From Bythopirellula sp. (lineage in GTDB: Bacteria; Planctomycetota; Planctomycetia; Pirellulales; Lacipirellulaceae): a stretch of DNA of 64,000 bases. Positions 1-64,000 of this stretch are shown here, in pieces. Under the pieces are notes generated by a model. That model made no database searches, was not told the DNA's origin, and saw nothing but the letters and a program-made list of their open reading frames with translations. Numbering within the stretch: the first letter of the stretch is position 1; each line of letters opens with the position of its first letter. Location of the stretch: positions 2,021-66,020 of the forward strand of contig JANQQA010000294.1 in NCBI GenBank assembly GCA_028285205.1. Direction: 5' to 3'. A program made the translations under genes and the position numbers.

Positions 1-93
1 ACGTTGAAAACGCTCGTGCTTGACGCAATGAACGATGATCGTCGCGAAATCCCAGTACCGAGACTCACGGAAGGAGTGACCAATGAAACCTGA
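1..93 (+). CDS. 3' end of an upstream gene (partial, runs off the window)
   Basis: Frame 1 is open from base 1 to TGA at 91-93 (..LDAMNDDRREIPVPRLTEGVTNET*). It overlaps the next start at 83, as elsewhere in this packed operon. Confidence 0.35.
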   Translation, partial: TLKTLVLDAMNDDRREIPVPRLTEGVTNET

Positions 94-491
94 ACTACAA
101 GACAAGCTAGTCGATTATCTCGGCACGTTGGAAGAAGCAGTGAAGACCGGCAGCGACTTTGTAGCCGATCAGGCACCACTGGTTGTGCAGGAGTATCTGA
201 CGTGGTTCTTTTTGGGAAGCGGTGATTTGGTGCGGAATACTTACGACCGTTGTTCTGTTTCTCTTGTTCCTGTTGTGGCCAGTCCAAAAATTATCCCTCA
301 AGATTCCAAGGGATAATGCTGGGCAGCGATCCGGGACATGGGCGTTGAGGGTGACGTATTGGATTGTGTGTGCGAGCACCATCCCACCTGTTGTGTTTGG
401 TGGAATTGTGAAGAACGCTGTCACCGCCCTGCAAATCACCATCGCCCCCAGAGTGTTCCTGCTAGAGCGTATTGCGGAGCTTGTGAAATGA
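83..491 (+). CDS. Small membrane (holin-like) protein; frame broken at a T5 run
   Basis: ORF 83..316 (MKPELQDKLVDYL..VQEYLTWFF) continues sensibly only in the frame of ORF 222..491 (WEAVIWCGILTTVVLFLLFLLWP.. plus a second hydrophobic stretch). The switch is at TTTTT 209-213. The 3' end makes an ATGA overlap with the next gene. Confidence 0.6.
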
Positions 492-646
492 CAAAGCAAC
501 AACTGTCGGAAGCCATCGCAGACGAGATTAAGTGGGCCATCAACTGGCCAGAGCTTGAAGGTGCCGAAGTGGAATTGAGTGACATCACGGACGGCGTGGT
601 GGAGAAGCTGGTCGATTTGGGTGTGCTGGAAGGGATTGACGAATGA
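488..646 (+). CDS. Hypothetical small acidic protein
   Basis: Internal ATG of ORF 338..646 (MTKQQLSEAIADEIKW..). ATGA overlap with the upstream stop and ATGA overlap with the next start at 643. Confidence 0.7.
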   Translation: MTKQQLSEAIADEIKWAINWPELEGAEVELSDITDGVVEKLVDLGVLEGIDE

Positions 647-1440
647 AACTCCACCCCCAGAACCAAGAACAAATCCGTGCGTTTCTGGACGGGAGCCGAA
701 CGCAGGTAAGTGTGTTGGTTGAGCCGCAGCCAAAACTGTGTGGCCTATTGAATTCATTGCGACCGCTGTATCGCTGGGACGACGGTGCTGGAGACGGGTT
801 CGCTGGCGTCACGGAAGAACAACTCTGCAGCGACAAGGGTTTGCTGCACAAGAGCCGCTTACCTCTCGGCAATCCCGGCGACATCGTGTGCTTCACAGAG
901 GAGTGGCGAATCTGGTCTTGGACCGGACCAGAGCGACACGAGCCAGAGGTAGTTCAATATCGCGACGAATCAACACGCGGCATTGACATGAATCTGGCCG
1001 ATGCGTCCCGCGATTACGACAACTGGCTGGAGCAAATGGCGTGGGAGTCGTGTGCCGACTTTGAAAAGGCGGGCTTTAAGTATGACGACGGCATTGAGGA
1101 ATGGGACTTCGACTGGGACCACGACGACCATCCGTGCCGATGGCGTCTCGCTTCCGAGACGCCTGAATGGGCCTGCCGCGTCAAGCGAGAGATTGTGTCG
1201 GTGAGTGCGGGGAGGCTGCAGGCGATTAGCGAAGCGGATGCAGTGTCCGAAGGCTTTGTGTTTCACTACCCCACTGGAGATGCGAACGTGATTCGGTTCG
1301 CTCAAGGGCGGCAACCAACATTGCGTGACCCGTCAACAGCGTCCGCTGCATTTTCAAAACAATGGGACCGCGACCACCCCGGCCACCCATTCCGTGGGAA
1401 TCATTGGGTGTGGCGTTACGAAGTGAAGGAGATCGCATGA
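643..1440 (+). CDS. Hypothetical protein, C-terminal ASCH-like domain
   Basis: 265 aa ORF. The C-terminal segment VSVSAGRLQAISEADAVSEGF resembles the conserved ASCH-type motif seen in phage proteins. Translationally coupled on both sides. Confidence 0.8.
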   Translation: MKLHPQNQEQIRAFLDGSRTQVSVLVEPQPKLCGLLNSLRPLYRWDDGAGDGFAGVTEEQLCSDKGLLHKSRLPLGNPGDIVCFTEEWRIWSWTGPERHEPEVVQYRDESTRGIDMNLADASRDYDNWLEQMAWESCADFEKAGFKYDDGIEEWDFDWDHDDHPCRWRLASETPEWACRVKREIVSVSAGRLQAISEADAVSEGFVFHYPTGDANVIRFAQGRQPTLRDPSTASAAFSKQWDRDHPGHPFRGNHWVWRYEVKEIA

Positions 1441-1697
1441 CAACCTGCCGCTACTGCAAGCACTCACGCTGGATGCTTGCGACAAATGGGGAGCGAATCA
1501 AGAAGAAGACATACGGAAAGTGTTCAGCAGTGTCCAAGACCATCCAAACTGCGATATGCGTTGCTGTCAGGACGAACCGCAGCATGATATGGCCCGACAC
1601 CGACGCCACGGACTGCCCGATGTACGAAGAGAACAACGGACCATTACAACCCATCGACGGTACGGAACCGCCACTGGGGATTGTTGAACTTGGATAG
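1437..1697 (+). CDS. Hypothetical Cys-containing protein
   Basis: Internal ATG of ORF 1362..1697 with ATGA overlap to the upstream stop (MTTCRYCKHSRWM..). Confidence 0.7.
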   Translation: MTTCRYCKHSRWMLATNGERIKKKTYGKCSAVSKTIQTAICVAVRTNRSMIWPDTDATDCPMYEENNGPLQPIDGTEPPLGIVELG

Positions 1698-1709
1698 GGA
1701 GAATGAACG

Positions 1710-1880
1710 ATGGCAAACATGAGTTACTGCCGCTTCCAAAACACGATTGAGGACTTATACGACTGCTACGACAACATGGACAAAAGCGATTTGAGCGAAG
1801 AGGAGGAGATCGCCAGAACGCGACTCATCAAGCTGTGTGGTGAAATCTCAGCCAATTACGGGGATGACTACGACGAATGA
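1710..1880 (+). CDS. Small conserved phage protein (SYCRFxNT motif)
   Basis: 56-aa ORF below the track cutoff: MANMSYCRFQNTIEDLYDCYDNM..GDDYDE*. The stop overlaps the next ATG at 1877. Confidence 0.6.
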   Translation: MANMSYCRFQNTIEDLYDCYDNMDKSDLSEEEEIARTRLIKLCGEISANYGDDYDE

Positions 1881-2293
1881 CACACGACGAATACTTCCCC
1901 GGTAGCAACGAACGCCTTCACGCATGGATCGTAGGCCAGCGGAGTCAAGGGCGTACGAAATGCTGGGTGTGCGGTCACGACTGGAGCAAGTCCAACGCGC
2001 AATTCCGGCGTGCCCAGACGCACCACATCGAGCGAAAGAGCCACTGCTATCCAGAATACGCGCACGTCGAGTGCAACTTATTCACTTCATGCGAACAGTG
2101 TCACATGGGTCCGTTGGCAACGATGTCTCATGCACTCCAATTAGCGCATAAGCTGAAGAACGATCCTGAAAATTTCAACTTGCAAATGTGGCTGCACTGT
2201 CGAGACGGGCCTGTTCTGCGGGATTACGAACCCGGCAACGAGCGTGTGACTCAGGCTGAAGTGGATTTGGAATTAGATGCGTTGGGGGCATGA
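1877..2293 (+). CDS. HNH-type zinc-finger nuclease-like protein
   Basis: 138 aa with CWVCG..THHIERKSH..N..CEQCH, the CxxC/HH/N/CxxCH arrangement of HNH proteins. Confidence 0.75.
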   Translation: MTHDEYFPGSNERLHAWIVGQRSQGRTKCWVCGHDWSKSNAQFRRAQTHHIERKSHCYPEYAHVECNLFTSCEQCHMGPLATMSHALQLAHKLKNDPENFNLQMWLHCRDGPVLRDYEPGNERVTQAEVDLELDALGA

Positions 2294-2559
2294 AATTCCG
2301 CGCGGAACCACCTCCCAGAAAACACGGGTCAACCCCCGAAATAAAAAAATCTCAGTCGAGCATAGTAGACCGGGCAACTCTGAAAACGGCCTGATTCGAG
2401 TTGGACACTTTTGCGGATAAGACTGCCACGAGCAAACGACTTACGACGACGAAAATGACGTAACTCCTTTGGTGATGGTCGAGGGAAGTAATGAAAAACG
2501 CCGCTCATAAAATTCATTGTGTTTTGGACAACCCTTCCACGATGAACAGGAGTGGCGAA

Positions 2560-3024
2560 ATGCAGTTTCAGGTAAACGATGGCGGACGGAAGAATGCAGG
2601 TTTCAGCGGCACCGCTGGTGATTGTGTGGCGAGATCGATCGCTATCGCAGCGCGACTGCCCTACCTCGAAGTCTATGAGGCTTTGGCTGACGGCAACGCG
2701 AAGCAACGGCGAACCAAGAGGAGCAGCGCATCATCCGGCAAGAGGACGGCACGCGAAGGGATCGAGACGTCGAGAAAGTGGTTCAAGGATTACATGCGGT
2801 CGCTCGGCTTCGAGTGGACGGCAACGATGCAGATTGGAAGCGGGTGTCAGGTTCACTTGCGGGATGGCGAGTTGCCGCTTGGCAGACTCGTGGTGTCGCT
2901 GTCGAAACACTACACGGCGGTAATCGATGGAGTGACTCACGACACGCACGATCCGAGCCGCAACGGAACGCGATGTGTGTATGGGTACTGGGTAATCAGT
3001 GACCCGCTAGAGGAGCGGCCATGA
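2560..3024 (+). CDS. Conserved phage protein, possible papain-like Cys/His fold
   Basis: ORF 2491..3024. The start is preferred at ATG 2560, which has GGAG 7 nt upstream. Motifs DGGRKNAGF, AGDCVARSIAIA and HYTAVIDGVTHDTHD recall a family common in actinophages. The catalytic role is inferred only. Confidence 0.75.
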   Translation: MQFQVNDGGRKNAGFSGTAGDCVARSIAIAARLPYLEVYEALADGNAKQRRTKRSSASSGKRTAREGIETSRKWFKDYMRSLGFEWTATMQIGSGCQVHLRDGELPLGRLVVSLSKHYTAVIDGVTHDTHDPSRNGTRCVYGYWVISDPLEERP

Positions 3025-3125
3025 CCTACCACACCGAACTAATCGGCCCCGGCGACGACTGGGCCATCGAAGACGAATGCGGAAAGGTAACAAGAAGCCA
3101 ACACAAGGGAGACTATTGTGGATAG
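3021..3125 (+). CDS. Hypothetical 34-aa protein
   Basis: AGGAG lies 5 nt upstream of ATG 3021 and there is an ATGA overlap with the upstream stop. Sequence: MTYHTELIGPGDDWAIEDECGKVTRSQHKGDYCG*. Confidence 0.4.
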   Translation: MTYHTELIGPGDDWAIEDECGKVTRSQHKGDYCG

Positions 3126-3426
3126 CAATGATTCAAAACTGCTGCGGTTGGTTGAAGAACTGAATGACATTGGCTTCGGTGCAAACGGCGAAGCGAGGGC
3201 ATCAGTAACGATGACCGGAAGCTATTCGGATATTTCATGGGGCGACATCGTGCTGTGGGACTCCGAAGGAAACTTCCGGTTAGAACTTGATGTTGATGAT
3301 GAATGGGGCTGGGAACCGTCGCTTGAAGTGTGCCTATTCGTTCTTCGGGAGGAGATGAAACGACTTAACGCACTCGCGGACGGGATGCTGCGAGGCATAG
3401 AAGCAAACCACCCATTCGTCTCGTGA
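3118..3426 (+). CDS. Hypothetical acidic protein
   Basis: 102-aa ORF with a GTG start and AAGGGAG 7 nt upstream. Confidence 0.75.
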   Translation: MDSNDSKLLRLVEELNDIGFGANGEARASVTMTGSYSDISWGDIVLWDSEGNFRLELDVDDEWGWEPSLEVCLFVLREEMKRLNALADGMLRGIEANHPFVS

Positions 3427-3445
3427 GACAGAAAGTAGGACAAGC

Positions 3446-3823
3446 ATGAATACCGACCACCCAATCCCCGCCGAAGCGTCCTGCGGGCCAGCAGAGGCGG
3501 CTGACGACGTGAAATGGGCGATGCGATTCTTCAATGAGGATAGCTACTTCCACCAATGCCAGACAATGGAGGCGGTCAAGCACGGTCGCACACTCGCTCG
3601 ACGTGTGGAAGAACTGGAAGGAAAGTTTCAGGAGTGTGGAAACACGTTCTTTGACTACGAGACCCAACTCAGCGTAGTCCGCAACCAACTCGCCTCAGCA
3701 GAGAAGGTGATTGCGTGCATCGAGCTTGGGCGATACCACGCAGCCAGAAACAGGGCAAGAGAGTACCGCGAACAATTCCCAGTTACACGCGAACCCGACA
3801 GCAAGGGAGAGGCCAATGGTTGA
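3446..3823 (+). CDS. Hypothetical protein
   Basis: 125-aa ORF. Its 3' end carries a copy of the GTTACACGCGAACC motif. Confidence 0.75.
   Translation: MNTDHPIPAEASCGPAEAADDVKWAMRFFNEDSYFHQCQTMEAVKHGRTLARRVEELEGKFQECGNTFFDYETQLSVVRNQLASAEKVIACIELGRYHAARNRAREYREQFPVTREPDSKGEANG
3782..3795 (+). repeat. Motif copy GTTACACGCGAACC
   Basis: Lies 20 nt upstream of ATG 3816. Confidence 0.85.
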
Positions 3824-4193
3824 CGTAAGCGAAGCAGCGGAACGGTTGCGCAACCCGGAATGGTGGCGCGATTTCGATGCTATCGCCACACAAGAGGGCG
3901 TGATGGCCCAACAACTGGCAGACTTGCGTAGGCTTGCCGATGCCTACCTTGCCGAACACCCGCGTGACAATGTGACGACGCCACAACAGCGAGCTGAATT
4001 GGTGGATGAACTGAAGTCGTGGGTCAACGTCTATGGCGACATGCACTTAATACCGTGGGACAAATTGACTCGCGGCACAGTGCAGCGATTGCTGGACGAG
4101 TTGAAGGAGCCGAACACCGTCGCCCAAGACATCACCGAGGGGCTGACAGATTTCGCAAACTCACTGAAAGAGGGGGAGCAACCCAATGAATGA
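3816..4193 (+). CDS. Hypothetical protein
   Basis: Internal ATG of ORF 3711..4193 (MVDVSEAAERL..). GGAGAGG lies upstream and the start overlaps the upstream stop. Confidence 0.75.
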   Translation: MVDVSEAAERLRNPEWWRDFDAIATQEGVMAQQLADLRRLADAYLAEHPRDNVTTPQQRAELVDELKSWVNVYGDMHLIPWDKLTRGTVQRLLDELKEPNTVAQDITEGLTDFANSLKEGEQPNE

Positions 4194-4611
4194 AATCACC
4201 CCCGCAGAACTCGACTCTTGGCAGAAACTGTGTGATGCGGCGACACCGTTGGACGACGCGACAATTGCTAGATACGACCACGGCGGCGGTCGCGTTTACG
4301 TTGGCGAACTGTCCGGCGAACGTGAGCTAATCATGGACCTCTACGGTGATGGAAGCGACCGCGAGTTCTATATCAATTCCCGCACTGCCATGCCCCGACT
4401 GATTGCTGAAGTACGGCGGCTACGCGAGAAACGCGACCAGCAACGAAACAACGCCGACAGTTTAGTTCAGGCAATCAACCGCAGCGGGTACGACCTATCG
4501 CCATGTACGGGTTGTGGCGTGATGCAAGTTGTTCTTTCGGGTGAACGGGTGAGATGTGGGGGCTGTGCTGAGAAGCAAATGGGGAGCGAGGAGCAATCTA
4601 ATGCCGAGTGA
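4186..4611 (+). CDS. Hypothetical protein with C-terminal zinc ribbon
   Basis: 141 aa with CTGCG..CGGC near the C-terminus. Confidence 0.75.
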   Translation: MNEITPAELDSWQKLCDAATPLDDATIARYDHGGGRVYVGELSGERELIMDLYGDGSDREFYINSRTAMPRLIAEVRRLREKRDQQRNNADSLVQAINRSGYDLSPCTGCGVMQVVLSGERVRCGGCAEKQMGSEEQSNAE

Positions 4612-5095
4612 AGCCAGATGCCCACTAACAGGGCGAAAGTTGTGTCCTAAGTGCAACACCGCCGAGGGTGTTCACGGGGGTTGTGTTTGTGGTCACCTCG
4701 CCGCAAAAGGATTAGAGCCAATGCCGAGCAACCGACCGAAAGACGTGCAGGGTGCGATTAGCTGGTTTGCCGGTCAGGAGACAGTTCCAGAAGTCTACAA
4801 GTCAAACGTAATTCATGGACGCTCGCTTTGTCGCTACGCGCAATTTCTGGAAGCCAACTTGCGAGACAGCGATATTGTCCTCGGCGAAGGCTGGGAGAAG
4901 TCAGTGCGGAAAGTGCAGGGAGAAATCGACGTTGATGACACGCTGCACACCCAGTGTCTCTCGCTGTCAGCAGGGAACGCTGAGTTGAAAGACGAGAACG
5001 AACGGCTGAGGGTGGCACTGAAGGATGCTATTCGCCGCCCACTGGGTGTCGTTCCGGCATCGGCAGAGGAATTTTGTAGGGAGTCGCAGTTATGA
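4601..5095 (+). CDS. Hypothetical protein (N-terminal CxxC..C.C)
   Basis: Internal ATG of ORF 4556..5095 (MPSEARCPLTGRKLCPKCN..). Confidence 0.7.
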   Translation: MPSEARCPLTGRKLCPKCNTAEGVHGGCVCGHLAAKGLEPMPSNRPKDVQGAISWFAGQETVPEVYKSNVIHGRSLCRYAQFLEANLRDSDIVLGEGWEKSVRKVQGEIDVDDTLHTQCLSLSAGNAELKDENERLRVALKDAIRRPLGVVPASAEEFCRESQL

Positions 5096-5610
5096 CCGCA
5101 ACTGAAATCACCCGCGAGCAGATCGAGACGGCAGAGGGCGAGGAGTTGAATCGGTTTTGTGAATTGCTGGTTTTTGGGGATGACCTGACGGCAAGGACTA
5201 GCTCAAACAATCCGCGCCTGATGGATGCGGTCAACAACAGCCGGTCCTGGGATAACTCCGATGTGGATGACATTTTAATAGCGATGCGAGTAAACGAACC
5301 GTCGAGCGTGGCACTCTGGCGACTTCGCGGGAATCGTCGTTATCGAGAACAACTAGAAAGGGACGTAGCCAACTGGCGAGCCAAGCCCCGCGACTTCGTC
5401 GGCGATGGGAATGCGGAGCGGGAGTTGAAGGCAGAGTTGCGAGAACGATTCGGTGGACTGTCCTATCAATACATTGAAGGCAAGCCGGGCAGTTATCACG
5501 AATACGATGTCGGCGCGTTTGTATCTAAGGGGTGTGGAGTTGGCGCGGACGAGCCAACAGCCCTCTGCCGAGCAGCGTGTCTCGCGTGCCTTGAGCAGAG
5601 AAAGGGGTAG
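5092..5610 (+). CDS. Hypothetical protein
   Basis: 172-aa ORF with an ATGA overlap to the upstream gene. Confidence 0.75.
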   Translation: MTATEITREQIETAEGEELNRFCELLVFGDDLTARTSSNNPRLMDAVNNSRSWDNSDVDDILIAMRVNEPSSVALWRLRGNRRYREQLERDVANWRAKPRDFVGDGNAERELKAELRERFGGLSYQYIEGKPGSYHEYDVGAFVSKGCGVGADEPTALCRAACLACLEQRKG

Positions 5611-5612
5611 TG

Positions 5613-5993
5613 ATGGCTGGAAACCGATTCAGAATACTCAGTAAGGGCCACCGCAGCGAGCGGGGCAAGATGAACAAAACCGAAACGCGATATTCTGAAC
5701 TGCTCAAAGCGCAAAAGCTGGCGGGGGAGATCGCTGATTACTGGTTTGAACCCCTTTCGCTGCGGCTGTCTCGTCCAGCGAAAGGCCAGCCAGCAAGGTA
5801 CTCGCCGGACTTCCTGATATTGATGCCGGACGGGACCACGATCTTTGATGACGTGAAGGGGACTGGTATCGACAACGAAGCGTCAATTGTTCGAATCAAG
5901 GTCGCGGCAGAACTCTATCCGCTGTGGGTATTCCGAATTGCGAAGGAGAGGCGAAAGCGAGACGGCGGCGGCTGGGATGTCAAGACGGTGTAA
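5613..5993 (+). CDS. DUF1064-like PD-(D/E)XK nuclease (putative Holliday-junction resolvase)
   Basis: NKTETRYSELLKAQKLAGEI..YSPDFLILMPDG..FDDVKG matches the DUF1064 pattern (D..D/E-x-K). The start could be GTG 5610, ATG 5613 or ATG 5670. Confidence 0.75.
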   Translation: MAGNRFRILSKGHRSERGKMNKTETRYSELLKAQKLAGEIADYWFEPLSLRLSRPAKGQPARYSPDFLILMPDGTTIFDDVKGTGIDNEASIVRIKVAAELYPLWVFRIAKERRKRDGGGWDVKTV

Positions 5994-6063
5994 GCGATTG
6001 CCGCTGTACTGAGTGAGTACGCGGGAACGCAGGGGTAGTTCGATTAACACGAAAGGAAACTCA

Positions 6064-6276
6064 ATGCACCACTTCGTTCAAGGGCCACAAATTCGCTGCT
6101 CGAAATGCCAATCTGCGTCATTCGAGAACGTGACGTGGGGCAACGTGCGATTCATTCGCTGCCGTTCCTGCGGACACGAGAGCGAGCCGGAAGAAATCAT
6201 ACCGACCGCCAAAAGCGATAGCTTAATAACGACTCTCTACAAGCAGTCCGGCGAACAGCAAGTTCAGGAGTTCTGA
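6064..6276 (+). CDS. Zinc-ribbon protein
   Basis: Internal ATG of ORF 6013..6276 with AAAGGAAAC upstream. Carries CSKC..CRSCGH. Confidence 0.7.
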   Translation: MHHFVQGPQIRCSKCQSASFENVTWGNVRFIRCRSCGHESEPEEIIPTAKSDSLITTLYKQSGEQQVQEF

Positions 6277-6370
6277 TTCCGCTACGGAGTGAGTTAGCCG
6301 TGTTTCACATTGGGAGATTGATCTAATAACAAACGAACAATTTGAACGATGGGAAGACTTCGCATTACGG

Positions 6371-7018
6371 ATGGCGCGGACGTGCTACGCGACCAGCCGT
6401 CGTCCATCACGAGATTGGATAATCAACGAGATTGAATCGTTTTTCGATTGGATGCCGAAGGATGTCGTCGGATGCATTGTCGATTGGGACCATTCCACCG
6501 ACTATCCGATCGAGACACACGGGCGAGAATACAACCAGTCGTATTGCGGATGCGATGGAAAACGCCACGCGAGGGGTGGTGTGCCAGACCCAGAGTGCGA
6601 GGAGTGCCACGGAAGCGGACTCCACAACGCACCGCACAGGTGCCCGATTGTGTGCGACATGGTTTCCGAGCAATTCACATACGACGTGCCCTCGTATCGC
6701 TGCAAAGCCTGCGAATCCTATGACTGGGATGCGGAGTGTGATTGCGATGAAGTGGAAGAGTTGATTTACGAGCAGTGGCAAGAACAGTGGGCTGGTCCGG
6801 TGCGGTGTTGTATACGTGCGGGATTGGACTTCGCGTCTTCTCCATCGGCTGGCGTGATAGGTTTCACCGCTGGCGACCTGCGGCGGATGTATCCCGAAGG
6901 CGTGCCGAACTGGGTGAAGTCGGATGAGAAATGGTGCCCGGCGTTTTGTCCAGAACACGACGAATCGGAGTGCAGTTACTTCGACGAACTGCCGGATGAG
7001 CGTGCGATTGTGATGTGA
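6371..7018 (+). CDS. Cys-rich protein with DnaJ-type CxxCxGxG zinc-finger motif
   Basis: 215 aa and about 20 Cys, including CEECHGSG. Confidence 0.8.
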   Translation: MARTCYATSRRPSRDWIINEIESFFDWMPKDVVGCIVDWDHSTDYPIETHGREYNQSYCGCDGKRHARGGVPDPECEECHGSGLHNAPHRCPIVCDMVSEQFTYDVPSYRCKACESYDWDAECDCDEVEELIYEQWQEQWAGPVRCCIRAGLDFASSPSAGVIGFTAGDLRRMYPEGVPNWVKSDEKWCPAFCPEHDESECSYFDELPDERAIVM

Positions 7019-7178
7019 GTGCAAGCTACGGAGTGATTTCTCTTTGATTCAGAAATGGGGATTGATCGATGGCAAAGCGGATTCAGTTTGGACCCGTCAG
7101 TGTGCGATGGTGCCACTTACTGTTTCAGCTATGAAATGGTTGGCTAACAACTAGGCAGCTTAACAGGGGAATGAGCGA

Positions 7179-7406
7179 ATGAGTGAGCCGCGACAATTAG
7201 TCATCGTAACCGATGGAAACGACGACGCGCTCTACATTGATGGCGACCTGTGGGAGGAGCAGGAAGACAGCTATCTCTATGCCACCGAACTGGTCAAGGC
7301 GTCCGAGGGAAAACCGTGCGTCCTGAAAACGATCTCCCTCACCTATGCATTGGATGAGTGGCCGGATTCGCTGGAAGAGGCTTTGCTAGACCCGGAAACC
7401 AGTTAG
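7179..7406 (+). CDS. Hypothetical strongly acidic protein
   Basis: 75-aa ORF rich in D/E. Confidence 0.7.
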   Translation: MSEPRQLVIVTDGNDDALYIDGDLWEEQEDSYLYATELVKASEGKPCVLKTISLTYALDEWPDSLEEALLDPETS

Positions 7407-7419
7407 CGGAAAGAGCGAC

Positions 7420-7644
7420 ATGCAGATGCTCCCGGAAATCCACATCGTCTGCCGCCATTGCGATAACGACGAATCCAAGCACTGCTGGAGTCTGGACGGA
7501 TGGGCTGACGCGGAAGAAGAGACTCGTGGCCAGTGGGACGAAGACGAAGATGAATTCGACGGAGAACTGGGAATCTGGTGGACGCATACTGGCGTCTGCC
7601 CTGAATGTCAGAAGCAACCGAAGCAGCAGGCGGAATTGTTCTAA
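7420..7644 (+). CDS. Zinc-ribbon protein
   Basis: 74 aa with CRHC..CPEC and an acidic centre. Confidence 0.7.
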   Translation: MQMLPEIHIVCRHCDNDESKHCWSLDGWADAEEETRGQWDEDEDEFDGELGIWWTHTGVCPECQKQPKQQAELF

Positions 7645-7737
7645 GCGAAGAATGTGACATTTTAGCGACCATCTTCCTGACGTCGGGAAGATGGTCGAAA
7701 TCGAGGACCATTTAGGTAGGCAGAACGGAGAAAGACG

Positions 7738-7941
7738 ATGGCACCCAGCGCACAGCACCTGGAAGACATTAAATTGCTGAACTCAATTCGCGAAGCGATT
7801 TGCGACCGCCACTTTGCGTACGACAATCGTGCGCACGGCGGTGTTGTGAACATGCGGACGATTCAGCGTATCGAAGAAATTCTCGATATGCCGTGGCGTC
7901 AAGGACAAGAAAAGCTGCGTCGGGAAATGCAGGCAAGCTGA
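7738..7941 (+). CDS. Hypothetical protein
   Basis: 67-aa ORF. Confidence 0.6.
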   Translation: MAPSAQHLEDIKLLNSIREAICDRHFAYDNRAHGGVVNMRTIQRIEEILDMPWRQGQEKLRREMQAS

Positions 7942-7987
7942 AACTCTGTTAGTTCGATTTCACGCATAACGAAAGGGAACGAGGGGG

Positions 7988-8611
7988 ATGCTGGAATACA
8001 CATTCAAGCCAATTGAGCAATGGCCTGGCGAGCGAACCAAGCGACGACAGCGGGCACGATTCAACACGCAATGGGGAAAGACCCAGCAACTGCTGGGGGC
8101 CGAACTACGGCACCTTGCAGCCAAGAACGTAGTCATTCAAGCCGACTGCGACGACTCACAGATTCGCATTCGAGACGGGATGCTGCGGGCCGATGCTCGC
8201 CTGAACTCGCCCGGTGTGATCCTGACGTTCGACTCGAAACATGGTCCGTTGTCGTATCCCTGCGACACTTACACACACTACCAGGACAACGTACGAGCGA
8301 TTGCATTGGCGCTCGAAGCCCTCCGCAAGGTGGATCGTTACGGAGTCACCAAGCGTGCCGAACAGTACAAGGGCTGGAAGAAACTGCCCGACCCGAACAG
8401 CAGCACGGCTATGAGCCTGGATGCTGCGGTGTCAATGCTCTCGGCCCATTCCAGCATCGCCCCGGATTCAATCCGGTATTCCGCTGATGGACTCAAGGCG
8501 GCCTACAGGCAAGCGGCGAGAAAACTGCATCCGGACGGCGGAGGAAATCACACGCAGTTCGCTCAGTTGGGCGAGGCGAAACGGATCGTGGAACGTGAGA
8601 TGGCACTGTAG
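7988..8611 (+). CDS. J-domain (DnaJ-like co-chaperone) protein
   Basis: C-terminal AYRQAARKLHPDGGGNHTQFAQLGEAKRIV carries the HPD signature of J domains. The N-terminal domain is of a type seen in phage J proteins. Confidence 0.85.
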   Translation: MLEYTFKPIEQWPGERTKRRQRARFNTQWGKTQQLLGAELRHLAAKNVVIQADCDDSQIRIRDGMLRADARLNSPGVILTFDSKHGPLSYPCDTYTHYQDNVRAIALALEALRKVDRYGVTKRAEQYKGWKKLPDPNSSTAMSLDAAVSMLSAHSSIAPDSIRYSADGLKAAYRQAARKLHPDGGGNHTQFAQLGEAKRIVEREMAL

Positions 8612-8650
8612 TCGAGAAACATTCGATGTAGCGGGAATTGGGGATGCAAT

Positions 8651-8836
8651 ATGAACGTCAAACAGTGGGACGACGCCGGCAAACGCTGGTGGAACAACAA
8701 ATCGATTGAGCAGCGTCGCGCGATGTTACTATCGCCAGACGTGCAGGAAACTGGCAATTCGTCGTTGCAAACGCCCGCGGGCAGCCCGGCCCGCTGCTAC
8801 GAAGTGTTCGTGAAACCGCCGCCGAAGTCACGCTAA
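8651..8836 (+). CDS. Hypothetical protein
   Basis: 61-aa ORF. Confidence 0.55.
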   Translation: MNVKQWDDAGKRWWNNKSIEQRRAMLLSPDVQETGNSSLQTPAGSPARCYEVFVKPPPKSR

Positions 8837-8854
8837 TTCAGAGGCTCCTGCGCA

Positions 8855-9097
8855 ATGTCTAAACACCGCGAAAACAAATTGCTCAAAGCCTACGGTTTCG
8901 AGACTGCCAAGCCAGGCGACGGCGTTGGCGTGGAATGTTGTGACTGCGACAAGCCCTGTGCTGGGCGACGTGGCTACTGGCTGCGGACCAGCATCGAATA
9001 TGACGAGTGGGATGTGAGATGCCGTCCGTGTGCGCTGGCTCACGTGGCGTTGTACGAAGATTTCGACGCCGATGCCTATGTCGCCGTCGCAAACTGA
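8855..9097 (+). CDS. Hypothetical Cys-containing protein
   Basis: 80-aa ORF. Confidence 0.65.
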   Translation: MSKHRENKLLKAYGFETAKPGDGVGVECCDCDKPCAGRRGYWLRTSIEYDEWDVRCRPCALAHVALYEDFDADAYVAVAN

Positions 9098-9120
9098 ACT
9101 GATACGAGGTTACCCAGCAG

Positions 9121-9429
9121 ATGAGCGAAGCGTCGAAGGATGAAACGTGGCGGGAATTAGTCAAGCCGCTGTTTTTGCAAATGCAGAGTCACGGCGTTCA
9201 GACTATGCGAATCGAACGGAACGGCACAAAGTGCCACGTTTCGATCGAACTGGATGCGATCACGTCGGCCGCAGTCGAGAACCGTCCGCCTCCTGCCGGG
9301 TTCACAACTATTGACCACTTTGCGGCGTCTGCGGGATGGGGGGCAAATCGCTTGGCCTGTCTTCAGTGGGCTGCGAGGGAGGGGGCGACGGTCGAGGAAA
9401 TGGAAGCGTACCACCGAGCCAATTTTTAG
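9121..9429 (+). CDS. Hypothetical protein
   Basis: 102-aa ORF flanked by ATACGAGGnTACCCAGCA translation-initiation-region repeats. Confidence 0.7.
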   Translation: MSEASKDETWRELVKPLFLQMQSHGVQTMRIERNGTKCHVSIELDAITSAAVENRPPPAGFTTIDHFAASAGWGANRLACLQWAAREGATVEEMEAYHRANF

Positions 9430-9457
9430 AGTAAACGCTATACGAGGGATACCCAGC

Positions 9458-9700
9458 ATGTTTGCACAAATTTACGATTGCCCGATTTGCGGCGATGTTT
9501 GGAGGTGTGTCGAAATGGTCGAAATGATCGACACCGATCGGGACGAGGTTTGGCACGAGCCGATCTGCTCATGCGGTCGATCTGTTCGTGAAAAATATGT
9601 CGAAGAAGGCGGAAAGAGAATTCCTGTCCTGCACGCGCTGACCGATGACGAGATAGATGAGGACACAAAGTTTGTCGCAGGCAATGGCCTCGACGAGTAA
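9458..9700 (+). CDS. Zinc-binding hypothetical protein
   Basis: Internal ATG of ORF 9254..9700 (MFAQIYDCPICGD..CSCG). Confidence 0.7.
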   Translation: MFAQIYDCPICGDVWRCVEMVEMIDTDRDEVWHEPICSCGRSVREKYVEEGGKRIPVLHALTDDEIDEDTKFVAGNGLDE

Positions 9701-9725
9701 CGCAAATGCTGAATACGAGGCTCCG

Positions 9726-10019
9726 ATGTTCAAGCACAAGCACGATTGGCGACCTGTTGACGTCGTCTTCGGACGGTGGGAAACGTCCCTCCGGCATCGG
9801 GCGTTCATCGCAACGGCTGCCTGTTACCACTTTTGGGTATGCAGTTGCGGGCGATTCGCAATCTCTGGTCTCCCGGATCGCGCGCGACTTGAAGGCGAAC
9901 TGCCAACGCGAGTCGCTGCGTTATCTGATTTCCAAATTGCAAAGTATCTTTTGCGTTTCATTCCGAAACGAGACAGATCGGGCCTATTCCCGGCTCCGAA
10001 AACCCTCAAAGCGAATTAG
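9726..10019 (+). CDS. Hypothetical protein
   Basis: Frame of ORF 9657..10019. ATG 9726 is preceded by ATACGAGG (GAGG 5 nt upstream). The alternative frame starting at 9706 looks non-protein-like in this stretch. Confidence 0.6.
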   Translation: MFKHKHDWRPVDVVFGRWETSLRHRAFIATAACYHFWVCSCGRFAISGLPDRARLEGELPTRVAALSDFQIAKYLLRFIPKRDRSGLFPAPKTLKAN

Positions 10020-10050
10020 CGAAAAGGTTCCTCAACTAGGAGAATGTAAG

Positions 10051-10476
10051 ATGGAAGCTGCGGGGAGAGTAAATCGTTATGTCTGCCAGGATTGTCACGC
10101 CATCCACGGGACGATCAACCTCAACACAGGGACGACGCCCTTTATGATCGCCTGCCGCAACAGCTGCTGCGGCGGCGTGGCTCAATCGGCAATGTATCGT
10201 ATTTCCGCCGGGGAGGTCGTCTGTGGGTGGGTGTGGTATCGACCGACAGTCCGGGAATTCAACACGTTGTCGGCGAGCGAACAGGAACACGTTTTGTCCG
10301 GTGGTTTGCTATTGGGCGATTTCGGCAACGTGACGCCAATGCGCGAGACCGATGAAGTCACAGAAGTGTTGAATGGCGCTGATTCGGAAGGGTGGCTTTC
10401 GTTCGCCGCTCAGGCATACAAGCCGGAGATGGAAGTTTTCGGTGAAGTTGTAGACCGGCTGAGTTCATCGAGCTAA
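10051..10476 (+). CDS. Cys-rich hypothetical protein
   Basis: Internal ATG of ORF 9706..10476 with TAGGAGAA upstream (MEAAGRVNRYVCQDCH..CRNSCCGG). Confidence 0.75.
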   Translation: MEAAGRVNRYVCQDCHAIHGTINLNTGTTPFMIACRNSCCGGVAQSAMYRISAGEVVCGWVWYRPTVREFNTLSASEQEHVLSGGLLLGDFGNVTPMRETDEVTEVLNGADSEGWLSFAAQAYKPEMEVFGEVVDRLSSSS

Positions 10477-10492
10477 CAAGCAGGCAGCGGCC

Positions 10493-10657
10493 ATGAAGAA
10501 AATGCCGATCAACGAACTACTCCGGCTGGCGTGCCTCTACGCCGAGCAGGACCGCAACGGATTCATCGACGCACATTCGGGGATGGAAGACGAACCGGCC
10601 TGCGTCGAAGCCGTGGAATTCTTGCAGCAACTGCGAGCGTACAGGATTCGACGGTAG
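10493..10657 (+). CDS. Hypothetical 54-aa protein
   Basis: MKKMPINELLRLACLYAEQDRNGF..LRAYRIRR*. Below the ORF-track cutoff. Last gene before a regulatory gap. Confidence 0.5.
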   Translation: MKKMPINELLRLACLYAEQDRNGFIDAHSGMEDEPACVEAVEFLQQLRAYRIRR

Positions 10658-10762
10658 GGTAAAACGGAACTAGAAGCGGCGATGGACGAAATGGTGCCTG
10701 TTTCTCTGGAGACAATCCAGCGAAGCCTAAGCTAACACGCGGCTCACTTCGCAACACCTGTA

Positions 10763-10791
10763 TTGACAGCGCGCCTCCGTTAGCGGACAAT
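10763..10791 (+). promoter_or_regulatory. Sigma70-like promoter (TTGACA-17-GACAAT)
   Basis: TTGACA at 10763-10768, a 17-nt spacer, and GACAAT at 10786-10791, inside a 268-bp ORF-free gap. Confidence 0.5.
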
Positions 10792-10797
10792 GGCGGT

Positions 10798-10903
10798 GCG
10801 AGAACGTTCTATCCAGTGTGCGATACAAGCCGCATAACTGCTGGGACGTTCTCGCAAACTACCAGCCAAAACCCTGCGGCATTTGATGTCGCGGGGTTTT
10901 TTT
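10798..10903 (+). ncRNA. Candidate ~105-nt sRNA or attenuator leader
   Basis: Lies between the promoter and an intrinsic terminator. An 11-bp perfect stem pairs TGCGAGAACGT (10797-10807) with ACGTTCTCGCA (10846-10856). The terminator stem spans 10872-10896 and is followed by T7. Confidence 0.45.
10872..10903 (+). terminator. Rho-independent terminator
   Basis: CCCTGCG..CGCGGGG forms a 7-bp stem (one G.U) with an 11-nt loop, then TTTTTTT at 10897-10903. Confidence 0.7.
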
Positions 10904-10925
10904 ATTTGCACATGGGGGAAACGCG

Positions 10926-11366
10926 ATGGCTCGATGGAAACGAGCAAGGCAGTGGGTGAATCGACATCTTCCAATGTTTCGCGGTACGTGCATCGATCAA
11001 ACGCAAGATGCAGCCCGCAAACACAACTCCGAACTGAATCGAGTGAGAGATCGCCACGCAACAGAACTCGAAGCGGCAGAAGCAAAGGTGGACGCCTCGA
11101 TCCGCAGGCTCAGCGATATTCAGTTTGAGCGAGTTGAGCAACAGCACGGGCGATACCGCGTCTCTGTCACATTTGACTCACGAATGCTTTCTGGCCCCAG
11201 CATGTATGACGACGAATTGAGGTTTGTGGCACATCGCGTTGCCAGAGAAATCGAACACGAAATCGCATCCTCGAAATTCGTACGGTCGGCAGCAGACCTC
11301 GAAGCGGAACGGATGGAACACAGATATCGCAACATGCCGACATTTTTAGAAGCAACCCGCAAATAG
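10926..11366 (+). CDS. Hypothetical protein (coiled-coil N-terminus)
   Basis: 146-aa ORF. Confidence 0.75.
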   Translation: MARWKRARQWVNRHLPMFRGTCIDQTQDAARKHNSELNRVRDRHATELEAAEAKVDASIRRLSDIQFERVEQQHGRYRVSVTFDSRMLSGPSMYDDELRFVAHRVAREIEHEIASSKFVRSAADLEAERMEHRYRNMPTFLEATRK

Positions 11367-11410
11367 CCAAAAGAGTGCCCGACTGCCGCCGAACACGACA
11401 GGAACGCGGG

Positions 11411-11815
11411 ATGAACGACAATTTCTTCTATTTCGGTTGCTGGGACCGACCTGGACACTTTCTGTATGACACATCAGGGCGTTGCTCTGATCGCCAGACG
11501 CCCGCTGATTTTCCCGTCGAATATCGCATTCTTGACGGAGGTCTACTTCCACCCAATCAGCCACAAAAGCAGGGGCGGCTGTCAGTCTGGAGAACCAACG
11601 GGTGGGCAATCATATCGTTCTGGGACAGGTCGGTTGATTCTCGCGGCGGATGCAACTCCGCATTTGTGGTGAGAGATTGCGACACGCCATCGTCTGACTT
11701 GGAGTTGTTGCAACAAGCGTTCGATGTGTTTCCCCAGGTATTTGAGAGGTTTGATTTCGACTTGATTCTCCCAAGCGGAGAGAGATTTGTTCCGCAGGCA
11801 GTTAGCCCAGCGTAA
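11411..11815 (+). CDS. Conserved hypothetical phage protein
   Basis: Internal ATG of ORF 11375..11815 (MNDNFFYFGCWDRPGHFLYD..FWDRSVDSRGGCNSAF). Confidence 0.75.
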   Translation: MNDNFFYFGCWDRPGHFLYDTSGRCSDRQTPADFPVEYRILDGGLLPPNQPQKQGRLSVWRTNGWAIISFWDRSVDSRGGCNSAFVVRDCDTPSSDLELLQQAFDVFPQVFERFDFDLILPSGERFVPQAVSPA

Positions 11816-11943
11816 CAAAAAGAGTACCCGCCCGATCATCCCGCTAAGTCCGATCGGACGGGCCGACCAACGACAAACAAGGTGTCGCGGCCGTTTACCA
11901 AGGCCCGAACAGTGTACCGCAAGGCGCGTAGAAGGGCCAACCT

Positions 11944-12270
11944 GTGGCAACATCGGAAGAAAGACTGCAAACCCTTGAAACAGAATCTAAGCTCGCCTGC
12001 CATGAGCGGGCGGAGATGTCAAAGGCCATAACGCAATTGTGCGGGGAAATCGACAAGGACCGCCAGTCCCGGAATCAGTACCAAGAAAAGTTGAGCGAAC
12101 TGCTGCATGGAAAGGACACCGAGAACCCCGGCCTCATTATTGAAGTGGACAGGCTCAAGAACTGGAGGAGGCGTTTCGGCAATCATGTGAACTGGCTGTG
12201 GGGTGTCTTGGCGAGTGCGGTCGCATCGGCCGTTGCGTGGTTCTTGAGTCAGATCGGGGGAAAGCAATGA
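11944..12270 (+). CDS. Coiled-coil protein with C-terminal TM helix (holin/spanin-like candidate)
   Basis: GTG start. C-terminal WLWGVLASAVASAVAWFLSQIGG. ATGA-coupled to the lipase gene. Confidence 0.7.
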   Translation: MATSEERLQTLETESKLACHERAEMSKAITQLCGEIDKDRQSRNQYQEKLSELLHGKDTENPGLIIEVDRLKNWRRRFGNHVNWLWGVLASAVASAVAWFLSQIGGKQ

Positions 12271-13097
12271 CCCCGCTGCTTGCCGCAAAACTATGCGACT
12301 TGGTCTACGACGCAGGTGACGCCGTGCTGTATGCGGCCCCATCATTCGGCATTCGTGACGCCAAGTTCTTGGACATCGGCGGCACACAGGTATTGCTGGG
12401 AATTCAAAACGACGACGGAGAGGAAGACGAGACGGTCGTAGTTTTTCGAGGAACCAAAATCGACCCTATCGATATCACGTGGTCCGATGTTTTGCGGCTC
12501 CAAGTTAAATGGAAGATTCTCGCGAGCATGAAGGATGTGAAATACGACCTGCTTGCCAGGCGTGTGCCGTGGTGCGGCAAAGGGAGTGTTCACAGAGGAT
12601 TTAAGGCGGCGCTGAGTCACGTATCGCTCGATATTCACAACTACATCGGCAACCGGCGCAGCGAGACGGTTCAGGTTATGGGTCACAGTCTGGGTGGGGC
12701 ATTGGCACACATCTACGCGGGGCTGCTTGCCGGGGAACTGGCAGACCTCACCCGCGTCAACGTAACCACTTTTGGCTCGCCTTACGTCGGTGATGCCGAG
12801 GCATGCCGCCACATTGACGACAACTGTTACCGGATAAAGAACTACGTGTTTTGCTCTGACATCGTCCCACGACTCTTGAGCTATGTACCCGGTTATCACC
12901 TGCCCGGTGATGTTGAGTACGTCAACAGAAAGGGGGTGATCTTGTATCGCGCGACTCGGTTGAGGAAGTTTATCGACCGTTCGATTCTGAGGCTGATGCG
13001 GGCGCGTGGCGGGATTGTGGCGGCGTTTCGGCAGGAGATTGAACATCACTCCATCGAAGACTGGATTGAACGTGAGTGCTTGGCGGAAGCGGCGTGA
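12267..13097 (+). CDS. Class-3 (triacylglycerol-type) lipase family protein
   Basis: Internal ATG of ORF 12198..13097. Carries the nucleophile elbow VMGHSLGGALA and the FRGT..HRGF pattern of Lipase_3. Confidence 0.85.
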   Translation: MTPLLAAKLCDLVYDAGDAVLYAAPSFGIRDAKFLDIGGTQVLLGIQNDDGEEDETVVVFRGTKIDPIDITWSDVLRLQVKWKILASMKDVKYDLLARRVPWCGKGSVHRGFKAALSHVSLDIHNYIGNRRSETVQVMGHSLGGALAHIYAGLLAGELADLTRVNVTTFGSPYVGDAEACRHIDDNCYRIKNYVFCSDIVPRLLSYVPGYHLPGDVEYVNRKGVILYRATRLRKFIDRSILRLMRARGGIVAAFRQEIEHHSIEDWIERECLAEAA

Positions 13098-13149
13098 AGC
13101 ATCACGGGGTTGTCAGTCGGTACGCGAGGATATTGTCGGGAGGGGAAGA

Positions 13150-13674
13150 ATGAGATACGCGATTCTGTTTCTGTTGTTGGCGGGGTGTGGTGGCGGGCCG
13201 TCGTTCAGGACACTGGCGCATCATGCCGCAACAAAAGCACGGCCCGAACCATCATGTTGCGAACACCGGACTGACCAGCAACTCGCTGATGAACTGATGG
13301 GGAGGTTTGGCCCGCATGAGTACGACTTTAAGGCGGCCCGTGGAGATGGCAGTGATGGGCAGCCAATTGCTGTCGAATTCATTGGGGAAGGAATTCATCA
13401 GTTCATTCACAATCGCATGGTTGGGCTAGCAGTTGTCTGCGACGTCAAGAGGCCAGAAGGCGGGTGGCCGCACTGGACCGATGTGTCGTTTGTTCAACGC
13501 CCCGGAATGAAAGTGGGGTGGGCGACACGGCATGGAAGCAGCGGAACAGTGTGGTGGCGGGACGATGGGGTGGAAGACGGGCGGGAGTCGTTCGGGTTAC
13601 GAAAGCAGTCAGATGAAGACCCTGGCGCAATCGAGGTCGTGTTTTTCACATTTCGCGATGGTGACGACAAATGA
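13150..13674 (+). CDS. Lipoprotein (lipobox LLAGC)
   Basis: Internal ATG of ORF 13006..13674. MRYAILFLLLAGCGGG is a type II signal peptide. GGGAGGGGAAG lies upstream. Confidence 0.8.
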   Translation: MRYAILFLLLAGCGGGPSFRTLAHHAATKARPEPSCCEHRTDQQLADELMGRFGPHEYDFKAARGDGSDGQPIAVEFIGEGIHQFIHNRMVGLAVVCDVKRPEGGWPHWTDVSFVQRPGMKVGWATRHGSSGTVWWRDDGVEDGRESFGLRKQSDEDPGAIEVVFFTFRDGDDK

Positions 13675-15275
13675 AACACACACTCACAATCCTGCTGCTG
13701 CTGCTCTGCGGCACGGCACAGGCCGCACAGTACCAGACCGACAACTTCATCGCCGTTCACCCATCGGCTGAATTCGCGAAGCAGGTTGCGGAAACGGCAG
13801 AGCACTATCGGCGGGAACTCGCCATTTACTGGACCGGTTCTGAGTTTCCTCAATGGTCGGGAAAGTGCCGCATCACCGTCAAAAGCGGTCGTCTTGGCGC
13901 TGGTGGTGCGACGGCGTTCAGCTTCGATCAGGGCGAAGTGTTCGGCTGGAGAATGACCGTCCAAGGCTCACCGGAGCGCATTCTCGATAGCGTTGTGCCG
14001 CACGAAGTCAACCACACGATTTTCGCTTCCTATTTCCGCCGACCACTACCCCGCTGGTACGACGAGGGGGCCGCAACAACACTTGAACATCAGTCTGAGA
14101 AGACACGACAAAGGCAGATACTCAAGCAGGAATGGCGACGGCGGTATCGGCTGAACGACTTGTTCTCAATCACGGAATACCCGCGTGACATGCACAAGGT
14201 CATGGCGATGTATTCGCAGTCAGCGTCGGTTGCAGCGTACCTGATGTCGAAGGGTGATGCGCCAAAGTTTCTGGCATTCGGTGAGACAGCGTTGAGTGAC
14301 GGCTGGAACGATGCACTTCAACAGCATTACGGCATTCGCAACGTCAACGAGCTAGAGGCTGATTGGATTGTGTGGTTGGCCAAGAAGCCGCCAACCGTGC
14401 GGGTTGCTAAGGCAAAGCCGCGCCTGATTATGTTCGGTGCGCCATGGTGTGGGCCATGCCGAACAGCAAAGAGGGACCGCAAGCTATTTGAGAACGCGGG
14501 CTATGAGTTTGTTTACGTGGAACTGAGGCGTGACGGCAAGTCTGATAACCCAGAACTCCACAACAGCTTCTATCGCACGCTCAAAGATGCGGACAAATGG
14601 CAAGACTCGATGGCCCTGCCGATCTTTTGGATTGAAGGGACGGAAGAATACAGGACCGGTTACGGCGGAGCGCCGCCGGTTGTAATGTGGCTGGAAAATG
14701 TCATGCATGCGATCTTCGGGCCGTTGATACCTAATCCGAGCATTACACCACAAGAGGTAGAACCAACCTCTGATCCGCTCCTGCAAAGCATCAGGGCGCT
14801 GCGGTCTGACGTGGAATCCCTGAAGTCACGCAACCCAATCGAGAAAGCAAAGGGCTTGTTCGCAGCCAAAGGCGATATTGAACGTACATTGTCCGAACTG
14901 TCCGTTTTGCGTGAAGGACTGAAGGAGCAGGTCGAGAGCGGAACGCTTATTGCAGACTCGCTAGAAGAACTGAAGGAAACCAGTGGCCTGAGTCTGGAAA
15001 ACGCGACGAAGGCCACGGAAGACGCGAAGAAACTGGCTGGCGACCTGAAGGCATTCAGGGAGTCGAGTGGTATCGAGAAGATTCCAGCCGCATTGGAACT
15101 CGCCAAGGATGCCGCTGCGTTCAAGAAGTCGATGGGTGGCGTTAAAGAGGATGCGAGCGCCGCAAAGGAGTTTCTTGATGCGGCTGGAAGCCCCCGCAAC
15201 ATGTTCTGGAGTCTCGTAGGCATCATCATCGGTGCAATTCGCAAGCGAAAAGCTGTGCAAGTGGAGGCGGCATGA
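13671..15275 (+). CDS. Secreted peptidase-MA-like domain + thioredoxin (WCGPC) domain + coiled coil + C-terminal TM
   Basis: Signal peptide MKHTLTILLLLLCGTAQA. HEVNH..WYDEGAA (HExxH plus E, Peptidase_MA_2/DUF1570 style). FGAPWCGPCR. Long helical tail ending in MFWSLVGIIIGAI. Confidence 0.85.
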   Translation: MKHTLTILLLLLCGTAQAAQYQTDNFIAVHPSAEFAKQVAETAEHYRRELAIYWTGSEFPQWSGKCRITVKSGRLGAGGATAFSFDQGEVFGWRMTVQGSPERILDSVVPHEVNHTIFASYFRRPLPRWYDEGAATTLEHQSEKTRQRQILKQEWRRRYRLNDLFSITEYPRDMHKVMAMYSQSASVAAYLMSKGDAPKFLAFGETALSDGWNDALQQHYGIRNVNELEADWIVWLAKKPPTVRVAKAKPRLIMFGAPWCGPCRTAKRDRKLFENAGYEFVYVELRRDGKSDNPELHNSFYRTLKDADKWQDSMALPIFWIEGTEEYRTGYGGAPPVVMWLENVMHAIFGPLIPNPSITPQEVEPTSDPLLQSIRALRSDVESLKSRNPIEKAKGLFAAKGDIERTLSELSVLREGLKEQVESGTLIADSLEELKETSGLSLENATKATEDAKKLAGDLKAFRESSGIEKIPAALELAKDAAAFKKSMGGVKEDASAAKEFLDAAGSPRNMFWSLVGIIIGAIRKRKAVQVEAA

Positions 15276-15475
15276 GCATCTTGGGATACATCGCAGCAGC
15301 AATGGGTATCGGTGGCACTTCGCTGAAGTTCACAGAAATCACTATGGAAGCACTCGGCTGGTTTTTGAGAGGTTCACGAAAACGAAAGGCAGAGAAAGAG
15401 GCTTTCAATAAGTGGCTGGCTGAGAAGAATCCCGCCAACGCACCGCAGGAATCATCAAATGAGAGTGCTGCTTAA
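15272..15475 (+). CDS. Small protein, N-terminal hydrophobic segment
   Basis: 67 aa with an ATGA overlap to the upstream gene (ILGYIAAAMGIGG). Confidence 0.6.
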   Translation: MSILGYIAAAMGIGGTSLKFTEITMEALGWFLRGSRKRKAEKEAFNKWLAEKNPANAPQESSNESAA

Positions 15476-15523
15476 CTGGCTCAGCCGACTGGTTGACGTG
15501 TTACTGGAAGTAGACGCGAGCGA

Positions 15524-15922
15524 ATGAAGTGGGAGCCACAATTTTTCGGCAGCGGAACCTGCATTGTCACAAGCAATCAGCGTGACGAACCGCATTACTA
15601 CGTCTATGGGCCACACAGCCCCGACGATGGTCAGAGGCAACGAAACCGCATTGCGATGTGCCACCAATTGGCAGATTGGCTGAACGGCGGAGACAGGCCG
15701 TTGTGGCTCGATGACATGAAGCGAACACACGAAGACGGTTGTTTTGATCTCGATGGAACCAAGATATTTGCGACTGGCCCAAGCGTTCTGTGTGACTGCT
15801 GCCCACCGCACAAGATGCACTGGTTGCTGGACGAGAGCGACGAAGCGGTCAGCAAGAGGGCGAGATTGATCGACCGCTTGTTTGAAATTGATACGGAAGT
15901 TGAGTTACACGCGAACCAATAG
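15524..15922 (+). CDS. Hypothetical protein
   Basis: 132-aa ORF. Its last codons lie in the 21-nt repeat. Confidence 0.75.
   Translation: MKWEPQFFGSGTCIVTSNQRDEPHYYVYGPHSPDDGQRQRNRIAMCHQLADWLNGGDRPLWLDDMKRTHEDGCFDLDGTKIFATGPSVLCDCCPPHKMHWLLDESDEAVSKRARLIDRLFEIDTEVELHANQ
15901..15921 (+). repeat. 21-nt direct repeat TGAGTTACACGCGAACCAATA (copy 1)
   Basis: Identical to 16291-16311. The two copies bracket gene 15934..16293. Confidence 0.95.
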
Positions 15923-15933
15923 GGGATGCCGCG

Positions 15934-16293
15934 ATGCGATTTGCCGTTGATGAGTCAATCAGATTTGAGGAAGAACCAGACCGCCCATACACCGTCCAAG
16001 CCATCGACAGCCGGTTTGCCGTCTTGACTCGCCCGATGACGCAAGAGGACGCCGATGAGAACGAATACGAAGGTGAGATCGACGGCAATGTGATGTACAC
16101 GATCGTTGACAACGAGACGTGGCGACGCGGACCGAACAATGCGGTTCTTAATGACTATGACTACAAACTGCGATCCGAATGCGAGAGGTGCGTGCGTGAC
16201 CTGTCGGACCCCGACAACTGGCTTGGGTTGTCAGAGCGACATGGCAGGTCAATTCCAGTGTGTCTTGCAGATGAGGCAATTACTGTCCCGTGA
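15934..16293 (+). CDS. Hypothetical acidic protein (cassette flanked by 21-nt repeats)
   Basis: 119-aa ORF. Confidence 0.75.
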   Translation: MRFAVDESIRFEEEPDRPYTVQAIDSRFAVLTRPMTQEDADENEYEGEIDGNVMYTIVDNETWRRGPNNAVLNDYDYKLRSECERCVRDLSDPDNWLGLSERHGRSIPVCLADEAITVP

Positions 16294-16311
16294 GTTACAC
16301 GCGAACCAATA
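16291..16311 (+). repeat. 21-nt direct repeat TGAGTTACACGCGAACCAATA (copy 2)
   Basis: Identical to 15901-15921. Confidence 0.95.
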
Positions 16312-16322
16312 AGGCGAACGAG

Positions 16323-16532
16323 ATGAACTTACAACTCCCCGGAAGCGTCCGGGAAATGCCGGAATACCAACAGGGCCGCGACGACTGGGAGCGTGGCTGC
16401 ACTGACGACGAATGCCCGCATGGTGGCGGTGACAAGCGAACGGCATGGTTTTCAGGCTGGTTCGACATGGATGTTGATTCGCGGATCGGTCGTATCCTGC
16501 AAAAGTTTGGACTGAGACCGCACTACGAATGA
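16323..16532 (+). CDS. Hypothetical protein
   Basis: ATG 16323 within ORF 16290..16532 (MNLQLPGSVREMPEYQQG..). Its position relative to the repeat mirrors the start at 15934. Confidence 0.65.
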   Translation: MNLQLPGSVREMPEYQQGRDDWERGCTDDECPHGGGDKRTAWFSGWFDMDVDSRIGRILQKFGLRPHYE

Positions 16533-16541
16533 CCCCCAGAT

Positions 16542-16575
16542 AATTTCACAAAAACTACCCTCTTTTTGTGAAATT
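16542..16575. promoter_or_regulatory. AT-rich 13-bp perfect inverted repeat
   Basis: AATTTCACAAAAA (16542-16554), an 8-nt loop, then TTTTTGTGAAATT (16563-16575). Confidence 0.6.
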
Positions 16576-16588
16576 GCGAGACCCCGAA

Positions 16589-16971
16589 ATGCTCGTTTTT
16601 CTAACTGCAATACTGCTCTCAGAACCAGTCGAGGCACCGGTCCCGGCTGTGCTACCCATCGTGCGTCACGACGTGGCCGTAATCGAGGTGAATCATTGGG
16701 GAAGTGGTAGCGTCCAGCATGTCTGGTGGGATACTGCCTACGTCAAGAACGACGACAACGCCTGCCACAGATTGGTACTGGTGAATCGCGAGTATCGAAT
16801 GGGAATGGCGAGTCCAAGCGAAGGCATCACGCAAACGGGGGGGGCTTTGCGGACACGTTCGAGGCGTGCGGGAGGATTATCGTGGTTCGTGCGCCGGTGT
16901 TGTTGATGACTGTTACGGAGCGTGACCCGGAAGCGGCGAACAGGCGGTGGAAGAGATGGATTGTGCCATGA
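16589..16971 (+). CDS. Hypothetical protein with N-terminal signal-like segment; frame broken at a G8 run
   Basis: ORF 16568..16906 (MLVFLTAILLSEPVEA..SPSEGITQTGG) continues plausibly in the frame of ORF 16726..16971 (FADTFEACGRIIVVRAPVLL..). The switch is at GGGGGGGG 16837-16844. The end makes an ATGA overlap with the methyltransferase start. Confidence 0.55.
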
Positions 16972-17735
16972 ATGAAGCCGAGGTGACCAGGCAGAGGATT
17001 CAGTGGTGGAGACGCGCATTCGGCGTGGATGTCACCGACAAAGTTCTGATCGACGTTGGGGCCGGAACGGGACGAACCGCCGTCCACTTCGCCGTGCATT
17101 GCCGCCAAGTTGTGATGATCGACGCCGGTGCGCAAACCCCTCCCGAATCACCCAAACAAAACATTCGCCTGATAAAAGCTGAGGTCGGCAAAGAAACCGC
17201 AGTATTGCGGGATGGGCTGGGCGGCGACAAAGGAGATTTTCTGTTTTGCATCAATGTTCTGGAGCATGTTGCACCGGAATGTATTGGCCAGTTTCTGCAA
17301 GAATGTCGCGACATGATTTCCCCAGGTCACGCTTTCTTTTCGTGGGCACCTGTCTGGAGCAACATTGGGGCACACGTCGGAAACAGGCCAACCAACTGGG
17401 AACATGTTCGTTTCGACGCGGATGGCTGGAATGCATACATGACCGACCAGTGGGGCGAGGCGTTTGCCGAGTCATGGCGGGAGCATGAATGGAGGCCGGG
17501 GCTGAGCAGACGAGAGTGGTTCGGCACCGAGTATCACATGTCGTGTCGCATGCTGTCCCGTGCAATGCACAGCGTCGGGTTTGAGATACTGCACCACAAC
17601 GTCACGATCGCAAGGGAAAACGATTTCTACAAGCTCCAAAGTGAAGATCGCAAATTTGAGCTACTGACGAGATATTCTCTGGCGAGTCCGATTGACTTCA
17701 CGTGTGCGAGTGAAGTGTTCTTCTTGAAGGGATGA
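16968..17735 (+). CDS. Class I SAM-dependent methyltransferase
   Basis: Motif I VLIDVGAGTGRT and post-I VVMIDA. Start at the internal ATG with an ATGA overlap. Confidence 0.8.
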   Translation: MNEAEVTRQRIQWWRRAFGVDVTDKVLIDVGAGTGRTAVHFAVHCRQVVMIDAGAQTPPESPKQNIRLIKAEVGKETAVLRDGLGGDKGDFLFCINVLEHVAPECIGQFLQECRDMISPGHAFFSWAPVWSNIGAHVGNRPTNWEHVRFDADGWNAYMTDQWGEAFAESWREHEWRPGLSRREWFGTEYHMSCRMLSRAMHSVGFEILHHNVTIARENDFYKLQSEDRKFELLTRYSLASPIDFTCASEVFFLKG

Positions 17736-17736
17736 C

Positions 17737-18921
17737 ATGCTGGTCGCGTCACAAGAGGATTTGGGTGTTTATCCCGAAAACTGCGAACAAGCAGACGTGC
17801 TGATTGTCGCCACCAATGCCGAAGCGCCAAGTTGGTTTGAGGTTCGGGGCGTGCGTGTGGCCGAGCATCTCGTGGAGCAGGGTACATCGGCTGCGGCAGT
17901 CTCGATGCCGAAGATCACGGAGCGCAACGTCTCGCGCATGGTCTCTGAATTAAAGCCCCGGCTTGTCCTCAATCGCGCCATGCTGATCCATAGCGACACC
18001 GTTGTGCACGTCGCCGCCGCCAACCCCGACGTTAAGTTTGCGACCGTATGCCACAGTAGCGTGGGCGATCTGGGGCGGTCGCCGTTTTGGATGGCAGAAA
18101 CCAGCCGCACGCTGTCAGCCGCCGCCGTGATGCCGAACATCTACTTTGCCCACGTCGATGAACAGAATCCGTTTGCGGCACTGTTTGGAGACAAGAGTGT
18201 CTGGCTGCCTAACATCGTAGCCAGGCCACTGATGACGACTGTCCGCAAGCGGCACGACCCGCCGACAGTTTCCATCGTCTGCGGCAACCGACCCCTCAAG
18301 AACATCTCCACCCAACTGCTTGCAGTAGCCGTCGCAAACCAGACGACGCCCCTGCGATGCATAGTGTCCCTGTCCGGAGACGAACCGCAATGGCTCCAGC
18401 CGTTCTGCCGCAGCTTACAGTTGTCCTATGAATTTCGGCCGTGGTCCACGTGGCTGGAGTTTACGCGCATGCTGGCGATGGACGTGGATGTCGGTTTGCA
18501 GGCTTCTTACACAGAATCTTTTAATTTCGTAGCGCTGGAGCACCTGCTCTGCGGTAAGCCGGTCGTTGGCAGCCCAGCCATTCGTTACCTCCCTCCGCAA
18601 TGGCAGGCCGACCCCAACGACGTCGGAGACTTGGCGGCCCACATCATTGACCGACTCAATAATTGGGACCGAGATTGCCAGGCGGCGATGAACACGGCCG
18701 AGTCTGTTTGCGTTTACTCCAACCGTCAGGCTACCGAACGCATTCAGGAACTGCTTGACCGTCCGCTGCGCGATGCAGACATGCGGTTTCGGGTGAACGA
18801 ATACTTCCGCCGCACTGAAGCGGATGAAGCGTGGATGGGCGACGACGTCGGGTTGGAGATCAACGCAGCGACGTATGCCCCTCCACCTAAACGAAAGCTA
18901 TCGACGATTTACAGGACGTGA
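17737..18921 (+). CDS. GT-B fold glycosyltransferase (GT4-like)
   Basis: 394 aa. ESFNFVALEHLLCGKPVVGS resembles the E-x7-E region of GT1/GT4 enzymes. Confidence 0.75.
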   Translation: MLVASQEDLGVYPENCEQADVLIVATNAEAPSWFEVRGVRVAEHLVEQGTSAAAVSMPKITERNVSRMVSELKPRLVLNRAMLIHSDTVVHVAAANPDVKFATVCHSSVGDLGRSPFWMAETSRTLSAAAVMPNIYFAHVDEQNPFAALFGDKSVWLPNIVARPLMTTVRKRHDPPTVSIVCGNRPLKNISTQLLAVAVANQTTPLRCIVSLSGDEPQWLQPFCRSLQLSYEFRPWSTWLEFTRMLAMDVDVGLQASYTESFNFVALEHLLCGKPVVGSPAIRYLPPQWQADPNDVGDLAAHIIDRLNNWDRDCQAAMNTAESVCVYSNRQATERIQELLDRPLRDADMRFRVNEYFRRTEADEAWMGDDVGLEINAATYAPPPKRKLSTIYRT

Positions 18922-18945
18922 ACACACCTTACTAGGAGTCCGATA

Positions 18946-19425
18946 ATGGCAGGGCGGTTTTATACAATTCCGATCGAAAGCACAGCCGCAACTGCGGCAG
19001 TCGATTTGTGGGAATTGCTGGCTCCCAATGATATGTCATTTGCTCTGCATTACGCCGAGTTGACTCAATCCACGGAAGCGGGGGATGCCCAGGACGAGCA
19101 GTTGTACGCCACCATTCGATACGTCACTGGGTCACCATCGTCCGGGTCTGGAGGGTCATCAGTGACGCCAGTTGCATTAAACCCCGGTAGCGTGGCGTCG
19201 TCTATTACGTCGGAAGTGATGAACACCACCCAGTTGTCGGGAGGAACGAATACAGTTTTATTCCCCATCTCGTTCAACGTGCGGGCTGGGTTTCAGTTTT
19301 TTCCGCCTCCGCTCCTCATTCCGATATTCTCACCCTCGACGCGGTGCCTGATCGAACTGGAATCGGCACCGGCCGACAGCATCACATTCAACGGTTATGC
19401 CGTTGTAGAGGAGATTGGAGGCTGA
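18946..19425 (+). CDS. Hypothetical protein with Ser/Gly/Thr-rich centre, probably virion-associated
   Basis: 159 aa with GSPSSGSGGSSVTPVALNPGSVASSITSEV. Directly precedes the tail-fibre-like gene. Confidence 0.75.
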   Translation: MAGRFYTIPIESTAATAAVDLWELLAPNDMSFALHYAELTQSTEAGDAQDEQLYATIRYVTGSPSSGSGGSSVTPVALNPGSVASSITSEVMNTTQLSGGTNTVLFPISFNVRAGFQFFPPPLLIPIFSPSTRCLIELESAPADSITFNGYAVVEEIGG

Positions 19426-19426
19426 C

Positions 19427-20050
19427 ATGTACGCGCACGGCATTGCAACATTCCGCCCCCAAGAGCACCGTTCTTACCGCAGAAGGCGAAAAACGGTGCA
19501 CCGAGCGCCGTTGTCGAGCATCCCAGCACGCACCTGCCCTCCCGGCCAACCGACGTCGCCGTTTGCCGATGGGTTTGTTCCGCTTCCGCGCATTGCAGGG
19601 AGGGTTGACTTCACGCCGCAGGGAGTCAATCAGTTTGCGCAGCGCGTAATGCGATTCACAAATCTATTTGTTGGCAAAGCAATCAAGGTTTCGCCGCAAA
19701 CCGGCACGGTAGAGCACGTGCTGTCTGACAATGTTGGCGATGGGAGCGGGCTGACGGGAGTTGGAGGGGGTGGACTTACAATCGTCAACGCTAGTTCCAA
19801 CTATACCGCATCAGCAGGTGAATTGGTCGTCGCAACAGCCAGCAATCTTGTGATAAGTCTGCCCGCTTCCCCATCTGTGGGCGATCGCGTAGGAGTAAAA
19901 AACACGCAGGGTGTGCCTTACACATCGGTCAACAGAAATGGGAATACGATCGATGGATCGGCAAGCGATGACAATTTTGGAGCCGATACCCAGTATGGAG
20001 AATACAAGTTCCGGGGAAGTGGTGACTGGATAAAAATAGCGTCAGCGTGA
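19427..20050 (+). CDS. Tail-fibre-like protein
   Basis: ATG 19427 with GGAGG upstream. Gly-rich beta-type sequence: GDGSGLTGVGGGGLTIVNASSNYTASAGELVV.. Confidence 0.65.
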   Translation: MYAHGIATFRPQEHRSYRRRRKTVHRAPLSSIPARTCPPGQPTSPFADGFVPLPRIAGRVDFTPQGVNQFAQRVMRFTNLFVGKAIKVSPQTGTVEHVLSDNVGDGSGLTGVGGGGLTIVNASSNYTASAGELVVATASNLVISLPASPSVGDRVGVKNTQGVPYTSVNRNGNTIDGSASDDNFGADTQYGEYKFRGSGDWIKIASA

Positions 20051-20272
20051 GTAAGGGACAACCCACTTGAACCCACAACCTCGACATTCCCAGACGTTTC
20101 CACCATGACCCAAACGCCCCACAACATCGGTATCGCCACAGCGATGGCACGACCGGATAAGAGTTTCACCGTTAATATCGCGATGAATGACATACACCCA
20201 GGCTTCGTGACACACAATGACGGCGGCAGCACACAAAGCGGCAATTACAACCCATTTTCCTGCTCTCGCCAT
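20042..20272 (-). CDS. Membrane-anchored zinc-ribbon protein
   Basis: Internal ATG of ORF 20042..20395 (MARAGKWVVIAALCAAAVIVC..CHRCG..CRGCG). Confidence 0.55.
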   Translation of the reverse strand: MARAGKWVVIAALCAAAVIVCHEAWVYVIHRDINGETLIRSCHRCGDTDVVGRLGHGGNVWECRGCGFKWVVPYSR

Positions 20273-20323
20273 ACAGCACCTCCAGCGTCGATTTGCCCAA
20301 TCAACACACTGTAAGACCGTCCA

Positions 20324-20611
20324 ATGCATGAAACCATGTCCACAACCGATTGTCAACAGCTTGCGGAGTTCGACGCCCAGCCTCTGGCCGCGCAACTGCT
20401 AGACATCGCCCACATGGTGCACAACGAAAAATCCCGTGAGGTGTTGCTGGAGGAAGTGGGAAACGCGACGCCGGACGCTCTGGAGCGGGGACTCAACCGC
20501 ATCGCGTTCTCGCTGAGATTCGAGCAATGGTCGCGAGATCATCTGGGCCAAGCGGTGATGGCCATGATCGAGGAATGGGACTACTCGCGGATTTGCAAGG
20601 CAATGTATTAA
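20324..20611 (+). CDS. Hypothetical protein
   Basis: 95-aa ORF followed by a terminator-like hairpin and T-run. Confidence 0.65.
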   Translation: MHETMSTTDCQQLAEFDAQPLAAQLLDIAHMVHNEKSREVLLEEVGNATPDALERGLNRIAFSLRFEQWSRDHLGQAVMAMIEEWDYSRICKAMY

Positions 20612-20616
20612 ATGGA

Positions 20617-20656
20617 CCCACAAGATGCCTACATTTTGTTGGGCGGGTTTTTTCTT
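20617..20656 (+). terminator. Probable intrinsic terminator
   Basis: Imperfect stem CCCACAA..TTGTTGGG, then CGGGTTTTTT. Confidence 0.45.
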
Positions 20657-20821
20657 GTTGAACGAGAACTACCATGAACGGCAAGACCGTAGACATCAAG
20701 AACATGCAGCAGATAGTGACCGTACCACTTGGGGGAAACCGAACGCTCGATCGTCCATCCACCACATGCGTGACGGTGATGGGAACTCGCGCGATAGCGC
20801 AGCCAGTCGTTGCCGATTCGG

Positions 20822-21190
20822 CTATTTCAGCTTCGCTGCAATGTCCTGGATTAGCAATTCCCTATCAATGCAATTCACCGCGCCAGAATCCAGATTGTAG
20901 TCAATCCCCACCTGTTGAAAGGTGATTGCCGAAAGAAATCGGTGTAGCTGTTTCATGTCCTGGAACACTTGGCAATGCTCACCAAACCCATGCTTTGCTC
21001 GATATGCGTCGGCTTGATCTTTGGTTTGAAACAACAGCAAAGTACGAGTGCCATCTTGTTCGACCAGAGTGGAGAGCCTGGTTGCTTTGGTAAATGCCAG
21101 CTGTCCTGTCGTGGCATCTTCGATGGCGTTTTCGACCAACATGAAACAAGGCACGCTAACCGAGAAAGGGAATTCAAAACTGCTTGGCAT
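20822..21190 (-). CDS. Hypothetical protein
   Basis: ATG 21190 with GGAG 9 nt upstream (MPSSFEFPFSVSVPCFMLVENA..). Sits just downstream of the virion-operon terminator. Confidence 0.7.
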   Translation of the reverse strand: MPSSFEFPFSVSVPCFMLVENAIEDATTGQLAFTKATRLSTLVEQDGTRTLLLFQTKDQADAYRAKHGFGEHCQVFQDMKQLHRFLSAITFQQVGIDYNLDSGAVNCIDRELLIQDIAAKLK

Positions 21191-21202
21191 TATCAATTCT
21201 CC

Positions 21203-21251
21203 AAAACAAAAACCCGCTCCGGTTCGCTGTCCAGACGATCCGTAGAGCGGG
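21203..21251 (-). terminator. Terminator of the virion operon
   Basis: On the minus strand: CCCGCTC..GAGCGGG (21251-21213) followed by TTTTTGTTTT. Confidence 0.6.
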
Positions 21252-21386
21252 CTTAATGCCTTGCGGCATGTATTCAGGTTGTCAGTGGTGATCGTCTGGA
21301 CGGAAACAGCCTACCGCCATTCGATCAGGTGTTCAACGGGCGATTGCCCAATTATTTCCCCTCCTTTTTCCCAAAGCAGATGCTAC

Positions 21387-24300
21387 CTATTGAATCCGCT
21401 CCAGCAACCGTTTCCTGCGTTCTTTGTAGGTGTCCACGGTCGTCTTGTACTTCCTAACGCCGAACGGCATCTTCTTCAAGTCGGACTTCGCCCCCTTCTT
21501 TCGCCTCCGTTCGTTTAGATCTGACAGCATGTGCTGTTCAAGTTGCTTGACTGCATCGTCGGGTTTCAGGTCGAGAGACTTGACGAAATCGGCGGACTTC
21601 ATCGCCTGCTTTTCAGAGTTCTCGGTCGAGCCGGGGCCGGAGGCGGAATAGAGTTCTTTGCCGATAGTGGTTTTGTGCAACTCTGCTGCCGCCTCACCAG
21701 TATCAATATCTGTTTTGCCTGCAAGCACGTGCTGCTTGGCAAGCTTCCGAGACGCCGACAAGGTATCCTCAATCAGCTTGACGTCACGTTCTGTCGGCCT
21801 GTCCGCATTGAGATTCAACAGCAACAACCGCTTCTTGGCGATCTGGCCGGACAACCGCAGATATTCGCCGTATTCATCTTCGGACAGATGTTTTTTCTTG
21901 CCGTTGACGGTGAAGAACTTGGCGGGCAAAGAGGGGTTCTTTTCGTCGTCTGGATGCAGCATGTTCCACCGCATCAACACGCGGTCCCCGATGAACGGTT
22001 CAGCCGTTTTGGTTTGTGTGGGCGCGACCATCCGAAACACAAAATCGGTCATTGGCACAGGGGACGTGTTTCGCTTCAGCGTTTCACCCCATACGTCGTA
22101 CTTGGGGACATCTTGAAGCACGCCGAACAATTGCGGAATCTCTGTCTTTTGCGCCGCCCGCTTGGCCGCTACCCGCAGGAATTCAGAATCGGCTTGACCC
22201 CACACGCGACGTTCGGGCAAAGTGTCGGTCGTGTTCTTGACGCCATGCCTCACGATATTGGGAACCCACGATGCAGAAAAGTTGGACGCCCATTTCGCAC
22301 CACCCTCGATAACGCCGTACTCTCCAATCTTCGCAATGTCGCCCAGCCCCTTGAGGTATGACTTGTTTGACAGAATCCGATACGACGACTCAAGCGGGTC
22401 ACTCACCATGCGTCGTGGGCTGCCGCTCTTGAGTGCGTTCATTATGTCAATCGTTAGCGATAATCCTGTTGCGAACGGTTCGATGCGGGAGTAACTGTAC
22501 CACTGGTCGCCGAGCTTGATTGACTGCGGCGGGGCAACACGAGATCGCACACTGTCGTATTGTTTCTCGCCCTTTGCCCCGGTAATCCACGGGTCATCGT
22601 CATCGTTCAGCAACATCAACAACATCAAACCTGACCACGCGAGCAACTGCTGTGCGGAACGTTTTGTGATGCCCTTGTAGTTGCCGGTTTTGCGGGCCTG
22701 CTGCCACTTGCTGGCGAGGTTGAATATTCCCAGCGGACTTGTCGCTAACCCGGTCTCGATGATGTTCAGCGGCGTTTCGGTAAACGGCAGAATCCACCGA
22801 CCGCCAGGAACTTTCTGTTTTGCTCTGGCTGCTTCTTTCAGTTTGCGAGTTGTCGGCGCACCTCTCTGCTGGAACGTCACGCGACGTGCTACTTCCAATG
22901 CCTTTTGCCATGCTTCCGATTCGGTGTCTTCCACCATGTCCTGAATGGCGGCGTTCATCTCTTTCGTGCCGGACTTGATTCCACGCCCGATCGCCAACCG
23001 GCGTGCTTGCGCCCCAACTTCCATGTTCGCAACTAGGGTCTGGGTGAATTCATCCACCAGCATCAGGCGAGTGTACCCCAGCATCCTGACCGCCCGCCCC
23101 ACCTTACCGGGGATGTATTTACGCAGTGACCCAAACTTGCCGGTGACTTCTTCCCCTAACTGATGCTGCAATTGTGGCTGTTCGGTCCTCCATGCGTTCA
23201 GGGCGTTCTTGAGTCCGTTGCGCAAACCGGGGCCGATTCCGCTGACAATGTCCTTAAACTCAGAAAGCGTTGCCGCATCAGACTGTTTGCCCACCTTGTT
23301 GATTAACGACTCCGCAGCACGTTCAGCGAACAGAACATAGGCACCAAACCCGCCCGAACCGGCAATGTCGGCACCCGTTGTTGTCACGGCAGAGAGGATG
23401 GAATTGCGCCAATACTCGTAAGCCATGTTCCCCAACTTGCCTTCAGTCAGGGTCTCGATGTCGTTCATCAACTTCTGGGCACGTACTGGGTCTTCGGCAA
23501 TGGTGTCAATCTGACTGAGATCGTATCCCGACTTTTCCAGCCGGTCCTTTAGTGTGACAAACGCATCCTCCCATTGTTTTCTCAGCTTCTCCAATTCAGA
23601 AGTTGCCGCTTCGATTTCTTTCGTGTTTCCCTCATTGCGAGCTTCTTTGAGGCGGTCATTTGCTGCATCAACCGCCCCGCGATGCCCTTCGGAGCCAGAC
23701 AGCAGGGCATCGCTGATGATTCGTTTGGCCCGGTCTTTCGGAGTCTCCACTGGGTCGCGGGCAGAGCCAAGACGGCGAGCCAGGTCTGAACGTGTCGCCC
23801 GGTGGGCTTCGTGTAATGCTTTGGCGCGGGCGATGTCCGCTTCGTTCAGCGTGTCCGGCTCAAACGCCTGTTGCATCGCACGGTCAACCAACTGCTGGGC
23901 AATCTTCTCTTCCGCACCACCCATTTCTTCAAGGTTCGCATGACGCTCCAGCAGGCGGGCCTCTTCTGCCGCCATGTCGGTTGTCAGTCGCTTCTCTGCT
24001 TCATCTCGCCATTGCTGGTGGGACTGTGCGATGAATTCGCGTTTGCGGTCTTCATCCATCTCGTCAATCATCGCACGAGACATGGACGACGTGCCGGGGT
24101 TTTGCAGGTCGGGCCTACCGACTCCCATTACTTGCAGGGACGTCAGGACGTCTTTCTCGTTATCGCCGAGAGAACCTGTGCGAGTTTGAGCGGCACCGAT
24201 CGAATCGGGGCCAAACCCGCCGCCAAACGGAAACTCGGTGCTTTCGTCAGCCGCATTGGCCGACACCAGCATTCGCTCTACCGCTTGGTCAATCACCCTG

Positions 24301-27128
24301 TCCGACTGCTTCGGCGGAACTTCAGTTGGCTCGCGCAGCAGCCACTCTTTGAACTGCTCGGTCGGCAAAGCTTGCGAAGCGGCTTCTGCTGCGTCGGCAT
24401 TCGAGTCAATCCCAGCGATCAGCATGTCCTCATACAGCGTGTCCATGCCCTTGAATTCGTCCACGCCATGATTCTTCATCGCATTAATGACACCACCGTA
24501 CTTCTTGCGAACCTCACGTTGTTCCGGAGTAAACTCGTTGTCCGCCATCGCCTTCATTTCGTCGTGGACGTCGTTGACCATCAGTTGCAATTCGACCGGG
24601 TCAATTCCTTCCGTGACTGCGCGCTTCAGGACTTTCGGAAGTGGTTGGGCCAGTTGGTTTGCTGCCTTGCTGACAAGCCGTCCCGTCTGGTCGTATTGCG
24701 GAGACGCAGCGGTTTCGTCAATCTCCCCAATCCGCTTCGGCGTCAAGTGATCAACGATGGCATCGGCCACAATATCTTTCCGCTTGGCTGACATGCCGGT
24801 GAGACCATACTCGCGAGCCAGCTTGTACAACTCACCGCGATCCATCTTCATCAGGCGTGCTTTTTCAGCCTGCGGGTCGAACACCGTCTGAGGCCCTTCA
24901 TACGGCAGTTCCACCCCAGCAGTGGACGGCGGCCGCTCTGTTACTCCAGCGGCCGCAGCAGGCATTTGCGGGCCTGTAACGGACGGCTGGGCGAATGTCT
25001 CGCCTTGTGCCCCCTGAATCGCCTGTGCGGTCTCTGGTGGCCCCTGTTGGGCTTGTGGGACCGCTCCTGATGTCCCGGTGTCCCGAACAGGCTCAACCGG
25101 GAATTGCGGCAAGCCAACGCGGTCATCTCCCGGTTGCACCCCCATCTTCCGCTGCAGGTCATCATTGAACTGGTACATGACGCCAGTGACGAATTTCGTG
25201 GCGTCTCGCACGACCCGTTCCCGGTGCAATGAACTGCCCACATTCGCCCGGTCCAGTCCGAGAATTCTGGTAAACGACTTACGAGAACCATCACTCATAG
25301 CCAATCGCAGCGCTTGCTTCGCTGTAAATGGCGTCCCGTCTGGCATGGCCAAGAGCCGCGATGCCACAACCGCACCCCGGTCTTGAACCGCATCACTGCC
25401 TGACAAGCCAGCCGCAACCTGGGTTACAGGCAGTGCACCAAACGCACCCGCCTGAATCAACAACTCTTCAATTGCCTTGGTTCTCTCTTTCTGGTTGCCG
25501 GTAAACAGTTTCTCAACGGGGCCAAAGTCTTCTTCGAGTCCGGTCGCCTTCCGCAGTGCGGCTCCAAGTTGTTCCTCACCTAACTCGGTGACAACATCAT
25601 TCAGACCACCCGCCGCGAGAACCTTCTTGGCGTACTGGGCTTCAGTGCGCCCTGCCACCTTGCCAAGCCACGCATTCTTCAGTTCAGACTGAACAGCGCG
25701 AACAACGGGGATTCGATTCAGTAGGTTTGCAGCAGGAGCGCTCACTCCAGCACCAGCCGATTCGGAAAACGCTTCGATTTGTGCGTCAACATATCCATGC
25801 AGCGCAGCTTGCTCGAAACTTTCGCCAGGATCGGCTACCACCAAGTCAGTCTGGTTGTCTACTGTTGCCGGAGACAGCGTCGGAATCATTCGCCGGGTTG
25901 CACCACTCACAAACTGAGTCGGGACAGCCATTCGTTGCGCACCGGCGAACGACTTGCCAAGCGCAGCGCCGCCCACTTTGGCTGCTTCTTTGAATGCTCC
26001 CTGAGTCGCCGCCTTCATCGCTGTTGCTGTTGCCGGGGCTGCTCCGCCTGTTGCGCCCATTTCAAACATGAACCCCGGCATCTGGAACGCTGTGTCGATG
26101 ATGCCAGTCAGGATGCGTTCGCCCGACGACTTGTCCTCACCGGCAAGCATCTGAGAACGAACAAGATGGCGGGCGTATCGTGCATAGTCCCTGCCAGTTG
26201 GCTCGACATCCGGGTCCATGATCGCAATCGCCGCATCACGAATCTGCTTGTTCTCCTCCGCTGCAAACAGGTGACGAGCCACTGGAATGTACCGCATCGG
26301 AGTATCGTTAATTGACGGCACGTAGTTTTTCTCTAACTTGCGCACCCATTCCGCCAACGTCCGCGCCCGTTCTGTCGCCTTGCTCTCTGCTGGAGTGTCT
26401 GCGCCTGTGCCGAGAATCGTATCGAGGTAATCCAGGTAGTCGCTGCCAGCAGGGCGATCTTGCTGTTCACCACCCATGCTCAACTGAATGCGACGGTCCT
26501 TTTCCTCTTGGAAACGTGCGGCACTCAACGGCTTCCATGCCTCGCGCGCTTTCTTGAATACGTCGGGCGTCCATTGCAGCGGGTCCGCACCATGCGTGTT
26601 CAGAATCGCCTCAATCGAGTCAGCGTGAAACATGGATGTATTGAACTGAGCATCACCCTGAACCTGCCCCTCACGCCGAAATACTGGAGCGTTCGTGCCG
26701 TCTCGGCCCCAGTCTGCGTACTTGTTGGCAATTCGGTCGATTTCACCAAATACATCGGCATATTGTTCTTGAGACAATGCCTCCTGTGGTCGTGGTCCAA
26801 CCATCGGTGACGCACCATATGCAGCCTCATTCGGTGCAGTCGAGACCCACTGTCGCGGTGTCTCCGGCATCACACCGGGGCCGAAGTCATTTACGGGTCC
26901 GCGAGGTGCCGTGGTGGACGGCATCGGCGGCATGATGCCAGGTTCTGACTGCTCGAAGCGGTTCAGTTCCTGCAACGGAACCGGTGGCTCGCTCACCTCT
27001 ATCGGTGGCTGGAACATCCCGTTCGACCCGAACATCTCATCGTACAGGTTGCCGAAAGAGCCGGTGCCACTTGTTGCAACCCCGGCCCCGAACAGTTCGT
27101 TGTAAATCTGGGAGTATTGCCCCATCAC
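21387..27128 (-). CDS. Giant (1913 aa) internal virion/ejection-like protein
   Basis: Last and largest gene of the virion operon, after two low-complexity proteins, in the position of T7 gp16-type proteins. Gly/Ala-rich segment ATGGAAPATATAMKAATQGAF. Confidence 0.9.
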   Translation of the reverse strand: MMGQYSQIYNELFGAGVATSGTGSFGNLYDEMFGSNGMFQPPIEVSEPPVPLQELNRFEQSEPGIMPPMPSTTAPRGPVNDFGPGVMPETPRQWVSTAPNEAAYGASPMVGPRPQEALSQEQYADVFGEIDRIANKYADWGRDGTNAPVFRREGQVQGDAQFNTSMFHADSIEAILNTHGADPLQWTPDVFKKAREAWKPLSAARFQEEKDRRIQLSMGGEQQDRPAGSDYLDYLDTILGTGADTPAESKATERARTLAEWVRKLEKNYVPSINDTPMRYIPVARHLFAAEENKQIRDAAIAIMDPDVEPTGRDYARYARHLVRSQMLAGEDKSSGERILTGIIDTAFQMPGFMFEMGATGGAAPATATAMKAATQGAFKEAAKVGGAALGKSFAGAQRMAVPTQFVSGATRRMIPTLSPATVDNQTDLVVADPGESFEQAALHGYVDAQIEAFSESAGAGVSAPAANLLNRIPVVRAVQSELKNAWLGKVAGRTEAQYAKKVLAAGGLNDVVTELGEEQLGAALRKATGLEEDFGPVEKLFTGNQKERTKAIEELLIQAGAFGALPVTQVAAGLSGSDAVQDRGAVVASRLLAMPDGTPFTAKQALRLAMSDGSRKSFTRILGLDRANVGSSLHRERVVRDATKFVTGVMYQFNDDLQRKMGVQPGDDRVGLPQFPVEPVRDTGTSGAVPQAQQGPPETAQAIQGAQGETFAQPSVTGPQMPAAAAGVTERPPSTAGVELPYEGPQTVFDPQAEKARLMKMDRGELYKLAREYGLTGMSAKRKDIVADAIVDHLTPKRIGEIDETAASPQYDQTGRLVSKAANQLAQPLPKVLKRAVTEGIDPVELQLMVNDVHDEMKAMADNEFTPEQREVRKKYGGVINAMKNHGVDEFKGMDTLYEDMLIAGIDSNADAAEAASQALPTEQFKEWLLREPTEVPPKQSDRVIDQAVERMLVSANAADESTEFPFGGGFGPDSIGAAQTRTGSLGDNEKDVLTSLQVMGVGRPDLQNPGTSSMSRAMIDEMDEDRKREFIAQSHQQWRDEAEKRLTTDMAAEEARLLERHANLEEMGGAEEKIAQQLVDRAMQQAFEPDTLNEADIARAKALHEAHRATRSDLARRLGSARDPVETPKDRAKRIISDALLSGSEGHRGAVDAANDRLKEARNEGNTKEIEAATSELEKLRKQWEDAFVTLKDRLEKSGYDLSQIDTIAEDPVRAQKLMNDIETLTEGKLGNMAYEYWRNSILSAVTTTGADIAGSGGFGAYVLFAERAAESLINKVGKQSDAATLSEFKDIVSGIGPGLRNGLKNALNAWRTEQPQLQHQLGEEVTGKFGSLRKYIPGKVGRAVRMLGYTRLMLVDEFTQTLVANMEVGAQARRLAIGRGIKSGTKEMNAAIQDMVEDTESEAWQKALEVARRVTFQQRGAPTTRKLKEAARAKQKVPGGRWILPFTETPLNIIETGLATSPLGIFNLASKWQQARKTGNYKGITKRSAQQLLAWSGLMLLMLLNDDDDPWITGAKGEKQYDSVRSRVAPPQSIKLGDQWYSYSRIEPFATGLSLTIDIMNALKSGSPRRMVSDPLESSYRILSNKSYLKGLGDIAKIGEYGVIEGGAKWASNFSASWVPNIVRHGVKNTTDTLPERRVWGQADSEFLRVAAKRAAQKTEIPQLFGVLQDVPKYDVWGETLKRNTSPVPMTDFVFRMVAPTQTKTAEPFIGDRVLMRWNMLHPDDEKNPSLPAKFFTVNGKKKHLSEDEYGEYLRLSGQIAKKRLLLLNLNADRPTERDVKLIEDTLSASRKLAKQHVLAGKTDIDTGEAAAELHKTTIGKELYSASGPGSTENSEKQAMKSADFVKSLDLKPDDAVKQLEQHMLSDLNERRRKKGAKSDLKKMPFGVRKYKTTVDTYKERRKRLLERIQ

Positions 27129-28537
27129 ATTCCCGATTGACCAAGAACTTGAAGTGCGCTGTGAATTTCTCGCATCGCCGCCACGTCGTTTCTACGACTG
27201 GCATCAGCGTATGCGGCAGCGATGCCCTGCTGGCCGCCATAGCGAGCCACCACCCGTTGCGCTTCCGTAATGCCCATTGGTGCCTGTGGTGGTTGCGCGC
27301 TTTGAAGACTGCTGATCTGCGAAGCCGAATACGGATGAAGCTGTGCGTATTCTTGTTCAGCGTATTGCCGCATTTGCGCCTGGCTTGGCGGCGAGGCACC
27401 AAACGACAGGTCGTAATTGATGCCGTTATCAGGCTCGGAATACTGCTGCATCCGGTCAACGACCCACTTCTCCTTGGAAGTCATCAGTCGTGACAGGTGG
27501 TCTTGTCCAGAATTGTACGCCTTCAGATTCTCTCCATATGTGTCGTATGGAGCCATCGCCAACTTCTGCTGCAACGCCAAGTCACCGCGGGCCTGAATCT
27601 GCTGCAACCCGCTTTCTGTAAACGTGGCTTGCCCTGTTGCCGGATCGAGTTGGAAGTACCCGCCGTTTCCGGGCATAAACTGCCCCTCGACCGCCTGCCG
27701 CAGTTTCACCGATGGCGGAACTTCACTCGGCGTAATCATCGCCTGTTCCTGCTGCATCTGTGCAACCAACGCCTGCTTGTATGCCGGGCTGAGATTCGTC
27801 CCCTGAATCTTCTGAATGTTCGTCTGGAGTTGATCGTATTGAGCTTGCTGTTGCGGGTTGTACTGATACCCCTGTTCTCGCAACTGCAGGTTGTTCGCAA
27901 TCTGGTATTGCTGCGCCCGAATCGGTGCGGTGGCATACGCCTCCTGTATGCCAAGTTGAGACCGCTGTGATTGAAGTTGAGCCGACTGAACAGCACGCTG
28001 CTGCTGTAGTTGAGCATTGATGAGTCCCTGTTGGCGGGACTGTTGTGCGGCAATCTGCGCCCCAAGTACCTGCTGTTGCTGCGCTGCCGCGATCTTTTGC
28101 TGTTGCAGAAACTGCTCGTTCGCCAGCCCCGCTGTGAATCGAGCGTTCTGATTGTTTTCACTGAACTGCAACCGGGCGTTCTGATTGATTTCGCCTACGT
28201 GCTGCCGCCAGTTTGTTTGTCCCTCGGAAAAAGCAAGCTGGCGATTTGCGTTTTCCAATCGCTCCCGACGATCCTGATCCGCTTCACGAATGCCGCGCTG
28301 ATTGATGACATCCTGAAACGCGATCTCTCGCTGCTGGATGCGGTCACGTTGCACGACTTCTTGGCGGGCAATTTCGTTGCGCTCGGCTTCAAGTTGCAAG
28401 CCCTGCTGCGCTTGGTTCAGTTGCTGCTGTCGCTGGTCAAGGGACTGGAGGTATTGGTTATACTGTCCGGCTCCGGCGGCATACGCAGCGCGACCCTGTG
28501 CAATCGGGTTGACGTTGTGTGTGACGGTAATAGGCAT
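27125..28537 (-). CDS. Gln-rich coiled-coil internal virion-like protein
   Basis: 470 aa, extremely Q-rich, with an ATGA overlap to the downstream gene. Confidence 0.85.
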   Translation of the reverse strand: MPITVTHNVNPIAQGRAAYAAGAGQYNQYLQSLDQRQQQLNQAQQGLQLEAERNEIARQEVVQRDRIQQREIAFQDVINQRGIREADQDRRERLENANRQLAFSEGQTNWRQHVGEINQNARLQFSENNQNARFTAGLANEQFLQQQKIAAAQQQQVLGAQIAAQQSRQQGLINAQLQQQRAVQSAQLQSQRSQLGIQEAYATAPIRAQQYQIANNLQLREQGYQYNPQQQAQYDQLQTNIQKIQGTNLSPAYKQALVAQMQQEQAMITPSEVPPSVKLRQAVEGQFMPGNGGYFQLDPATGQATFTESGLQQIQARGDLALQQKLAMAPYDTYGENLKAYNSGQDHLSRLMTSKEKWVVDRMQQYSEPDNGINYDLSFGASPPSQAQMRQYAEQEYAQLHPYSASQISSLQSAQPPQAPMGITEAQRVVARYGGQQGIAAAYADASRRNDVAAMREIHSALQVLGQSGM

Positions 28538-28540
28538 CGC

Positions 28541-30979
28541 TTACGTCCTGTAACCTCCGCGAGAAGTTCCAGACTGCACAAAGTTCGTCTTGGGCTGCTG
28601 CATGTACTGCTGCTGCAACTGTTGGGCCTGCGCCGCCCGCGCTGATGGATCACCCCAGTTCATGCCGGTCTGGTATGTCGGGTAGTTCTGCGGTTCCTGA
28701 AACGCAGGACTCGCCGTGAACTGCGGCTGCTGGTTCACAGGGGCCATCATGGTCAAGTTGCCGGATGGGGCAGCCTCTGGCTTATGTGCTTGACCCGCAT
28801 ACGCAGGCTGCGGAGCGGACGCGACAGCGTTGTAGGTGCCTGTCCCGTAATTCGGCTGAACTGACTGATGCGGCATTGACTGCTGTTGAACAGGCCCGGC
28901 AGCAGACATCATGCCGCTGTCCGACGTGAGGGGGGTGTAGCCATCCCGGTCTTGTGCCCGCACAAAACTACCGTCCGAGTAGATGGGACGGCCTTGTTCG
29001 TCTTGCGAGATGAATTGCGACCCCCCTGTACCCGTCGCGACTCGCGGGCCAGTGGCCCTTTGCTGGTTGGCCACTGGCTGTTGTTGTTGCGACATCAGCG
29101 CGTCTGACTGTGCACGAACTTCCGCAACAGATGGCTGATACGCCTGCGACGCTCCAGTCTCACCGCCAGGTGCCTGAGCCGATGGAACAAACGCCTGTCC
29201 TTGTGCGTACTGGGATGTGTTGACCGCACCGGGAACAAACGCTTGGCCCTGTGCATACTGATTCGGCGGCATTTGCCCAATCGCGCTCTGGGCTGTTGGT
29301 GTCTGATATGCCCCCGTACCCGCCTGTGGCGTGCCTGCTCCAGTCTGAGGCCCAGTTCCCGCTTGCGGAATCCCTGTGTAACCCGCTGTCCCGTACGTCC
29401 CCTGTGTCGCACCGCTGGCCCCAGCGTTCCCCTGCGGCAAACCCGCCGGTGTCCCCTGTGCGAAACCGGATTGACCCAGTTGATACAATAAATCTTGGTA
29501 CGCCTGTTCGTTTGGGCCGATGTCGTTGCGGCGTTCCATGAACGCGAGCGTGTCGCCACTCAACGCCGAACCCACATTGACCCGCTCTCTGGCAAGACCT
29601 TCTTCTACGCGGGCCAATGCGCGCGACCGATCTTCCGCGACACCGCGCATATCAGACGAAGCAATCGTCGTGTTGGCCAACCCGCGTTGCGTTCGGTTCT
29701 GTAGTTGATCCGCAGCCAATTGGTCGTAGATGCGATTCGCATCGTATCGCTGCTGCTCACCAAGCCCTGCCAACTCACCCATGCCGAACTGAGTTCGCTG
29801 GTTATACCCTGCCAGAATATCAGCGTACCGGCGTTCGTTGATCTGGTCTGACAGGTTGTCAGCGTCCTGAAACGCATACATCAGGTTGTCGGCAACTTGC
29901 GGGGTGTTGACGCCACCGGGTCCGCTCGTCGAACCCGGCCCGGTTGACGGTTGCCCGCTGGTGATGGGGCCACCCGCGCCGAGGTCAGTCACACCGCCGG
30001 TCTGTGACGTATCGTTGAAATTCGCCGTGCCGAAGTTGTCGTTGAACGGCAGAACGTCATCGCTTCCGCTGGTCGGGATGCTGTCGGCACCAGTCGAGCC
30101 GGGAGGCAATCCGAGCGTATTGGTCGCACCGTTGGCCGCTGCCTGATTGATTGACCCTGCTTGCGGTGAACCGGGTCCGAATGGAACACCGCCACCCCCG
30201 CCGCTTGTCGCGACGTAAGGGGACGAACCAAAACCGCTGGTTGCGCCGGGATACCCGCCTAGACCTGCGCCGGGGTATCCACCGAGACCTGTTCCCGCGT
30301 TGTTCTGTAGTGTCAGGAAGTCAAACATGTTGGTGCCGTTGGCCAGTGCGTTTTGGTACGACTGATCCCCAACGGCATCCCGATACGCTTGGTTCTCTGG
30401 CGAGTAATAACGTCGCCGTAGTTCTTGCTGTGCCTGTTCGGCGGTGACGCTAGGGTTAGTTCTTTCACCACCAGCAATGGCCCGCAAATCGCTTTCACTC
30501 AGGCTTGATCCGATTCCTCCCGACTGCTCATATCTCTGCAACAGTCGTTGGTATTCCGCCAAATCCTCCGCTGGCAACGTACCTCCATTTCTTCGCTTAT
30601 CGGCATTTAATCGGCCAAGCAAATCAATTTCACTCTGATTCAACGGATTGCCAGAGGGAGGTGCAGATAGATTTGGAACCGGGGCATCGACAGGGGTATT
30701 GGCGTCTGTGGTTGCTCCGGGAGCGTTCGTAGACGTCTGGTTTATCAGCGGCAATGTCGTCTGGGGGCCGGTGTTGGCCACCGTAGCAGGAACCGAACCT
30801 CCATTCGCATCAATCGTCCCGACGCTATTGTGGTCAGTCGGTGCTGCACTTTGGGCCTGTAGATATTCCAGCACGCGACCAACAACATCCGACTCTTCGG
30901 GTGTCAGTTGCTCGGTCGGCTTATTCTGAAGCAAGGCGTACTGGTCCAAGTCCGCCTGCGTGACTTGCTGTGGCATCAC
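28541..30979 (-). CDS. Low-complexity (G/Q/P/T-rich) internal virion-like protein
   Basis: 812 aa with a GTG-ATG start and GGAG upstream. Confidence 0.85.
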   Translation of the reverse strand: MMPQQVTQADLDQYALLQNKPTEQLTPEESDVVGRVLEYLQAQSAAPTDHNSVGTIDANGGSVPATVANTGPQTTLPLINQTSTNAPGATTDANTPVDAPVPNLSAPPSGNPLNQSEIDLLGRLNADKRRNGGTLPAEDLAEYQRLLQRYEQSGGIGSSLSESDLRAIAGGERTNPSVTAEQAQQELRRRYYSPENQAYRDAVGDQSYQNALANGTNMFDFLTLQNNAGTGLGGYPGAGLGGYPGATSGFGSSPYVATSGGGGGVPFGPGSPQAGSINQAAANGATNTLGLPPGSTGADSIPTSGSDDVLPFNDNFGTANFNDTSQTGGVTDLGAGGPITSGQPSTGPGSTSGPGGVNTPQVADNLMYAFQDADNLSDQINERRYADILAGYNQRTQFGMGELAGLGEQQRYDANRIYDQLAADQLQNRTQRGLANTTIASSDMRGVAEDRSRALARVEEGLARERVNVGSALSGDTLAFMERRNDIGPNEQAYQDLLYQLGQSGFAQGTPAGLPQGNAGASGATQGTYGTAGYTGIPQAGTGPQTGAGTPQAGTGAYQTPTAQSAIGQMPPNQYAQGQAFVPGAVNTSQYAQGQAFVPSAQAPGGETGASQAYQPSVAEVRAQSDALMSQQQQPVANQQRATGPRVATGTGGSQFISQDEQGRPIYSDGSFVRAQDRDGYTPLTSDSGMMSAAGPVQQQSMPHQSVQPNYGTGTYNAVASAPQPAYAGQAHKPEAAPSGNLTMMAPVNQQPQFTASPAFQEPQNYPTYQTGMNWGDPSARAAQAQQLQQQYMQQPKTNFVQSGTSRGGYRT

Positions 30980-32559
30980 AATCTCCTCTGTGCACTACGG
31001 CCTGCTTGACGCATCGCCACTCGCATCGTTTCCAAAGACCACGTTTCCGATGCTGTTGAATTCGACAGCTTGAAGTACGCCGAGTTACCAAACCCGCTCC
31101 GCCGTATCGAAGCATTCCGCCCCGCCGACACCGTGTAGCTCCATAGCGCCGTACTGTTAAACGCCGTCTCTGCCGAGTTGTCGATGAACGGCTGGAACGT
31201 TACGTTATTCGACCCGGAACCCAGCAACACCTGTGTCTCGTGCAGCTTGAAGGCGTCGTTTCCTTTCGACATCATCGGCCCCATCGTCACCGACGACGAG
31301 ATCGCCGTGTTGTCCGAATCGTCGTCGTTCGTCGCACCATAGACCTGCGCCCGCACGCGACCATCCTGTCCGCCAACCACAATCACACGGTCGGTGGGGT
31401 CGTCCCCGTCCAATGTGTGGACGGCCGTGGGATTCAGGTTGTTGTCACCAAACGACATGGGCCAGAATGCATCCGCCCGCACGTCGTAGGCGTAATGCGT
31501 TGAAGCAGAGTTATCGAGGGGGGTGATGAAGATCAGCACGTGCTGCAACCGATCCTCCCACACCAGACGAATCACCGTGTTTGACACATCCACGTCGGCC
31601 AACTGTTCGTCGGTCTTGTTGGCCGAGATTCGCTGTGGCTCACCACCCGGCGCAATCGCGTAGATGCCTCCGCGCGACCCGAAGAAGTAAACAATGCCGT
31701 CTGGTGTCTGACACCACGCTCTCCCCCAGGCAATCCCCGTGATGTTGGTGATTAGGTCCAGGTGCCCGCCGTACAACGGGTCGCCCGTCATTTGGTAGAT
31801 GGAATGGTCGCCGCCAAACCACAGCATGTCGTCGCGATACGGAATAATCGCCGTGATGATGTCGGGACACATGCCGACCGTGGAGTTGTTGCCCGCCACC
31901 GCCATCGTGGAGACGATGGGATCGACACCGTAGTTCCAATCAGTCGGATCGCCCAACGCACTCATAAACCAGTTGGTCGGATCGCTCTTGATACCCGCCA
32001 AAACGATGCGGTCCCGCCACTCCGCAATCAGACGCGGCTTGTCAGACCCGTTGGCTGGGATCGTTCCGGCAGATGCGGTCCATGCCGAAACAGTTCCTGT
32101 GTCCGCGTCGAAATACTTGTAGTTCGTGCCGTCCGCGTAATAGATGTCGCAGCCCAGATAGACTGTTGAATCGATGAACGGGGCGGACGAATCAAACGCA
32201 CCAGAGCCGTTCGTAGCGGTCGTGTAGGACGTGGCGGGAATCGCGGTGTATTTCACCGTTCCGTTCGAGACCACGACCATTCGTAGGGTGCGGTACGCCA
32301 GCGAGGTAGATGCCGTCGCAGCAGTGGACGGGTAGGAAATGTGATTGATGTCCTGAATCTGATTGGAACCATCAACCTGTGCGTTGGGGTATCTGGAATA
32401 ACCCCACCGTTGAGCGATGCGCGCCCTGCCTGTTTGCGGGTCACGACCCAAGACGTTTGATGCGTCTACGCACGTTCCCCGGCGCTGACCGTGATAGCTC
32501 GCGTCAGTCGAATATCCCCCAAAGGGGATCGGAACGTCTTGAAGTGGTAGCTTTCGCAC
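30976..32559 (-). CDS. Large tail/nozzle-like structural protein
   Basis: 527 aa, beta-rich, GTG start. Its position matches podovirus tail tubular B. Confidence 0.8.
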   Translation of the reverse strand: MRKLPLQDVPIPFGGYSTDASYHGQRRGTCVDASNVLGRDPQTGRARIAQRWGYSRYPNAQVDGSNQIQDINHISYPSTAATASTSLAYRTLRMVVVSNGTVKYTAIPATSYTTATNGSGAFDSSAPFIDSTVYLGCDIYYADGTNYKYFDADTGTVSAWTASAGTIPANGSDKPRLIAEWRDRIVLAGIKSDPTNWFMSALGDPTDWNYGVDPIVSTMAVAGNNSTVGMCPDIITAIIPYRDDMLWFGGDHSIYQMTGDPLYGGHLDLITNITGIAWGRAWCQTPDGIVYFFGSRGGIYAIAPGGEPQRISANKTDEQLADVDVSNTVIRLVWEDRLQHVLIFITPLDNSASTHYAYDVRADAFWPMSFGDNNLNPTAVHTLDGDDPTDRVIVVGGQDGRVRAQVYGATNDDDSDNTAISSSVTMGPMMSKGNDAFKLHETQVLLGSGSNNVTFQPFIDNSAETAFNSTALWSYTVSAGRNASIRRSGFGNSAYFKLSNSTASETWSLETMRVAMRQAGRSAQRRL

Positions 32560-32580
32560 ACATTGCCGCCGACCCTCTCG

Positions 32581-33018
32581 CTAGGTCATAGCAACGACTC
32601 GCACTTTCGCCGTACTGCCACTGGAGTTCTTGACGTTAAACCTCTCCAGCACATCACTGGTTCCGTCAAACAGGTCAACCGACCCATTGCTTGCCAATGC
32701 CGTATCATTCCCCAACAAGTATGGAAAACCAGCCGTAAGCGTCTTCACCAAGTATGCTTCACCATTGTTTCCGTCGTCGTCAACAACCTCTTGCAAAAGC
32801 ACGCCCGTCTGGTTCGCTTCTATCCACAGGAAGTCAATGTCGGAAATGTCCTCATCTACGTCAAAGAGCTTTTGCGATCCGTTATTAGCAACCGAAAACA
32901 CCTGATCGTGAACAACACCATCAATCGTAATCGACACAGGTGTAGACAGGCTGCCACCCGTCTTCCGCTCACCATCAATGGTGGTTTCCCAGTAGCAGTA
33001 CAGATCAATCGTTGCCAT
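32581..33018 (-). CDS. Virion structural protein (unknown role)
   Basis: 145-aa ORF in the structural block. Confidence 0.75.
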   Translation of the reverse strand: MATIDLYCYWETTIDGERKTGGSLSTPVSITIDGVVHDQVFSVANNGSQKLFDVDEDISDIDFLWIEANQTGVLLQEVVDDDGNNGEAYLVKTLTAGFPYLLGNDTALASNGSVDLFDGTSDVLERFNVKNSSGSTAKVRVVAMT

Positions 33019-33085
33019 AGCATACCCCAGACGCCATTGACAGCGGGCCGACGCTTAACGACGGCCCACTGCCTATGACGCTCCA

Positions 33086-33673
33086 TTAGCTGGCCTGAGT
33101 AACCGTGATGCCGCCGTCAGCGTTCGCTTGACCGGTCAGATACCAACTTGTGCCATCGCTGATTAGTTCGCACCAGTCACCCACCACAGCCAAGCTGGCA
33201 ACAAACGTGATCGTGTCCGCCGCCGCCGAGTAAGGCCCATCGTTGGCGGTGTCCACTTCCAACTCGTTGATACCACCGATGATGATGTTGGCCGAACTCG
33301 CCGTGACGATCGTATACGACGCACCCGAAGGAGCAGCCTTGCAGATGAACTTGAATCGCAACCCGGCAGCGGGCGAAGGCAACGTAGTTGCAAATTCAGT
33401 GGCCGAGTTCAAAAACAGCGTCTTGCCGCTGTCCGCTGCCGTCAACGTATTCGTCGCCGTCAAATCTGCAACATTGGCTGATTCGTCGCAGTGCTGGTTG
33501 ATTTCGGCAGCAGTCGCAGTCACGCCGTCCATGATGTTGAGTTCTGCGGCAGTTGACGTAACTGCCGTGCCGCCAATTTTCCACGAACCCGTCAGGTCGA
33601 GTGTGGCAGCCAGGTCAACTTCATCACTGGAAGTCAACGCCTCCAACAGCCGTTCAATGTTACGTGCGCCCAT
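33086..33673 (-). CDS. Fibre/decoration-like structural protein
   Basis: ATG 33673. The motif AAELNIMDGVTATAAEIN is common in phage fibre-type proteins. Confidence 0.75.
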   Translation of the reverse strand: MGARNIERLLEALTSSDEVDLAATLDLTGSWKIGGTAVTSTAAELNIMDGVTATAAEINQHCDESANVADLTATNTLTAADSGKTLFLNSATEFATTLPSPAAGLRFKFICKAAPSGASYTIVTASSANIIIGGINELEVDTANDGPYSAAADTITFVASLAVVGDWCELISDGTSWYLTGQANADGGITVTQAS

Positions 33674-33761
33674 GATTTTACATCCTTTCTTGGATGGCCT
33701 CACCAGCCTTGCGGCCCCCATCTCTACAGGGTGAAACGTCGGTGAGAAGACGGTCTCTCGC

Positions 33762-34265
33762 TTACATGAATCGATACAAAGCATTCATCGCAGCCGCCCC
33801 GGTGGAATCGAAATCAAGCTCAATCTTTCGCACACCCTGCGTAGGAACTTCAATCTGGGCCGATGCCAGATCACTTGTCGGAGACCGCAGCGTATGCCCC
33901 GCTCCATCCACAACACTCGTCACCGTGTCGCACAGAAAGTGGTTCGTTCCTTTGGCCGCGTATGACACGTTGCCCAGAGTGCACGCCACACCGGACAGCA
34001 AGCGGGGAATCCAGATGCTGTCGGATTCGTCCTGAGTCCAGCCCCAAATCCGCATCGCAAATGTTTCGTTCGCCGCATCCGTCCCATACGGGACTACGAC
34101 GAGCGTTTCAGGGACTTCGTAGGTTGTGCGAACACCGATTGCCGTGAAGTCCAGCACCCCCGTACCGCTCGGCTCGGTCGCAGTCGGAGTCTTGGCCGTG
34201 AATGCCGTAGACGTGCTGTTGCTCGATAACACGTCTCTGAACAAGAACGATTTCACCTGCGCCAT
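33762..34265 (-). CDS. Virion structural protein (unknown role)
   Basis: ATG 34265 with GAGGG 9 nt upstream. Confidence 0.75.
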   Translation of the reverse strand: MAQVKSFLFRDVLSSNSTSTAFTAKTPTATEPSGTGVLDFTAIGVRTTYEVPETLVVVPYGTDAANETFAMRIWGWTQDESDSIWIPRLLSGVACTLGNVSYAAKGTNHFLCDTVTSVVDGAGHTLRSPTSDLASAQIEVPTQGVRKIELDFDSTGAAAMNALYRFM

Positions 34266-34270
34266 CAGAC

Positions 34271-35041
34271 TCAACCCTCGTAAATAACCGCTGAATAATC
34301 TTCGTAGTACTTCCCTTCACGCAGAGGCAGCAGACTGCGATGCCGACCGTCCCCGTTGTAGCCGTACACTTCCGGGGCATGGTCGCGCTGGTCTTTCTGG
34401 ATGGAAGCCATCAACGCCTGCTGGAACTGTTGCGTGAAAGTCCCCGGCCCGCCGTCCAGTTGTTGTTCTGCCGCCGCAAGGCACGCCATCAGCACCGTTT
34501 CCCCATGCTCCACCGCGCCGTAGGGGTAGACTGAGGATGAAGTCAGCGCATCAGGGTTGATCGACTGCATGCCAACCAGCGTGTAGGCCGCATCGGGAGC
34601 CGGGTACACGTGTAACTTCCACAACTGCCCGCTGGTTACGGTGTTTCGCGTCACCACTTCGGCGAAAATGCGCGGATACGAATCGGTTTGCGTATTCGCC
34701 GACCGCTCGTTTTGAATATCGTTCATCAGCCGCTTGGTGACAGTCCCATAGCCGTTGTCGTCGGACTGGAAGTGCAGATCACCAATCACGCCGCCGAAAT
34801 CGTGCGGCATCTCGTAGGCGTCAATTCCGTTCTGCAACGGCAAGCGAAACTCAACTTGTAGAAAGCTCCAGCGATGCCCCACTTCCGGCCGCAGGAACTT
34901 GCGGTATCCGGAATCAATCACCGACGTAATGTTGTCGGTCTCTTCACTCGAAAGGCCAGACACATCACGCGACCCGTGAAGCTCCCACGCAACACGGGCG
35001 CGTATCTCGGAAAACGTGATGGCGAGGGAAGAGATCGTCAT
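34271..35041 (-). CDS. Head-tail adaptor / tail tubular A-like protein
   Basis: 256 aa. The call rests on position and general resemblance to podovirus adaptor proteins, and the functional part is weak. Confidence 0.75.
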   Translation of the reverse strand: MTISSLAITFSEIRARVAWELHGSRDVSGLSSEETDNITSVIDSGYRKFLRPEVGHRWSFLQVEFRLPLQNGIDAYEMPHDFGGVIGDLHFQSDDNGYGTVTKRLMNDIQNERSANTQTDSYPRIFAEVVTRNTVTSGQLWKLHVYPAPDAAYTLVGMQSINPDALTSSSVYPYGAVEHGETVLMACLAAAEQQLDGGPGTFTQQFQQALMASIQKDQRDHAPEVYGYNGDGRHRSLLPLREGKYYEDYSAVIYEG

Positions 35042-35454
35042 GCTTCAACTAAGTTGACGTGAGTTTTTAGAATCGACTTGCGCTTGCCGTCGTGCTCGGC
35101 ACGCACGTAAACACGCTTCTTGTCTTTCTCGTTGATGCCATCGAACTCGCCGTTGAATGTTTTGTCGAAACCGTTCACCGTGTACTCAACCGGAGACCCT
35201 TTCTTAACTTCCGACCACTCGTTCAGTTGACCCAAGAACTCAGCCATGCGCCGCTCAAGGTCTTCGATACGGGTGATCGCTTCGTGATTCTCCAGCAGGA
35301 TTGCCAGTGTGTCGAAGTCCATTGAGGCGGAACGCGATCTCACCCGCTCGACACTCTCGACAAGGTGGTCGGGAAACGACGGGAACTCTTCTGCCTCCAG
35401 TCCGAGATAACGCGAATAGAATTCTGCGTGAGCACGCTCTTTGAATTTCGCCAT
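35038..35454 (-). CDS. Hypothetical virion-module protein
   Basis: 138 aa with an ATGA overlap to the downstream gene. Confidence 0.75.
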   Translation of the reverse strand: MAKFKERAHAEFYSRYLGLEAEEFPSFPDHLVESVERVRSRSASMDFDTLAILLENHEAITRIEDLERRMAEFLGQLNEWSEVKKGSPVEYTVNGFDKTFNGEFDGINEKDKKRVYVRAEHDGKRKSILKTHVNLVEA

Positions 35455-35475
35455 CGTTCCGCCTACTTGGGTTGT

Positions 35476-35534
35476 GTTCCGTTGTGGGGCGGGGAGTAGC
35501 GAGAGGGGTTAAACCTCCCCGCCCCAAGCGGAAC
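35476..35534 (-). other. Very stable RNA hairpin (17 bp) without U-tail
   Basis: GTTCCG-ttgt-GGGGCGGGGAG, an 18-nt loop, then CTCCCCGCCCC-aag-CGGAAC. Confidence 0.7.
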
Positions 35535-35541
35535 GGTTTCA

Positions 35542-35700
35542 TCAGGACGTTTGAGACTTCACGCTCTTGCAAATCTTGTCGGCCACTTTCTGGTGGTCGA
35601 TCATGTTCGTCTTGCTGCAGCAGCCCTCTTCCGGGGGCGTGTAGCGGGACGACTTCTTGCCGCCAGAATTCTTGTTGTGGGACTTCTTGCCGTATTTCAT
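35542..35700 (-). CDS. 52-aa Lys-rich peptide
   Basis: MKYGKKSHNKNSGGKKSSRYTPPEEGCCSKTNMIDHQKVADKICKSVKSQTS*. GGAGAG lies 4 nt upstream of the ATG. Confidence 0.5.
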   Translation of the reverse strand: MKYGKKSHNKNSGGKKSSRYTPPEEGCCSKTNMIDHQKVADKICKSVKSQTS

Positions 35701-35721
35701 GGTTCTCTCCATGTTGAATGT

Positions 35722-35762
35722 CAGAAAAACTCGGTAGGGGCGTATCAAAACCACCCCTACCG
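35722..35762 (-). terminator. Rho-independent terminator after the capsid-associated gene
   Basis: On the minus strand: CGGTAGGGG, a 13-nt loop, CCCCTACCG, then AGTTTTT. Confidence 0.7.
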
Positions 35763-35773
35763 AAGGGGGAACA

Positions 35774-36565
35774 TCAGGCAACGCGCTTGTGAGCAACGCG
35801 AACCCAGTCAATGTCAAAGTTCAGCGACGCCGCCGAACCGACCTTGGCGGCGAAGAACGGAACCAGACCGACGTTGTCGGGGAAGTTGGTGGCGCTCTCC
35901 AAAACCGAAGTGCCCTGCTCAACTTCATCGATGAAGAACTTGACCTTGCCGGTTCCGCTGTTGAAGAAGAACTCGGCCTTCGTCCAAGTGTCGGCGACGA
36001 GAGTGGCTGCACCGTCCACCAATTGAGTGACGGAACTCCCATTCTCACCGTGGATGATGTCGAGCGAGTCGCCATCAGCCTGCAAGGTCTGGAAGCCAAC
36101 CACGCTGATTTGGGTAAGGGCAGCGGTGTCATTGGCCTGGAACACGTCGTTCCCCGCCGCTAACCCATCCTCACACAACCCGAACGCGATGCCGTTCACG
36201 TTGTCGGCAATGCTCGACGTGCGGAACCGGCAGCCGAAAGCAACGTCGCCGCTTCCCTTGTCGATCATCGCCATCGTGCCGCCATCGCTACCGCCGTGAA
36301 TCCATGCCTCCTCGTTGTCGTCGGTGGACAACGCGATGCGCAGGAAGCCCAGTTCTTCGTCTGCCACAAGGGCAATCGAAGCGTTGTCGTCACTTTCGTC
36401 CATCACCCACGGTAGGCCCGTAGTGTTCAGGGTGCGAAAGTCATCGTGAAACAGGAACAAGTCGCCCCGCTGCAATCCCGCCGCAGCATCGAAATGCCGC
36501 CAGACGGCCGGAGTCGGAGTCGTGCGACCCGTCATTGGACCTTCGTAATCGACTGTGAAACTCAT
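35774..36565 (-). CDS. Jelly-roll/LamG-like virion protein (capsid decoration candidate)
   Basis: 263 aa directly after the capsid gene and followed by a terminator. The fold assignment is an impression only. Confidence 0.8.
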   Translation of the reverse strand: MSFTVDYEGPMTGRTTPTPAVWRHFDAAAGLQRGDLFLFHDDFRTLNTTGLPWVMDESDDNASIALVADEELGFLRIALSTDDNEEAWIHGGSDGGTMAMIDKGSGDVAFGCRFRTSSIADNVNGIAFGLCEDGLAAGNDVFQANDTAALTQISVVGFQTLQADGDSLDIIHGENGSSVTQLVDGAATLVADTWTKAEFFFNSGTGKVKFFIDEVEQGTSVLESATNFPDNVGLVPFFAAKVGSAASLNFDIDWVRVAHKRVA

Positions 36566-36611
36566 GGAAAATCTCCTGTATTGAAATCACGCGAACGTGA
36601 CAGAATCAGAA

Positions 36612-37685
36612 TTACGCAGCGGTTGCGAAGACCGCATTGCGGCGACGGTTCAGGCAAATGAAGTTGTACGAAAGGTCGGTGAAGACCCTCCATTTGTTGT
36701 GTTGGCCCGGAGCCATGATCGGCTTCGACTCTTCGATGTAGTCGCCTTCCAGCACGACCGGGTAGAACGTGCCGTGATCGACCATGTAGACCGCGCCGGT
36801 TGCCGTCCCTGCGCCCGTACTATCGAGGTACGGAACCCAGATGATCGGGTGGCCGCGAAACATCAGTTCCCCCGCGCCCACGTCCTTGACGCCTCCATAC
36901 GGGGCGAGGTCGCGACCGAGGTTTTCGTTCTGCGATTCACCAATGTCTTCGAGCGACGCCACGGTCGCTTCGTCAACGTAGATGCGCAGGTTTTTGCCAG
37001 CGTTCCCCGTGTAGTCGTGAGACTTCACCGGCGACTTCCAGCCGATCTTGCGTTTGCCCGTCCGCATCTTCTTGATGAGGTCCGGCTTATCGACCGTCGT
37101 GTAAGTCACGCTGTAGTTCTTGTAGTTCGCTGCGGTTGTCAGATCGACGCCCGCAACTGTCGTGTGACCGCTCGCCGCACCACCCGTGAATCCGTCCGTC
37201 GCGTTGTACACGATGTAATACGGCAGCCCATAGGGGGTGAGGTTTTCGGTCGAAGAACTCGGCGCAGCCCATGCCTTTTCTTCCAACTCCTGCGCCAAGT
37301 CGATCATCGCACCTGTGCGCCGAGGGAGCAGGACGTTGGTAATCATGGACTTGCCGCGATTCATCAGCGCTTCGCGACGATCAAACGCCCAACTGGTGAT
37401 CGCGTGTCGCCACGGGACTTGCAGTTGAGTCGTCAGATCGGGAATGCCCGCGCTGTCAGTGGCATCGAGGCCGACGTGGGACGCAGCGCCCGATGTCTTG
37501 TACATCAGATTGCGCTGAATTCCGTACCCGTCACCAAACATGACCTTGTCGGCTTTGAGCCACTTGCCCATCACTTCGTAGTCTTGAAGCTCTGCGGCAA
37601 TCTGCTCGAACTTGTTTGGTCCGAGGTCACGCAGCGTCAACGCTACGAGATCGCCGTAATCATCGGCTTGAACAGTAACTGCCAT
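36612..37685 (-). CDS. Major capsid protein
   Basis: 357 aa, positioned between the scaffold-like gene and the decoration-like gene. Confidence 0.85.
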   Translation of the reverse strand: MAVTVQADDYGDLVALTLRDLGPNKFEQIAAELQDYEVMGKWLKADKVMFGDGYGIQRNLMYKTSGAASHVGLDATDSAGIPDLTTQLQVPWRHAITSWAFDRREALMNRGKSMITNVLLPRRTGAMIDLAQELEEKAWAAPSSSTENLTPYGLPYYIVYNATDGFTGGAASGHTTVAGVDLTTAANYKNYSVTYTTVDKPDLIKKMRTGKRKIGWKSPVKSHDYTGNAGKNLRIYVDEATVASLEDIGESQNENLGRDLAPYGGVKDVGAGELMFRGHPIIWVPYLDSTGAGTATGAVYMVDHGTFYPVVLEGDYIEESKPIMAPGQHNKWRVFTDLSYNFICLNRRRNAVFATAA

Positions 37686-37704
37686 TTGGATAACTCCTTA
37701 TGAA

Positions 37705-38844
37705 TCAGAACCCAAAAGAGCCGCTTTCCTGCAGAGGCTGCCCGCTTTGGAGAGCGTTAAACCCCGCTTCCCAAGTCTGCGCGGCGCGATCCAATCCCGA
37801 TTCACCGCCGGATGATTTGCGCTGAGTCGGTCGGGCCTGCCGCTGCTTGGTTCGCTTGGCGGTCTCGTTCTGGAGTTCTTTTCTTGCAATGGTTTTGGAA
37901 TGGCCGTTGGAAACCGACGCCAACGCGCGGTCGAGAATCTCCGCCCGGCTTTCGCCGGGGAAAATCTCCGCGAGTTTGTCGGCGGCTTGGAACACGTTCT
38001 TGCGAAACCCGTACTCCGGCGTCATGCGATCCATTCGATTGCTGTCGCCTTCACCGAGCAACGACTTGTATTCCTCACCCTTTCCATTGGCCCACGTGTC
38101 AAACTCTTTGATTTTTTCCAGATCCTGTTGCTGCGTGAGCAGCTGTTGCTGGCTTTGCGTATGACCCATCATGTCATTCACTTGCTGCTGCAACTGGGAG
38201 ATCTGTTGTCCGTAATGCTGTTGCAGTTGCTGAAATTGTGATGCGTTGTGCTGGTTCATCGCGTCAAGCTGGCCGACGACAGATTCGTCAGCCAATTCCA
38301 AGCTTTCGCGGTCCATCTCGTACGGCTTGAACTCAGGTGGCGTATCTGCCACCGTCGCCTGCTGCTGTTCGGGCTGGGGCCGCATACGCTCGAACTCTGC
38401 TGCGGAGACTGCCGCAGCCAATGCAGCGTCGTTCGGGAACCTGGCCACGTTGGTCCAGTCCCAACCGAGTTGTGCTGCACGCTGTAGAATGGCCGCGTCG
38501 TATTTCGGCCCAGCGTCTTCGCTCACTTCTGGAGCGGATTCATCGGTGAATGCAGGCTGAGAACCATCATCCTCAACCTCTTCCCCGGATTCTTCGGACT
38601 CCACTTCTTCGGTGTCGTCCGGTGTTTCCTCTGATTCTTCCGTGTCATCTTGAACTGGCTTGCTGGGGTCTTGCACCGCGTATTCTTGCGACAACTGCTC
38701 CTCTGGAGTCAGTTCAGGTGCCTCATCTGTTTCGACCGCCGTATCCGCTTCGGGGTCCAAGTGTTTCTCGCCAAGCGATTCGATGAACATTCCGCAGACT
38801 CCGCTAATGCCAAAAGAAAAGAGGCCAGCGGCGAACGACGCCAC
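37705..38844 (-). CDS. Scaffolding-like protein (acidic, Gln-rich)
   Basis: 379 aa, positioned between portal and capsid. GTG start, with an alternative ATG at 38790. Confidence 0.8.
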   Translation of the reverse strand: MASFAAGLFSFGISGVCGMFIESLGEKHLDPEADTAVETDEAPELTPEEQLSQEYAVQDPSKPVQDDTEESEETPDDTEEVESEESGEEVEDDGSQPAFTDESAPEVSEDAGPKYDAAILQRAAQLGWDWTNVARFPNDAALAAAVSAAEFERMRPQPEQQQATVADTPPEFKPYEMDRESLELADESVVGQLDAMNQHNASQFQQLQQHYGQQISQLQQQVNDMMGHTQSQQQLLTQQQDLEKIKEFDTWANGKGEEYKSLLGEGDSNRMDRMTPEYGFRKNVFQAADKLAEIFPGESRAEILDRALASVSNGHSKTIARKELQNETAKRTKQRQARPTQRKSSGGESGLDRAAQTWEAGFNALQSGQPLQESGSFGF

Positions 38845-38957
38845 TAGCCTCTGACTAGGCAGTGAAGAGTCAGCTTCTTGACGGGAGCAACCCCGCCTTC
38901 AGCCCACCGAAACCAGCAGCATGTCGCCGCTGGCCTCTGCTAGTTGTCAAAGTCTCG

Positions 38958-39371
38958 TTACCACTTATTACGGTCGCCATAGCGCAGCGCGTGCAACACC
39001 CTTTCGGCGACCCTGTTTTCTATTTCTTTGTAATGCGCGACTGTAAACGCCTCTGTCGCCAGCCGCTTATTCCACCACGAGACTATGCACACAATCCGAA
39101 AGTGCTGCATTGGGTGATAGTGGCAATACACCGATACGTCCTGTTGTGGGCATTCCGACTTCACGACGTCGCAAACAATGCGCTTAACGTCGCCCTGAAA
39201 ATCTGAGAGATTGGACCGCCGCAACCCCAATCCACTGTAATCAATCGAACTCAGCGTTTTGTCTTCACCGCCATGCAGAACAGCCGTGTCAGCAGCCTCA
39301 GTTCCGCGCGTAACCCCGCACAACGCACCAAGCGACGCTACTGTTCTGCCGATGAATCTGCGTCGGTTCAT
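38958..39371 (-). CDS. Tat-signal protein of unknown function
   Basis: MNRRRFIGRTVASLGALCGV matches the twin-arginine consensus (S/T)RRxF(L/I). ATGA overlap with the upstream gene. Confidence 0.75.
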   Translation of the reverse strand: MNRRRFIGRTVASLGALCGVTRGTEAADTAVLHGGEDKTLSSIDYSGLGLRRSNLSDFQGDVKRIVCDVVKSECPQQDVSVYCHYHPMQHFRIVCIVSWWNKRLATEAFTVAHYKEIENRVAERVLHALRYGDRNKW

Positions 39372-39649
39372 TGTGTCACCAACTCAATCAATTCAAATCG
39401 GGCCATTTCCAATCGGCACCGCACAGAGTCCTCAAATGACTCCTGTTTCATTTCTGCTGGATCAACCTCAAAACTTGTCGTCCGATTTGGCTCACCCATG
39501 TCAACGTGAACTGTCCAGTTGGCGTTATCATGTGGGTCAACGGCGTTGACGCCGGTGATGTCCTTGTGTGTCTCTGCAAACTTCTTGAACAGCGGCCACA
39601 CTCGACCGCGAAACTCGAACCACCGCTCGCCTGTGGCCATTCCCCTCAC
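39368..39649 (-). CDS. Hypothetical protein
   Basis: 93 aa with a GTGA overlap to the upstream stop. Confidence 0.7.
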   Translation of the reverse strand: MRGMATGERWFEFRGRVWPLFKKFAETHKDITGVNAVDPHDNANWTVHVDMGEPNRTTSFEVDPAEMKQESFEDSVRCRLEMARFELIELVTQ

Positions 39650-40008
39650 CCATAGTAGCTATTCCGAAAATGAACCCGATACGCCTGCCGGTAAGCCCTG
39701 TAATGCGACTTGTCTCGCATAATCGGCCGACCGTCCCGCGTATATTCGGTCCCACCAACCCCCAAGCGGGCATCTTCTTTCACCCGCTCCGCAATGTTCT
39801 CTCTGTCCACCGCCAACGACTCACAGGCCATCGGGTAGTTGCTGGGGTTTGTTGAGACCACGCCAGCCAGTGGACCACCATCTATCGCCCGCAACGTCTC
39901 ACCACTATGCCTCAGCTTCCCGTCCTTCACACGCTCATGGTATTCGCTTGCTGTCATTTTGACAACGAACACTGTTCCACTTTGATTCTTGAATCTGTAT
40001 TTTGCCAT
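39646..40008 (-). CDS. Conserved hypothetical protein
   Basis: 120-aa ORF downstream of the portal gene. Confidence 0.75.
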   Translation of the reverse strand: MAKYRFKNQSGTVFVVKMTASEYHERVKDGKLRHSGETLRAIDGGPLAGVVSTNPSNYPMACESLAVDRENIAERVKEDARLGVGGTEYTRDGRPIMRDKSHYRAYRQAYRVHFRNSYYG

Positions 40009-40034
40009 CAGTATGATTCTCTTGCAATAGCAAA

Positions 40035-41789
40035 CTAAGCTGCCCCGCCTTGACCCATCAACTGTGCCATCATCTGCTGTTGCTGGTTATCTCCTTGGCG
40101 CGGGGTGATGTCGCGGCGGTTGTAGTTTCTGGTTGTCACGGGAGCCTGTCGTGGACGCTCGACTGCGGGGGAATCCATCGGGTTCACCTGAATCTGGTCG
40201 TTGAGAAGTTCGTCCAATTCAGGCAGGTCGCCATATTGCCCCACTCTGCGTAAGTATGCTCGCACATTTGCACCAATGCCCTGCTCGTGGAGCATCGGAA
40301 TAATTGGCAAAATGTCTTCCGCCCAAATCTGACGGAGCATCGCCAACTGTTGACCGGACGTGCGGTCGGTCATCGATTCCGGCTTGATGTCGAGGTTGTA
40401 CGAATTGTACTCGCCACGGCGAATGTCCACCTCACCGCCTTGCCCGTCCATCTGGTACGGCCAGCCGGTCTCGACTTCAATCGGTTGTCCCGCCCCGTTG
40501 TCCGTCCCCTCGATTCGTCTGACCACCGGAATCTGCACCAGCGGGTCATTCCACAGCCACCAGCCCGTGTCGGTCAGGACATTCTTGGTGAAGCGAATCA
40601 CCGCACCCTGCATGGAACTCATGCGCTGGCTCGCGCTCCCCGCCAACAGCTTCTCCTGCCCCAACGTATCTGCACCAGTAGATAATCCACCCAGCGTGTC
40701 GAGGTTGCCGCTGAGGTAGCTGAAACGATCCGACGCATGAATCGCGAACGCCAGTGTCGCTTGGTCCGCACCCCCAAACCGGATTTCTTTGATTCCTTCC
40801 GGGCTATTGACGCGAATTACCTGCCCGTCACCAGATCGCGTAATCCGCTGCCCGTCTTCCACCGCATTTCCTGAAACCGCCGTGACAGTTTTCTGCCGAG
40901 CCGCCTGCTCTCCCAGCTTGTTGTACAACTTGTTCGTCAGGTCGTGCATATCCCGCCATGATGCAACGGGGGGCAAAGGCATGAAGTTATTGGGAACCCA
41001 CGCAAAGCCGAGCATATGGTACGGCCCGTTCTCCGGGCCTTCCCAATCGGTCACACGCAACGGCTTGCGGGCATCTTCGGAGCCGAACGTGTAAATCTTC
41101 TGTTCGCGGGGCACCCAGATGTCCCACAGAGTCACACGCTCCCCGTAGGAATCCTCATGCAAGGGTGTCATGCTGCGGGAAATCTCAGCCACTTCCCCCT
41201 TTTTGCCGTTGAACTCGTCGTGCAGTTCTTTGACCGCCTTGCGATCATTTGCACTGTTGCTCTTGACGTCTTCTAAATCGACTTCGTACTTGTTTCCGAA
41301 GAACCGAGCTTGATCCCACCGCGTCGCTCCCGACTCATACACCCAGTCGTCCAGATCGACATTATCCACAAACGGCGTGTTGCCGTCGTGCAGGAACCCG
41401 TCGAACTCCGCACGATCTTCTCCCGTCACCCCCACCTTGACGATACCCGCCCCAAATAGCGCACCAATCACTGCGGCGCGGAGCGTGTCTTCCAGTCGGA
41501 TGCGGAGAATGATTTCGTTCAGCGCGTACTGGAATTCTTCTGCTGCGTCACGAAACCCGATGTGAGAAGTGACCACGCGCACCTGGGGCGCACGGGCTGC
41601 GAGGTGCTGGGTGTAGATATTCACCGCCAACTCAATCAGGTTGACGGGAACATTCTGACGACCGCCCCCGGTCGTGTAATGCGTACCGACGTACTGCTTG
41701 ACAGCCTGTAGCCGGTTCTTGCGGTAGTCTTCCAGCGATGCGTGCGATCGCTTGACCGATTCCCGCAGCTTGTCAAATTGCTTTTCCAT
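40035..41789 (-). CDS. Portal protein
   Basis: 584 aa immediately downstream of the large terminase. Size and order are typical. Confidence 0.85.
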   Translation of the reverse strand: MEKQFDKLRESVKRSHASLEDYRKNRLQAVKQYVGTHYTTGGGRQNVPVNLIELAVNIYTQHLAARAPQVRVVTSHIGFRDAAEEFQYALNEIILRIRLEDTLRAAVIGALFGAGIVKVGVTGEDRAEFDGFLHDGNTPFVDNVDLDDWVYESGATRWDQARFFGNKYEVDLEDVKSNSANDRKAVKELHDEFNGKKGEVAEISRSMTPLHEDSYGERVTLWDIWVPREQKIYTFGSEDARKPLRVTDWEGPENGPYHMLGFAWVPNNFMPLPPVASWRDMHDLTNKLYNKLGEQAARQKTVTAVSGNAVEDGQRITRSGDGQVIRVNSPEGIKEIRFGGADQATLAFAIHASDRFSYLSGNLDTLGGLSTGADTLGQEKLLAGSASQRMSSMQGAVIRFTKNVLTDTGWWLWNDPLVQIPVVRRIEGTDNGAGQPIEVETGWPYQMDGQGGEVDIRRGEYNSYNLDIKPESMTDRTSGQQLAMLRQIWAEDILPIIPMLHEQGIGANVRAYLRRVGQYGDLPELDELLNDQIQVNPMDSPAVERPRQAPVTTRNYNRRDITPRQGDNQQQQMMAQLMGQGGAA

Positions 41790-41863
41790 TCAGGGTGCAT
41801 CCACACCCTCTCGCTGAATGAATCCCCATTATCACTAAATTTGTTTGCGCAACGCAAGGTCGC

Positions 41864-43744
41864 TTACACATAGTCCCGCCAGTACGATGGCTGATCCGCC
41901 ATCTTCCGCAATTGCTCCCTCTGATTCCGCCGCCACTGAAACGAACCCAGCTTCGCCTCTTCCGGCCTCTCCTCCGGCTTCGGGGCCGGAATGTCCTCAA
42001 CGCCAAACCACGCCAGCGCACACGCAATCGCCGAGTCACCGTGCCCCTTGCCCTTTGACCCGTCGTCCGACGTTCCCTGCTCGGCCGCGTGAACCAGAAT
42101 ACCACCCTTGAAGAAGTATTGCCCGCACTCCGTCACGATGCGACCGGACTTGATGACGCACTTGTCCATCGCAATCGCCTGCTCTAGGTTGGACAGCACC
42201 TTTTCGCCCTTGTCTTGATTCTGGTATCCCGGCTTGTTGGTTTTTTTTCTGAAGTCACTGTGGCCCGATTCGCGGTAGTACAGATTCGGATAGCTGGCGC
42301 GCAGCACTTCGCGAATAAACTCCGTCCCACCACCCCCGGCATTCACTTCGGGAACCATGTAGGCGTGATGAAACCACTTCCCCATCGCAACAGCCAGTTT
42401 GGCGAACTCCCACGGCTTGATTTTGTTGCTACTGAACTCAGCCACTTGATGCCCCGTGTTTTTGTCGATCACCACAATCGCCGAGTAGGCCGAACCCGTG
42501 CCGCGTGAAATATCAACCCCCATCGAGTAGTGACCTTCCGGTACAAGCAGCGCGCCTTCACTGTTGACGAGGCTGCACCACAACTCCACGTTCCCGGAAG
42601 CGTGCTTCATAAAGTACGGCTCTAACGTGTCTTCGTCGTATTGAAGTTTTCCCCTGATAACCGGGTCTTCTGTCAGACCTTTCGCCTTTTGCAGAATGTC
42701 GCCGCTGAACAGCCGGGACGTGGCACCACCGAAATCCTTGTCCAGTTCCGCTGCGATGGAAGCGGGGGATGAGTTTGGACGGCGGCACTCGAAGTCGTAA
42801 TACGGCGACCGCATCTTGCCGTCGAGAATGAACTTGTAGGCGTAAGGATGCTTGTACTTGGGGTCCAGTTTTTCCAGTTTGCCATCGTGAGACGTGTAAA
42901 GCCCTGCCGCCTTTTCCGCATCGTCCTTCCAGTCGATGTCGATTAACAACCGGTCTTTCGTGTCGTCCATTACCGCATCGTAGAACGCACCGGACTGGCC
43001 ACGTTTCTTATTCGGGGTGGAGACGTAGACGCGGGAGCGGGTGACGTGTTGCACAGAATCCATCACTTCCACGTCTTTGCCGACCGGGAAGGAATGCAGT
43101 TCGTCCATGAACCACCACAATTTTCTTCCTCCACGGCCCATGTTTCCGCCGGTCGCAAAGCCGGAGATCGTCGAACCGTTCCGCGCATTGACGATTACAT
43201 GCGTCTTCGTGCGGTGATACCAGTCCACCCCTTCCGTCCCCCGCATCCACAACGGCAAACGGTTGATGATGAACTTGATCTTGGAGAACAGCGAGTCGGG
43301 GTTTTCGGGATCGTCTACGGAGTTCTCATCTTTCGACGACATGCCGATGTGCGTCTGGTCGTGGAATCGCCAGTCCCACTCAGCCAGAGCAATGAACATC
43401 CAAGTTGCGCCAGTTTCGCGAGATTTGAGCACGCAGATGTCGCGCTTGCCCAAGTCCTTGACGGCCCGCATGACGACGCGGTCTTGATAATCGCGAGTCA
43501 GAAACGGAATCTCTTTGGCTGTCTCGCCCCACTTCGTATCCTGCTGCCAAGTGGCTGCGTCTCTCGGTTCCAGCAACCAGTGCATGAGGTTGAAGTAGTA
43601 GAGCGGGTCGCGCGAGCAGGCGATCCACACCTCTTGCCGGTACTCTTCGTCGTAAACGCAGCGTTCGAGAACGTGCTTGCGCCATGCGACGTGAGCAGCA
43701 GGGTTCTTTGGGCAGTAGCGTTTGTAGAATTCGTTAGTCGCCAA
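41864..43744 (-). CDS. terL: Terminase large subunit
   Basis: 626 aa with the ATPase region VLKSRETGATWMFIALAE and a C-terminal nuclease-size domain. TTG start. Confidence 0.85.
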   Translation of the reverse strand: MATNEFYKRYCPKNPAAHVAWRKHVLERCVYDEEYRQEVWIACSRDPLYYFNLMHWLLEPRDAATWQQDTKWGETAKEIPFLTRDYQDRVVMRAVKDLGKRDICVLKSRETGATWMFIALAEWDWRFHDQTHIGMSSKDENSVDDPENPDSLFSKIKFIINRLPLWMRGTEGVDWYHRTKTHVIVNARNGSTISGFATGGNMGRGGRKLWWFMDELHSFPVGKDVEVMDSVQHVTRSRVYVSTPNKKRGQSGAFYDAVMDDTKDRLLIDIDWKDDAEKAAGLYTSHDGKLEKLDPKYKHPYAYKFILDGKMRSPYYDFECRRPNSSPASIAAELDKDFGGATSRLFSGDILQKAKGLTEDPVIRGKLQYDEDTLEPYFMKHASGNVELWCSLVNSEGALLVPEGHYSMGVDISRGTGSAYSAIVVIDKNTGHQVAEFSSNKIKPWEFAKLAVAMGKWFHHAYMVPEVNAGGGGTEFIREVLRASYPNLYYRESGHSDFRKKTNKPGYQNQDKGEKVLSNLEQAIAMDKCVIKSGRIVTECGQYFFKGGILVHAAEQGTSDDGSKGKGHGDSAIACALAWFGVEDIPAPKPEERPEEAKLGSFQWRRNQREQLRKMADQPSYWRDYV

Positions 43745-43970
43745 TCATCTCAGCCGGTTCTCCCTCTCGCCATGCCGCCAAAATTGCCTTATCCAGTCGT
43801 GGGCCCAATTCTTCCATAATCCTTGAGACTATTTCCCCGATGAGCTTCGACCTCACCTCCGCCACCACATGACGTGGGTCCATCGACAAGTCCCTATCAG
43901 AAATCTCCCCCTGAAAGTGATGCGATCTGGACATTTCGCTTTTCCACGACTCAACGAACGAAGCACTCAT
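43734..43970 (-). CDS. Hypothetical protein
   Basis: ATG 43970 with an ATGA overlap to the upstream stop. Confidence 0.65.
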   Translation of the reverse strand: MSASFVESWKSEMSRSHHFQGEISDRDLSMDPRHVVAEVRSKLIGEIVSRIMEELGPRLDKAILAAWREGEPAEMIGD

Positions 43971-44278
43971 CCAATCACCTCCTTGCAATGAGGACAACGC
44001 GGTTCCAGTTTATCCAGCCTCTTGAAATGCTGCCGCTTGTCGTCCTCCAACGCACGTTCCGTTTCCTTCCCCTTGTTCCGCTTGTCACTGGTAAAATACT
44101 TCATGCACGTCGAGATAAACGTCGAGCGATTGTCTACCGCCCATTCAAGAATGAATTGTGCGGCACTCGACGGAGGGTCTGGCAGCAAGTCTTTCCCTAG
44201 ATTCGAGTACGCCCATTGCAGGTCACGCTCGAAGTCTTCCGAATCTGCCAGTGCGTCGATATTCAGTTCGTCGCTCAA
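43967..44278 (-). CDS. Hypothetical protein (small-terminase position)
   Basis: 103 aa with C-terminal CPHC. The function is guessed only from position upstream of terL. Confidence 0.7.
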   Translation of the reverse strand: MSDELNIDALADSEDFERDLQWAYSNLGKDLLPDPPSSAAQFILEWAVDNRSTFISTCMKYFTSDKRNKGKETERALEDDKRQHFKRLDKLEPRCPHCKEVIG

Positions 44279-44778
44279 TTGTCGCTACCGTCTCCGTCTC
44301 GCTTACCGAAGAAGAATTCCGCATCGCTCATTCCGCCACTGCTTGTCGCTACAGGCTCTTGTTTGTTCTCGCTGACCCACTGCTCATACTGCGACTCGTC
44401 CACCTGAAAGCCTTCCAGTGTAATGACGCCACAGTTGAAAAACGGTGGCTCTTGCCCGTCTTTGTAACTTGGCAGTTCGGCATACTTGAATCGCCGCAGA
44501 AAGTTACGCGCGTAACGCTCAACATCCGCCAGGTACTTTACCAACAGTTCCTCACCCATCACCATTGCGTCACGGCGAGAAAAGTCTACTCGCATTGAGG
44601 CAGTCTTGTAGGGGTGGTCGAGGCCAAGTACACGATCAGCCCAAGCAATCCATCGCATCTCCGGCCAATGATATAGACATGTCATGCGAGCGGAGATGTT
44701 GTCTTCGGGCGTCAACAAACCCAAGTCTACCGTTCCAGCCCGCCTAATAATCTCCGACTCTTCGCCAAATGTCCGCAT
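44275..44778 (-). CDS. Hypothetical protein
   Basis: 167-aa ORF with an ATGA overlap. Confidence 0.75.
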   Translation of the reverse strand: MRTFGEESEIIRRAGTVDLGLLTPEDNISARMTCLYHWPEMRWIAWADRVLGLDHPYKTASMRVDFSRRDAMVMGEELLVKYLADVERYARNFLRRFKYAELPSYKDGQEPPFFNCGVITLEGFQVDESQYEQWVSENKQEPVATSSGGMSDAEFFFGKRDGDGSDN

Positions 44779-44850
44779 GCGTCATTCCACCCAAAATGTC
44801 GAAAAACGCCTTGTTTTTCTCGAAGGGCCAAATTGGCACTTCGAGAGATT

Positions 44851-45195
44851 TCACAACTCAATGAACCCGTCATTCACCACGTCCACTCCCACCGCAAACT
44901 GCTTCACCTGTGGATTATACCCAGAAGCGCAGAAGCGGTCATAGCCGTATGTGATCGGAATACGCTTACGCTCGTAGATGAACGACCTGTACCACGCGAC
45001 GACCTCACCGTTGTAGTCGATCATCCCTTGATACTCTGTCCCCAACAACTGCTCACGGGCGCGTAGTTCGCGAATACCCGCTTCCCACTCTGCGACACGT
45101 GCGTCGTCTACCAGTATTTCCTCTGGCAATACCCCGTGTTCTTCAAGGAACTCGCGGCAGAGTTCGCCGCAGTCTGCCTGCATGCTGATTGACAC
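44851..45195 (-). CDS. Hypothetical protein
   Basis: 114-aa ORF. Confidence 0.7.
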   Translation of the reverse strand: MSISMQADCGELCREFLEEHGVLPEEILVDDARVAEWEAGIRELRAREQLLGTEYQGMIDYNGEVVAWYRSFIYERKRIPITYGYDRFCASGYNPQVKQFAVGVDVVNDGFIEL

Positions 45196-45197
45196 GA

Positions 45198-45425
45198 CTA
45201 CTCCTTCAGCATACTGGGAATCACCAACAACGCCTCTTTGCCGGTTTCGGTGTTGCGGGCCAGAACCTCTGCGTGCCCATTTGCCTCTAACTGCTGGAGC
45301 GTGCGGACAATAGACACCGACATACGCACGCCTTCAGCCAGCGACGAGACACCCGATTCTTCGACAAGCGACTCCAACATCGCCAGAGTTTTGTCGTCGA
45401 ATGAGATTAAGATACGCTTCCCCAT
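45198..45425 (-). CDS. Ribbon-helix-helix (CopG/Arc-like) DNA-binding protein
   Basis: Internal ATG of ORF 45198..45707: MGKRILISFDDKTLAMLESLVEESG.., a beta-alpha-alpha start. First gene of the leftward operon. Confidence 0.7.
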   Translation of the reverse strand: MGKRILISFDDKTLAMLESLVEESGVSSLAEGVRMSVSIVRTLQQLEANGHAEVLARNTETGKEALLVIPSMLKE

Positions 45426-45475
45426 TGATTCACTTTCTATATCAGGTATGATACCTCCTGTGGAATTCAATGCAA
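45425..45475. promoter_or_regulatory. Divergent promoters sharing a 13-bp palindrome
   Basis: AGGTATGATACCT at 45444-45456. Plus strand: TTGATT-16-TATGAT. Minus strand: TTGCAT-16-TATCAT. Both -10 boxes lie inside the palindrome. Confidence 0.5.
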
Positions 45476-45495
45476 CCGCAAAGTGAGACAGGCCA

Positions 45496-45843
45496 ATGAC
45501 AACACGCAGAACATTTATCGGCACGGCACTCGCAGCGATCCCACTGGTCAAAATGCTGCCGCAGTTGCCGGAACCCAAACCAGACACATACACGATTGGT
45601 TTGTGCGACGAACCAATCATTGCAATCTCACTGGACCCGTTGCTCGTCACGTTTAACGGGAAACCGGCCACAATGACACAGGACGGCAAATGGACAAAGT
45701 GCCGCATGTTTGATGACGAGTGGCTATTTGCGATTCGCTTGAGGCAGACGGCGAATTATGCCGTCGATGTTGACTACGTGGCCTACATGAGCAACATCAC
45801 CGGCGTTCCTGTATGTGAGCAATTTCGCAAGACGCATGGATAG
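45496..45843 (+). CDS. Tat-signal protein of unknown function
   Basis: MTTRRTFIGTALAAIPLV is a twin-arginine motif. Confidence 0.75.
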   Translation: MTTRRTFIGTALAAIPLVKMLPQLPEPKPDTYTIGLCDEPIIAISLDPLLVTFNGKPATMTQDGKWTKCRMFDDEWLFAIRLRQTANYAVDVDYVAYMSNITGVPVCEQFRKTHG

Positions 45844-45854
45844 GAGGCATCGCC

Positions 45855-46514
45855 ATGAACAATTGCGTCATCTACGCCCGCTACAGCCCGCGACCGGAAG
45901 ACTGCGACTCCATCGAAGTTCAAGAGTCGTTGGCGATGGCTCGCTGTGAGCGGGTGAACCTTCGCCCGGTCGCCCTGTTCTTCGACGAGAACACGTCAGC
46001 ACGCAAAGTCAAACTGCGAGACCGAAGCGGCGGGAGCCAGATGCTGGCGTACATTCGAGAGAACGGCATCCAGCACATCGTCACCAAGTCGCTCGACCGT
46101 ATGTTTCGCAACACAATCGACGGCTTGACCCAACTGGAAGAATGGGCCGAACAGAGCGTAATGCTCCACGATGCAGCACGAGGGGTTTCCGTGGACGTGG
46201 AGAACCCAGATAATGAATTCATCGTGACCATCCTGCTCGGCGTGTCTCAGGCTGAGGCCAAGCGCACGGCACGTCGCACCAGTGAGGCGATGCAGCACTA
46301 CCAGAAGCAGGGGCGGCGAATGTCTCGCTACCCTGATTTCTGGTCAACAGAACGCGGCCAGTCTCTCGCACCAACGGTTCGCCAGTGGAAGCAGGACGAA
46401 GCGTTGAGCTATCGGGGGATTGCTGAGAGATTGAATGAGCAGGGTTATGATCCACCGAACGGGAAGGGTTGGTATCACGGGATTATTGGGAAGTTGTTTC
46501 AGGAGACGGTATGA
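45855..46514 (+). CDS. Small serine recombinase (resolvase/invertase family)
   Basis: VIYARYSP (catalytic Ser context), SLDRMFRN, and a C-terminal HTH-like SYRGIAERLNEQG. Confidence 0.85.
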   Translation: MNNCVIYARYSPRPEDCDSIEVQESLAMARCERVNLRPVALFFDENTSARKVKLRDRSGGSQMLAYIRENGIQHIVTKSLDRMFRNTIDGLTQLEEWAEQSVMLHDAARGVSVDVENPDNEFIVTILLGVSQAEAKRTARRTSEAMQHYQKQGRRMSRYPDFWSTERGQSLAPTVRQWKQDEALSYRGIAERLNEQGYDPPNGKGWYHGIIGKLFQETV

Positions 46515-46518
46515 GAGA

Positions 46519-46956
46519 ATGGAATTCAAAGTAGTCGAAGCTCACGAGATTGTCTCCCAGTGCCTGCGATACATGGTCCGGTATCCGGTTCAGGAATGCG
46601 TTTTCCCTCGGCCCGGCAAGCCACATCCGGTTGGTATTCCTGATGGCTGTTTGGTTGTGTTTCTTGATATCAGTCACATGGACAACCCGGACGTTCCAGA
46701 TGATTTTTGCAAGCGGGCTGGTGGTGCAAAACGATCGCATAGCAGTGCCCGTTTCTTGGTTGACATCAATAAACTGCGTGATGCGGTTTTGCATGATGGG
46801 ATGCGATTTGTTCTGGATGAATTAGGCGAAGCGGTAGAACATGCCCTTGACAGAATTGAGTTTGCCGACCCTGAAACCGGGCGTGTCGATTATCCCGATG
46901 ACTTCACGGTTTTCAAGTATTACGTTCCGAATGTTGAATCAGAGGAATCGGCATGA
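46519..46956 (+). CDS. Hypothetical protein
   Basis: Internal ATG of ORF 46435..46956 (MEFKVVEAHEIV..). Confidence 0.7.
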   Translation: MEFKVVEAHEIVSQCLRYMVRYPVQECVFPRPGKPHPVGIPDGCLVVFLDISHMDNPDVPDDFCKRAGGAKRSHSSARFLVDINKLRDAVLHDGMRFVLDELGEAVEHALDRIEFADPETGRVDYPDDFTVFKYYVPNVESEESA

Positions 46957-47288
46957 GCGTTGAACTGGACCGCAAGGTGGCGGAAGCGATTGGGGTTGAG
47001 GGTGAATCCGGCCCGCTGATGAAAGTCACGGACGACAACGGAAACATCACGAAATTCATACGTGGCTTCGCGGACGGCCGGAACGTCTCGATGTTTCACC
47101 CAAGCAAAGACCTAAACGATGCGTTCTGGGCAGCGGAGCAAGTCAGCGACTTCATCCACGTCTCCAAGAATGAAGCAAGCAATGGTAGATATGAATCATC
47201 GCTACAACCGAATGTCTGGGGCATTCTTGCTGACACTCCGGCACTGGCCCTATGCAACGCCATCATCGCATTAAAGGAGCAGGCATGA
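46953..47288 (+). CDS. Hypothetical protein
   Basis: 111 aa with an ATGA overlap. Confidence 0.75.
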   Translation: MSVELDRKVAEAIGVEGESGPLMKVTDDNGNITKFIRGFADGRNVSMFHPSKDLNDAFWAAEQVSDFIHVSKNEASNGRYESSLQPNVWGILADTPALALCNAIIALKEQA

Positions 47289-48592
47289 AATATCTATTTA
47301 TCGGTGGACCACGGGATGGAGAACGGTTTGAGATTGAGGGGGCGGCCCCGTATCGGATTGGCGAGTACAGATTGATAGCTCAACTCGTGCTGGGCGACAA
47401 AGCGTACGGTCACACAGCAATGAGCTATATGGAATTAATCGCCCAACTGATTGAGCGGTATCCCGAACCGGAGAAGCCGGACGCATACAAGGTTACTGGA
47501 CCGTCGCCACTTGATTCCATCGGCACCGAAGAGGAATTGGCCGGCGACCTCGACGCGATTGGCAATTTGGTCGAGCGGTATTCCGGCCCTGAATCGCTTC
47601 AAGACAAAATGGTGGAATGCCACAAAAAACTTCAGGCGTTCCGCGAGGCCCGCAAGCAGGCCATGGAATCGTGTCTGTCAACAGGACCGTACGCCCCGCC
47701 CGACAACCTGTTTACGGCGTCCTGTGGGTGTGTGCTGGACGTGAATGGCTCGTCGGTTCGTTGCGAGAACATTGTTAGTCCGTGCGACTATTTCGGCAGT
47801 CTGCGGCCTTTCGATGGAAGCCGTGCCGTATGGGACCACTACGACGTTGTGTCTGCTGAATGGCGAGCGAGCCAGAAATCCGCAGCAACCCAACTCGTTG
47901 ACATGCTTCGGGAGTCCGGTGCAACCCATTACATCGAGAATGCATCTCTCGGAGCAGACGTAGTGGAACGCCTCGAAGTGGACACGAGCAGTAGCCAAGT
48001 CACCGTGACGCCACCTGCGGGCATGGACGGCTCCCCAATCACGTTTCGTTGCGTACCGTCGAGTGAGGGAGTGAATAAACCGCTCGAAGTCACCGAAATT
48101 CGCGTTGATGAAGCGACCGACGAGGCTGGTGAACCAACATTTCGCCGTGAGGCAGATGAGAACGGTATTCAGTGGATTGCAATGTCGAAGCCACTCAGTC
48201 CGTGGGAGCGGGAGATTCAGCAGGCCGTCAACAAGCGGTCGCAGGAGCACCGCGAGGAAGTGGAAGCCATCGCTGCGAAGTACGACCTTCCGCAGTTGAT
48301 GGATGTGGTGGCGTTCGAGGACGAGACGGTTGCCGATTCCGCCGAACCGAAACCGGACGGTACTTTCGGTGGCGTGCCGATTGTCTGGAAACAGGGGCTG
48401 GGGCCGGATGATGTCGAAGTGCTGCCGCCAATCGCGTCCACGAAGGAATCTGGGAAGGATTCGGAAGTGGAGTTCAACATCCGTGATGAGATTGTGTGCG
48501 ACTTCTCAATCTGCCCAGATTGCAACGGCACCGGCCAAATCGTTCTGTTCAATACGGTGGAACCGTGCAAGACGTGTCAGCCAGCGAATTGA
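47285..48592 (+). CDS. Hypothetical 435-aa protein with C-terminal CxxCxGxG zinc finger
   Basis: ATG 47285 with an ATGA overlap. CPDCNGTGQIV..CKTC at the C-terminus. Confidence 0.8.
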   Translation: MKYLFIGGPRDGERFEIEGAAPYRIGEYRLIAQLVLGDKAYGHTAMSYMELIAQLIERYPEPEKPDAYKVTGPSPLDSIGTEEELAGDLDAIGNLVERYSGPESLQDKMVECHKKLQAFREARKQAMESCLSTGPYAPPDNLFTASCGCVLDVNGSSVRCENIVSPCDYFGSLRPFDGSRAVWDHYDVVSAEWRASQKSAATQLVDMLRESGATHYIENASLGADVVERLEVDTSSSQVTVTPPAGMDGSPITFRCVPSSEGVNKPLEVTEIRVDEATDEAGEPTFRREADENGIQWIAMSKPLSPWEREIQQAVNKRSQEHREEVEAIAAKYDLPQLMDVVAFEDETVADSAEPKPDGTFGGVPIVWKQGLGPDDVEVLPPIASTKESGKDSEVEFNIRDEIVCDFSICPDCNGTGQIVLFNTVEPCKTCQPAN

Positions 48593-48609
48593 GTTACACG
48601 CGGAACCAA
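48590..48609 (+). repeat. Motif copy TGAGTTACACGCGGAACCAA
   Basis: Starts at the stop codon of the upstream gene, 14 nt before ATG 48623. Confidence 0.9.
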
Positions 48610-48622
48610 CGGAGGCAGGGGA

Positions 48623-48940
48623 ATGAGTGAGTACGGAGAACCGTGGGACGTCCAGCAGGATGCCACGTCGAAGGTGTTTCACTTGGGTTGCAAGGACAAC
48701 GAACTAACCAAGGGGTACGGCCTTTTTCTTGACGGGCGTCGTGCAGTAATTCTTTGCAATCGCAATCGCGAACTAATGGACAGGGTCGCAGCCTGCGTCA
48801 ACGCCATGCGATACGTGACCGATCCAGAGAAATTCATGGGGCACATTCGCTCGGCCATCCGAGAGCAGCATTCGATTGGTGGCATTTCGGAGCATATCGC
48901 TAAGGCGACAGAGTGCGGGGACTTCGAGGTTTACACGTGA
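48623..48940 (+). CDS. Hypothetical protein
   Basis: 105-aa ORF with GGAGG upstream. Confidence 0.75.
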   Translation: MSEYGEPWDVQQDATSKVFHLGCKDNELTKGYGLFLDGRRAVILCNRNRELMDRVAACVNAMRYVTDPEKFMGHIRSAIREQHSIGGISEHIAKATECGDFEVYT

Positions 48941-48999
48941 ACCGGACAGCCAGTAAGGGGTTTCCTTACGGTTATTCTTACTGAGTGCGAGGAGGAGAG

Positions 49000-49374
49000 A
49001 TGTTCGGACTGAAAAGGGCCAACTCATATCGCCAGCACATTCTCAAAGAGATTCACGACAAGCACGCGCAGAAGAAATCGCAGGATGCTCGCATTGTTGC
49101 CGACTCCACCGAACTGGCTTCAATCATCGGCCTGTCAGACAGCGACATCAGGCAAATGCACGAACTGCAAGTGCACGTAAACATTCCAGAAACCCCGTGC
49201 TATCTCGCCGCTGACCATCTCGGAGAATGGCAATACGTCCTGCGCCTCGGCTGCGGCCCAATGCATGGCTGGGACTACAAGTCGTATCCTGAGTGGCGTG
49301 AGGAAGCCAAGCGGATTCTGCGGGAAGGCTGGTCTGACCCGCCAAAAATCGGAACCATTGGTTCCGAAAACTGA
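49000..49374 (+). CDS. Hypothetical protein
   Basis: ATG 49000 preceded by GAGGAGGAGAG. Confidence 0.75.
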   Translation: MFGLKRANSYRQHILKEIHDKHAQKKSQDARIVADSTELASIIGLSDSDIRQMHELQVHVNIPETPCYLAADHLGEWQYVLRLGCGPMHGWDYKSYPEWREEAKRILREGWSDPPKIGTIGSEN

Positions 49375-49398
49375 CCTTGAGTACCTCTTGCGGAGAGA

Positions 49399-49680
49399 GT
49401 GAGTATGAGTGAGGGCAAGTATCGCATGGATGTCGTCTATCCGCTTGGCCAATTCGACATCACCGCAATGGATGTAATCATCGAAGACGCAGTTGGAAAA
49501 GAAAGCGAATCCAGTGGCGGAGGCATTGGTGGTCGCGACCTGCAATTCTACTTCGACAGTGAGAATGACCGCACAGTCGCGGCACTCGCTGTTGCGTCAA
49601 TTCAAGACCACCGAATCGACGTTGTTCGACGAACCGACTTGGACCCGCCGCGCGCCCCAGCACTGGAAAATGAAGCGTGA
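49399..49680 (+). CDS. Hypothetical protein
   Basis: 93-aa ORF (GTG 49399 or ATG 49405). Confidence 0.7.
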   Translation: MSMSEGKYRMDVVYPLGQFDITAMDVIIEDAVGKESESSGGGIGGRDLQFYFDSENDRTVAALAVASIQDHRIDVVRRTDLDPPRAPALENEA

Positions 49681-49775
49681 TTTCTGCGCGAAACTGACCT
49701 TGCACCCACCTTTGTAAAAACTACAATCAGCGGTGCACGGTTCAGCCGACAATACATTCGAGCGACTTTCGCTCA

Positions 49776-49820
49776 CCCCGCCTGCTGGACTGTGCAAACC
49801 CACCTTGGCGGGGTTTCTTA
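49776..49820 (+). terminator. Probable terminator of the 45.5-49.7 kb operon
   Basis: CCCCGCC (49776-49782) pairs with GGCGGGG (49807-49813), followed by TTTCTTA. The loop is long (24 nt). Confidence 0.5.
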
Positions 49821-51047
49821 TTGCTACGGAGAACTGATTGAGAGAAAGCTACCACGCAAGGCGTGCGACCCCATGACACCCAGCGACTACATGCCGGTCG
49901 CCCACATCCAGTTCGTTATCGCAAGGCATGTAACGAAGCCCAGTAAGAAGCACAGCCCCCCGCCGGGGAAATTTGAGGCGGGCCGGTAAGAAACGGTAGC
50001 GTCGTGATGATGCAACCTGAACCCTAAACGGGAACCGGATAACAAAATCGACGGCTGAACAACAGCGGACCCTGGGAAACGTGGTAGCGATGGCCAAACG
50101 CGCCGCGCCCGTGGCAATACCTACCCAGTCTCAATCATCAAGCACCCGTCGTGAGGATGCCGTCAGCCACAAAGCTGTCCTGACAGTTGCAGCGACGTTA
50201 AACAACTGCGGGGAAGGCACCTTTGGCGCTCTGGCCTCGTTCAGCACCACAACCCCGCACAAGCGACGTCAGAGCCTCTGAAAACACGTCAGCATTACCC
50301 AGCTTCACAGCAACAAGCGACAAGACACAGCGAACACCACCCATCTACCAAGCAGTCAGGCGGAAATTACCCATTGTGACAGGCGAAATTGAGGCGATTG
50401 GAGGGAGGTTAACTAGGGGTGTCACATCGCGACCGGGGTGGGGTGACGGTCAAGAATCGGGAGTCGCGGAAGCCTGGGGGTCCCACCCGTCGAAATTGCT
50501 CGCAAAACAGCGGTGTGTCGCAACGTGTTGGCATCAATAGCTTTGCGGTGGACGCAAACGTGCGGTTGCATCCATATGACAGCATGAGGCTGTGCGACTG
50601 GGTGCTGATGGCTGCGTGCAGCAGGGCCGGGCGTCGCCTGGCGGATCGGGCATGTGAGTGCACGCGCGGTGAGTTATCCCCCTGCCATCTGTCCACATTT
50701 CGAACAATGTGTTCGATATTGCAACACTTTCCGCTGTGCTGCTCGCTTTGTTGACTCGATTCTGTCTGGTGTATGTGCGCGAAACTACACACGTAGCGCG
50801 CGCGTAGCGCACAGTCCTCATAGGAACTCGCCCTGCTTCCCGCCTGTGTGGCGTTTGGGTGCCGAATACCGCAATCCGGGCGAATCCCGCTGTTCTTGCC
50901 AGATTGGCAGCCCTGAGAGGCCGCAGGAGCGACGATTGGACGCTGGCGTGAGGTGAAGCACGTATGAATTCGGGCCGATTGCCTGCTGTAATGCAAATCG
51001 AGACTACTCGCCTGCTGCCCTGTTGAGAGTCTGCTTGATCCACGCTG

Positions 51048-51278
51048 TCAGGTCTTTGGCGGCACGTCGGCTACCTGCTCCGGCTTGCGACCAGGGCGTC
51101 TCGTAGAGTCTTTGGACCAATCCTGAACAGCGCACAGCGAAACAATCCGACTGCCGTCGCCTAGCTCCACTGTCTCCACCTCTCCGCGAGCTATCGCCAT
51201 TGAGAGAGTCGAGCGATTGACACCTGCTGATCGGGCAGCGCCTGAGATTGATGCGTATTGTGCAGGATCGATTTTCAT
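51048..51278 (-). CDS. HTH DNA-binding protein (repressor/Cro-like)
   Basis: 76 aa with ASISGAARSAGVNRSTLSMAIARGEV as the HTH. A near-consensus promoter sits so close that the mRNA is essentially leaderless. Confidence 0.8.
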   Translation of the reverse strand: MKIDPAQYASISGAARSAGVNRSTLSMAIARGEVETVELGDGSRIVSLCAVQDWSKDSTRRPGRKPEQVADVPPKT

Positions 51279-51284
51279 GCTGAT

Positions 51285-51367
51285 ATTGTAGCGTGGAAAT
51301 TATTTTTGTCAAATCGTCAATTTTTATGTGATTGCCCCTTGCAATTGTTGACGACTTGTCAATAATG
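51285..51367. promoter_or_regulatory. Divergent promoter/operator region
   Basis: Minus strand: TTGACA (51312-51307), 16 nt, TACAAT (51290-51285), then 6 nt to the ATG. Plus strand: TTGCAA (51339-51344), 17 nt, ATAATG (51362-51367). Inverted 15-mers TTGTCAAATCGTCAA (51306-51320) and TTGACGACTTGTCAA (51348-51362). Confidence 0.55.
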
Positions 51368-51429
51368 GTGTGCATGCAAAACAAAACCCGCCACGAACTG
51401 AATCGCAGCGGGCAATGTATTCGAGTGTC

Positions 51430-51523
51430 GGAGGGTTGGCAGAGTGGCCGAATGCAGGTGACTGATAATCACCCAAAGCGTCTCATCAGGGCGTTTTCGC
51501 GGGTTCGAATCCCGCACCCTCCG
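51430..51523 (+). tRNA. Class II tRNA with a Ser-type body and anticodon GAU (Ile)
   Basis: Acceptor GGAGGGT/ACCCTCC and discriminator G73. D stem GCA/TGC with loop GAGTGGCCGAA. Anticodon stem GGTGA/TCACC with loop CTGATAA. A 25-nt variable region. T arm GCGGG-TTCGAAT-CCCGC. CCA is not encoded. Confidence 0.85.
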
Positions 51524-51588
51524 CACTCGTTTAGTTTATCGGCCAGCGTGACTGATTTCAATACCCTTTTGACTGGGAGGGTTGGACA

Positions 51589-51762
51589 ATGTATTTCGCT
51601 GGCAAACATTGGGGGCAATTTCGCACATTCAAAGCAGAATACGACGACGGACGTCCTGCGATTGCGTGCTGGCCTATCGATAACAACCGCCCTTGGTTTG
51701 TGATTTCCGTGGAACGATGGCTCACAGAGCGTCGAGAGGGAAATATCTACCCATCCGTATAA
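51589..51762 (+). CDS. Hypothetical 57-aa protein
   Basis: GGGAGG lies 9 nt upstream. MYFAGKHWGQFRTFKAEYDDGRPAIACWPIDNNRPWFVISVERW..*. Confidence 0.55.
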   Translation: MYFAGKHWGQFRTFKAEYDDGRPAIACWPIDNNRPWFVISVERWLTERREGNIYPSV

Positions 51763-51839
51763 AGCGAAACCAATAACGCGCCCAATCATTCGGCGCATCC
51801 CCCTGCCGCTTGCGGCGACACTATGAAAGGCTTGACGTT

Positions 51840-52025
51840 ATGACTGACAACGAGCGATACAGTGCAATCCTGAAGCTGGCGGAGGAATTTGGCGATCCAC
51901 GCCAGCAGGCTGAGGTCGGCAAGCACTTATGCCTGAACGCGGCAGAATACATCAGCCCACCCAGCCTGCAAATGTTTGTAACGGCCCTGACCGATCGCCA
52001 GCGTGACAGAAAAGCCACCAACTAA
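51840..52025 (+). CDS. Hypothetical protein
   Basis: ATG 51840 within ORF 51810..52025 (MTDNERYSAILKLAEEFGD..). Confidence 0.6.
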   Translation: MTDNERYSAILKLAEEFGDPRQQAEVGKHLCLNAAEYISPPSLQMFVTALTDRQRDRKATN

Positions 52026-52092
52026 AACGGCCCGATCTTGACCATCGAGACGAGCCTACACAATCCCAACTGATACCAGAAAGGTTACCGCA

Positions 52093-52458
52093 ATGACAAC
52101 CACACAACTACTCGACGCAATCCGTGAGCATTCCGGAATGGACGACGACCAGATTCGAGAAGCTGGCGAACACGGCGCTGATGCCGGTTGGCCCGGATTC
52201 ACCTACCACATCGAGACCTGCAAGTTCTTTGCAAAACATCAATCCATGATTGCCGAAATGGTGAAAGATATGGCAGAAGAATTTGGGCAAGACCCGATTG
52301 CGTTCGTCGCCAGTTTCAACTGCATCGAGGACGACCGCGAGACTCGCGACGAAATCGGGCGATGCCTGTACGGCTCACCAACCGATGACGATACGACCGT
52401 TCCGAACGCGCTCGCATGGTTTGCACTAGAAGAGGCCGGCCGTTCGCTCGACCGCTAA
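52093..52458 (+). CDS. Conserved acidic phage protein
   Basis: 121 aa with the GADAGWPGFTYHIETCKFF motif, which recurs in phage early regions. Followed by a 12-bp perfect hairpin at 52469-52497. Confidence 0.75.
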   Translation: MTTTQLLDAIREHSGMDDDQIREAGEHGADAGWPGFTYHIETCKFFAKHQSMIAEMVKDMAEEFGQDPIAFVASFNCIEDDRETRDEIGRCLYGSPTDDDTTVPNALAWFALEEAGRSLDR

Positions 52459-52560
52459 CGATTCGCAACCAATGCGCCCGAATGTCGGGCGCATTGGAAA
52501 ACCAAACTCAAACCGCTGTACACTGGACACAAACAAAAACCGCCAACGGAGGAAAGAACG

Positions 52561-52962
52561 ATGGCAGTAATCAAAGTCATGCACAATAACCTCGGAATGG
52601 GCAGCGCGTCGCCTTTGTGCCAAGCAAAATCAGGGCGGGAAATCTGGCACGAGACGAACGATGGGCATTGGTTCGCCGTCTCACCCGAAGACATGCAGGC
52701 AGTCCGGTACGGCGAGTACATCGACCTAAAACGCCCAACGGATGCGGAAATGCTGGAAACAGCGTGGGCAATGTTCGAGTGCTGGAATCACAACGTCAGA
52801 AAAGCGGATGGTATTTACGATCCGCATAAAGATGGCGGCCCTGGAATGGATTCTGCGGCAGTCGCCGAATGCCGAAAGCGCGGCATCGACGTATCCGAAA
52901 TCGACGCAGCGATGGCGAAAGTACGCGGACCGTTTGCGTTGGCGTCTGCGTGGAGCGAGTGA
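52561..52962 (+). CDS. Hypothetical protein
   Basis: 133-aa ORF. Confidence 0.75.
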   Translation: MAVIKVMHNNLGMGSASPLCQAKSGREIWHETNDGHWFAVSPEDMQAVRYGEYIDLKRPTDAEMLETAWAMFECWNHNVRKADGIYDPHKDGGPGMDSAAVAECRKRGIDVSEIDAAMAKVRGPFALASAWSE

Positions 52963-53138
52963 TGGCAAGCGGCGCGAAAAACAGCCAGGCGAAACTAACC
53001 GAAGCAGACGTTCGCGCTATCCGGCTGCTGCACGAACATAAAATCTACACCGTTGCCGAGATCATGCACCGCTGGCAGATCAGCAAGGAATCGGCGTACA
53101 ACATCATCGGACGCCGTAGTTGGAAACACGTAAAATGA
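52962..53138 (+). CDS. Small HTH DNA-binding protein
   Basis: MASGAKNSQAKLTEADVRAIRLLHEHKIYTVAEIMHRWQISKESAYNIIGRRSWKHV. The start overlaps the upstream stop. Confidence 0.65.
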   Translation: MASGAKNSQAKLTEADVRAIRLLHEHKIYTVAEIMHRWQISKESAYNIIGRRSWKHVK

Positions 53139-53341
53139 AACCAAGCACAACACCCAAGAACGCCGATGCCTCAATTCGCCTGCTCGATAATGGGTGGCGA
53201 GTCCTGCTCTACAAGAACCAACTTGGCACATACACTGCCGTCGCCAAACGCGGCGACCGGCGTTTTGTCGTTGACGATGCGACACCCAGTCAGTCGATGT
53301 ATCGCCTCGCCGAAAAGGCAATCGGCAACATTGTGAAATAA
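53135..53341 (+). CDS. Hypothetical protein
   Basis: ATG 53135 with an ATGA overlap. Confidence 0.65.
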   Translation: MKPSTTPKNADASIRLLDNGWRVLLYKNQLGTYTAVAKRGDRRFVVDDATPSQSMYRLAEKAIGNIVK

Positions 53342-53440
53342 TCTTTCCTCCGTCCCGTCGTCGCTTTGCTCGGATGCACTATAAATCTCGTGCGCGGGCG
53401 GCGGCGGGCGGTTTCTTGAACTAATGAGGGGAATTGACCG

Positions 53441-53761
53441 ATGACACACTCACCAGGACCGATGGAGGCGAAGGCCAATCAGCACGAGCTATGGAACCTC
53501 GTCAAGGATAACGAGCCACTGATCGAAAGCTACCTGATACCAGATCCCGAAACCGAAGGAACAGCCCGCCTACTCGCGGCATCGTACACGTCCTACGACA
53601 AGCACTGCGGACCACATGCGGTTGAATGCGCTGAACGTGACTTGCTGGGCGAGGCACTGGACGTGGCGCGGCGACTACTCCGCATTGGTGAGGATGGCGA
53701 GATCCCCATAACGCTGATTGAGGATGCCCGCGCCGTACTCGCCAAATTGGAAGGAAAGTGA
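53441..53761 (+). CDS. Hypothetical protein
   Basis: 106-aa ORF. Confidence 0.7.
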   Translation: MTHSPGPMEAKANQHELWNLVKDNEPLIESYLIPDPETEGTARLLAASYTSYDKHCGPHAVECAERDLLGEALDVARRLLRIGEDGEIPITLIEDARAVLAKLEGK

Positions 53762-53937
53762 TGCACACAATGGATATATTCGACTTCCAAACACAACACC
53801 CAGAATTCAATCGAATCACCGAGCAGGACCAGGACCACCTCACATGCTACTGCGGCGCAGTCGGCAAAGTCGTGCAGCGTGGCGAATGGGAAGAACTGGA
53901 GATCATTGCGGAAGGTGACGGACAGCATGGCGAATAA
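53761..53937 (+). CDS. Hypothetical 58-aa protein
   Basis: The ATG overlaps the upstream TGA. MHTMDIFDFQTQHPEFNRITEQDQDHLTCYCGAVGKVV..*. Confidence 0.5.
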   Translation: MHTMDIFDFQTQHPEFNRITEQDQDHLTCYCGAVGKVVQRGEWEELEIIAEGDGQHGE

Positions 53938-53956
53938 TCATTCGGTACACGCGGAA

Positions 53957-53980
53957 CCCGCCCAACCAGGCGGGCTTTTT
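53957..53980 (+). terminator. Rho-independent terminator
   Basis: CCCGCC, a 6-nt loop, GGCGGG, then CTTTTT. Preceded by a GTACACGCGGAAC motif copy at 53945-53957. Confidence 0.75.
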
Positions 53981-53995
53981 CATGCGCACGTCGAA

Positions 53996-54394
53996 CTAAG
54001 CAGCTTTCGAGAGTTGCGACGCATCGAACGTCATCCCCCTGGCCTTCTCCCGAACGTCGTAATAGCGCTCTTTGGGCGGCTTGTTACCGACTGCCGACAG
54101 CAACAGCAATTCCATGCTGACATTGTCGTGCTCAACTTCAATAATCGACCGCACGTTGGAAACCAGTTGCCGAATCCCCTTGATTTTGCAACCCACCATC
54201 TCGCCGGTTGCGTCCGAAACATAGATTGTCAGGATTTCGTCGATCCGCTGTGCGTGCGCAATCTCATCGGAGAAAAAGACGGTCAGGAAATCTCCGTCTC
54301 GGAAGTATTGCGGCGTGCCATCGAACTCGCCGACGTCGTGTGTTTGCAGGTACTCTCTCAGGGTCATTTCGCTCTCTGTCACATTGCTTGCCAT
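53996..54394 (-). CDS. Hypothetical protein (moron gene 2)
   Basis: 132-aa ORF convergent with the early operon. Confidence 0.7.
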   Translation of the reverse strand: MASNVTESEMTLREYLQTHDVGEFDGTPQYFRDGDFLTVFFSDEIAHAQRIDEILTIYVSDATGEMVGCKIKGIRQLVSNVRSIIEVEHDNVSMELLLLSAVGNKPPKERYYDVREKARGMTFDASQLSKAA

Positions 54395-54421
54395 AACAGT
54401 TCCTCGAATGTGAAGGCCACG

Positions 54422-54859
54422 CTAGTTGCCTGCCGATTTAATCAGGACTGATGCGGCCAGCGCCGCAATCGCAATTAGAATGCTGACCCATGAACGAATT
54501 GCATTCCAACGCTCACGGTCGCGTGACTCCTGCCTTGCGGCATCGTTTTCTGCCCGAACTCTTTCGATGATCGTCATTTCTTCGTGTTCCCGTGGTGTCT
54601 TGGCCGGATACCACTCAACAAACTCACCACAATCGATTGAGACATTGATGGACTCGACCGCTGCCACCGATGACTTCATGGACGAATCGCCAGAAAAGTT
54701 GCTTGCGTTGGCACGGCACAGAAAACCAGCAACAAACTTCTTCCCTTGGCTTGCGTAAACACCATCATTCCGCGCGCGTTCGTCTGCTGAACGCGGTTCA
54801 CTCGTAAGCATGTCTCGCACGCTGAGTAGTCCACAATCGCGGCACTTCCTCATCTCCAT
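54422..54859 (-). CDS. Tail-anchored membrane protein with N-terminal CxxC (moron gene 1)
   Basis: ATG 54859 with GGGAGA upstream. MEMRKCRDCG.. and C-terminal WVSILIAIAALAASVLI. Confidence 0.7.
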   Translation of the reverse strand: MEMRKCRDCGLLSVRDMLTSEPRSADERARNDGVYASQGKKFVAGFLCRANASNFSGDSSMKSSVAAVESINVSIDCGEFVEWYPAKTPREHEEMTIIERVRAENDAARQESRDRERWNAIRSWVSILIAIAALAASVLIKSAGN

Positions 54860-54938
54860 TTCTGTCTCCCGACCTTGACGAAAAATGGCCGGGAGAATTA
54901 CCATGCGTGTACCACCAGCGCACGGATTCTCTCGGCCA

Positions 54939-54960
54939 GAGATCATTGAGAGATCATTGA
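54939..54960. repeat. Perfect tandem 11-mer GAGATCATTGA x2
   Basis: Copies at 54939-54949 and 54950-54960, upstream of the moron and next to a terminator. Confidence 0.9.
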
Positions 54961-54989
54961 AAGCCCGGCAGCTACCAACTGCCGGGCTT
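54961..54989 (-). terminator. 11-bp perfect hairpin, probable terminator
   Basis: AAGCCCGGCAG, a 7-nt loop, CTGCCGGGCTT. On the minus strand it is followed by TCAATG (weak U-tail). Confidence 0.55.
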
Positions 54990-54997
54990 CAATCGTA

Positions 54998-55270
54998 TTA
55001 GGCGGTTGAGTGGGCCGTCAATCCCGCCTCACCACCAACCGCTTCGGTTGCGACTTCAAGAAAATCACCAACCCAACCCTTGCAACCGCAACTATACGCA
55101 GTTACACTACCCGCACAAATGGAGTTGTGACCCGCCAAGACGGCGAAACCCAATAGGTCACACGATGCAGCCTTCACCTTCCAAACCGCTCGCCCACTCC
55201 GCGCATAAAATGTGGCGACACCAGGCCAACCTCCGCGAACACCGCTCTCTATGGTTCGCGTTGAGAACAT
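54998..55270 (-). CDS. Doubtful 90-aa ORF
   Basis: MFSTRTIESGVRGGWPGV.. ends right before the hairpin. No convincing RBS, and it could instead be part of a noncoding region. Confidence 0.25.
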   Translation of the reverse strand: MFSTRTIESGVRGGWPGVATFYARSGRAVWKVKAASCDLLGFAVLAGHNSICAGSVTAYSCGCKGWVGDFLEVATEAVGGEAGLTAHSTA

Positions 55271-55897
55271 CGCTCTAGGGCAATGCTCCTCCGTGTGACG
55301 ATTCTGTGAAGAATCTTCTTTGATCTCGTACTGTACTAGCGTACGATGGTTGGTCCACTTCTCTGCGGGCTGCCGCATCGACGCGGTGATTCACATGGTT
55401 GGCAAGAAGCAAATCATAGGCGTTGAAAAACGCGCTGGGGCGGGGTATCATCCGCTCTTAACAAAAGGCGAGACCGCCGGAGGGACTAAGCTCCGACGGC
55501 CTCTGTCACCAAGCATCCTTACTCAAGATAAGGACGCAAGATGCATAGAATTTCAATCGGCGACTCGTGCGCCGTTTCTCTTGGCCACTCTCTCTTGGCT
55601 TCCCAGTCGGACGAACCCGCGCTACCGGTCTGTTCGCTCCGACCGATCCGGCCACCTTAATTCAGCGCAAGAAGAAAGCCGCGTCAATCTTGGCGGAGCG
55701 AAGCGGCTTGATTCTTGTCTCATTGACTCGACGTTTCACAAAACCCAAAAGACAGGGCAGGCTCAACGTGCGTATGCAGGGTACGGGACTAAAAGTCCCG
55801 TGTCAATACAAAAAGCCGCGCCCTCCGAAGAATTTTGGCACCAACCATCATTCGGCCCGATTGCAGTCGGGCCACAGTCACGGAAGGACGCGACGCA

Positions 55898-56308
55898 ATG
55901 GATACTAGTAACAACAACCCGAAAAGCAAACTCAACTCGCTGGTTTCGGCCCTGCTTGTGGGATTTGAAGAACACTTTGACGAGACGGCAGCAACAGAGT
56001 TAGGTCGCGGTTTGGCAACAGCGATTCGCCACTTGCCAGCAGTTATTCAGCAGTACGTTGGCGAGCCAGAAGCGAAAAAACCTAACGTCAATATAGAGGC
56101 ATTGGCAATCTCGTACGCGCTCGAATCAAAGGGCAAACTCAGCATCCCCCAGATCGCCGACCTTATTGACGTCAGCCACACAACACTCTATCGGAAGAAG
56201 GATTTTCGGGTGATTCACGAAATGGTCGTGGCCGAACGAAAACAACAGGCGGTCGAAATTCAATCCGGAATCATCAACAGTGACGGCACTGTGGACGGGG
56301 TGGTTTAG
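55898..56308 (+). CDS. HTH DNA-binding protein
   Basis: ATG 55898 within ORF 55835..56308. LSIPQIADLIDVSHTTLYRKK is an HTH. Confidence 0.7.
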   Translation: MDTSNNNPKSKLNSLVSALLVGFEEHFDETAATELGRGLATAIRHLPAVIQQYVGEPEAKKPNVNIEALAISYALESKGKLSIPQIADLIDVSHTTLYRKKDFRVIHEMVVAERKQQAVEIQSGIINSDGTVDGVV

Positions 56309-56309
56309 C

Positions 56310-56599
<290 letters not shown>

Positions 56600-56617
56600 T
56601 GCTTGAGGGGGCAGGTG

Positions 56618-57784
56618 ATGGCGGATTCTAACAAACCAAAGAAGCCATATCCAGAGTTCCCCTTGTTCCCCCACGCGACCAAGCGGTGGGCCAAGAAGAT
56701 ACGGGGCAAGCTGCACTATTTCGGTCCATGGCGTGATCCTGATGGTGCCTTGGAAAAATACCTGCAACAGAAGGATGCACTCCACGCTGGCCGCACGCCG
56801 CGATCCGTCGATGGTCTGTCACTGTTGGACCTTTGCAATAATTTCCTCACAGCCAAGATGTCGCTGCTGGACTCTGGCGAACTCTCGGCGCAAATGTTTG
56901 CCCGCTACTTCCGCGCTTGCGAAAGAGTGCAGGCCCGATTTGGTAAGAACAGGTTTGTGGACGATATCACCATCGTTGAGTTTAATGAGCTTCGCTCCAT
57001 CTTGACAAAGGACAAGAGTCCCGTCACTGTGCGCAATGATGTGCGGGACATTCGGTCGATTTTTAAGTATGCCCACGATGCCGGGCTTATTGATGAGCCG
57101 GTGAGGATGGGGCCGAATTTCAAGCAGCCATCCAAGTCTGTACTTCGCAAGGAGCGGACACGCCATGGGCCTCGCATGTTTGAACCCTCGGAACTGCTCG
57201 CCATCCTCGAAGCGGCCAATCCTGCGATGAAAGCCATGGTTTTACTGGGTGTCAATTGTGGGTATGGAAACACGGACGTTGCGAGCCTGCCGCAATCAGC
57301 GATCGTAGACGGCTGGGTGGACTTCCCCCGCCCCAAGACGGGAGTTGGTCGGCGATGTCCATTGTGGGACGAAACATCCAAAGCCATCAGCGAAGCAATA
57401 GCGATCCGCCCCAAGCCAAAGAATAAGGCCGACGAGAACTTGTGTTTTGTGACCATTCAAGGGAACCGCTGGACGCGAGTGTCGCCAGGCAAAAAAGACC
57501 CAACGAAATTCAGTAAGGTCGATTCGGTGGGGCAGCGGTTTGGGAAACTGCTGAAATCTCTCGACATCAATGGAAGGCATCGGCTCGGATTCTACTCGCT
57601 ACGCCGCTGCTTCGAGACGATTGCGGGAGAATCGACCGACCAAGTCGCCGTCGATGCCATCATGGGCCACGCAGACCAATCCATGGCAGCCGTGTATCGC
57701 GAAAAGATCAGCGACCAGCGATTTCAGAACGTCGTCAACGTCGTTCATCGCTGGCTTTTTCAATCTGTGCACGCACAGATTTGA
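56618..57784 (+). CDS. int: Tyrosine integrase
   Basis: C-terminal HRLGFYSLRRCFET..IMGHADQSMAAVY (H-x-x-R .. H .. Y). ATG 56618 within ORF 56603..57784. Confidence 0.9.
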   Translation: MADSNKPKKPYPEFPLFPHATKRWAKKIRGKLHYFGPWRDPDGALEKYLQQKDALHAGRTPRSVDGLSLLDLCNNFLTAKMSLLDSGELSAQMFARYFRACERVQARFGKNRFVDDITIVEFNELRSILTKDKSPVTVRNDVRDIRSIFKYAHDAGLIDEPVRMGPNFKQPSKSVLRKERTRHGPRMFEPSELLAILEAANPAMKAMVLLGVNCGYGNTDVASLPQSAIVDGWVDFPRPKTGVGRRCPLWDETSKAISEAIAIRPKPKNKADENLCFVTIQGNRWTRVSPGKKDPTKFSKVDSVGQRFGKLLKSLDINGRHRLGFYSLRRCFETIAGESTDQVAVDAIMGHADQSMAAVYREKISDQRFQNVVNVVHRWLFQSVHAQI

Positions 57785-57858
57785 GAAATTCTTAAATTTT
57801 TATCTCTTCTACCCCACTTGATTTGCGTCGATGTGCATGGCGTGTGCACGCACAGATT
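57766..57858 (+). repeat. 16-bp perfect direct repeat TGTGCACGCACAGATT flanking an AT-rich 61-bp spacer
   Basis: Copies at 57766-57781 (the integrase 3' end) and 57843-57858. The spacer contains AAATTCTTAAATTTTTATCTCTTC. Confidence 0.9.
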
Positions 57859-57894
57859 CCCGATTTCGCAGGGATAGGTAGAGGAGACAAAAAC

Positions 57895-58068
57895 ATGAAA
57901 GACAGCGACCTACCAATTCTCAACATTGAAACCTATGCCCCTTATTGGTTCGTTCAACTCTACCAAGCAAACACAAGAGGCGAGCACGAGGTTGTGTCAG
58001 AGTCCCAGAAGAGGTTACGTGACTTGGGATACGACATTGTTTTGCGTGAACCGAAGGTGGCGATATGA
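57895..58068 (+). CDS. Hypothetical protein
   Basis: ATG 57895 with GAGGAG upstream (MKDSDLPILNIETYAPYWF..). Confidence 0.6.
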   Translation: MKDSDLPILNIETYAPYWFVQLYQANTRGEHEVVSESQKRLRDLGYDIVLREPKVAI

Positions 58069-58313
58069 GTCTGCTGTCGCCCCAAAAGGCCGCCGAGCGA
58101 TTGGGCGTCAAGGCGTCCACTGTGATTGCATGGATCAGGACTGGTCAACTTGACGGAATGGACATGAGCAGGCAGCCCGGCGTTGGTAAGCCCCGGTTTA
58201 AGGTGTCGGAGGCAGCATTGATTGCGTTTCAGGAAAAGCGAAGAGTAGTTCCGCCCGCAAAAACCATTCGACGTAGACGGCAAATCAAGGGTGTGATTCA
58301 GTTTTTCAAGTAA
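58065..58313 (+). CDS. xis: Excisionase-type HTH protein
   Basis: MSLLSPQKAAERLGVKASTVIAWIRTGQL matches the MerR/excisionase HTH. Adjacent to the integrase. Confidence 0.75.
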   Translation: MSLLSPQKAAERLGVKASTVIAWIRTGQLDGMDMSRQPGVGKPRFKVSEAALIAFQEKRRVVPPAKTIRRRRQIKGVIQFFK

Positions 58314-58324
58314 CCACGTCAGCC

Positions 58325-58582
58325 ATGACAGCTACACCAAGTACGTCAAGTCAACGGAGTGAGAGAACAATGGGATCTGGCAGAATAGCAGTTGACGCCG
58401 CTATCGGTGGCCCATGGGAAATCTTGGGTGAGTTCATTGAAGCAAGTGGCCATGAAGATTGCAGCGGGCTTCGCCGGTATCTGGGAAGCGCTTTGGCTGA
58501 GAATGATTACGAACGATTCAACCGAATGCTTCCGACGACACGCTCAAAGTTCGATGCGTTGAGAACACGAATAGACACCTAA
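58325..58582 (+). CDS. Hypothetical protein
   Basis: 85-aa ORF. Confidence 0.65.
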   Translation: MTATPSTSSQRSERTMGSGRIAVDAAIGGPWEILGEFIEASGHEDCSGLRRYLGSALAENDYERFNRMLPTTRSKFDALRTRIDT

Positions 58583-58639
58583 CCCGGCAGCGGCACACAC
58601 GGCGATTCGAGTTCGCCAGCCGGGCTTTCTGACAACAAT
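58583..58639 (+). ncRNA. tRNA-like minihelix A plus TTCTGACAACAAT box
   Basis: CCCGGC..GGCGA-TTCGAGT-TCGCC-A-GCCGGG, then CTTTCTGACAACAAT. It starts right after a stop codon. Confidence 0.5.
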
Positions 58640-58738
58640 CAATTCAGCGGTTCTCAATCAACCGTGCAAGCGAAGGGGGTAACAAAATGAACCACGGGGG
58701 CGAACGCTGATTGAGGGCGGGTCGTGCCCGGCACACAT

Positions 58739-58824
58739 GGTCTCCGAAGCACTTTCGGCAGTTGCGCTGCGTAGCTACATCAAACGGACAAGCAGAGGAC
58801 TGGGTTCGATTCCCAGCGGAGACC
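58739..58824 (+). ncRNA. tRNA-like element C (8-bp acceptor + canonical T arm, non-canonical core)
   Basis: GGTCTCCG (58739-58746) pairs with CGGAGACC (58817-58824). T arm CTGGG-TTCGATT-CCCAG abuts the 3' strand. No D or anticodon arm can be drawn in the 53-nt core. Confidence 0.5.
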
Positions 58825-59059
58825 CTTTCAATGAAAATGTGGCGTGTGAGTATCGGCAACTCACTGTAACGCGGGGACGCAAACGCCGTTGGGAGCGGGA
58901 AACGGATGCTACTGAGAAGTTGTAACCCAGTGGAGTGGCAAGACCACCGAAGATTGTTTGAGTCAATCTCTCGTGCAACACCCTAACCAAGTACGACACC
59001 CCGACAAAGGAAAGTTGATAACTAAACCTGCCTTGCGAGTAACAAGGAACTCGATGGTA

Positions 59060-59126
59060 AGCAATCCAGGTGGGCGGCACGTGACGCTGCGGTTCGAGTC
59101 CGCAAATTGCTTCTTCTGACAACAAT
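59060..59126 (+). ncRNA. tRNA-like minihelix B plus TTCTGACAACAAT box
   Basis: AGCAAT..GCGGCAC..TGCGG-TTCGAGT-CCGCA-A-ATTGCT, then TCTTCTGACAACAAT. A diverged copy of element A. Confidence 0.5.
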
Positions 59127-59201
59127 TCTCTGTCACCCCCACTTTGGGCGAAAGAGGTTCGCCCACCGAGACGCTACCGTTGCGCACTGAGGCTTCCGGA
59201 T

Positions 59202-59768
59202 ATGGGCAAACCATCGAACTGCAAATGTCCGGGAAGGGGCTTCAAGGAGAAAGGTGACCGATGGGTTGTCGTCAATCGTCGTGAGGGGCGGTCATCTCAA
59301 CTGAAATGTTTGGAGTGTGGGTGGAAGTGGTACTCGAAATGTCGCTACGTCGCACTACTTGAAGACCACACAGAAAAGTCGAGATCGGGAATGACGGACA
59401 ACGACATACTCAATCGCCTCAAAGACAAATCGCTTGCCGTGGATCAGGCAACCGGGCGTGTCAAATCGTTTTCGGCTCGATACCCCAACGGCAAGATTCT
59501 GCGTGAAATCGAGCGCGAGTCGGAAGGCAGCACTTACCAGTTTGTCGAGGTCACGCATCAGGGGATGCAAAAGAAAATCTCTGTTCACCGGCTCGTTTGG
59601 ATGAGCGCCAACATGCGACTCGTTCCGGACGGGTTCGATGTCAACCACAAGCGAGGAAAGCGAGTGCCAAACCATAACGGCATTCACAATTTGGAACTCA
59701 TGGAAAGCAGTCGAAACAGGGCAATGAACGCGATTGACGATCCAACGCAGGAGTACCTGCCTTTTTAA
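59202..59768 (+). CDS. HNH homing-endonuclease-like protein
   Basis: HRLVWMSANMRLVPDGFDVNHKRGKRVPNHNGIHNLELMESSRNR (HNH_3 pattern). N-terminal zinc ribbon CLECG. Confidence 0.85.
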   Translation: MGKPSNCKCPGRGFKEKGDRWVVVNRREGRSSQLKCLECGWKWYSKCRYVALLEDHTEKSRSGMTDNDILNRLKDKSLAVDQATGRVKSFSARYPNGKILREIERESEGSTYQFVEVTHQGMQKKISVHRLVWMSANMRLVPDGFDVNHKRGKRVPNHNGIHNLELMESSRNRAMNAIDDPTQEYLPF

Positions 59769-59876
59769 CCAGTTGCGAAGGAACCCACACACGGCACGAA
59801 GAACGGAATCAAGACGGACCGACGAACCCTCACGATGGGGGCGTGCTGTGTTCTTTTCACAAGCAAGGAGTAAGCA

Positions 59877-60137
59877 ATGCCTTTTGAATTGAGTGCAATC
59901 CATGATGGAACAATTGCGGCGAGAGACATGAATGATGGCGACGTGGGCGTGATTACTGCGTGGGGTGAAATCCACGGTTACGACGGACAATTGGTGCAGA
60001 TGGCCCATGGCGACCGAATCGTAGTTCTTGGCGAAAGCAGTCACAAAGGGTGGAACGAGGCATCGGAACTTACTGAAACATGCCGCGTTCGCCTTCTCGA
60101 AGACGGCGAACAACTGACCTACCGTAAGCCCGATTGA
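59877..60137 (+). CDS. Hypothetical protein (paralogue of 60346..60591)
   Basis: Shares DGTIAARDMNDGDVGVI.. and ..CRVRLLEDGEQLTY with the downstream paralogue. Confidence 0.7.
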   Translation: MPFELSAIHDGTIAARDMNDGDVGVITAWGEIHGYDGQLVQMAHGDRIVVLGESSHKGWNEASELTETCRVRLLEDGEQLTYRKPD

Positions 60138-60316
60138 AACAGCAAGGAATTACCCCGGCCTGCACGGCAGCAGCAACCGGTCAGCGGACGACCGGGCCGG
60201 GATTATGAAGCACAGCTGCACTCAGCAGGTGTCGTTGCCGCTGGATATCCAGTGACCTTCTCCTTCGGCATCCATGAGAGCGGGGGTATCTGCCAGTGGT
60301 TGAGTGCAGTTGTTTG

Positions 60317-60330
60317 GTTACACGCGGAAC
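60317..60330 (+). repeat. Motif copy GTTACACGCGGAAC
   Basis: Lies 15 nt upstream of ATG 60346, followed by GGAGGAG. Confidence 0.85.
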
Positions 60331-60345
60331 TGGAGGAGATGAGAC

Positions 60346-60591
60346 ATGGGATTAAGAGTTAAACAACGAGGTGATGGTTCTATTTGCGCGTCTGACATGC
60401 AAAACGGTGACTCTGGAGAAATTGTTGCGTGTGAAGTCAACAGCTACATCGGAAGTGTGGTGTGCCGCTCAGGCAAACGACTGGAGCGAATTGGGCAGCG
60501 AGATTGTGGGTGGGACGGCGCGGGCAACCTGCCGCCCAGTTTTCGCGTTCGCCTTCTCCAACCCGGCGACGAACTGGTCTACGAGGAGTAA
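60346..60591 (+). CDS. Hypothetical protein (paralogue of 59877..60137)
   Basis: DGSICASDMQNGDSGEI.. and ..FRVRLLQPGDELVY. Confidence 0.7.
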   Translation: MGLRVKQRGDGSICASDMQNGDSGEIVACEVNSYIGSVVCRSGKRLERIGQRDCGWDGAGNLPPSFRVRLLQPGDELVYEE

Positions 60592-60710
60592 GCCGTGACG
60601 TGGCTCATTGAATCCTTCTCCCACTACATCGGCCTGTGGTACGTCGCCATTCCGGTTTCATTATGGGCGGTCGCGCTCATTGGGTGGGTGATTACGAGGA
60701 AACAGTCGAA

Positions 60711-61601
60711 ATGAACAATGACGAATTACGTCGCATCACTGAAGCGGTCAACCAATACAACCCGTCGCATGTCTTCGCCCTGTTCAGCGGCGGTGATGAT
60801 TCGCTGGCGATGACGAGCATTGCCTCACAGCATCCAGCGTTTAGCGGCTGCGTCCACATCGATACGGGCATCGGCGTGTGGGACGATCCCGACGACCGCC
60901 GAAGTGTAGCAAGGAAGTTTGTTGAGCGAACGTGCGATGAGCGTGGTTGGCCGTTGAGGATATTCGAGGCGGTTGAAAACCGAAAGGGCGACGGCACACC
61001 AGACCCGCAAATTTACGAACAGATGGTGCTGGAACACGGCTTTCCCGGTGCGAACGAGATTGGGCACCGAAAGATGTACAACCGGCTCAAGGAGCGACCT
61101 CTGCGGTGCCTGAAGCGGTCGGTTGGTAGCCCGAAGCAAAAGCTCGTGTTCGTTGCTGGGTGCCGCTCTGACGAATCTACGCGGCGAATGGGCAACACCA
61201 AACCAATCGATGAGCAGGGCCGCGATATCTGGGTCAACATCATTCACAACTGGACCAAAGACGACTGCCTCTCGCACATCAATCAATGCGGCCTCGAACG
61301 CAATCCCTGCTCGGTCAACCTCTGCAAATCCGGCGAGTGCATGTGTGGTGCGTTCGCAGAACGAGGGGAACTGAATGCGGAACTGCGGGCCTGCTATCCC
61401 GAATTCGTAGCGTGGTTGCAGGACTTAGAGCGTCGCGTGTGGGAAGCGGGATTCCCGTGGAAGTGGGACGAGTCGCCGCCACAGTGGTTTCTCGACCAGC
61501 GCAAGGGGCAAGGGATGATGTTCGACATGGTGCCTGAGTACGACGGTCCCATGCCAATGTGCCAGTCGTGCATCGTTAATCAATCAGGCGTGGAATCGTG
61601 A
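60711..61601 (+). CDS. PAPS-reductase-family (PP-loop ATP pyrophosphatase) protein
   Basis: FALFSGGDDSLAMT is a PP-loop (SGGxDS). CKSGECMCGAF is a Cys cluster. ATG 60711 within ORF 60636..61601. Confidence 0.8.
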   Translation: MNNDELRRITEAVNQYNPSHVFALFSGGDDSLAMTSIASQHPAFSGCVHIDTGIGVWDDPDDRRSVARKFVERTCDERGWPLRIFEAVENRKGDGTPDPQIYEQMVLEHGFPGANEIGHRKMYNRLKERPLRCLKRSVGSPKQKLVFVAGCRSDESTRRMGNTKPIDEQGRDIWVNIIHNWTKDDCLSHINQCGLERNPCSVNLCKSGECMCGAFAERGELNAELRACYPEFVAWLQDLERRVWEAGFPWKWDESPPQWFLDQRKGQGMMFDMVPEYDGPMPMCQSCIVNQSGVES

Positions 61602-61670
61602 CCTATCCCGCACATTACGGCGACCTCGCCGAAGACACTTACGACGAATTCTTAATCGAGGAGCAACGGA

Positions 61671-61880
61671 ATGCTGTGCTTAAGCCGGAAGCCCGGAGAG
61701 TTCATTCAGATAGGCGACGACATTGTGATTCACTTTTCAGAGGTGCGGGACAACAAAGTAAGACTGGCAATCGACGCGCCGAAGAGTGTCGCGATTGTTC
61801 GGGGTGAATTGCTGCGAAACACGGATGTTGTCACGGATGAATTAGTGGGCGACGGATCGCCCGCCACGGAGGGCACATGA
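61671..61880 (+). CDS. csrA: CsrA/RsmA-family RNA-binding regulator homologue
   Basis: MLCLSRKPGEFIQIGDDIVIHFSEVRDNKVRLAIDAPKSVAIVRGELL aligns by eye with CsrA (MLILTRRVGETLMIGDEV..VRIGVNAPKEVSVHREEI). GAGGAG upstream. Confidence 0.8.
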   Translation: MLCLSRKPGEFIQIGDDIVIHFSEVRDNKVRLAIDAPKSVAIVRGELLRNTDVVTDELVGDGSPATEGT

Positions 61881-62206
61881 ACAACGACCTGGAACAACTC
61901 ATCTTCGACGACGCCAATGTTCGCGTGCTGCGAGACGAATGCACAAGCGACGTTGGCGACGGAACAGTTACAGAGAAAGTGGCTCGCGTTGAGTGTGATT
62001 CGTGGGCAATCGCGACCGTGTTTATTGAAGCAGAAGAACGTAGCGAGCCGCACTTTGCACCAGTAATCACGGTGCGACGTGAAGTCGATGGTGAGCCGGT
62101 GACACTTCGCGGGTTTCTGCAGGATGTCAAGGCTGTGCAGGACGAGCCGAACTGTGCTGAGGGGAATTTCAAAGTCTGTTACGTGGTGGAAGTGGAATTG
62201 GGGTGA
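61877..62206 (+). CDS. Hypothetical protein
   Basis: 109 aa with an ATGA overlap to csrA. Confidence 0.7.
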   Translation: MNNDLEQLIFDDANVRVLRDECTSDVGDGTVTEKVARVECDSWAIATVFIEAEERSEPHFAPVITVRREVDGEPVTLRGFLQDVKAVQDEPNCAEGNFKVCYVVEVELG

Positions 62207-62210
62207 CGAC

Positions 62211-62519
62211 ATGGCACTAGCTCGGCGAACAGACCCAGAGACATCGCACGAGGCCGCAGCGGTGGCCGAAGCAACCGGAACTGCAAGCGGTCAGCGTGCG
62301 GTGTGTATGGCGGAAGTGATTCGTCTACCGGGACAGACGGCGGCTGAGATCGCTGTTGCGGTTGGACTAGAGCGACATGTTCCGTCTCGGCGGTTGCCGG
62401 AACTGCGGGACGACGGTCGTGTCTTGAACGGATCTCGCCGGGTGTGCCGGGTGACTGGCAATCGGAGCATGACTTGGGAGCCAACCGGTCGCGGCAAGAC
62501 GCAACAGACAATGTTTTGA
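62211..62519 (+). CDS. Winged-helix DNA-binding protein
   Basis: Internal ATG of ORF 62124..62519 (MALARRTDPETSHEAA..LPGQTAAEIAVAVGLERHVPSRRLPELRDDGRV). Confidence 0.7.
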   Translation: MALARRTDPETSHEAAAVAEATGTASGQRAVCMAEVIRLPGQTAAEIAVAVGLERHVPSRRLPELRDDGRVLNGSRRVCRVTGNRSMTWEPTGRGKTQQTMF

Positions 62520-62528
62520 GGTGAAGTA

Positions 62529-63422
62529 ATGACTGATCTGTTTGAACAGCAGAAAGACGATGTCGTGATTGATGCTGAGATCGATCATCCCGAAGTCGGG
62601 ACCACTGAGATTGCGACTCGCGAAACGTCGTACCCAACTCTGTCGGCCAATGCGCTGATCCAGCGGGCGATTGATAGCGGGCTTCAAGTCGATTCGCTGA
62701 AAGAACTGCTGGCGATGCGGCGGGAACTGAAAGCGGAAGAGGCTCGCGAACAGTTCTTCGATGCTCTTGCGAAGTTTCAGGACGAGTGCCCGCCCATTGA
62801 GAAACAGAAGAAAGCGGACAAATACCATTACGCTCCGTTCGACCACATTGTCTCGGTGATTAAACCGCACCTGAAGGAGAACGGATTCAGTTACACATTC
62901 GACGCCGAGTACCTTGAGGTTGGGAACCAGCAGGTACAGCGGGTGACGTGCCACCTGCACCATCGGGCGGGACACACTGAATCGTCGGTGTTCTCGGCAC
63001 CAGGGGCGGGCACGCGAGCGATGAACGTGACGCAAATTGCGGCATCGGCATTGACCTACGGAAAGAGGTACGCACTGTGCAGCGTCTTGGGATTAACGGT
63101 CGGCAACGACACGGACGGTTACGTTCCGCCTGAACAGAACGGAACGCCAGATCGTGACGCCAACGCTTCGACGGCACCGGCCCGCGATGAGCCGGAACCG
63201 GAAGTGTCCGCAATCGAAGCAAACAACCTGTATCACGACTGGAAGACTTACCGCGAACAGTCGGGGTTGGACCAAAGCGATGAAGCATGGTTTGAGTGGT
63301 TTATAGAAGCAACTGGGATGCCACCAAATATCGCGAAGAACAGAAATCTATGGTCCGCGAGCGACTACCGCAAAGCATGCTCCGCCTTTGACAACATGGC
63401 CCCAGGTTTGAGGCAGCAATGA
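62529..63422 (+). CDS. ERF-family single-strand annealing protein
   Basis: KADKYHYAPFDHIVSVIKPHLKENGFSYTF..TYGKRYALCSVLGL matches the ERF pattern. Confidence 0.8.
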   Translation: MTDLFEQQKDDVVIDAEIDHPEVGTTEIATRETSYPTLSANALIQRAIDSGLQVDSLKELLAMRRELKAEEAREQFFDALAKFQDECPPIEKQKKADKYHYAPFDHIVSVIKPHLKENGFSYTFDAEYLEVGNQQVQRVTCHLHHRAGHTESSVFSAPGAGTRAMNVTQIAASALTYGKRYALCSVLGLTVGNDTDGYVPPEQNGTPDRDANASTAPARDEPEPEVSAIEANNLYHDWKTYREQSGLDQSDEAWFEWFIEATGMPPNIAKNRNLWSASDYRKACSAFDNMAPGLRQQ

Positions 63423-64000
63423 GCGAACTACCGTTTGAACAACCATCACCCGATTTGCCGATTGTCTATCGGTCGAGCGCGCAGGGGTACGCTGAGTGCC
63501 CAGCCCGCGAGCGATACCGTGACGAAGGCCATATCACCGCTGTCGGCGAACTCGCGGAATCAGGGGAAGAAGTCCACCAGGCGATTGCTCGCGTGATTGA
63601 AGCGATGCTGGAACCGGAAGGCCCGCGTTCACGTGGAGACATTGTTGATGCGCTGCGTTCTGAAATACTCACCGCCCGCACTGACCTGTTGCCCGATGCG
63701 GTCAATGCGATAGAGCGTTCGTATTGGAAATTGGCCGACCTATTCGGCAACACGCATTTCGAGGACATCATCTGCTACGACGGGGGGCGGGGGAAGCGAA
63801 GCAGCCAGCTTGCCATCGACTTCACCAACATCAAGCCGCACTTCCGGTTTTCGTCGGAGATAGACTTTCTGCGGTCAACGGCTTCTCCATCAGTGCTTGA
63901 GGAGTGGGATTGGAAAACTGGCCACAAGTTCCATACCGAAGCGAGCATCATCAACGATTTTCAGTTCCAGTCTCACTGGCTGTTGGTCTCGGAGACGTTC
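63419..64000 (+). CDS. PD-(D/E)XK (RecB/Cas4-like) exonuclease, 5' part (runs off the window)
   Basis: ATGA overlap with erf. Open to the window end. SEIDFLRS..LEEWDWKTGH is a D..E-x-K motif. Confidence 0.75.
   Translation, partial: MSELPFEQPSPDLPIVYRSSAQGYAECPARERYRDEGHITAVGELAESGEEVHQAIARVIEAMLEPEGPRSRGDIVDALRSEILTARTDLLPDAVNAIERSYWKLADLFGNTHFEDIICYDGGRGKRSSQLAIDFTNIKPHFRFSSEIDFLRSTASPSVLEEWDWKTGHKFHTEASIINDFQFQSHWLLVSETF

Follow-up and report, generated by a model that had tools for sequence, protein, structure and literature searches.

A 1.2 kb noncoding gap with separately alignable blocks in a phage region of Bythopirellula sp.: a possible terminator, insulator and leader spacer

A stretch of 64,000 nucleotides from a contig of Bythopirellula sp. 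was analysed (hereafter, the window), and its positions 49821-51047 were found to be true noncoding DNA, not unannotated genes. Comparison with related phages indicates that this gap is a patchwork of separately conserved noncoding blocks and suggests that it is under some constraint. The reading placed first here, tentatively, is that of a composite terminator, insulator and leader region in which two tracts similar to Rho-loading sites lie back to back. The features are detailed in Table 1.

Table 1. Features of the gap, of its borders and of the corresponding gaps of relatives (window positions unless a relative is named).
Feature	Coordinates	Strand	Remarks
End-of-operon terminator cluster	49694-49823	+	Hairpins 49694-49745, 49760-49774 and 49775-49814, then UUUCUUAUU
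Noncoding gap	49821-51047	.	Without coding signal, protein relatives, RNA family or excess structure
Block A, extended	50023-50341	+	Homologous to L088 1296-962 (score 90) and L023 4939-4700 (score 82)
Block A, core	50073-50232	+	GGTRGCGAYG ... hairpin GCTGGGTAATATCAACCCAGC ... CGTCGTGAGGA-N(25-41)-CGACGYTAAACAACT(C)GCGGGG
C-rich, G-poor, A-rich tract	50251-50350	+	C 38, G 16, A 36, T 10 per 100 nt
G-tract block on +, C-rich and G-poor on -	50351-50480	-	G 40-41, C 17-22 per 100 nt (+)
Block B	50364-50630	+	Homologous to L004 4702-4447, syntenic position
Perfect 7-bp palindrome TCGAACA-ATG-TGTTCGA	50700-50716	.	Single occurrence within chance expectation
76-aa HTH ORF, MerR/excisionase-like helix-turn-helix	51048-51278	-	Reads into the gap
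Sigma-70-type promoter of the HTH ORF	51285-51312	-	TTGACA-16-TACAAT (11/12)
Gap of L004/L005	4227-5269
Gap of L114	7396-8437
Gap of L115	3865-5195
Gap of L119	4227-5565
Gap of L088			About 1 kb
Gap of L017			About 1.1 kb

Borders and coding content of the gap

The borders were as originally predicted, with a terminator cluster on the left and the stop of the HTH ORF on the right. Two units converge on the gap, the rightward accessory operon (45855-49680) and the leftward HTH gene (51278-51048). The terminator cluster had a minimum free energy (MFE) of -53.7 kcal/mol (z = -4.56; none of 200 shuffles equally stable), and the minus strand reached z = -3.32. Its last hairpin, GC-rich and followed by the U tract UUUCUUAUU, has the form of an intrinsic terminator at the left border of the gap. 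The tail of the cluster, GGGGTTTCT...ACGGAG, was also present in the relative L023, and in a looser version in L004. Inside 49824-51047 no intrinsic terminator was predicted on either strand, and on the minus strand none was predicted downstream of the HTH ORF before 49775.

The HTH gene had been described as repressor-like; weak matches to helix-turn-helix domains were obtained, the repressor role is putative, and a word search returned no relative. The ORF gave only partial, non-syntenic matches at 39-41%. Its promoter lies inside a 30-nt imperfect inverted repeat that resembles an operator region (51291-51377). When relatives were sought through neighbouring genes, the 446-aa protein matched itself alone and the 129-aa protein matched none.

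The claim that the gap is free of ORFs was confirmed. Dicodon scores were +25 to +40 for the flanking genes but approximately 0 for each of the six frames of the gap, and the period-3 signal was 1.97, with a shuffle mean of 1.79 and values of 6-17 in coding stretches of equal length. The two long ORFs of the minus strand, regarded from the beginning as nonsense, belonged to no Pfam or PHROG family, and the other stop-free stretches of the gap matched none of these families either. Compared with 1.84 billion representative proteins, the ORFs and stop-free stretches of the gap matched only themselves. Coding by stop-codon recoding was considered and rejected, as stop types are mixed in every frame and none has a coding score. 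The gap was GC-rich as claimed (0.57-0.60; neighbouring windows, roughly 0.49-0.58). A second noncoding stretch was found at 58584-59201, so that this gap is not the only one in the genome. A search of deposited phages and plasmids by DNA similarity yielded no match.

Relatives and separately alignable blocks

Relatives were found through the terminase, whose identity to other terminases, those of T4 type included, is only 22-30%. The family comprises little known, uncultured temperate phages of roughly 70 kb, with SU10-type portal and adaptor, whose hosts are possibly Planctomycetota. One relative, L003, was 100% identical to the window. In the same neighbourhood the relatives have a gap of roughly 0.75-1.3 kb, uncalled or low-coding. 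Their contigs end beside the integrase, which suggests that assemblies break at att and not in the gap.

In the comparison with relatives, proposed in the original prediction, two blocks align and the gap is kept at the same position. With the gap as its only query sequence, nhmmer detected nothing in 87 loci; both blocks were detected by Smith-Waterman alignment scored against shuffles (31 +/- 3.4, maximum 46). They align at 64-67% identity, the terminases of these relatives being 41-61% identical at the protein level. With blastn, the sole match among these phages comparable to the blocks was that of the resolvase (69% over 159 nt).

Block A was present in four other phage-like contigs, always in the orientation of the flanking genes and as a single copy per contig stretch examined. 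The pair L023-L088 scored 105, with opposite-orientation controls at 23-31. The core exists in five distinct versions; in an nhmmer profile the copy of the window was the lowest (97.9 bits; other copies 113-142), and its hairpin GCTGGGTAATATCAACCCAGC is decayed. A hairpin common to all five copies was not found. Among themselves the carriers have no proteins in common, apart from the terminase family in one or two contigs; with the window they share no protein, and a search for a protein partner common to the carriers found none. The gene order is integrase, block A and Prim-Pol in L110; HTH_17, block A, a 252-aa ORF and then the terminase in L104; and terminator, block A and a 104-aa ORF in L023. 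In genomes and metagenomes, most sequences that fitted the block A pattern were chance matches inside coding regions, approximately 30 being expected by chance (20 specified bases, 596 Gb). A micro-ORF (RREE...RR*) was rejected, its frame being held in three copies and broken in L088 and the window.

As judged from these alignments, block A is a new cis-element or noncoding module of approximately 160-320 nt, absent from Rfam. It may act as a mobile cis-acting leader element. Because it moves between contigs that have at most a terminase family in common, and no phage protein travels with it, a host factor would be its presumed reader. The copy of the window is probably decaying, as no gene lies downstream on its strand before the tRNA at 51430, the next gene on that strand; this verdict derives from five sequences.

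Block B scored 67, against 31 +/- 3.4 in shuffles and 26 in the opposite orientation. The strings in common with L004 are GGTTAAC, GGGGTGGGGT, GAATC-GGGAG, the hairpin CGCAA..TTGCG, which has one compensatory change, and CGTGCGGTTGC. No reading frame is conserved in this block, and tblastx matches change frame and strand. A search for its patterns in viral contigs found none.

The composition of the strands flips in the middle of the gap, at approximately 50350-50450. The tract at 50251-50350 is among the most C-over-G-skewed 100-nt stretches of the window, the C-rich tracts of both strands fall in its extreme 0.5% tails, and no C/G-skew junction in the 64 kb is sharper than that at approximately 50373 (jump 46, 4.2 sd, rank first). 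In L004 the two top skew junctions, at 4739 and 4416, are inside its own gap, and the top three of L017 are inside its own noncoding region. In the window, A large inverted repeat with its centre at this junction was discarded as not significant (score 34; shuffle maximum 39).

The rightmost 400 nt of the gap (50630-51047) had no match. The palindrome found there may serve as a protein site or form a hairpin; L088 has a similar CGCAA-TGTG-TTGCG with the same CAATGTGTT centre.

Readings of the gap

If the gap is a terminator, insulator and leader spacer, most rightward transcription would be stopped at the intrinsic terminator (49775-49823). Read-through RNA would pass block A and then become C-rich, G-poor and unstructured over 50251-50350, and the leftward HTH transcript would turn C-rich and G-poor at 50480-50351. 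Sites for Rho loading (rut sites) are C-rich, G-poor, unstructured RNA. The two back-to-back tracts look like rut sites and together would serve as a bidirectional backstop terminator, by which the accessory operon and the regulatory/early region would be insulated from each other. A rut site calls for some 80 nt or more that are rich in C and poor in G, and each putatively transcribed strand has such a tract, with low secondary structure in the loading region: folding z-scores were +0.5 and +1.2 on the plus strand (window starts 50240 and 50320), and +1.4 and -1.0 on the minus strand (50320 and 50400). Transcription of the gap strands and the use of Rho are both putative. A preprint describes leaky intrinsic terminators with downstream Rho-dependent backup at 3' UTRs (bioRxiv 10.1101/2022.07.21.500918).

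Several data weigh against this spacer. The strong C-over-G excess covers only approximately 100-130 nt per strand and leaves 1.2 kb unexplained. The gap neighbours in L023, L088, L114 and L115 are co-directional genes, so that a convergent-terminator role is not the function of the locus across the family, and the gaps of L023 and L114 have no marked skew junction. The coding strands of this phage are A-rich in general, and the flip in composition could therefore merely record the direction of transcription. The identity of the blocks exceeds the usual conservation of simple terminators; to our knowledge, terminators are not normally conserved as alignable 250-nt blocks.

The main rival is a transcription-primed replication origin of the R-loop type, which we consider unlikely. 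A transcript over the G-tract block (50351-50640, plus strand) would stay paired with the C-rich template, and this persistent RNA-DNA hybrid would be processed to a primer as in ColE1 RNA II, the T4 R-loop origins, mitochondrial CSBII and cluster A mycobacteriophages. Noncoding, RNA-based prophage origins have a precedent in the last of these (PMC7157519). The recurrence of a noncoding locus of approximately 1 kb across the phage family favours this origin, as does the scan of window proteins, none of which was recognised as a replication initiator, primase or polymerase. Block B, the part conserved with the nearest relative, is rich in G-tracts; in the loci of L004, L017 and L115, the strongest G4Hunter peaks and the canonical G4 motifs are in the gaps or at the edge of them; and block A is directly upstream of the Prim-Pol gene in L110. 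In the window itself, however, the G4 signal of the G-tract block is weak (1.26) and a canonical motif is absent. A replication origin had also been among the original suggestions, and the features of a classical origin were not observed. Iterons and tandem repeats are absent, repeat families being pairs of chance size only; there is no AT-rich unwinding element, the gap being the GC-rich part of the region (GC 0.56-0.60); and DnaA-box-like 9-mers are at chance level in the gap. Cumulative skews turn outside the gap, at approximately 20.8 kb and 45.5 kb, tracking the direction of transcription. No promoter was predicted inside the gap, and the phage has an integrase, so that a plasmid-type prophage origin is not needed.

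A wider proposal, quite improbable in our opinion, is that the phage family keeps a noncoding locus of approximately 1 kb with alternating C-tract and G-tract blocks, which would work by strand asymmetry (R-loop or G-quadruplex, in replication priming or as a transcription switch), block A being a new cis-element which binds a host factor and passes from one unrelated phage to another.

It is also quite unlikely that the gap is functionless evolutionary debris, that is, remnants of genes or leaders left by mosaic recombination at a module boundary. The window does look recombinant, with an L023/L088-like block A joined at approximately 50320-50364 to an L004-like block B; its block A, more degenerate than the other four copies, lacks a downstream gene on its strand; and the right 400 nt are without match. 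Against debris, all examined relatives with sufficient flank have kept a gap of similar size in genomes otherwise tightly packed, and the conservation of the blocks matches that of the most conserved coding DNA of these phages. Decayed genes, proposed in the original prediction, found no support in periodicity, coding score, tblastx comparison with genes of relatives or protein relatives.

A long, weakly structured noncoding RNA or long 3' UTR, trans-acting or acting as a sponge, is more doubtful still. The candidates would be a tail of approximately 1.2 kb of the HTH transcript in lysogens or an A/C-rich RNA of the plus strand. This proposal agrees with the strong HTH promoter followed by about 1.3 kb without intrinsic terminator, with blocks conserved in the absence of a conserved reading frame, with the single orientation of block A relative to neighbouring genes and with the compensatory change in the block B hairpin. 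A marginal enrichment of short perfect stems points in the same direction. All six stems named in the original prediction are present, displaced by at most one base. The supposed stem richness was borne out in part: the 8 perfect stems of at least 7 bp exceed the 2.9 +/- 1.7 of shuffles, but 2-7 were present in coding controls, and stems of at least 5 bp were not enriched (49 versus 45). The repeated boxes AAWTTGAGGCG (49970 and 50386) and the half sites GGGTGTCA/TGACACCC (50417 and 49874) also exist, with 2 boxes versus 0.09 in shuffles and 8 half sites versus 2.3, for motifs picked after inspecting the sequence. Stems and boxes are thus present, but only marginally above chance frequency.

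Folding data do not favour a long RNA. MFE z-scores over 160-nt windows of both strands ranged from -1.2 to +1.4 (dinucleotide shuffles), and those over 500-nt windows from -1.17 to +1.28, like coding controls; the gaps of five relatives were likewise at shuffle level. For block A, RNAalifold gave a weak consensus fold of -12.9 kcal/mol from five sequences, with 22 pairs, nearly all invariant, and three "compensatory" pairs in poorly aligned columns; convincing covariation was not seen in these few homologues. The consensus fold of block B (two sequences) was -34 versus -17 for the two strands, with eight "compensatory" pairs on each and thus no strand preference. No Rfam family was assigned, and different relatives have different blocks in common, a patchwork not expected of one co-evolving RNA gene.

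A single large ornate structured RNA, be it of the GOLLD, ROOL, HEARO or OLE class or of a similar new one, is highly improbable and already largely refuted: a phage region of approximately 1.2 kb, GC-rich and ORF-free, with a tRNA gene nearby and eight perfect stems, would suit it, but covariance models gave no such match either in the window (E<=10) or in the loci of seven relatives (gathering threshold), folding energy equals that of shuffles and coding controls at two scales, the alignable blocks fold weakly and homology to relatives is patchy, not end-to-end. The Rfam library scanned includes GOLLD, ROOL, HEARO and OLE. At the gathering threshold the whole window returned the tRNA alone, and the loci of the seven relatives no large RNA; at E<=10, positions 49600-51400 gave only a sub-threshold match to a miRNA model, in the operator region. 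The proximity of the tRNA, taken at first as a hint, is no evidence for a large RNA.

Other RNA candidates were discarded. For an intact or decayed tRNA array, relaxed ARAGORN produced only implausible intron-containing calls in the gap, and Rfam found no tRNA in the gaps of L114, L115 and L119. A tmRNA-tag-like "GCG AAC GAC GCU" was treated as a coincidence, with no tmRNA by ARAGORN or Rfam and a frame that is not conserved. A K-turn reading of CGUCGU-GAG-GA...GA-ACGACG was unsupported: conservation does not extend to the inner helix, and the second GA is missing in the window.

Significance and comparison with known systems

If the spacer reading is true, the gap is ordinary phage architecture at a module boundary (terminator, insulator and leader). 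The value of the analysis is then mainly a caution about regarding ORF-free, GC-rich, stem-rich DNA beside a tRNA as evidence for a giant RNA. As a by-product, a family of uncultured phages of approximately 70 kb was found to keep a noncoding locus of approximately 1 kb, several members with extreme C/G-skew junctions. If the locus were an RNA-primed origin, phage replication without a recognisable initiator would be explained.

In comparison with known systems, the gap resembles the GOLLD and ROOL prophage RNAs in size class, phage location and the nearby tRNA gene, and differs from them in having no covariance-model match, no thermodynamic signal and no convincing covariation in the few alignable homologues. 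With RNA-primed origins (ColE1, T4, cluster A) it has in common a noncoding phage locus of approximately 0.5-1 kb, no recognisable initiator and a strongly G-skewed block that would favour RNA-DNA hybrids; unlike those systems, this phage has an integrase and no parABS, and the gap has no predicted promoter, no skew turning point and no sequence similarity to them.

Block A is comparable to the lambda nut site (boxA/boxB with the tR1 rut site). No N-like or Q-like protein was identified in the phage, a boxB-like hairpin is not conserved in the five copies, and the copy of the window lies beyond a terminator and is not followed by a gene. Like nut, block A is short and fixed in orientation, has a leader position and is followed by a C-rich tract, and its core UUAAACAA presumably resembles the rrn/lambda boxA UUUAACAA.

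From Rho-dependent 3' UTR and bidirectional terminators the gap departs in that its tracts make up about a fifth of its length and in the co-directional flanks of several relatives. It agrees with them in the converging units and the leaky-looking intrinsic terminator upstream; each strand, read 5' to 3', meets a C-over-G tract of approximately 100-130 nt with folding at shuffle level, and the point where these tracts meet is the window's sharpest skew junction.

Coding status and setting of the gap

The window is almost wholly phage. A major head protein is encoded, orphans are the majority of the genes, and a 446-aa protein adjoining the gap at 49821–51047 matched only itself among 5.8 billion proteins. 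Transcription direction is tracked by purine and GC skews: structural genes run leftward between ~45.7 kb and 21.4 kb, 45855–49680 is a rightward unit, and the principal early unit reads rightward from ~51.4 kb. The gap is therefore bordered on the left by the 3' end of the rightward operon and on the right by a short ORF (76 aa, HTH) that reads leftward, has an 11/12 sigma-70 promoter and is divergent to the early promoter region.

A dicodon model derived from the genes of this phage and applied in six frames gave about 0 throughout the gap, versus +25 to +40 in the flanks. The 3-base periodicity was 1.97 (shuffle mean 1.79, 95th percentile 2.89; equal-length coding stretches 6–17). No ORF of the gap belonged to a Pfam or PHROG family, and a phmmer search of all its stop-free stretches of at least 60–77 aa, concatenated, against 1.84 billion representatives returned only the gene-caller's copy of ORF 50419–50754, a self match. 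These results bear out the original observation that the gap has no protein-like ORF. Stop-codon recoding was rejected, since in no frame were the interruptions of a single stop type. On its left the gap is bounded by a genuine terminator cluster (folding z = −4.56). The genome, described earlier as otherwise gap-free, has a second non-coding stretch (Table).

Rfam 15, whose library includes GOLLD, ROOL, HEARO and OLE, gave nothing in the gap at E ≤ 10, and the tRNA was its sole match across the window. Folding energy equalled that of dinucleotide shuffles at the 160 nt scale (z −1.2 to +1.4) and also at the 500 nt scale (z −1.17 to +1.28), where coding controls gave like values, and equivalent gaps in five relatives showed no excess folding, terminators excepted. 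All the stems named previously are present, with enrichment limited to perfect stems of at least 7 bp (8 versus 2.9 ± 1.7 expected; coding controls up to 7). Counts of the repeated boxes and half sites do exceed shuffles, for motifs that were chosen after inspecting the sequence.

The tRNA-Ile is type-II-like in shape, which is unusual for an Ile anticodon. The inverted repeat at its left overlaps divergent promoter-like sites and thus looks like the operator region of a genetic switch. The palindromes and TGACACC repeats flank the 300 nt that precede the tyrosine integrase and probably serve as operator, arm-type or att-associated sites.

Features of the window and of fetched comparison loci (L numbers)
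Feature	Locus	Position (strand)	Size	Remarks
1913-aa ORF	Window	21387–27128 (−)	1913 aa	End of structural module; no Pfam match
Terminase large subunit	Window	41864–43744 (−)
Serine recombinase	Window	45855–46514
Direct repeat CAGCSGRCAATRYATTCGAG	Window	49743–49762; 51406–51425	20 nt	80% identical; within terminator cluster and directly upstream of tRNA-Ile, respectively
Palindrome half sites, single	Window	49874; 50418; 51218		In or near gap
Imperfect inverted repeat	Window	51291–51377	30 nt	TTGTCAA/TTGACAA-rich; between HTH ORF and tRNA plus early genes
tRNA-Ile(GAU)	Window	51430–51524 (+)	95 nt	23-nt insertion in variable region
Palindromes GGGTGTCA(C/G)TGACACCAC	Window	56308–56325; 56580–56597	18 nt	Two, near-identical
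TGACACC direct repeats	Window	56529; 56541
Tyrosine integrase	Window	56603–57784
Second non-coding stretch	Window	58584–59201	~620 nt
'tRNA-Cys(ACA)'	Window	58740–58825	86 nt	In second stretch; ARAGORN only, no Rfam confirmation
T-arm-like GCGGTTCGAGTCCGC	Window	Near 59083		In second stretch
Erf-type annealing protein	Window	62529–63422
Stretch without robust gene calls	L004	4227–5269	~1.0 kb
Uncalled gap	L114		1042 nt
Uncalled gap	L115		1331 nt
Uncalled gap	L119		1339 nt
Non-coding stretches	L088, L017		About 1.0–1.1 kb
Non-coding stretch	L023		~0.75 kb
'Pro(CGG)', long tRNA-like	L017	19159–19255	97 nt
'Ser(CGA)', long tRNA-like	L004	5694–5785		Relaxed threshold only
tRNA-like fragments (GGTTCGAGTCC / GTTCGAATCC T-arm motifs)	L004; L023	5694–5785; ~5330–5390		Just upstream of non-coding gap; no match to Rfam tRNA model
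Dense G-tract array with (GGGAGAGGGC)x3	L017	5060–5240; 5360–5545		Many canonical G-quadruplex motifs; adjoins long C/T-rich block, together the strongest skew junctions of the locus
Block A, version 1	Window
Block A, version 2	L023 (= L089, L111)			L023: operon terminator, A, 104-aa ORF
Block A, version 3	L088			Terminator, C-rich non-coding DNA with A inside, promoter-like site (by eye), gene
Block A, version 4	L090/L110			L110: integrase, A, Prim-Pol and RusA
Block A, version 5	L098/L104			L104: AbiEi/HTH_17 regulators, A, 252-aa ORF, HNH, terminase; binned in a Planctomycetaceae MAG

Recurrence of the gap and its conserved blocks

Genes adjoining the gap led to no usable relatives; a terminase search led to a family of phages of roughly 62–74 kb. 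The closest, L004 (terminase identity 61%), is syntenic with the window: resolvase, small genes, operon end, a terminator with a similar tail (GGGG..TCTTTCT) and gap, beyond which opposite-strand T5orf172 and 57-aa regulator genes are followed by divergent promoters. In other relatives with gene calls (L114, L115, L119), a single uncalled gap of outsize length lies in the corresponding neighbourhood. Similar gaps in relatives thus make the locus a family trait, with coding-potential checks less clean in L114 and L119.

L114, L115, L023 and L017 are independent contigs of ~69–74 kb with the terminase on the reverse strand, starting 10.6–15 kb from the contig end, which in L115 lies just past the integrase gene; the attachment site is apparently where these assemblies break.

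By blastn, the sole coding DNA alignable between window and L004 was 159 nt of the resolvase gene (69%). Smith–Waterman scores were calibrated on dinucleotide shuffles (31 ± 3.4, maximum 46) and opposite-strand controls (23–35). Block B (50364–50630) aligned with L004 4702–4447 (score 67, identity 64%). Block A aligned with L023 (50078–50316, score 82) and L088 (50023–50341, score 90), which scored 105 against each other, and a third block was common to L004 and L017 only. Matches by tblastx over the blocks switched frame and strand, so conservation is at nucleotide level. The gap is a real, conserved non-coding locus.

Three collections were scanned for the block A motif, CGTCGTGAGGA-N(25-41)-CGACGYTAAACAACT(C)GCGGGG, and extended similarity served to tell genuine copies from chance coding-region matches. 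Five distinct versions were found; a profile HMM run on 1.2 Mb of fetched loci added none to these and recovered a single copy from the window. Contexts vary, and orientation matches the flanking genes in every case. Neither L104 nor L110 has a protein in common with the window, and the two share none between themselves; their sole protein-level matches are spurious translations across block A itself. The RNAalifold consensus, at −12.9 kcal/mol, is made up of nearly invariant pairs. The window copy has the lowest profile score (97.9 bits versus 113–142); its first hairpin is decayed, and two strings that are otherwise invariant carry single-base deletions. We interpret block A as a cis-element that is mobile, presumably recognised by a host factor and apparently decaying in this phage. 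Micro-ORF, K-turn and tmRNA-tag readings were considered and dropped.

Skew junction and proposed role of the locus

On the plus strand, 50251–50350 (C 38, G 16) and 50351–50480 (G 40–41, C 17–22) both rank among the outermost 0.5% of the window, and no C/G-skew jump in all 64 kb is sharper than the one at their junction, at 50373 (46, 4.2 sd). This junction is symmetrical: either strand, read 5' to 3', meets a C-rich, G-poor tract first. These tracts fold no better than shuffles, and no significant large inverted repeat surrounds the junction. The two top skew junctions of L004 and the top three of L017 lie inside their own gaps, and the top one of L115 at the gap edge. Canonical G-quadruplex motifs occur at these three gap loci and are absent from the window gap.

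We consider it possible, somewhat short of an even chance, that the gap is a composite spacer. The rightward operon would end at its intrinsic terminator, backed by a putative Rho-type loading tract; the other tract, its mirror image, would act for the HTH transcript, which lacks a terminator, and both together would give bidirectional insulation at the module boundary. The spacer would also hold leader elements (block A), acquired via mosaic recombination. Our confidence is limited because the skewed tracts cover only about a fifth of the gap, the flanks are co-directional in several relatives, and transcription of the gap is presumed. The absence of coding and of excess structure, the layout, the composition and the conservation are observed, whereas transcription of the gap, Rho dependence, and the recognition of block A by a host factor and its decay are inferred.

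The most interesting rival, an R-loop-type replication origin, is unlikely. In its favour, no initiator was recognised, a conserved G-skewed block is present, relatives have G4 clusters, and non-coding, RNA-based prophage origins are a precedent (PMC7157519); against it, the gap shows neither the signals of a classical origin nor a turning point of skew. Recombinational debris is about as unlikely, and a long unstructured ncRNA or 3' UTR slightly more so. With no Rfam match and folding at shuffle level, the gap is not the giant ornate RNA first proposed, a reading that is barely credible.

Returning to the composite spacer, a preprint (bioRxiv 10.1101/2022.07.21.500918) describes leaky intrinsic terminators that cooperate with downstream Rho termination. 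There is a modest chance that the locus is something more unusual; most likely it is ordinary phage regulatory and termination architecture, with one new mobile cis-element, block A, inside.

Follow-up and report, generated by a model that had tools for sequence, protein, structure and literature searches.

The stretch of DNA analysed here (64,000 nt, referred to as the window) contains at positions 51430-51523 a real, well-folded class II tRNA gene, and comparison with identity elements and covariance models confirmed that its sequence specifies a serine-identity tRNA carrying an isoleucine anticodon. The best explanation of this gene is that it descends from a tRNA-Ser(GCU) in which a one-base C35-to-A change gave GAU, and that, in a temperate phage of ~64-70 kb, it would have been inserted in this lineage specifically, into the leader of the rightward early operon. 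To our knowledge, natural tRNAs in which the charging identity does not fit the anticodon are rare. Examples such as Candida tRNA-Ser(CAG), the allo-tRNAs and tRNA-ProX have each changed views on the rigidity of the genetic code.

A serine-type tRNA with an isoleucine anticodon

The gene and its variable region were delimited as follows:

51430-51523, plus strand: class II tRNA gene, 94 nt (ARAGORN, Rfam, fold, position parse, covariance models)
51474-51498, plus strand: 25-nt variable region (RNAfold, position parse)

ARAGORN called a tRNA-Ile(gat) with the anticodon gat at 51430-51524, and the Rfam tRNA model RF00005 matched 51430-51523 over its full length (56 bits compared to a gathering score of 29, E=2e-9). 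RNAfold arranged the same interval into four arms (-40.8 kcal/mol, z=-3.2). According to the position parse, the acceptor stem GGAGGGT/ACCCTCC is completely paired (7/7), U8, G9 and A26 are present at these positions, and the 3-bp D stem GCA/TGC encloses an 11-nt D loop (GAGTGGCCGAA). The anticodon stem GGTGA/TCACC carries the loop CTGATAA (CUGAUAA in the RNA), in which GAU occupies 51464-51466 and A35 corresponds to position 51465. The T arm reads GCGGG-TTCGAAT-CCCGC and the discriminator G73 is located at 51523. In the variable region, AAAGCGUCU and GGGCGUUUU pair into a 9-bp stem that contains G-U pairs and is capped by a 5-nt loop, with a single unpaired C on each side, one C44-like and the other C48. 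Each of the 29 stem pairs is intact (seven in the acceptor, three in the D, five in the anticodon, nine in the variable and five in the T stem), as are the conserved tertiary positions U8, A14, G18-G19, U33 and the T-loop TTCGAAT. The original prediction had described a 94-nt cloverleaf with these stems and loops, G73 and GAU, and each of these structural claims checked out in ARAGORN, Rfam, RNAfold and the position parse. A35 is the same in the independent Logan assembly of SRR20820731, whose contig L159 matches the window at 100% identity across 10,138 bp; the window is an NCBI-derived assembly and both probably go back to the same reads.

The body of the tRNA displays a serine signature consisting of G1-C72, G2-C71, A3-U70, C11-G24, G15-C48, G73, G30-C40 and the long variable arm, together with a Ser-type D-loop (G13-A14-G15-U16-G18-G19-C-C-G-A21-A22). 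A review of tRNA identity lists the long variable arm as the primary serine determinant along with G73, G1-C72, G2-C71 and G30-C40, and describes G73 as an antideterminant for LeuRS and TyrRS (PMC9976931). Each of the listed serine determinants was found in the window tRNA. The same Ser-type states dominate in our cognate comparison set of 135 phage tRNA-Ser (92 GCU and 43 ACU); among the 92 GCU tRNAs, G73 is present in 87, G2-C71 in 90 and A3-U70 in 81. Overall, the window tRNA shares with bacterial and phage tRNA-Ser(GCU) the 7/5 architecture, acceptor, discriminator, D-arm architecture, Levitt pair, long variable arm and T-arm. It differs by having GAU (A35), by a variable region of 25 nt compared to 16-22 nt across the 135 cognate tRNAs, and by not encoding CCA, whereas 85 of the 92 cognate phage tRNA-Ser(GCU) do.

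A Ser covariance model, which we built from 42 phage tRNAs and which differs from the tRNAscan-SE isotype model, assigned 78.1 bits to the window tRNA; genuine phage tRNA-Ser score 76-95 bits and other tRNAs at most 53 bits with this model. The Leu model reached 47.1 bits and the class I Ile model, which aligned the tRNA only in distorted form, 18.1 bits. These scores bear out the predicted combination of a Ser-type body with an Ile anticodon. The gene scores neither like a regular tRNA-Ile nor like a pseudogene, either of which would have refuted the original prediction. When the anticodon was masked, its nearest neighbours were tRNA-Ser with 72-75% identity. L058, a genuine tRNA-Ser(GCU) of a phage, shares its acceptor stem, discriminator and D-arm with the window tRNA without any difference except the 12-23 pair, a position left free in the search pattern, which is A12-U23 in the window and U12-A23 in L058.

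The Ile determinants of the E. coli set, A73, C4-G69, U12-A23, C29-G41 and G16, are all missing from the window tRNA, which has G73, G4-C69, A12-U23, U29-A41 and U16 instead. A class I body has a 4-5-nt variable loop and a 4-bp D stem, whereas the window tRNA has the 25-nt arm and a 3-bp D stem. Its only Ile-like part is the anticodon loop CUGAUAA, which is the canonical tRNA-Ile loop. As its anticodon is GAU and not a serine anticodon (NGA or GCU/ACU), the window tRNA is, by decoding, not a member of tRNA-Ser.

The predicted early operon and its phage

The surroundings of the tRNA gene contain the following features:

51048-51278, minus strand: 76-aa ORF with HTH-like N-terminus, divergent from the tRNA (translation, weak Pfam match)
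51285-51312, minus strand: leftward near-consensus promoter TTGACA-16-TACAAT, predicted (consensus scan, 11/12 matches)
51306-51362, no strand assigned: inverted 15-mers, candidate operators (repeat search and direct reading)
51339-51367, plus strand: rightward sigma-70-like promoter TTGCAA-16-AATAAT (or 17-ATAATG), predicted (consensus scan)
51386-51413, no strand assigned: G+C-rich hairpin in the leader between promoter and tRNA (terminator scan)
51589-51762, plus strand: first ORF 3' of the tRNA, 57 aa (ORF reading)
52093-52458, plus strand: DUF7222 protein, among further rightward early ORFs (ORF reading, domain match)
56603-57784, plus strand: tyrosine integrase (Pfam PF00589 31.7 bits, PHROG integrase E=9e-26)

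The predicted rightward promoter consists of TTGCAA at 51339-51344, a 16-nt spacer and AATAAT at 51361-51366 (9/12 consensus matches); the original prediction had placed it in a 17-nt/ATAATG register, which is equivalent. The tRNA starts ~60 nt downstream. On the other strand, the predicted leftward promoter (51312 to 51285) ends 7 nt before the ATG of the HTH-like ORF in a leaderless geometry. The inverted 15-mers (TTGTCAAATCGTCAA at 51306-51320 and TTGACGACTTGTCAA at 51348-51362) belong to a 30-nt imperfect inverted repeat whose arms are 73% complementary, and as candidate operators they overlap the leftward -35 and the rightward spacer and -10. The consensus scan and the repeat search recovered the divergent promoter-like sites and inverted repeats as they had been described; promoters, operators and 'immediate-early' timing are predicted from consensus matches. 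The hairpin in the leader comprises 11 pairs, seven of them G-C, and on the minus strand, together with a T-run, scores as a predicted intrinsic terminator. Between the tRNA and the 57-aa ORF, the terminator scan found no plus-strand terminator.

The match of the 76-aa ORF to Pfam HTH_1 is weak (E=0.003, below the cut-off). The homology search detected no relatives of it, its exact protein sequence is absent from the records, and it is missing among the gene calls of contig L159. Based on its domain matches, the integrase marks the phage as temperate and provides context outside the tRNA unit; a tRNA-like element adjoining it (58740-58825) lacks Ser and Ile features. Within the window, we found no synthetase, tRNA-modification gene or defence nuclease.

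Using the DUF7222 protein and the terminase as queries, we retrieved homologues in L160-L165 (49-68% identity) and in L167-L170 and L504-L514 (43-61% identity), respectively. The DUF7222 homologues include one in a Planctomycetes MAG and the terminase homologues one in an Acidiferrobacteraceae MAG, two hints at the possible host. The tRNA is absent from the corresponding region of all these sampled relatives, including the closest one, which is syntenic and has a 61% identical terminase; a 'tRNA-Val' call by ARAGORN in L512 was unsupported by Rfam. Among viral contigs, the terminase search returned no relatives, exact and degenerate DNA patterns of the tRNA revealed no orthologue, and a pattern of its 5' half matched only the cognate tRNA-Ser(GCU) L058 and its pseudogene L059, a tRNA-Ser gene with deleted anticodon in a neighbouring phage lineage. 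Similarly, no close match to the tRNA came up when collections of phages, plasmids and E. coli were searched with blastn. The tRNA is a singleton among the sampled phages, so that conservation of A35, the check put forward in the original prediction, finds no support. Homologues with C35, which according to the original prediction would have made the gene a plain tRNA-Ser, were likewise not found for the window gene.

The ATY codons of terminase (27) and portal (29) align to I, L, V, M or F in homologues. At these 56 codons, the homologues have I in 41% (terminase) and 32% (portal), L in 17% and 19%, V in 12% and 16%, and S in just 1.0% and 1.7% of cases. The phage uses 39.7 ATY per 1000 codons (~4%) and thus does not avoid AUY. 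We therefore ruled out that AUY is reassigned to serine in this phage. As AUY means isoleucine in the phage genes, insertion of serine would also harm phage proteins, and a serylated tRNA would, with no recoding of the phage, cause Ile-to-Ser mistranslation. The idea that this mistranslation is programmed, put forward in the original prediction, was not supported by the use of AUY as Ile in phage genes; it may hold, and an accident by a tolerated C35A change has at least the same likelihood.

Class II tRNAs with GAU and other anticodons

A scan for class II tRNAs, which was conditioned on the GAU anticodon, yielded 58 unique sequences, one of them in an E. coli lambdoid prophage. The acceptor is intact and followed by G73 in 15 of the 58, while 42 (72%) have disabled acceptor ends with perfect internal stems. 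Intact Ser-signature GAU tRNAs are rare; L039 and L044, two further and unrelated phage contigs, also harbour them, L044 between terminase and portal. The disabled acceptors in most of the 58 sequences suggest selection against copies that can be charged. Two of the 15 intact copies, both at MAG loci, are found in a tRNA-Arg(ACG)-linked arrangement, which we take to be the chromosomal serV-argV layout. These two copies are probably variants or errors of ordinary host tRNA-Ser genes and, as such, would mean that C35A arises as background.

The E. coli prophage copy, 92 nt long and carried for example by strain ECCWS199, is an acceptor variant with a terminator directly 3' of it; a consensus scan detected no promoter, so that for this copy the terminator alone is supported. 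The flanks of the class II GAU tRNAs are heterogeneous, and they revealed no shared gene neighbourhood. We dropped stem diversity among the matches as proof of GAU conservation because the scan was conditioned on GAU. One class II GAU tRNA, L084, carries A73.

Control scans for other anticodons were run on viral contigs only. Among the class II scaffolds of large phages, 72 of 77 GCA copies bear the Cys-type U73, and GUU copies have lost the Ser-type 2-71 pair. Large phages abound in class II-shaped tRNAs whose discriminators match their Cys or Asn anticodons, and we found no description of them in the searchable literature.

Proposed mechanism and alternative readings

In the mechanism that we propose, the tRNA would be transcribed together with the early genes from the operator-flanked promoter, excised by host tRNA-processing enzymes and completed at its 3' end by the host CCA-adding enzyme. 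Host SerRS, which ignores the anticodon, would charge it with serine via the long variable arm, G1-C72/G2-C71 and G73. The Ser-charged tRNA would then compete with host tRNA-Ile(GAU) at AUC and AUU and insert serine, leading to proteome-wide low-level Ile-to-Ser missense in the infected or induced cell. Because phage genes follow the standard code, the outcome would be missense translation and not codon reassignment. We judge this chain of transcription, processing, serylation and decoding to be evenly poised between true and false. The larger share of this confidence goes to a tolerated accident, which we hold tentatively, and the smaller share to a selected function, which is rather doubtful. 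A point against the mechanism is that a chargeable Ser-tRNA(GAU) should hurt the phage itself, with AUY making up ~4% of its codons. Also counting against it are the absence of the tRNA from every sampled relative, the disabled acceptors in most class II GAU tRNAs, the C35A background in ordinary tRNA-Ser genes, the unencoded CCA, and the 25-nt variable arm, which exceeds that of all cognate comparators and may affect recognition by SerRS. A phage-borne tRNA-Ser of canonical 7/5 build that carries an Ile anticodon and lies directly behind a predicted operator-controlled early promoter would be the first candidate for missense translation driven by a virus. A related acceptor-variant copy resides in culturable E. 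coli strains. If it is an accident, the window tRNA would still mark the limit of tolerance for a toxic tRNA on a mobile genome.

Several known systems resemble parts of this arrangement. Allo-tRNAs are natural Ser-type tRNAs with a long variable arm and non-serine anticodons, some of which insert serine in E. coli; they come mainly from soil bacteria such as Acidobacteria, are found near toxin-antitoxin loci, and their commonest class has the Ile anticodon UAU, with many copies being stem-destabilised and thought to be unused in translation (PMC5389517). These UAU copies parallel the acceptor-defective GAU copies found here. However, allo-tRNAs are defined by a 12-bp acceptor branch split 8/4 or 9/3 (PMC5389517; Mukai et al., 2017). 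The window tRNA has a 7-bp acceptor and a 5-bp T stem, which ruled out allo-tRNA membership, and it also differs by its GAU anticodon and its location in a phage early operon. The same design of a Ser body with GAU was realised in the yeast tS*-I(GAU) (Zimmerman et al., 2018), which is serylated and inserts serine at AUC and AUU with lethal effect, rescued by overexpression of tRNA-Ile (PMC6125640). In contrast to the natural, phage-borne window tRNA, this construct is synthetic, eukaryotic and conditional via a destabilised acceptor stem. Finally, the tRNA-ProX family with ProRSx is a natural bacterial case of mismatch between identity and anticodon used for deliberate missense (PMC10404621, PMC11415595). 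Like the window tRNA, tRNA-ProX is naturally encoded; it inserts proline and has a dedicated synthetase paralogue, whereas the phage in the window encodes no synthetase and SerRS would need none.

An early Ser-charged tRNA that reads Ile codons as a phage weapon or shield appears unlikely. If this were true, the tRNA would corrupt host protein synthesis or stress responses early in infection or, alternatively, titrate or circumvent anticodon nucleases directed against GAU and GCU loops. In that case, the window tRNA would represent, in intact and active form, a wider, undescribed set of class II phage tRNAs with non-canonical anticodons, spanning GAU as well as the Cys-type GCA/U73 and GUU families.

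Unlikely as well is a non-translational role as decoy, competitive inhibitor or sponge, directed at an anticodon-loop nuclease or at a different defence protein that binds tRNA, for which the GAU loop and the class II body would matter as binding surface and not for decoding. HepS, a prophage-encoded HEPN anticodon nuclease that prefers anticodons ending in U preceded by G, cuts tRNA-Thr(GGU) most and tRNA-Ile(GAU) and tRNA-Ser(GCU) secondarily (PMC13043305), and a Septu system is reported to cleave tRNA-Tyr in its variable loop. Consistent with a decoy, the acceptor ends of 42 of the 58 class II GAU tRNAs would prevent charging despite perfect internal stems, one acceptor-variant copy with a terminator directly behind it lies within an E. 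coli lambdoid prophage, and predicted expression as the first product of the early operon would be fitting for an anti-defence agent. The window tRNA resembles known counter-defence phage tRNAs in being a single, early-placed phage tRNA, and GAU and GCU loops are known nuclease targets. These counter-defence tRNAs, however, keep cognate identity and anticodon, whereas the window tRNA cannot faithfully replace tRNA-Ile or tRNA-Ser(GCU). Moreover, its acceptor end is perfect and chargeable, unlike that of the candidate decoys, we found no nuclease or defence gene in the window, and the acceptor-defective copies may equally be remnants of recombination junctions.

The gene may also be inert or decaying, i.e., a tRNA-Ser(GCU) hit by C35A that is not meaningfully expressed or matured, for example due to a weak predicted promoter or a CCA end that is not added, has no phenotype and is about to be lost; we likewise regard this as unlikely. 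Its status as a singleton without orthologues, the 9/12 match of the predicted promoter, the unencoded CCA, the demonstrated background of C35A variants in ordinary tRNA-Ser genes and the pseudogene L059 in the neighbouring lineage all point in this direction. On the other hand, with all stem pairs and tertiary positions intact, such decay would have to be extremely recent, and a promoter-like site lies directly upstream with no plus-strand terminator in between.

Charging by IleRS relies heavily on the GAU anticodon loop and on t6A37. An Ile-accepting or dual-identity tRNA, at least partly charged by IleRS and supplementing or replacing tRNA-Ile(GAU), perhaps in a nuclease-resistant form, would profit from the canonical Ile loop, in which the anticodon positions are strong determinants. 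The GCA and GUU families of large phages, in which class II scaffolds carry other identities, and the A73 of L084 are also compatible with it. We nevertheless consider it improbable, as G73 replaces the strong determinant A73, the remaining Ile determinants are missing as well, the acceptor end keeps its Ser character, unlike those of the class II families with Cys and Asn anticodons, and only 18 bits were reached with the class I Ile model.

A sequencing or assembly artefact, or a minority allele, of a gene that is really a plain tRNA-Ser(GCU) is very improbable. GAU is one base away from GCU and the same change occurs at two MAG loci in a canonical tRNA-Ser/tRNA-Arg context, whereas the window and contig L159, although probably assembled from the same reads, agree fully over 10 kb, including A35.

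Least credible is tRNA-dependent lysogeny, established in mycobacteriophages (PMC10865867), in which a host tRNA gene containing the attP/attB core is disrupted on integration without being reconstituted, and a phage tRNA of matching isotype takes over its role in the lysogen: the phage has an integrase and is temperate, but complementation requires that the phage tRNA and the lost host tRNA be of one isotype, the gene lies behind a predicted operator-flanked early promoter and not at a site expressed in lysogeny, the tRNA-like element adjoining the integrase is of neither Ser nor Ile type, and a Ser-charged GAU tRNA replaces neither tRNA-Ser(GCU) nor tRNA-Ile, a mismatch that makes complementation of any host tRNA implausible.

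Structure and predicted amino acid identity of the tRNA

The class II tRNA gene was called by ARAGORN as:
51430-51523, plus strand: tRNA, anticodon gat (95 nt called)

It matched the Rfam tRNA model from end to end (56 bits), and its predicted fold has four arms (-40.8 kcal/mol, z=-3.2). A position-by-position parse bore out all cloverleaf details of the original prediction: the acceptor stem GGAGGGU/ACCCUCC, a 3-bp D stem (GCA/UGC) with the loop GAGUGGCCGAA, the anticodon stem GGUGA/UCACC with the loop CUGAUAA, a variable region of 25 nt that forms a 9-bp stem, the T arm GCGGG-UUCGAAU-CCCGC and the discriminator G73. The gene does not encode CCA. The base that makes the anticodon GAU instead of GCU is the A at position 51465 (A35).

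Bacterial serine identity is anticodon-independent and depends on the long variable arm together with G73, G1-C72, G2-C71 and G30-C40, with G73 also serving as antideterminant for LeuRS and TyrRS (PMC9976931). All Ser elements of this list are present in the window tRNA. In reference sets of phage tRNAs that share its D-loop and long-arm design (92 unique GCU and 43 unique ACU sequences), G73, G1-C72, G2-C71, A3-U70 and C11-G24 each occur in 83-98%, and the window tRNA carries all five. The acceptor stem and discriminator are identical to those of a genuine phage tRNA-Ser(GCU), L058, and the two D-arms agree except in the 12-23 pair, which was left free in the search pattern. When the anticodon was masked, the closest neighbours among 1,940 unique tRNAs were tRNA-Ser, with 72-75% identity.

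Scores of the window tRNA with three covariance models built in this analysis
Ser: 78.1 bits
Leu: 47.1 bits
Class I Ile(GAU): 18.1 bits

Genuine tRNA-Ser score 76-95 bits with the Ser model and other tRNAs at most 53. The combination that had been predicted, Ser as the top-scoring isotype for a tRNA with an Ile anticodon, was thus obtained, and with a Ser score in the genuine range the gene is neither an ordinary tRNA-Ile nor a pseudogene by this measure. By structure and predicted charging, not by decoding, it is a tRNA-Ser.

The phage genome and the surroundings of the tRNA

The window appears to be the nearly complete genome of a temperate phage, with these landmarks:
41864-43744, minus strand: large terminase
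40035-41789, minus strand: portal
36612-37685, minus strand: major head protein
minus strand: tail protein of 1913 aa
56603-57784: tyrosine integrase
45855-46514: resolvase
62529-63422: ERF recombinase

The phage is remote from isolated phages, its top terminase identity being below 31% (tblastn); two Logan contigs of run SRR20820731 are 100% identical to the window. Its nearest relative has a 61% identical terminase, resolvase-terminase-portal synteny and a divergent promoter region of its own. No tRNA was found in this relative, in the contigs of two remoter terminase relatives or in four early regions with DUF7222 homologues. Because it occurs in this phage alone among all retrieved relatives, the tRNA is a lineage-specific insertion. 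Neither a synthetase nor a tRNA-modification gene was found alongside it, nor any gene recognisable as defence or counter-defence. We rejected an ARAGORN call in a 73.5-kb relative (L512, 1513-1587, 'tRNA-Val(gac)'), which adjoins an HTH_3 regulator gene: it has no Rfam support, and its convincing part is limited to a T arm and a 3' acceptor-like fragment. Another ARAGORN call in the window, 'tRNA-Cys(aca)' at 58740-58825, consists of a tRNA-like acceptor stem (GUCUCCG/CGGAGAC) and T arm around an irregular 53-nt core, and none of its Rfam scores clears a threshold (mascRNA 26 bits, tRNA-Sec 19 bits). The integrase gene ends about 1 kb upstream, and the element may be attP-related.

Pattern matching, on which the promoter, terminator and operator context of the tRNA depends throughout, yielded:
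minus strand: leftward promoter-like site TTGACA-16-TACAAT (consensus scan, 11/12)
plus strand, about 60 nt upstream of the tRNA: rightward promoter-like site TTGCAA-16-AATAAT (consensus scan, 9/12)
51386-51413: G+C-rich leader hairpin between promoter and tRNA, scored as a minus-strand intrinsic terminator (11 pairs, then a T-run)

The leftward site stops 7 nt short of the ATG of an ORF of 76 aa whose N-terminus is HTH-like, and repeat analysis recovered the two inverted 15-mers of the original prediction, which overlap both predicted promoters. The hairpin would halt leftward antisense transcripts through the tRNA ahead of the promoter/operator region. Between the tRNA and the downstream ORFs no terminator was detected on the plus strand, which makes co-transcription with early genes plausible. 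The homologue search with the HTH ORF was empty, the ORF stays under the Pfam cut-off and the Logan annotation does not call it. Control of the tRNA by a repressor as an immediate-early product is therefore a reasonable inference. In about 1.9 kb around the tRNA (49680-51589; 6824-8733 in L159, the matching Logan contig) the Logan annotation called no gene. Minus-strand ORFs of 76, 126, 169 and 195 aa lie inside this stretch, and it is uncertain whether the HTH ORF and its neighbours encode proteins.

Recoding of AUY to Ser in this phage was ruled out by alignment columns and codon usage. Aligned with 76 terminase and 60 portal homologues, the window genes have their 27 and 29 ATT/ATC codons, respectively, in columns made up mainly of I, L, V, M and F, with Ser making up 1.0% (terminase) and 1.7% (portal) of the aligned residues; TCN and AGY codons fall in Ser-rich columns. 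ATT and ATC are not avoided, as together they reach 39.7 per 1000 codons over 96 ORFs. With AUY read by the standard code, Ser insertion at these codons would therefore mistranslate host and phage proteins alike.

Predicted charging and decoding

Our preferred reading, to which we give about even odds, is that the window tRNA, if made, would be serylated and decode AUC/AUU as Ser against the host tRNA-Ile(GAU). The gene would be transcribed and its product matured and charged with Ser, and the charged tRNA would then compete with host tRNA-Ile(GAU) at AUC and AUU. All four properties (made, matured, charged, decoding) we infer from sequence features, established SerRS biology and a yeast precedent. 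The nearest experimental parallel comes from yeast, where accumulation of a tRNA-Ser scaffold bearing a GAU anticodon is lethal, extra tRNA-Ile rescues the cells and mass spectrometry detected Ile-to-Ser peptides (PMC6125640). This synthetic tS*-I(GAU) shares the mode of working proposed for the window tRNA. The allo-tRNAs of Mukai et al. likewise combine Ser-type bodies with non-Ser anticodons, Ile (UAU) being the commonest class with many copies apparently disabled, but the window tRNA lacks their defining 8/4 or 9/3 geometry. Mistranslation by tRNA-ProX/ProRSx involves a dedicated synthetase, whereas the window tRNA needs none. A search of the literature outside subscription journals found no published description of a canonical class II GAU tRNA in a phage or prophage.

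Among the alternatives, a decoy or sponge for tRNA-targeting defence is unlikely overall; HepS, whose targets include tRNA-Ile(GAU) as well as tRNA-Ser(GCU), lends it plausibility (PMC13043305). We give an inert gene the same low standing. Charging with Ile, alone or in addition to Ser, is very unlikely: Ile identity involves the anticodon loop with t6A37, A73, C4-G69, U12-A23, C29-G41 and the D-loop G16 (PMC9976931), of which the window tRNA has the anticodon loop only. An artefact is highly improbable, the A at 51465 being present also in an independent Logan assembly, although both assemblies probably derive from the same reads, and tRNA-dependent lysogeny (PMC10865867) is the least probable alternative.

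Class II GAU tRNAs and related architectures elsewhere

The following counts were obtained on viral contigs for tRNAs of the same architecture with different anticodons.

Anticodons on the Ser-type architecture, viral contigs
GCU (Ser): at least 120
GCA (Cys): at least 120
ACU (Ser): 90
GUU (Asn): 15
GAU (Ile): 4
UCU (Arg): 1, bad acceptor
CCU (Arg), GGU (Thr), GCC (Gly), GCG (Arg): 0 each

The distribution is far from uniform. In the abundant GCA and GUU families the ends that carry identity are remodelled: GCA copies have U73, the Cys discriminator, in 72 of 77 unique sequences, and GUU copies have G73 but mostly U-G or U-A at 2-71. Both families appear to be genuine class II tRNA-Cys and tRNA-Asn from large phages, not mischarging tRNAs. 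Among the anticodons scanned, GAU is the sole non-Ser anticodon on bodies with the full Ser signature, although two intact viral examples plus the window are too few for strong statistics.

Three collections were scanned with a structural pattern that combines a Ser-type D-loop, the loop CTGATAA, a long variable region and TTCGAA; together they gave 58 unique class II GAU sequences.

Class II GAU tRNAs by collection and acceptor state
Viral contigs: 4 matches, which are tRNAs
Species-representative genomes: tRNAs at 21/27 loci
Metagenome records: tRNAs at 46/55 loci
Perfect acceptor stem and G73: 15/58 (window, phage contigs L039 and L044, assorted MAG/metagenome loci)
Perfect acceptor stem and A73: 1/58 (locus L084)
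Class B, altered 5' end: 17/58
Class C, altered 3' end: 21/58
Other acceptor defects: 4/58

Perfect acceptors are found in 91 of 92 cognate GCU tRNAs. In the 42 defective GAU copies only the terminal two or three acceptor pairs are affected, class B typically starting with CC or AC, not GG, and class C typically ending in ...UAU-U, not ...UCC-G; the internal stems are no less clean than those of functional tRNAs. The genes around these loci vary: at some, housekeeping genes lie on one flank and mobile-element genes on the opposite one, and a few loci have integrases or resolvases. Many defective copies may therefore be recombination-junction remnants of tRNA-Ser genes.

Two intact copies, L078 1592-1684 (Salinisphaeraceae MAG) and L093 2766-2858 (Pseudomonadota MAG), have a tRNA-Arg(ACG) directly downstream, followed in L093 by a tRNA-His. 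We take this tRNA-Ser/tRNA-Arg order to be the gammaproteobacterial chromosomal serV-argV-type arrangement. Both are probably C35A variants or errors of ordinary host tRNA-Ser(GCU) genes, so C35A arises as background.

Within the reading of a serylated, AUY-decoding tRNA, a recently arisen or acquired, tolerated C35A variant is a tentative possibility, and a selected function a more doubtful one. The former is somewhat likelier because the gene is a singleton, would harm the phage itself and has few chargeable counterparts elsewhere; its flawless structure, its placement directly behind an operator-flanked early promoter and the intact copies in unrelated phages keep the latter alive. If charging and selection were shown, the finding would be of high interest; as an accident, of low interest.

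A class C copy occurs in E. coli as a 92-nt gene, identical in all 11 of 5,426 complete genomes that have it, annotated by PGAP as 'tRNA-Ile' and sited in a lambdoid prophage:
L166 9001-9092 (NZ_CP032237.1 2729400-2729491), antisense to its neighbours: E. coli prophage copy

It lies between replication gene P and an antiterminator gene, has a Ser-type class II body with GAU and an acceptor end of G1-U72, G2xA71 and U73, and is nearly identical to viral contig L043. An intrinsic terminator follows directly (L166 9094-9119), and the sigma-70 consensus scan found no promoter for it.

Class B loci (L079, L091, L107, L111, L114, L115, L121, L122, L135, L137, L140-L142, L147, L150, L151, L154, L155) come mostly from peat or soil and Bryobacterales MAGs. 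Their Ser-type GAU bodies end in ...UCUCUCC-G and start with CC, AC or CA, which breaks 1-72 and 2-71; they are T-rich upstream, with CAAAGG or CCAAGG downstream, and may represent either att-type remnants or else a tRNA-like RNA that is conserved.

The GCA family (L171-L290, e.g. L199) comprises 81-93-nt, class II-shaped tRNAs with variable 2-71 and 3-70 pairs on at least 120 viral contigs, mostly of large phages with tRNA arrays; the searchable literature yielded no description of a long-arm phage tRNA-Cys(GCA). The fifteen GUU tRNAs (L060, L062-L073, L075, L076; e.g. L060 1158-1245) lie in arrays on 65-376 kb phage contigs, several also with cta/tca suppressor-type tRNAs; G73 and a perfect acceptor are present in all fifteen, and 2-71 is mostly not the Ser-type G-C. 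The ninety phage tRNA-Ser with the unusual ACU anticodon (A34; L291-L383) bear the full Ser signature including G30-C40. In large-phage arrays (L171-L503), ARAGORN also called 84-97-nt tRNAs of other isotypes (Thr tgt 85, Met cat 89, Trp 84, Lys 88-91, Glu 90, Phe aaa 96, Arg tct 97 nt), which could be long-arm scaffolds, introns or miscalls. Finally, L059, a sister contig of L058, contains at about 5815-5900 a pseudogene without an ARAGORN call, nearly identical to the tRNA-Ser(GCU) of L058, whose anticodon was lost by a 3-nt deletion.

Follow-up and report, generated by a model that had tools for sequence, protein, structure and literature searches.

Three short elements, A, C, and B, lie on the plus strand within 530 nt of a gene-free spacer of a temperate phage, and we tentatively propose, at somewhat less than even confidence, that they mimic the top half of a tRNA and are recognized by the enzymes that process tRNA ends, so that the transcript would be cleaved between the int-xis operon and the early operon. 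The window, i.e., the whole stretch of DNA that was analyzed, is 64,000 nt long; the phage is temperate, and its hosts are planctomycete-type bacteria. The spacer divides a lysogeny operon (int, a gene for an excisionase-like HTH protein, and orf85) from an early operon headed by an HNH endonuclease gene, and the flanking genes are on the plus strand throughout. The first base of A directly follows the TAA of orf85, and 75 nt separate the end of the 13-mer behind B from the HNH ATG (Table 1). All sequences quoted in an earlier, sequence-only reading of this DNA were found where it had placed them.

Table 1. Features of the spacer, its borders, and the tRNA-related loci of the window
Feature	Positions	Strand	Basis or remark
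tRNA	51430-51523		odd type II, GAU anticodon
tRNA-Leu 5′ half and the promoter belonging to it (attP)	about 56434-56497	−	upstream of int
tRNA-Leu 5′ half itself	about 56434-56472	−	
orf85	58325-58582	+	predicted last ORF of the int-xis operon; TAA abuts A
A, candidate tRNA top-half mimic	58583-58625	+	sequence reading, top-half scan
A, acceptor 5′ strand CCCGGCA	58583-58589	+	
A, GCGGCAC box	58590-58596	+	inside the 11-nt 5′ bulge
A, T arm GGCGA-TTCGAGT-TCGCC	58601-58617	+	5-bp stem, UUCGAGU loop
A, acceptor 3′ strand AGCCGGG	58618-58624	+	
A, C73	58625	+	
13-mer TTCTGACAACAAT, trailer of A	58627-58639	+	occurs twice in the window
Spacer between A and B, containing C	58640-59058	+	no credible gene
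7-codon mini-ORF with strong Shine-Dalgarno-like box	58687-58710		in the A-B spacer; ORF list
CCCGGCACACATGG, copy of the 5′ part of A (CCCGGCA[GCGGCA]CACACGG)	58727-58740	+	repeat comparison, motif search
ORF62	58737-58925		
C	58739-58824	+	8-bp acceptor helix on T arm; sequence, ARAGORN, Rfam
C, acceptor 5′ strand GGTCTCCG	58739-58746	+	
C, T arm CTGGG-TTCGATT-CCCAG	58800-58816	+	
C, acceptor 3′ strand CGGAGACC	58817-58824	+	
B, paralogue of A as judged by sequence	59059-59113	+	sequence, repeat comparison, top-half scan
B, acceptor 5′ strand AGCAATC	59060-59066	+	
B, GCGGCAC box	59074-59080	+	inside the 21-nt 5′ bulge
B, T arm TGCGG-TTCGAGT-CCGCA	59088-59104	+	
B, acceptor 3′ strand AATTGCT	59105-59111	+	
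13-mer TTCTGACAACAAT, trailer of B	59114-59126	+	second of two copies
Hairpin GGGCGAA-AGAGG-UUCGCCC	59146-59164	+	in the 75-nt leader from B to the HNH start codon
HNH endonuclease gene, free-standing	59202-59768	+	first gene past the cassette; Pfam HNH_3, PHROG HNH families

In A, B, and C alike, a 5-bp T arm with a loop of the UUCRANY type carries a stacked acceptor helix, CGGCA stands in the 5′ bulge or D-like loop, and no canonical D arm with a 7-nt-loop anticodon arm is present. The tRNA-Leu half carried by the phage likewise has GGCA in its D loop, and CCA is encoded by none of the three elements. The helix of A consists of a 6-bp acceptor-like stem and an A7·A66 mismatch, and the outer helix of B consists of seven contiguous pairs, counting A(-1):U73, plus a C7·A66 mismatch; the bulges of A and B replace both the D and the anticodon arms. 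The tRNA-like fold of B equals its MFE (−16.8 kcal/mol), and that of A (−17.8 kcal/mol) lies 0.1 kcal/mol from its MFE (−17.9 kcal/mol).

A and B had been described as diverged copies of one design, and their comparison bears this out: by sequence, they are paralogous copies of one module, related by descent. They form imperfect direct repeats 487 bp apart and have in common the GCGGCAC box, the T loop, and, at identical offset, the 13-mer TTCTGACAACAAT. This 13-mer occurs exactly twice in the window, each time at an equal offset after a minihelix, and the chance of such identity at an equal offset from the T loop is 4^-13. A role as a repeated promoter or operator was rejected, the window having no further copy or variant. 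Seven of the 11 stem pairs have changed on both sides between A and B and none is broken, so that the stems still pair despite the two-sided changes. With C added, two-sided changes are seen at 9 of 12 pairs and pairing is kept in 94% of cells, compared with 27 to 44% in slid registers of the same alignment, which was built around the structure and includes C, an element selected because it pairs. These counts were made on spliced top halves because MAFFT misplaced the 5′ strands of full-length A and B, and the covariation evidence comes solely from paralogues of one genome because no second genome with the cassette was found.

The acceptor helix of C, described before as 8 bp stacked directly on the T arm, is indeed so arranged (8/5, or equivalently 7/5 plus G-1:C73), and both parts belong to the MFE. 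The accompanying statement that its 53-nt core cannot be drawn as D and anticodon arms stands for the anticodon arm, of which no canonical form is present, and falls for the D arm, since a D-like arm can be drawn (GCAC/GUUGC, with GG in the loop UCGGCAG); the core also contains a 4-bp stem closing a 21-nt loop. ARAGORN reads C as tRNA-Cys(ACA) or, in intron mode, as tRNA-Val(GAC) with a 14-nt insert, readings that depend on a mismatched stem or on the 14-nt "intron." The Rfam tRNA model (RF00005, gathering score 29 bits) reported none of the three elements within 1.1 kb even at E values up to 10, C scoring below 29 bits; its sole pass in the window is the odd type II tRNA (56 bits), to which the ARAGORN "tRNA-Ile(gat)" of contig L139 is unrelated. 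The partial copy of A, CCCGGCACACATGG, directly precedes C and overlaps its start.

The clustering of the three elements is not a chance pattern. Both strands were scanned for top halves (5-bp T stem, TTCRANN loop, at least 6 of 7 acceptor pairs), and the window gave seven matches, namely, A, B, C, the real tRNA, and three weak ones, whereas the count in 60 dinucleotide shuffles averaged 1.45 and never exceeded 5. At the shuffle rate, about 0.007 matches would be expected in 620 nt of one strand, and the Poisson estimate for three, corrected for the number of windows, is ~1e-5. Neither the three elements taken singly (z from −1.5 to +0.7) nor the cassette as a whole (z = +1.27) folded better than shuffled sequences, and a globally structured 620-nt RNA is not supported.

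The spacer is as poor in ORFs as the sequence-only reading had stated. The six spacer ORFs that were scanned matched nothing in Pfam or PHROGs and have negative codon scores, and a protein-coding gene was rejected for lack of real homologues and of gene-like codon usage. ORF62, for which a homologue would have told against a noncoding spacer, gave a single weak match (E 7e-6) among 1.84 billion representatives, to a 1411-aa protein aligned in 12 stretches, and has no real homologue. The coding status of orf85, which matched nothing in Pfam or PHROGs, is uncertain, and the untranslated spacer may begin already at 58314 because the codon usage of orf85 is poor (score −0.155).

Top half here denotes an acceptor helix and a T arm that share one axis, together with a GGCA box resembling a D loop; an anticodon arm fit for use is missing. 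In the mechanism that we propose, A, B, and C would derive from tRNAs and would be transcribed within a long plus-strand RNA and bound by the host enzymes that read this half of a tRNA. RNase P would act on the 5′ edge of the elements and RNase Z or another nuclease in the pyrimidine-rich trailer, with the CCA-adding enzyme and T-loop modification enzymes perhaps active too. Such cleavage would serve as punctuation, ending the int-xis message at or beside its stop codon, detaching the downstream early message from it, and setting free small stable tRNA-like RNAs. Telling against this reading are the first bases of A and B, which are not G, the lack of an encoded CCA, the folding energies of the elements, and the want of any such unit in the stretches fetched from the closest phages. 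The earlier proposal that A and B are processing modules doubling as terminators survives in its first part, the anatomy of A, B, and C being consistent with a tRNA-like processing role, and is not supported in its second, as discussed below. A more specific claim would be that tRNA minihelices lacking an anticodon serve a DNA phage as dedicated punctuation, that host RNase P cuts precisely at the int-xis stop codon, and that the released units, including a non-decoding tRNA-His-like acceptor, are small RNAs. Built on tRNA mimicry, such a system would correspond to lambda sib retroregulation and to the tRNA punctuation of mitochondria; we consider it rather improbable.

No relative carrying the cassette was found, whether by DNA pattern or through the neighboring proteins. 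In IMG/VR, the pattern of T loop, gap, and 13-mer gave four matches, which we reject as chance occurrences within A+T-rich genes; a stricter T loop/13-mer pattern gave none there, and neither did the 3′ half of C. The stricter pattern gave five matches in 185,579 genomes, of which four are a single Caldilineaceae locus without the stems and one, from Planctomycetaceae, is a tRNA-Met fragment followed by TTTCTGACAAC. BLAST of the phage collection gave no match, and close relatives of the HNH, integrase, and 321-aa proteins are absent from IMG/VR. The arrangement recurs in a single contig, L010, whose 100% identity to the window leaves no variation to compare. Int and xis are all that 80 integrase-relative loci have in common with the window; in these loci, taken to be planctomycete, the native tRNAs have trailers with a U-rich start, as do A and B, in keeping with the processing reading. 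The PAPS-reductase-like gene led to the closest phages, L100 (76% identity) and L102 (60%), and the stretch fetched from each contained no top-half unit. In 80 further viral loci, the top-half scan count was close to that expected from the shuffle rate of the window.

The main rival explanation, unlikely in our judgment, holds that the elements are relics of a small phage tRNA islet beside a homing endonuclease, once tRNA or tRNA-like genes, truncated and duplicated by endonuclease-provoked recombination and having no present RNA function. Because its homologues (46 to 59% identity) occupy unrelated gene contexts, the HNH gene is judged to be mobile. One homologue (L006) lies ~400 nt downstream of an aberrant tRNA (34 bits with RF00005, 17-nt anticodon loop) and is the only one with a tRNA within 500 nt, and contig L005 has two oversized tRNA-like units. 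The direct repetition of A and B and the lack of a relative conserving the cassette also suit relics, as does the precedent of SegB, which in the tRNA arrays of T4 and T6 cuts at RAWTSGAAC and drives segmental amplification (PMC13096335); we read RAWTSGAAC as the T-loop sequence in DNA form. Like those arrays, the present locus has a free-standing homing endonuclease gene 100 to 600 bp from T-loop-bearing genes and signs of local duplication; unlike them, it encodes an HNH and not a GIY-YIG enzyme, and the neighbors of the gene in the window are not functional tRNAs. Decay, however, should break stems, and all T stems are perfect, while the pairing of A and B has survived seven two-sided changes. 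The bottom half is gone and the top half intact in three of three units, and random decay would not leave an intact top half with a canonical T loop and no working bottom half in all of them. The first base is C1 in A and A1 in B, but it is G in the 5′ acceptor strand of every tRNA that the top-half scan caught at the integrase-relative loci; a recent origin of A and B by copying of working tRNAs is therefore unlikely. Finally, the T-loop motif is absent near most HNH homologues.

An alternative function, which we regard as improbable, is that of decoy or sponge RNAs titrating a host factor that reads the acceptor/T-arm half of tRNA, such as a tRNA-targeting defense nuclease or toxin or an aminoacyl-tRNA synthetase, in which case C could accept histidine without decoding. 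The build from top halves only, the canonical T loops, and the G-1:C73 pair of C would suit such RNAs, and 8-bp His microhelices can be charged. The same phage carries the odd type II GAU tRNA, and phage tRNA loci are known counter-defense tools (PMC13096335). Against decoys, no defense-related or tRNA-enzyme gene was found among the about 45 window proteins scanned, the model would have to assume that the A, B, and C RNAs accumulate, and it leaves unexplained the 13-mer trailer and the position of A flush with a stop codon.

It is very unlikely that the elements act at the DNA level, as recognition, cleavage, or recombination sites for the HNH enzyme or as the junctions left by insertion of a 487-bp "RNA moron" cassette. 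Such a role would account for the identical 13-mers that bracket a 487-bp segment and for the third, partial copy of the 5′ part of A in front of C, and recognition of T-loop DNA has a precedent in SegB (PMC13096335). A DNA site, however, has no need of acceptor complementarity maintained through two-sided changes, the sequences flanking the 43-nt repeat show no relation to each other, and the T-loop motif is not consistently present beside the HNH homologues, so that it is not supported as their common target motif.

Even less probability attaches to ordinary hairpin terminators or stabilizers that resemble T arms, or to a chance pattern. A stands right behind an ORF and has a G+C-rich outer helix followed by CUUUCU, and a terminator scan flags the T arm of B. 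That scan flags nothing else in the two elements, though, and its count is below the shuffle expectation; the outer helix of B is A/U-rich, and the "U-rich stretches" seen in the sequence-only reading amount to just CUUUCU in A and UCUUCU in B, a real U tract being present in neither. Chance would not be expected to place three canonical T loops on one strand, and a clear terminator of the usual kind, as in L128, looks different. A and B are thus not convincing as terminators. Attachment-site material, i.e., tRNA 3′ fragments of attP or scars of other integrating elements, is hardly credible in spite of the integrase and excisionase-like genes just upstream of the cassette and is largely refuted as to attP, a role filled by the tRNA-Leu 5′ half, given that most of the 80 integrase-relative loci have a divergent tRNA gene ~200 to 280 bp upstream of int and that att fragments lack the complementary 5′ acceptor strand that A, B, and C all have.

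Phage mimicry of tRNA has so far been known mainly as complete tRNAs and YrlA. If the processing role that we favor were confirmed, the elements would represent a compact, portable RNA-processing signal, set flush with a stop codon and repeated with compensating stem changes, and would show phages to be capable of using RNase P and RNase Z for the separation of lysogeny from early messages. They would also belong to an RNA class overlooked or misnamed by present annotation tools (ARAGORN calls C a "tRNA-Cys") and could provide a short processing tag for planctomycete genetics. If they were mere relics, they would be a record of homing endonucleases reshaping tRNA islets.

Among known RNAs, the closest architecture to A and B is that of the tRNA-like domain of tmRNA, which has an acceptor helix, a T arm, and a D-loop analogue and, like A and B, lacks a D stem and an anticodon arm. 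Unlike A, B, and C, tmRNA has a G3:U70 pair (the 3:70 pair of A and B is C:G, that of C is U:A), an mRNA-like region with a tag frame, and pseudoknots, and neither ARAGORN nor Rfam reports one here. YrlA (RF02553) is likewise a tRNA mimic with a T arm, a D-like element, and an acceptor-like stem; some phages encode one, and YrlA with a 7-bp acceptor-like stem can be cleaved by RNase P and receive CCA (PMC4201824). The YrlA or TLS-style domain once suggested for C found no counterpart, since no YrlA or Y RNA match was obtained at E values up to 10 over 1.1 kb or up to 1 over the whole window, while the same model does detect a module in phage contig L147 (14497-14556, 41.6 bits). YrlA is moreover circularly permuted (T arm, then closed acceptor-like hairpin, then D arm), which C, like A and B, is not, and it has a loop-closed acceptor-like stem, a Ro60-binding stem, and an adjoining Ro60 gene; no TROVE/Ro60 gene was found among the window proteins scanned with Pfam. 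On the Rfam results, YrlA, tmRNA, and riboswitches are rejected as identities of the elements.

The top-scoring Rfam model for C and B (26 and 18.7 bits, below the gathering score of 42.5) is RF01684, that of mascRNA/menRNA (3′ modules of MALAT1 and MEN-beta), small cloverleaf-like RNAs with an acceptor helix, a T arm, and a reduced anticodon arm that RNase P and RNase Z release from a long transcript; this family is vertebrate and nuclear, and the likeness is limited to generic acceptor/T-arm features. C was also compared with a set composed of tRNA-Sec, tRNA-His, and allo-tRNAs (PMC5389517). Like bacterial tRNA-Sec, C has 13 stacked pairs (8/5), and 5 of 6 pairs can form in a drawing of its D-like stem, but it has neither a UCA loop nor a long variable arm, and it scores 19.1 bits with RF01852, below the gathering score of 47. 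With bacterial tRNA-His it shares 7/5 plus G-1:C73, in the form GGUCUCCG/CGGAGACC, but not the 7-nt anticodon loop or GUG. Processing of tRNA-like elements by RNase P is familiar from mitochondrial tRNA punctuation, from the C4 antisense RNA precursor of P1/P7, and from the M3 RNA of phage phi80. As in these systems, an acceptor/T-like stacked helix lies within a longer transcript and could direct endonucleolytic processing, and the C4- and M3-type systems likewise occupy a temperate phage control region between operons. Their sequences are unrelated to those of A, B, and C, and the mitochondrial punctuation elements are complete tRNAs, whereas the present cassette has three units, true T loops, and a common trailer, and its processing is predicted.

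Two plus-strand units that resemble the top half of a tRNA (an acceptor-like helix stacked on a T arm), A and B, follow one plan. The outer helix comprises 6 pairs, to which A-1:U73 can be counted as a seventh in B, and both units keep a mismatch at position 7:66 (A.A for A and C.A for B). GCGGCAC sits in a one-sided 5' bulge, 11 nt long in A and 21 nt long in B. A perfect 5-bp T stem with the loop UUCGAGU comes next, and then a pyrimidine-rich trailer and the 13-mer TTCTGACAACAAT, whose only 2 copies in the window both lie two bases past a minihelix. A and B differ on both sides at five of the six outer pairs and at two of the five T-stem pairs, with pairing intact throughout. The sequence-only reading had called them diverged copies of one design; the common plan and the pairing kept across two-sided changes bear this out, and the sequences that it quoted were all found in place.

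A scan of both strands of the window for a 5-bp T stem, a TTCRANN loop and an adjoining 7-nt strand with at least a 6/7 complement no more than 120 nt upstream returned seven units, namely A, B, a third element C, the real tRNA at 51430, and three weak matches inside genes with G-U-rich stems. Sixty dinucleotide shuffles yielded a mean of 1.45 units and at most 5, so chance does not account for three units on the same strand inside 530 nt. When the top halves of the three elements are spliced and compared, 94% of cells pair and 9 of 12 pairs carry two-sided changes, whereas slid registers reach 27-44% pairing. That alignment takes the structure as its frame, and C was chosen because of its pairing, so that the only independent evidence is the A/B comparison. 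The tRNA-like folds equal the minimum free energy or lie at most 0.1 kcal/mol from it; folding energies of the three elements are no better than those of shuffles, and the 619-nt cassette holding them is not unusually stable as a whole. The pentamer CGGCA is common to the boxes of A and B and the D-like loop of C, and GGCA is the D-loop sequence of the phage's tRNA-Leu half; we infer a D-loop remnant able to form a tRNA elbow.

Features of the window
Feature	Position	Strand	Remarks
Major head protein	36615-37685	-
Large terminase subunit	41867-43744	-
tRNA, only Rfam pass in the window	51430-51523	+	56 bits; 94-95 nt; type II
attP: tRNA-Leu(GAG) 5' half	~56434-56497	-	promoter-like box TTGACACTACAAT; ends in anticodon loop
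Tyrosine integrase (int)	56618-57784	+
Excisionase-like HTH_17 protein	58065-58313		directly after integrase
Element A	58583-58625	+
Element C	58739-58824	+	acceptor helix GGUCUCCG/CGGAGACC, eight Watson-Crick pairs, stacked on T arm CUGGG-UUCGAUU-CCCAG; 53-nt core: D-like arm GCAC...GUUGC with loop UUUCGGCA, CUGC/GCAG stem enclosing 21 nt, 4-nt AGGA linker
Element B	59059-59113	+
HNH endonuclease gene	59202-59768	+	first gene past cassette
Small paralogous ORFs (86 and 81 aa)	59877-60137 and 60346-60591	+	downstream of HNH gene; weak SH3-like match
PAPS-reductase-like gene	60636-61601	+
ERF recombinase	62529-63422	+

The Rfam tRNA model, run over the window, passes only the gene at 51430, and A, B and C were accordingly rejected as canonical tRNAs. 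C scores best on the mascRNA model (26 bits; gathering score 42.5) and then on tRNA-Sec (19 bits; gathering score 47), B reaches 18.7 bits on the mascRNA model (gathering score 42.5), and A has no Rfam match. A tmRNA was rejected because neither ARAGORN nor Rfam called one in the cassette. The Y-RNA-style domain envisaged from the sequence fails as well, as YrlA is unmatched in the window and the units are not permuted; the search does detect a YrlA-like module in a 130-kb viral contig (L147). No Ro60 gene was found among the window proteins scanned with Pfam. At 13880-14700 (+), L147 holds four or more permuted tRNA-like modules in tandem, ordered T arm, closed acceptor hairpin, D arm, and every one has GGGCCGGAG...CGGTTAYC in front. 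The YrlA match is one of them, its 41.6 bits falling short of the gathering score (69), and the contig also has a tRNA core at 53.5 bits with a poor acceptor stem. The core of C had been described as impossible to draw as D and anticodon arms. A D-like arm can in fact be drawn, whereas the difficulty with the anticodon arm stands: ARAGORN renders C as tRNA-Cys(ACA) or, in intron mode, as tRNA-Val(GAC) with a 14-nt insert, each requiring a mismatched or irregular anticodon arm.

The cassette had also been read as noncoding, and this held. A coding spacer was rejected because six ORFs in it have no Pfam or PHROG match and score -0.05 to -0.31 in codon usage, against +0.05 to +0.16 in neighbouring real genes; ORF 58737-58925 has a single match among 1.84 billion representatives (E 7e-6), a 1411-aa protein aligned in 12 stretches, which is regarded as spurious. 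The predicted ORF whose stop adjoins A (orf85, 58325-58582, +) matches no family, and its codon score, -0.155, falls among those of non-coding frames; the start of the non-coding stretch may lie at 58314, right behind the excisionase-like gene. Between A and C lies a mini-ORF of seven codons (58687-58710, +; MNHGGER) with AAGGGGG upstream at Shine-Dalgarno distance.

The window is a temperate tailed phage, probably of a planctomycete, since its integrase homologues bear Pirellulales and Planctomyces names. From the gene order, with int and the excisionase-like gene upstream and HNH to ERF downstream, the cassette separates the lysogeny operon from the early recombination/replication operon. 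The small paralogous ORFs have a common 39-nt stretch that is 82% identical.

The only other contig found with this arrangement (L010) is identical to the window; no second genome with the cassette was found apart from it, nor did pattern scans covering IMG/VR and a set with a single genome for each species reveal a second A/B-type unit. Since homologues of the HNH protein (46-59% identity) occur within replication or early operons without the spacer, its gene is a mobile free-standing endonuclease gene. One homologue (L006) has an aberrant tRNA ~400 nt upstream (5506-5591; 34 bits on the tRNA model, 17-nt anticodon loop), and another contig with a homologue (L005) carries two oversized tRNA-like units (1276-1415 and 1510-1624; cores of 84 and 109 nt). 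The phages closest by the PAPS-reductase-like gene have nothing comparable within the stretch fetched. The sole planctomycete pattern match, in a Planctomycetaceae MAG (L099, 6165-6232, +), consists of the 3' part of a tRNA-Met with TTTCTGACAAC behind it; the fragment runs from anticodon stem to discriminator without the 5' half and, because a divergent gene and GTGATACAG repeats adjoin, is probably the junction of an integrated element. In integrase-relative loci (taken as planctomycete), the trailers of native tRNAs open with a U-rich stretch; this and the TTTCTGACAAC flank suggest that the trailer of A and B mimics the one at the 3' end of a tRNA. A G+C-rich viral contig with acidic-looking proteins (L159) has a 48-nt top-half-only minihelix at 8770-8817 (+) (GCCCGUU / CCGAG-UUCGAGU-CUCGG / GGCGGGC, 17-nt bulge, then ACTACAAT), in an 83-nt spacer before a small gene preceding a probable large-terminase gene; it could be an independent analogue of A/B or a chance match.

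The top half of a tRNA is recognised by RNase P, RNase Z, the CCA-adding enzyme and T-loop modification enzymes. That this half is kept in all three units and the bottom half, with the anticodon arm, is absent from all three, together with the compensating changes between A and B and the invariant T loop, suggests that selection has acted on a structure which tRNA-specific machinery reads; this pattern argues against decay and against a plain hairpin. Recognition of tRNA-like RNA by tRNA enzymes has phage and bacterial precedent (PMC4201824). Because A directly adjoins the stop codon of orf85, the last predicted lysogeny ORF, and B lies 75-90 nt upstream of the first early gene, we tentatively propose that the units might be processing or punctuation signals in the transcript. 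RNase P cutting at A would end the int-xis message at its own stop codon, and a cut at B would release the early message, which would then carry a defined leader. The main rival, which we hold to be rather improbable, is a decayed tRNA islet that the adjacent homing endonuclease has remodelled; it gains plausibility from SegB, which is located in tRNA arrays, cuts DNA at the T-loop sequence and drives amplification of that segment (PMC13096335), but the intact top halves and compensating changes speak against decay. Less likely are decoy, DNA-site, terminator and att readings: the suggestion that A and B double as terminators was not convincing in a terminator scan, and attP was rejected because the tRNA position expected upstream of int is occupied by the tRNA-Leu(GAG) 5' half. 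The feature itself, seen so far in one genome, is real and unusual, and its units belong to a known kind, the tRNA-like RNA element.

In most of 80 metagenomic loci with integrase relatives, a divergent tRNA gene lies ~200-280 bp upstream of int; these tRNAs are complete (Arg, Met, Leu, Lys, Thr, Gly, Asp, Phe or Ser). Since attP holds a tRNA-Leu 5' half, the integrase family seems to provide its target tRNA with a promoter and a 5' part; the usual attP part is the 3' half. Copies of the palindrome GGTGTCAnTGACACC flank the attP core ~270 bp apart (56311-56325 and 56583-56597), with additional TGACACC half-sites at 56529 and 56541; these are probably recombinase or regulator binding sites. A GACTTACGTCA-like motif lies 5-25 nt downstream of differing tRNA genes beside integrase relatives (L011, L023, L029, L030, L040, L042, L050, L070, L071, L074 and L085); the attP of the window showed no motif of that form.

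The tRNA at 51430, directly past a divergent promoter/operator-like region (51290-51380), combines a Ser/Leu-like D arm, a variable arm of ~9 bp and G73 with the anticodon GAU (Ile). If SerRS charged it, Ser would be placed at Ile codons, and it would then resemble the missense allo-tRNAs (PMC5389517).
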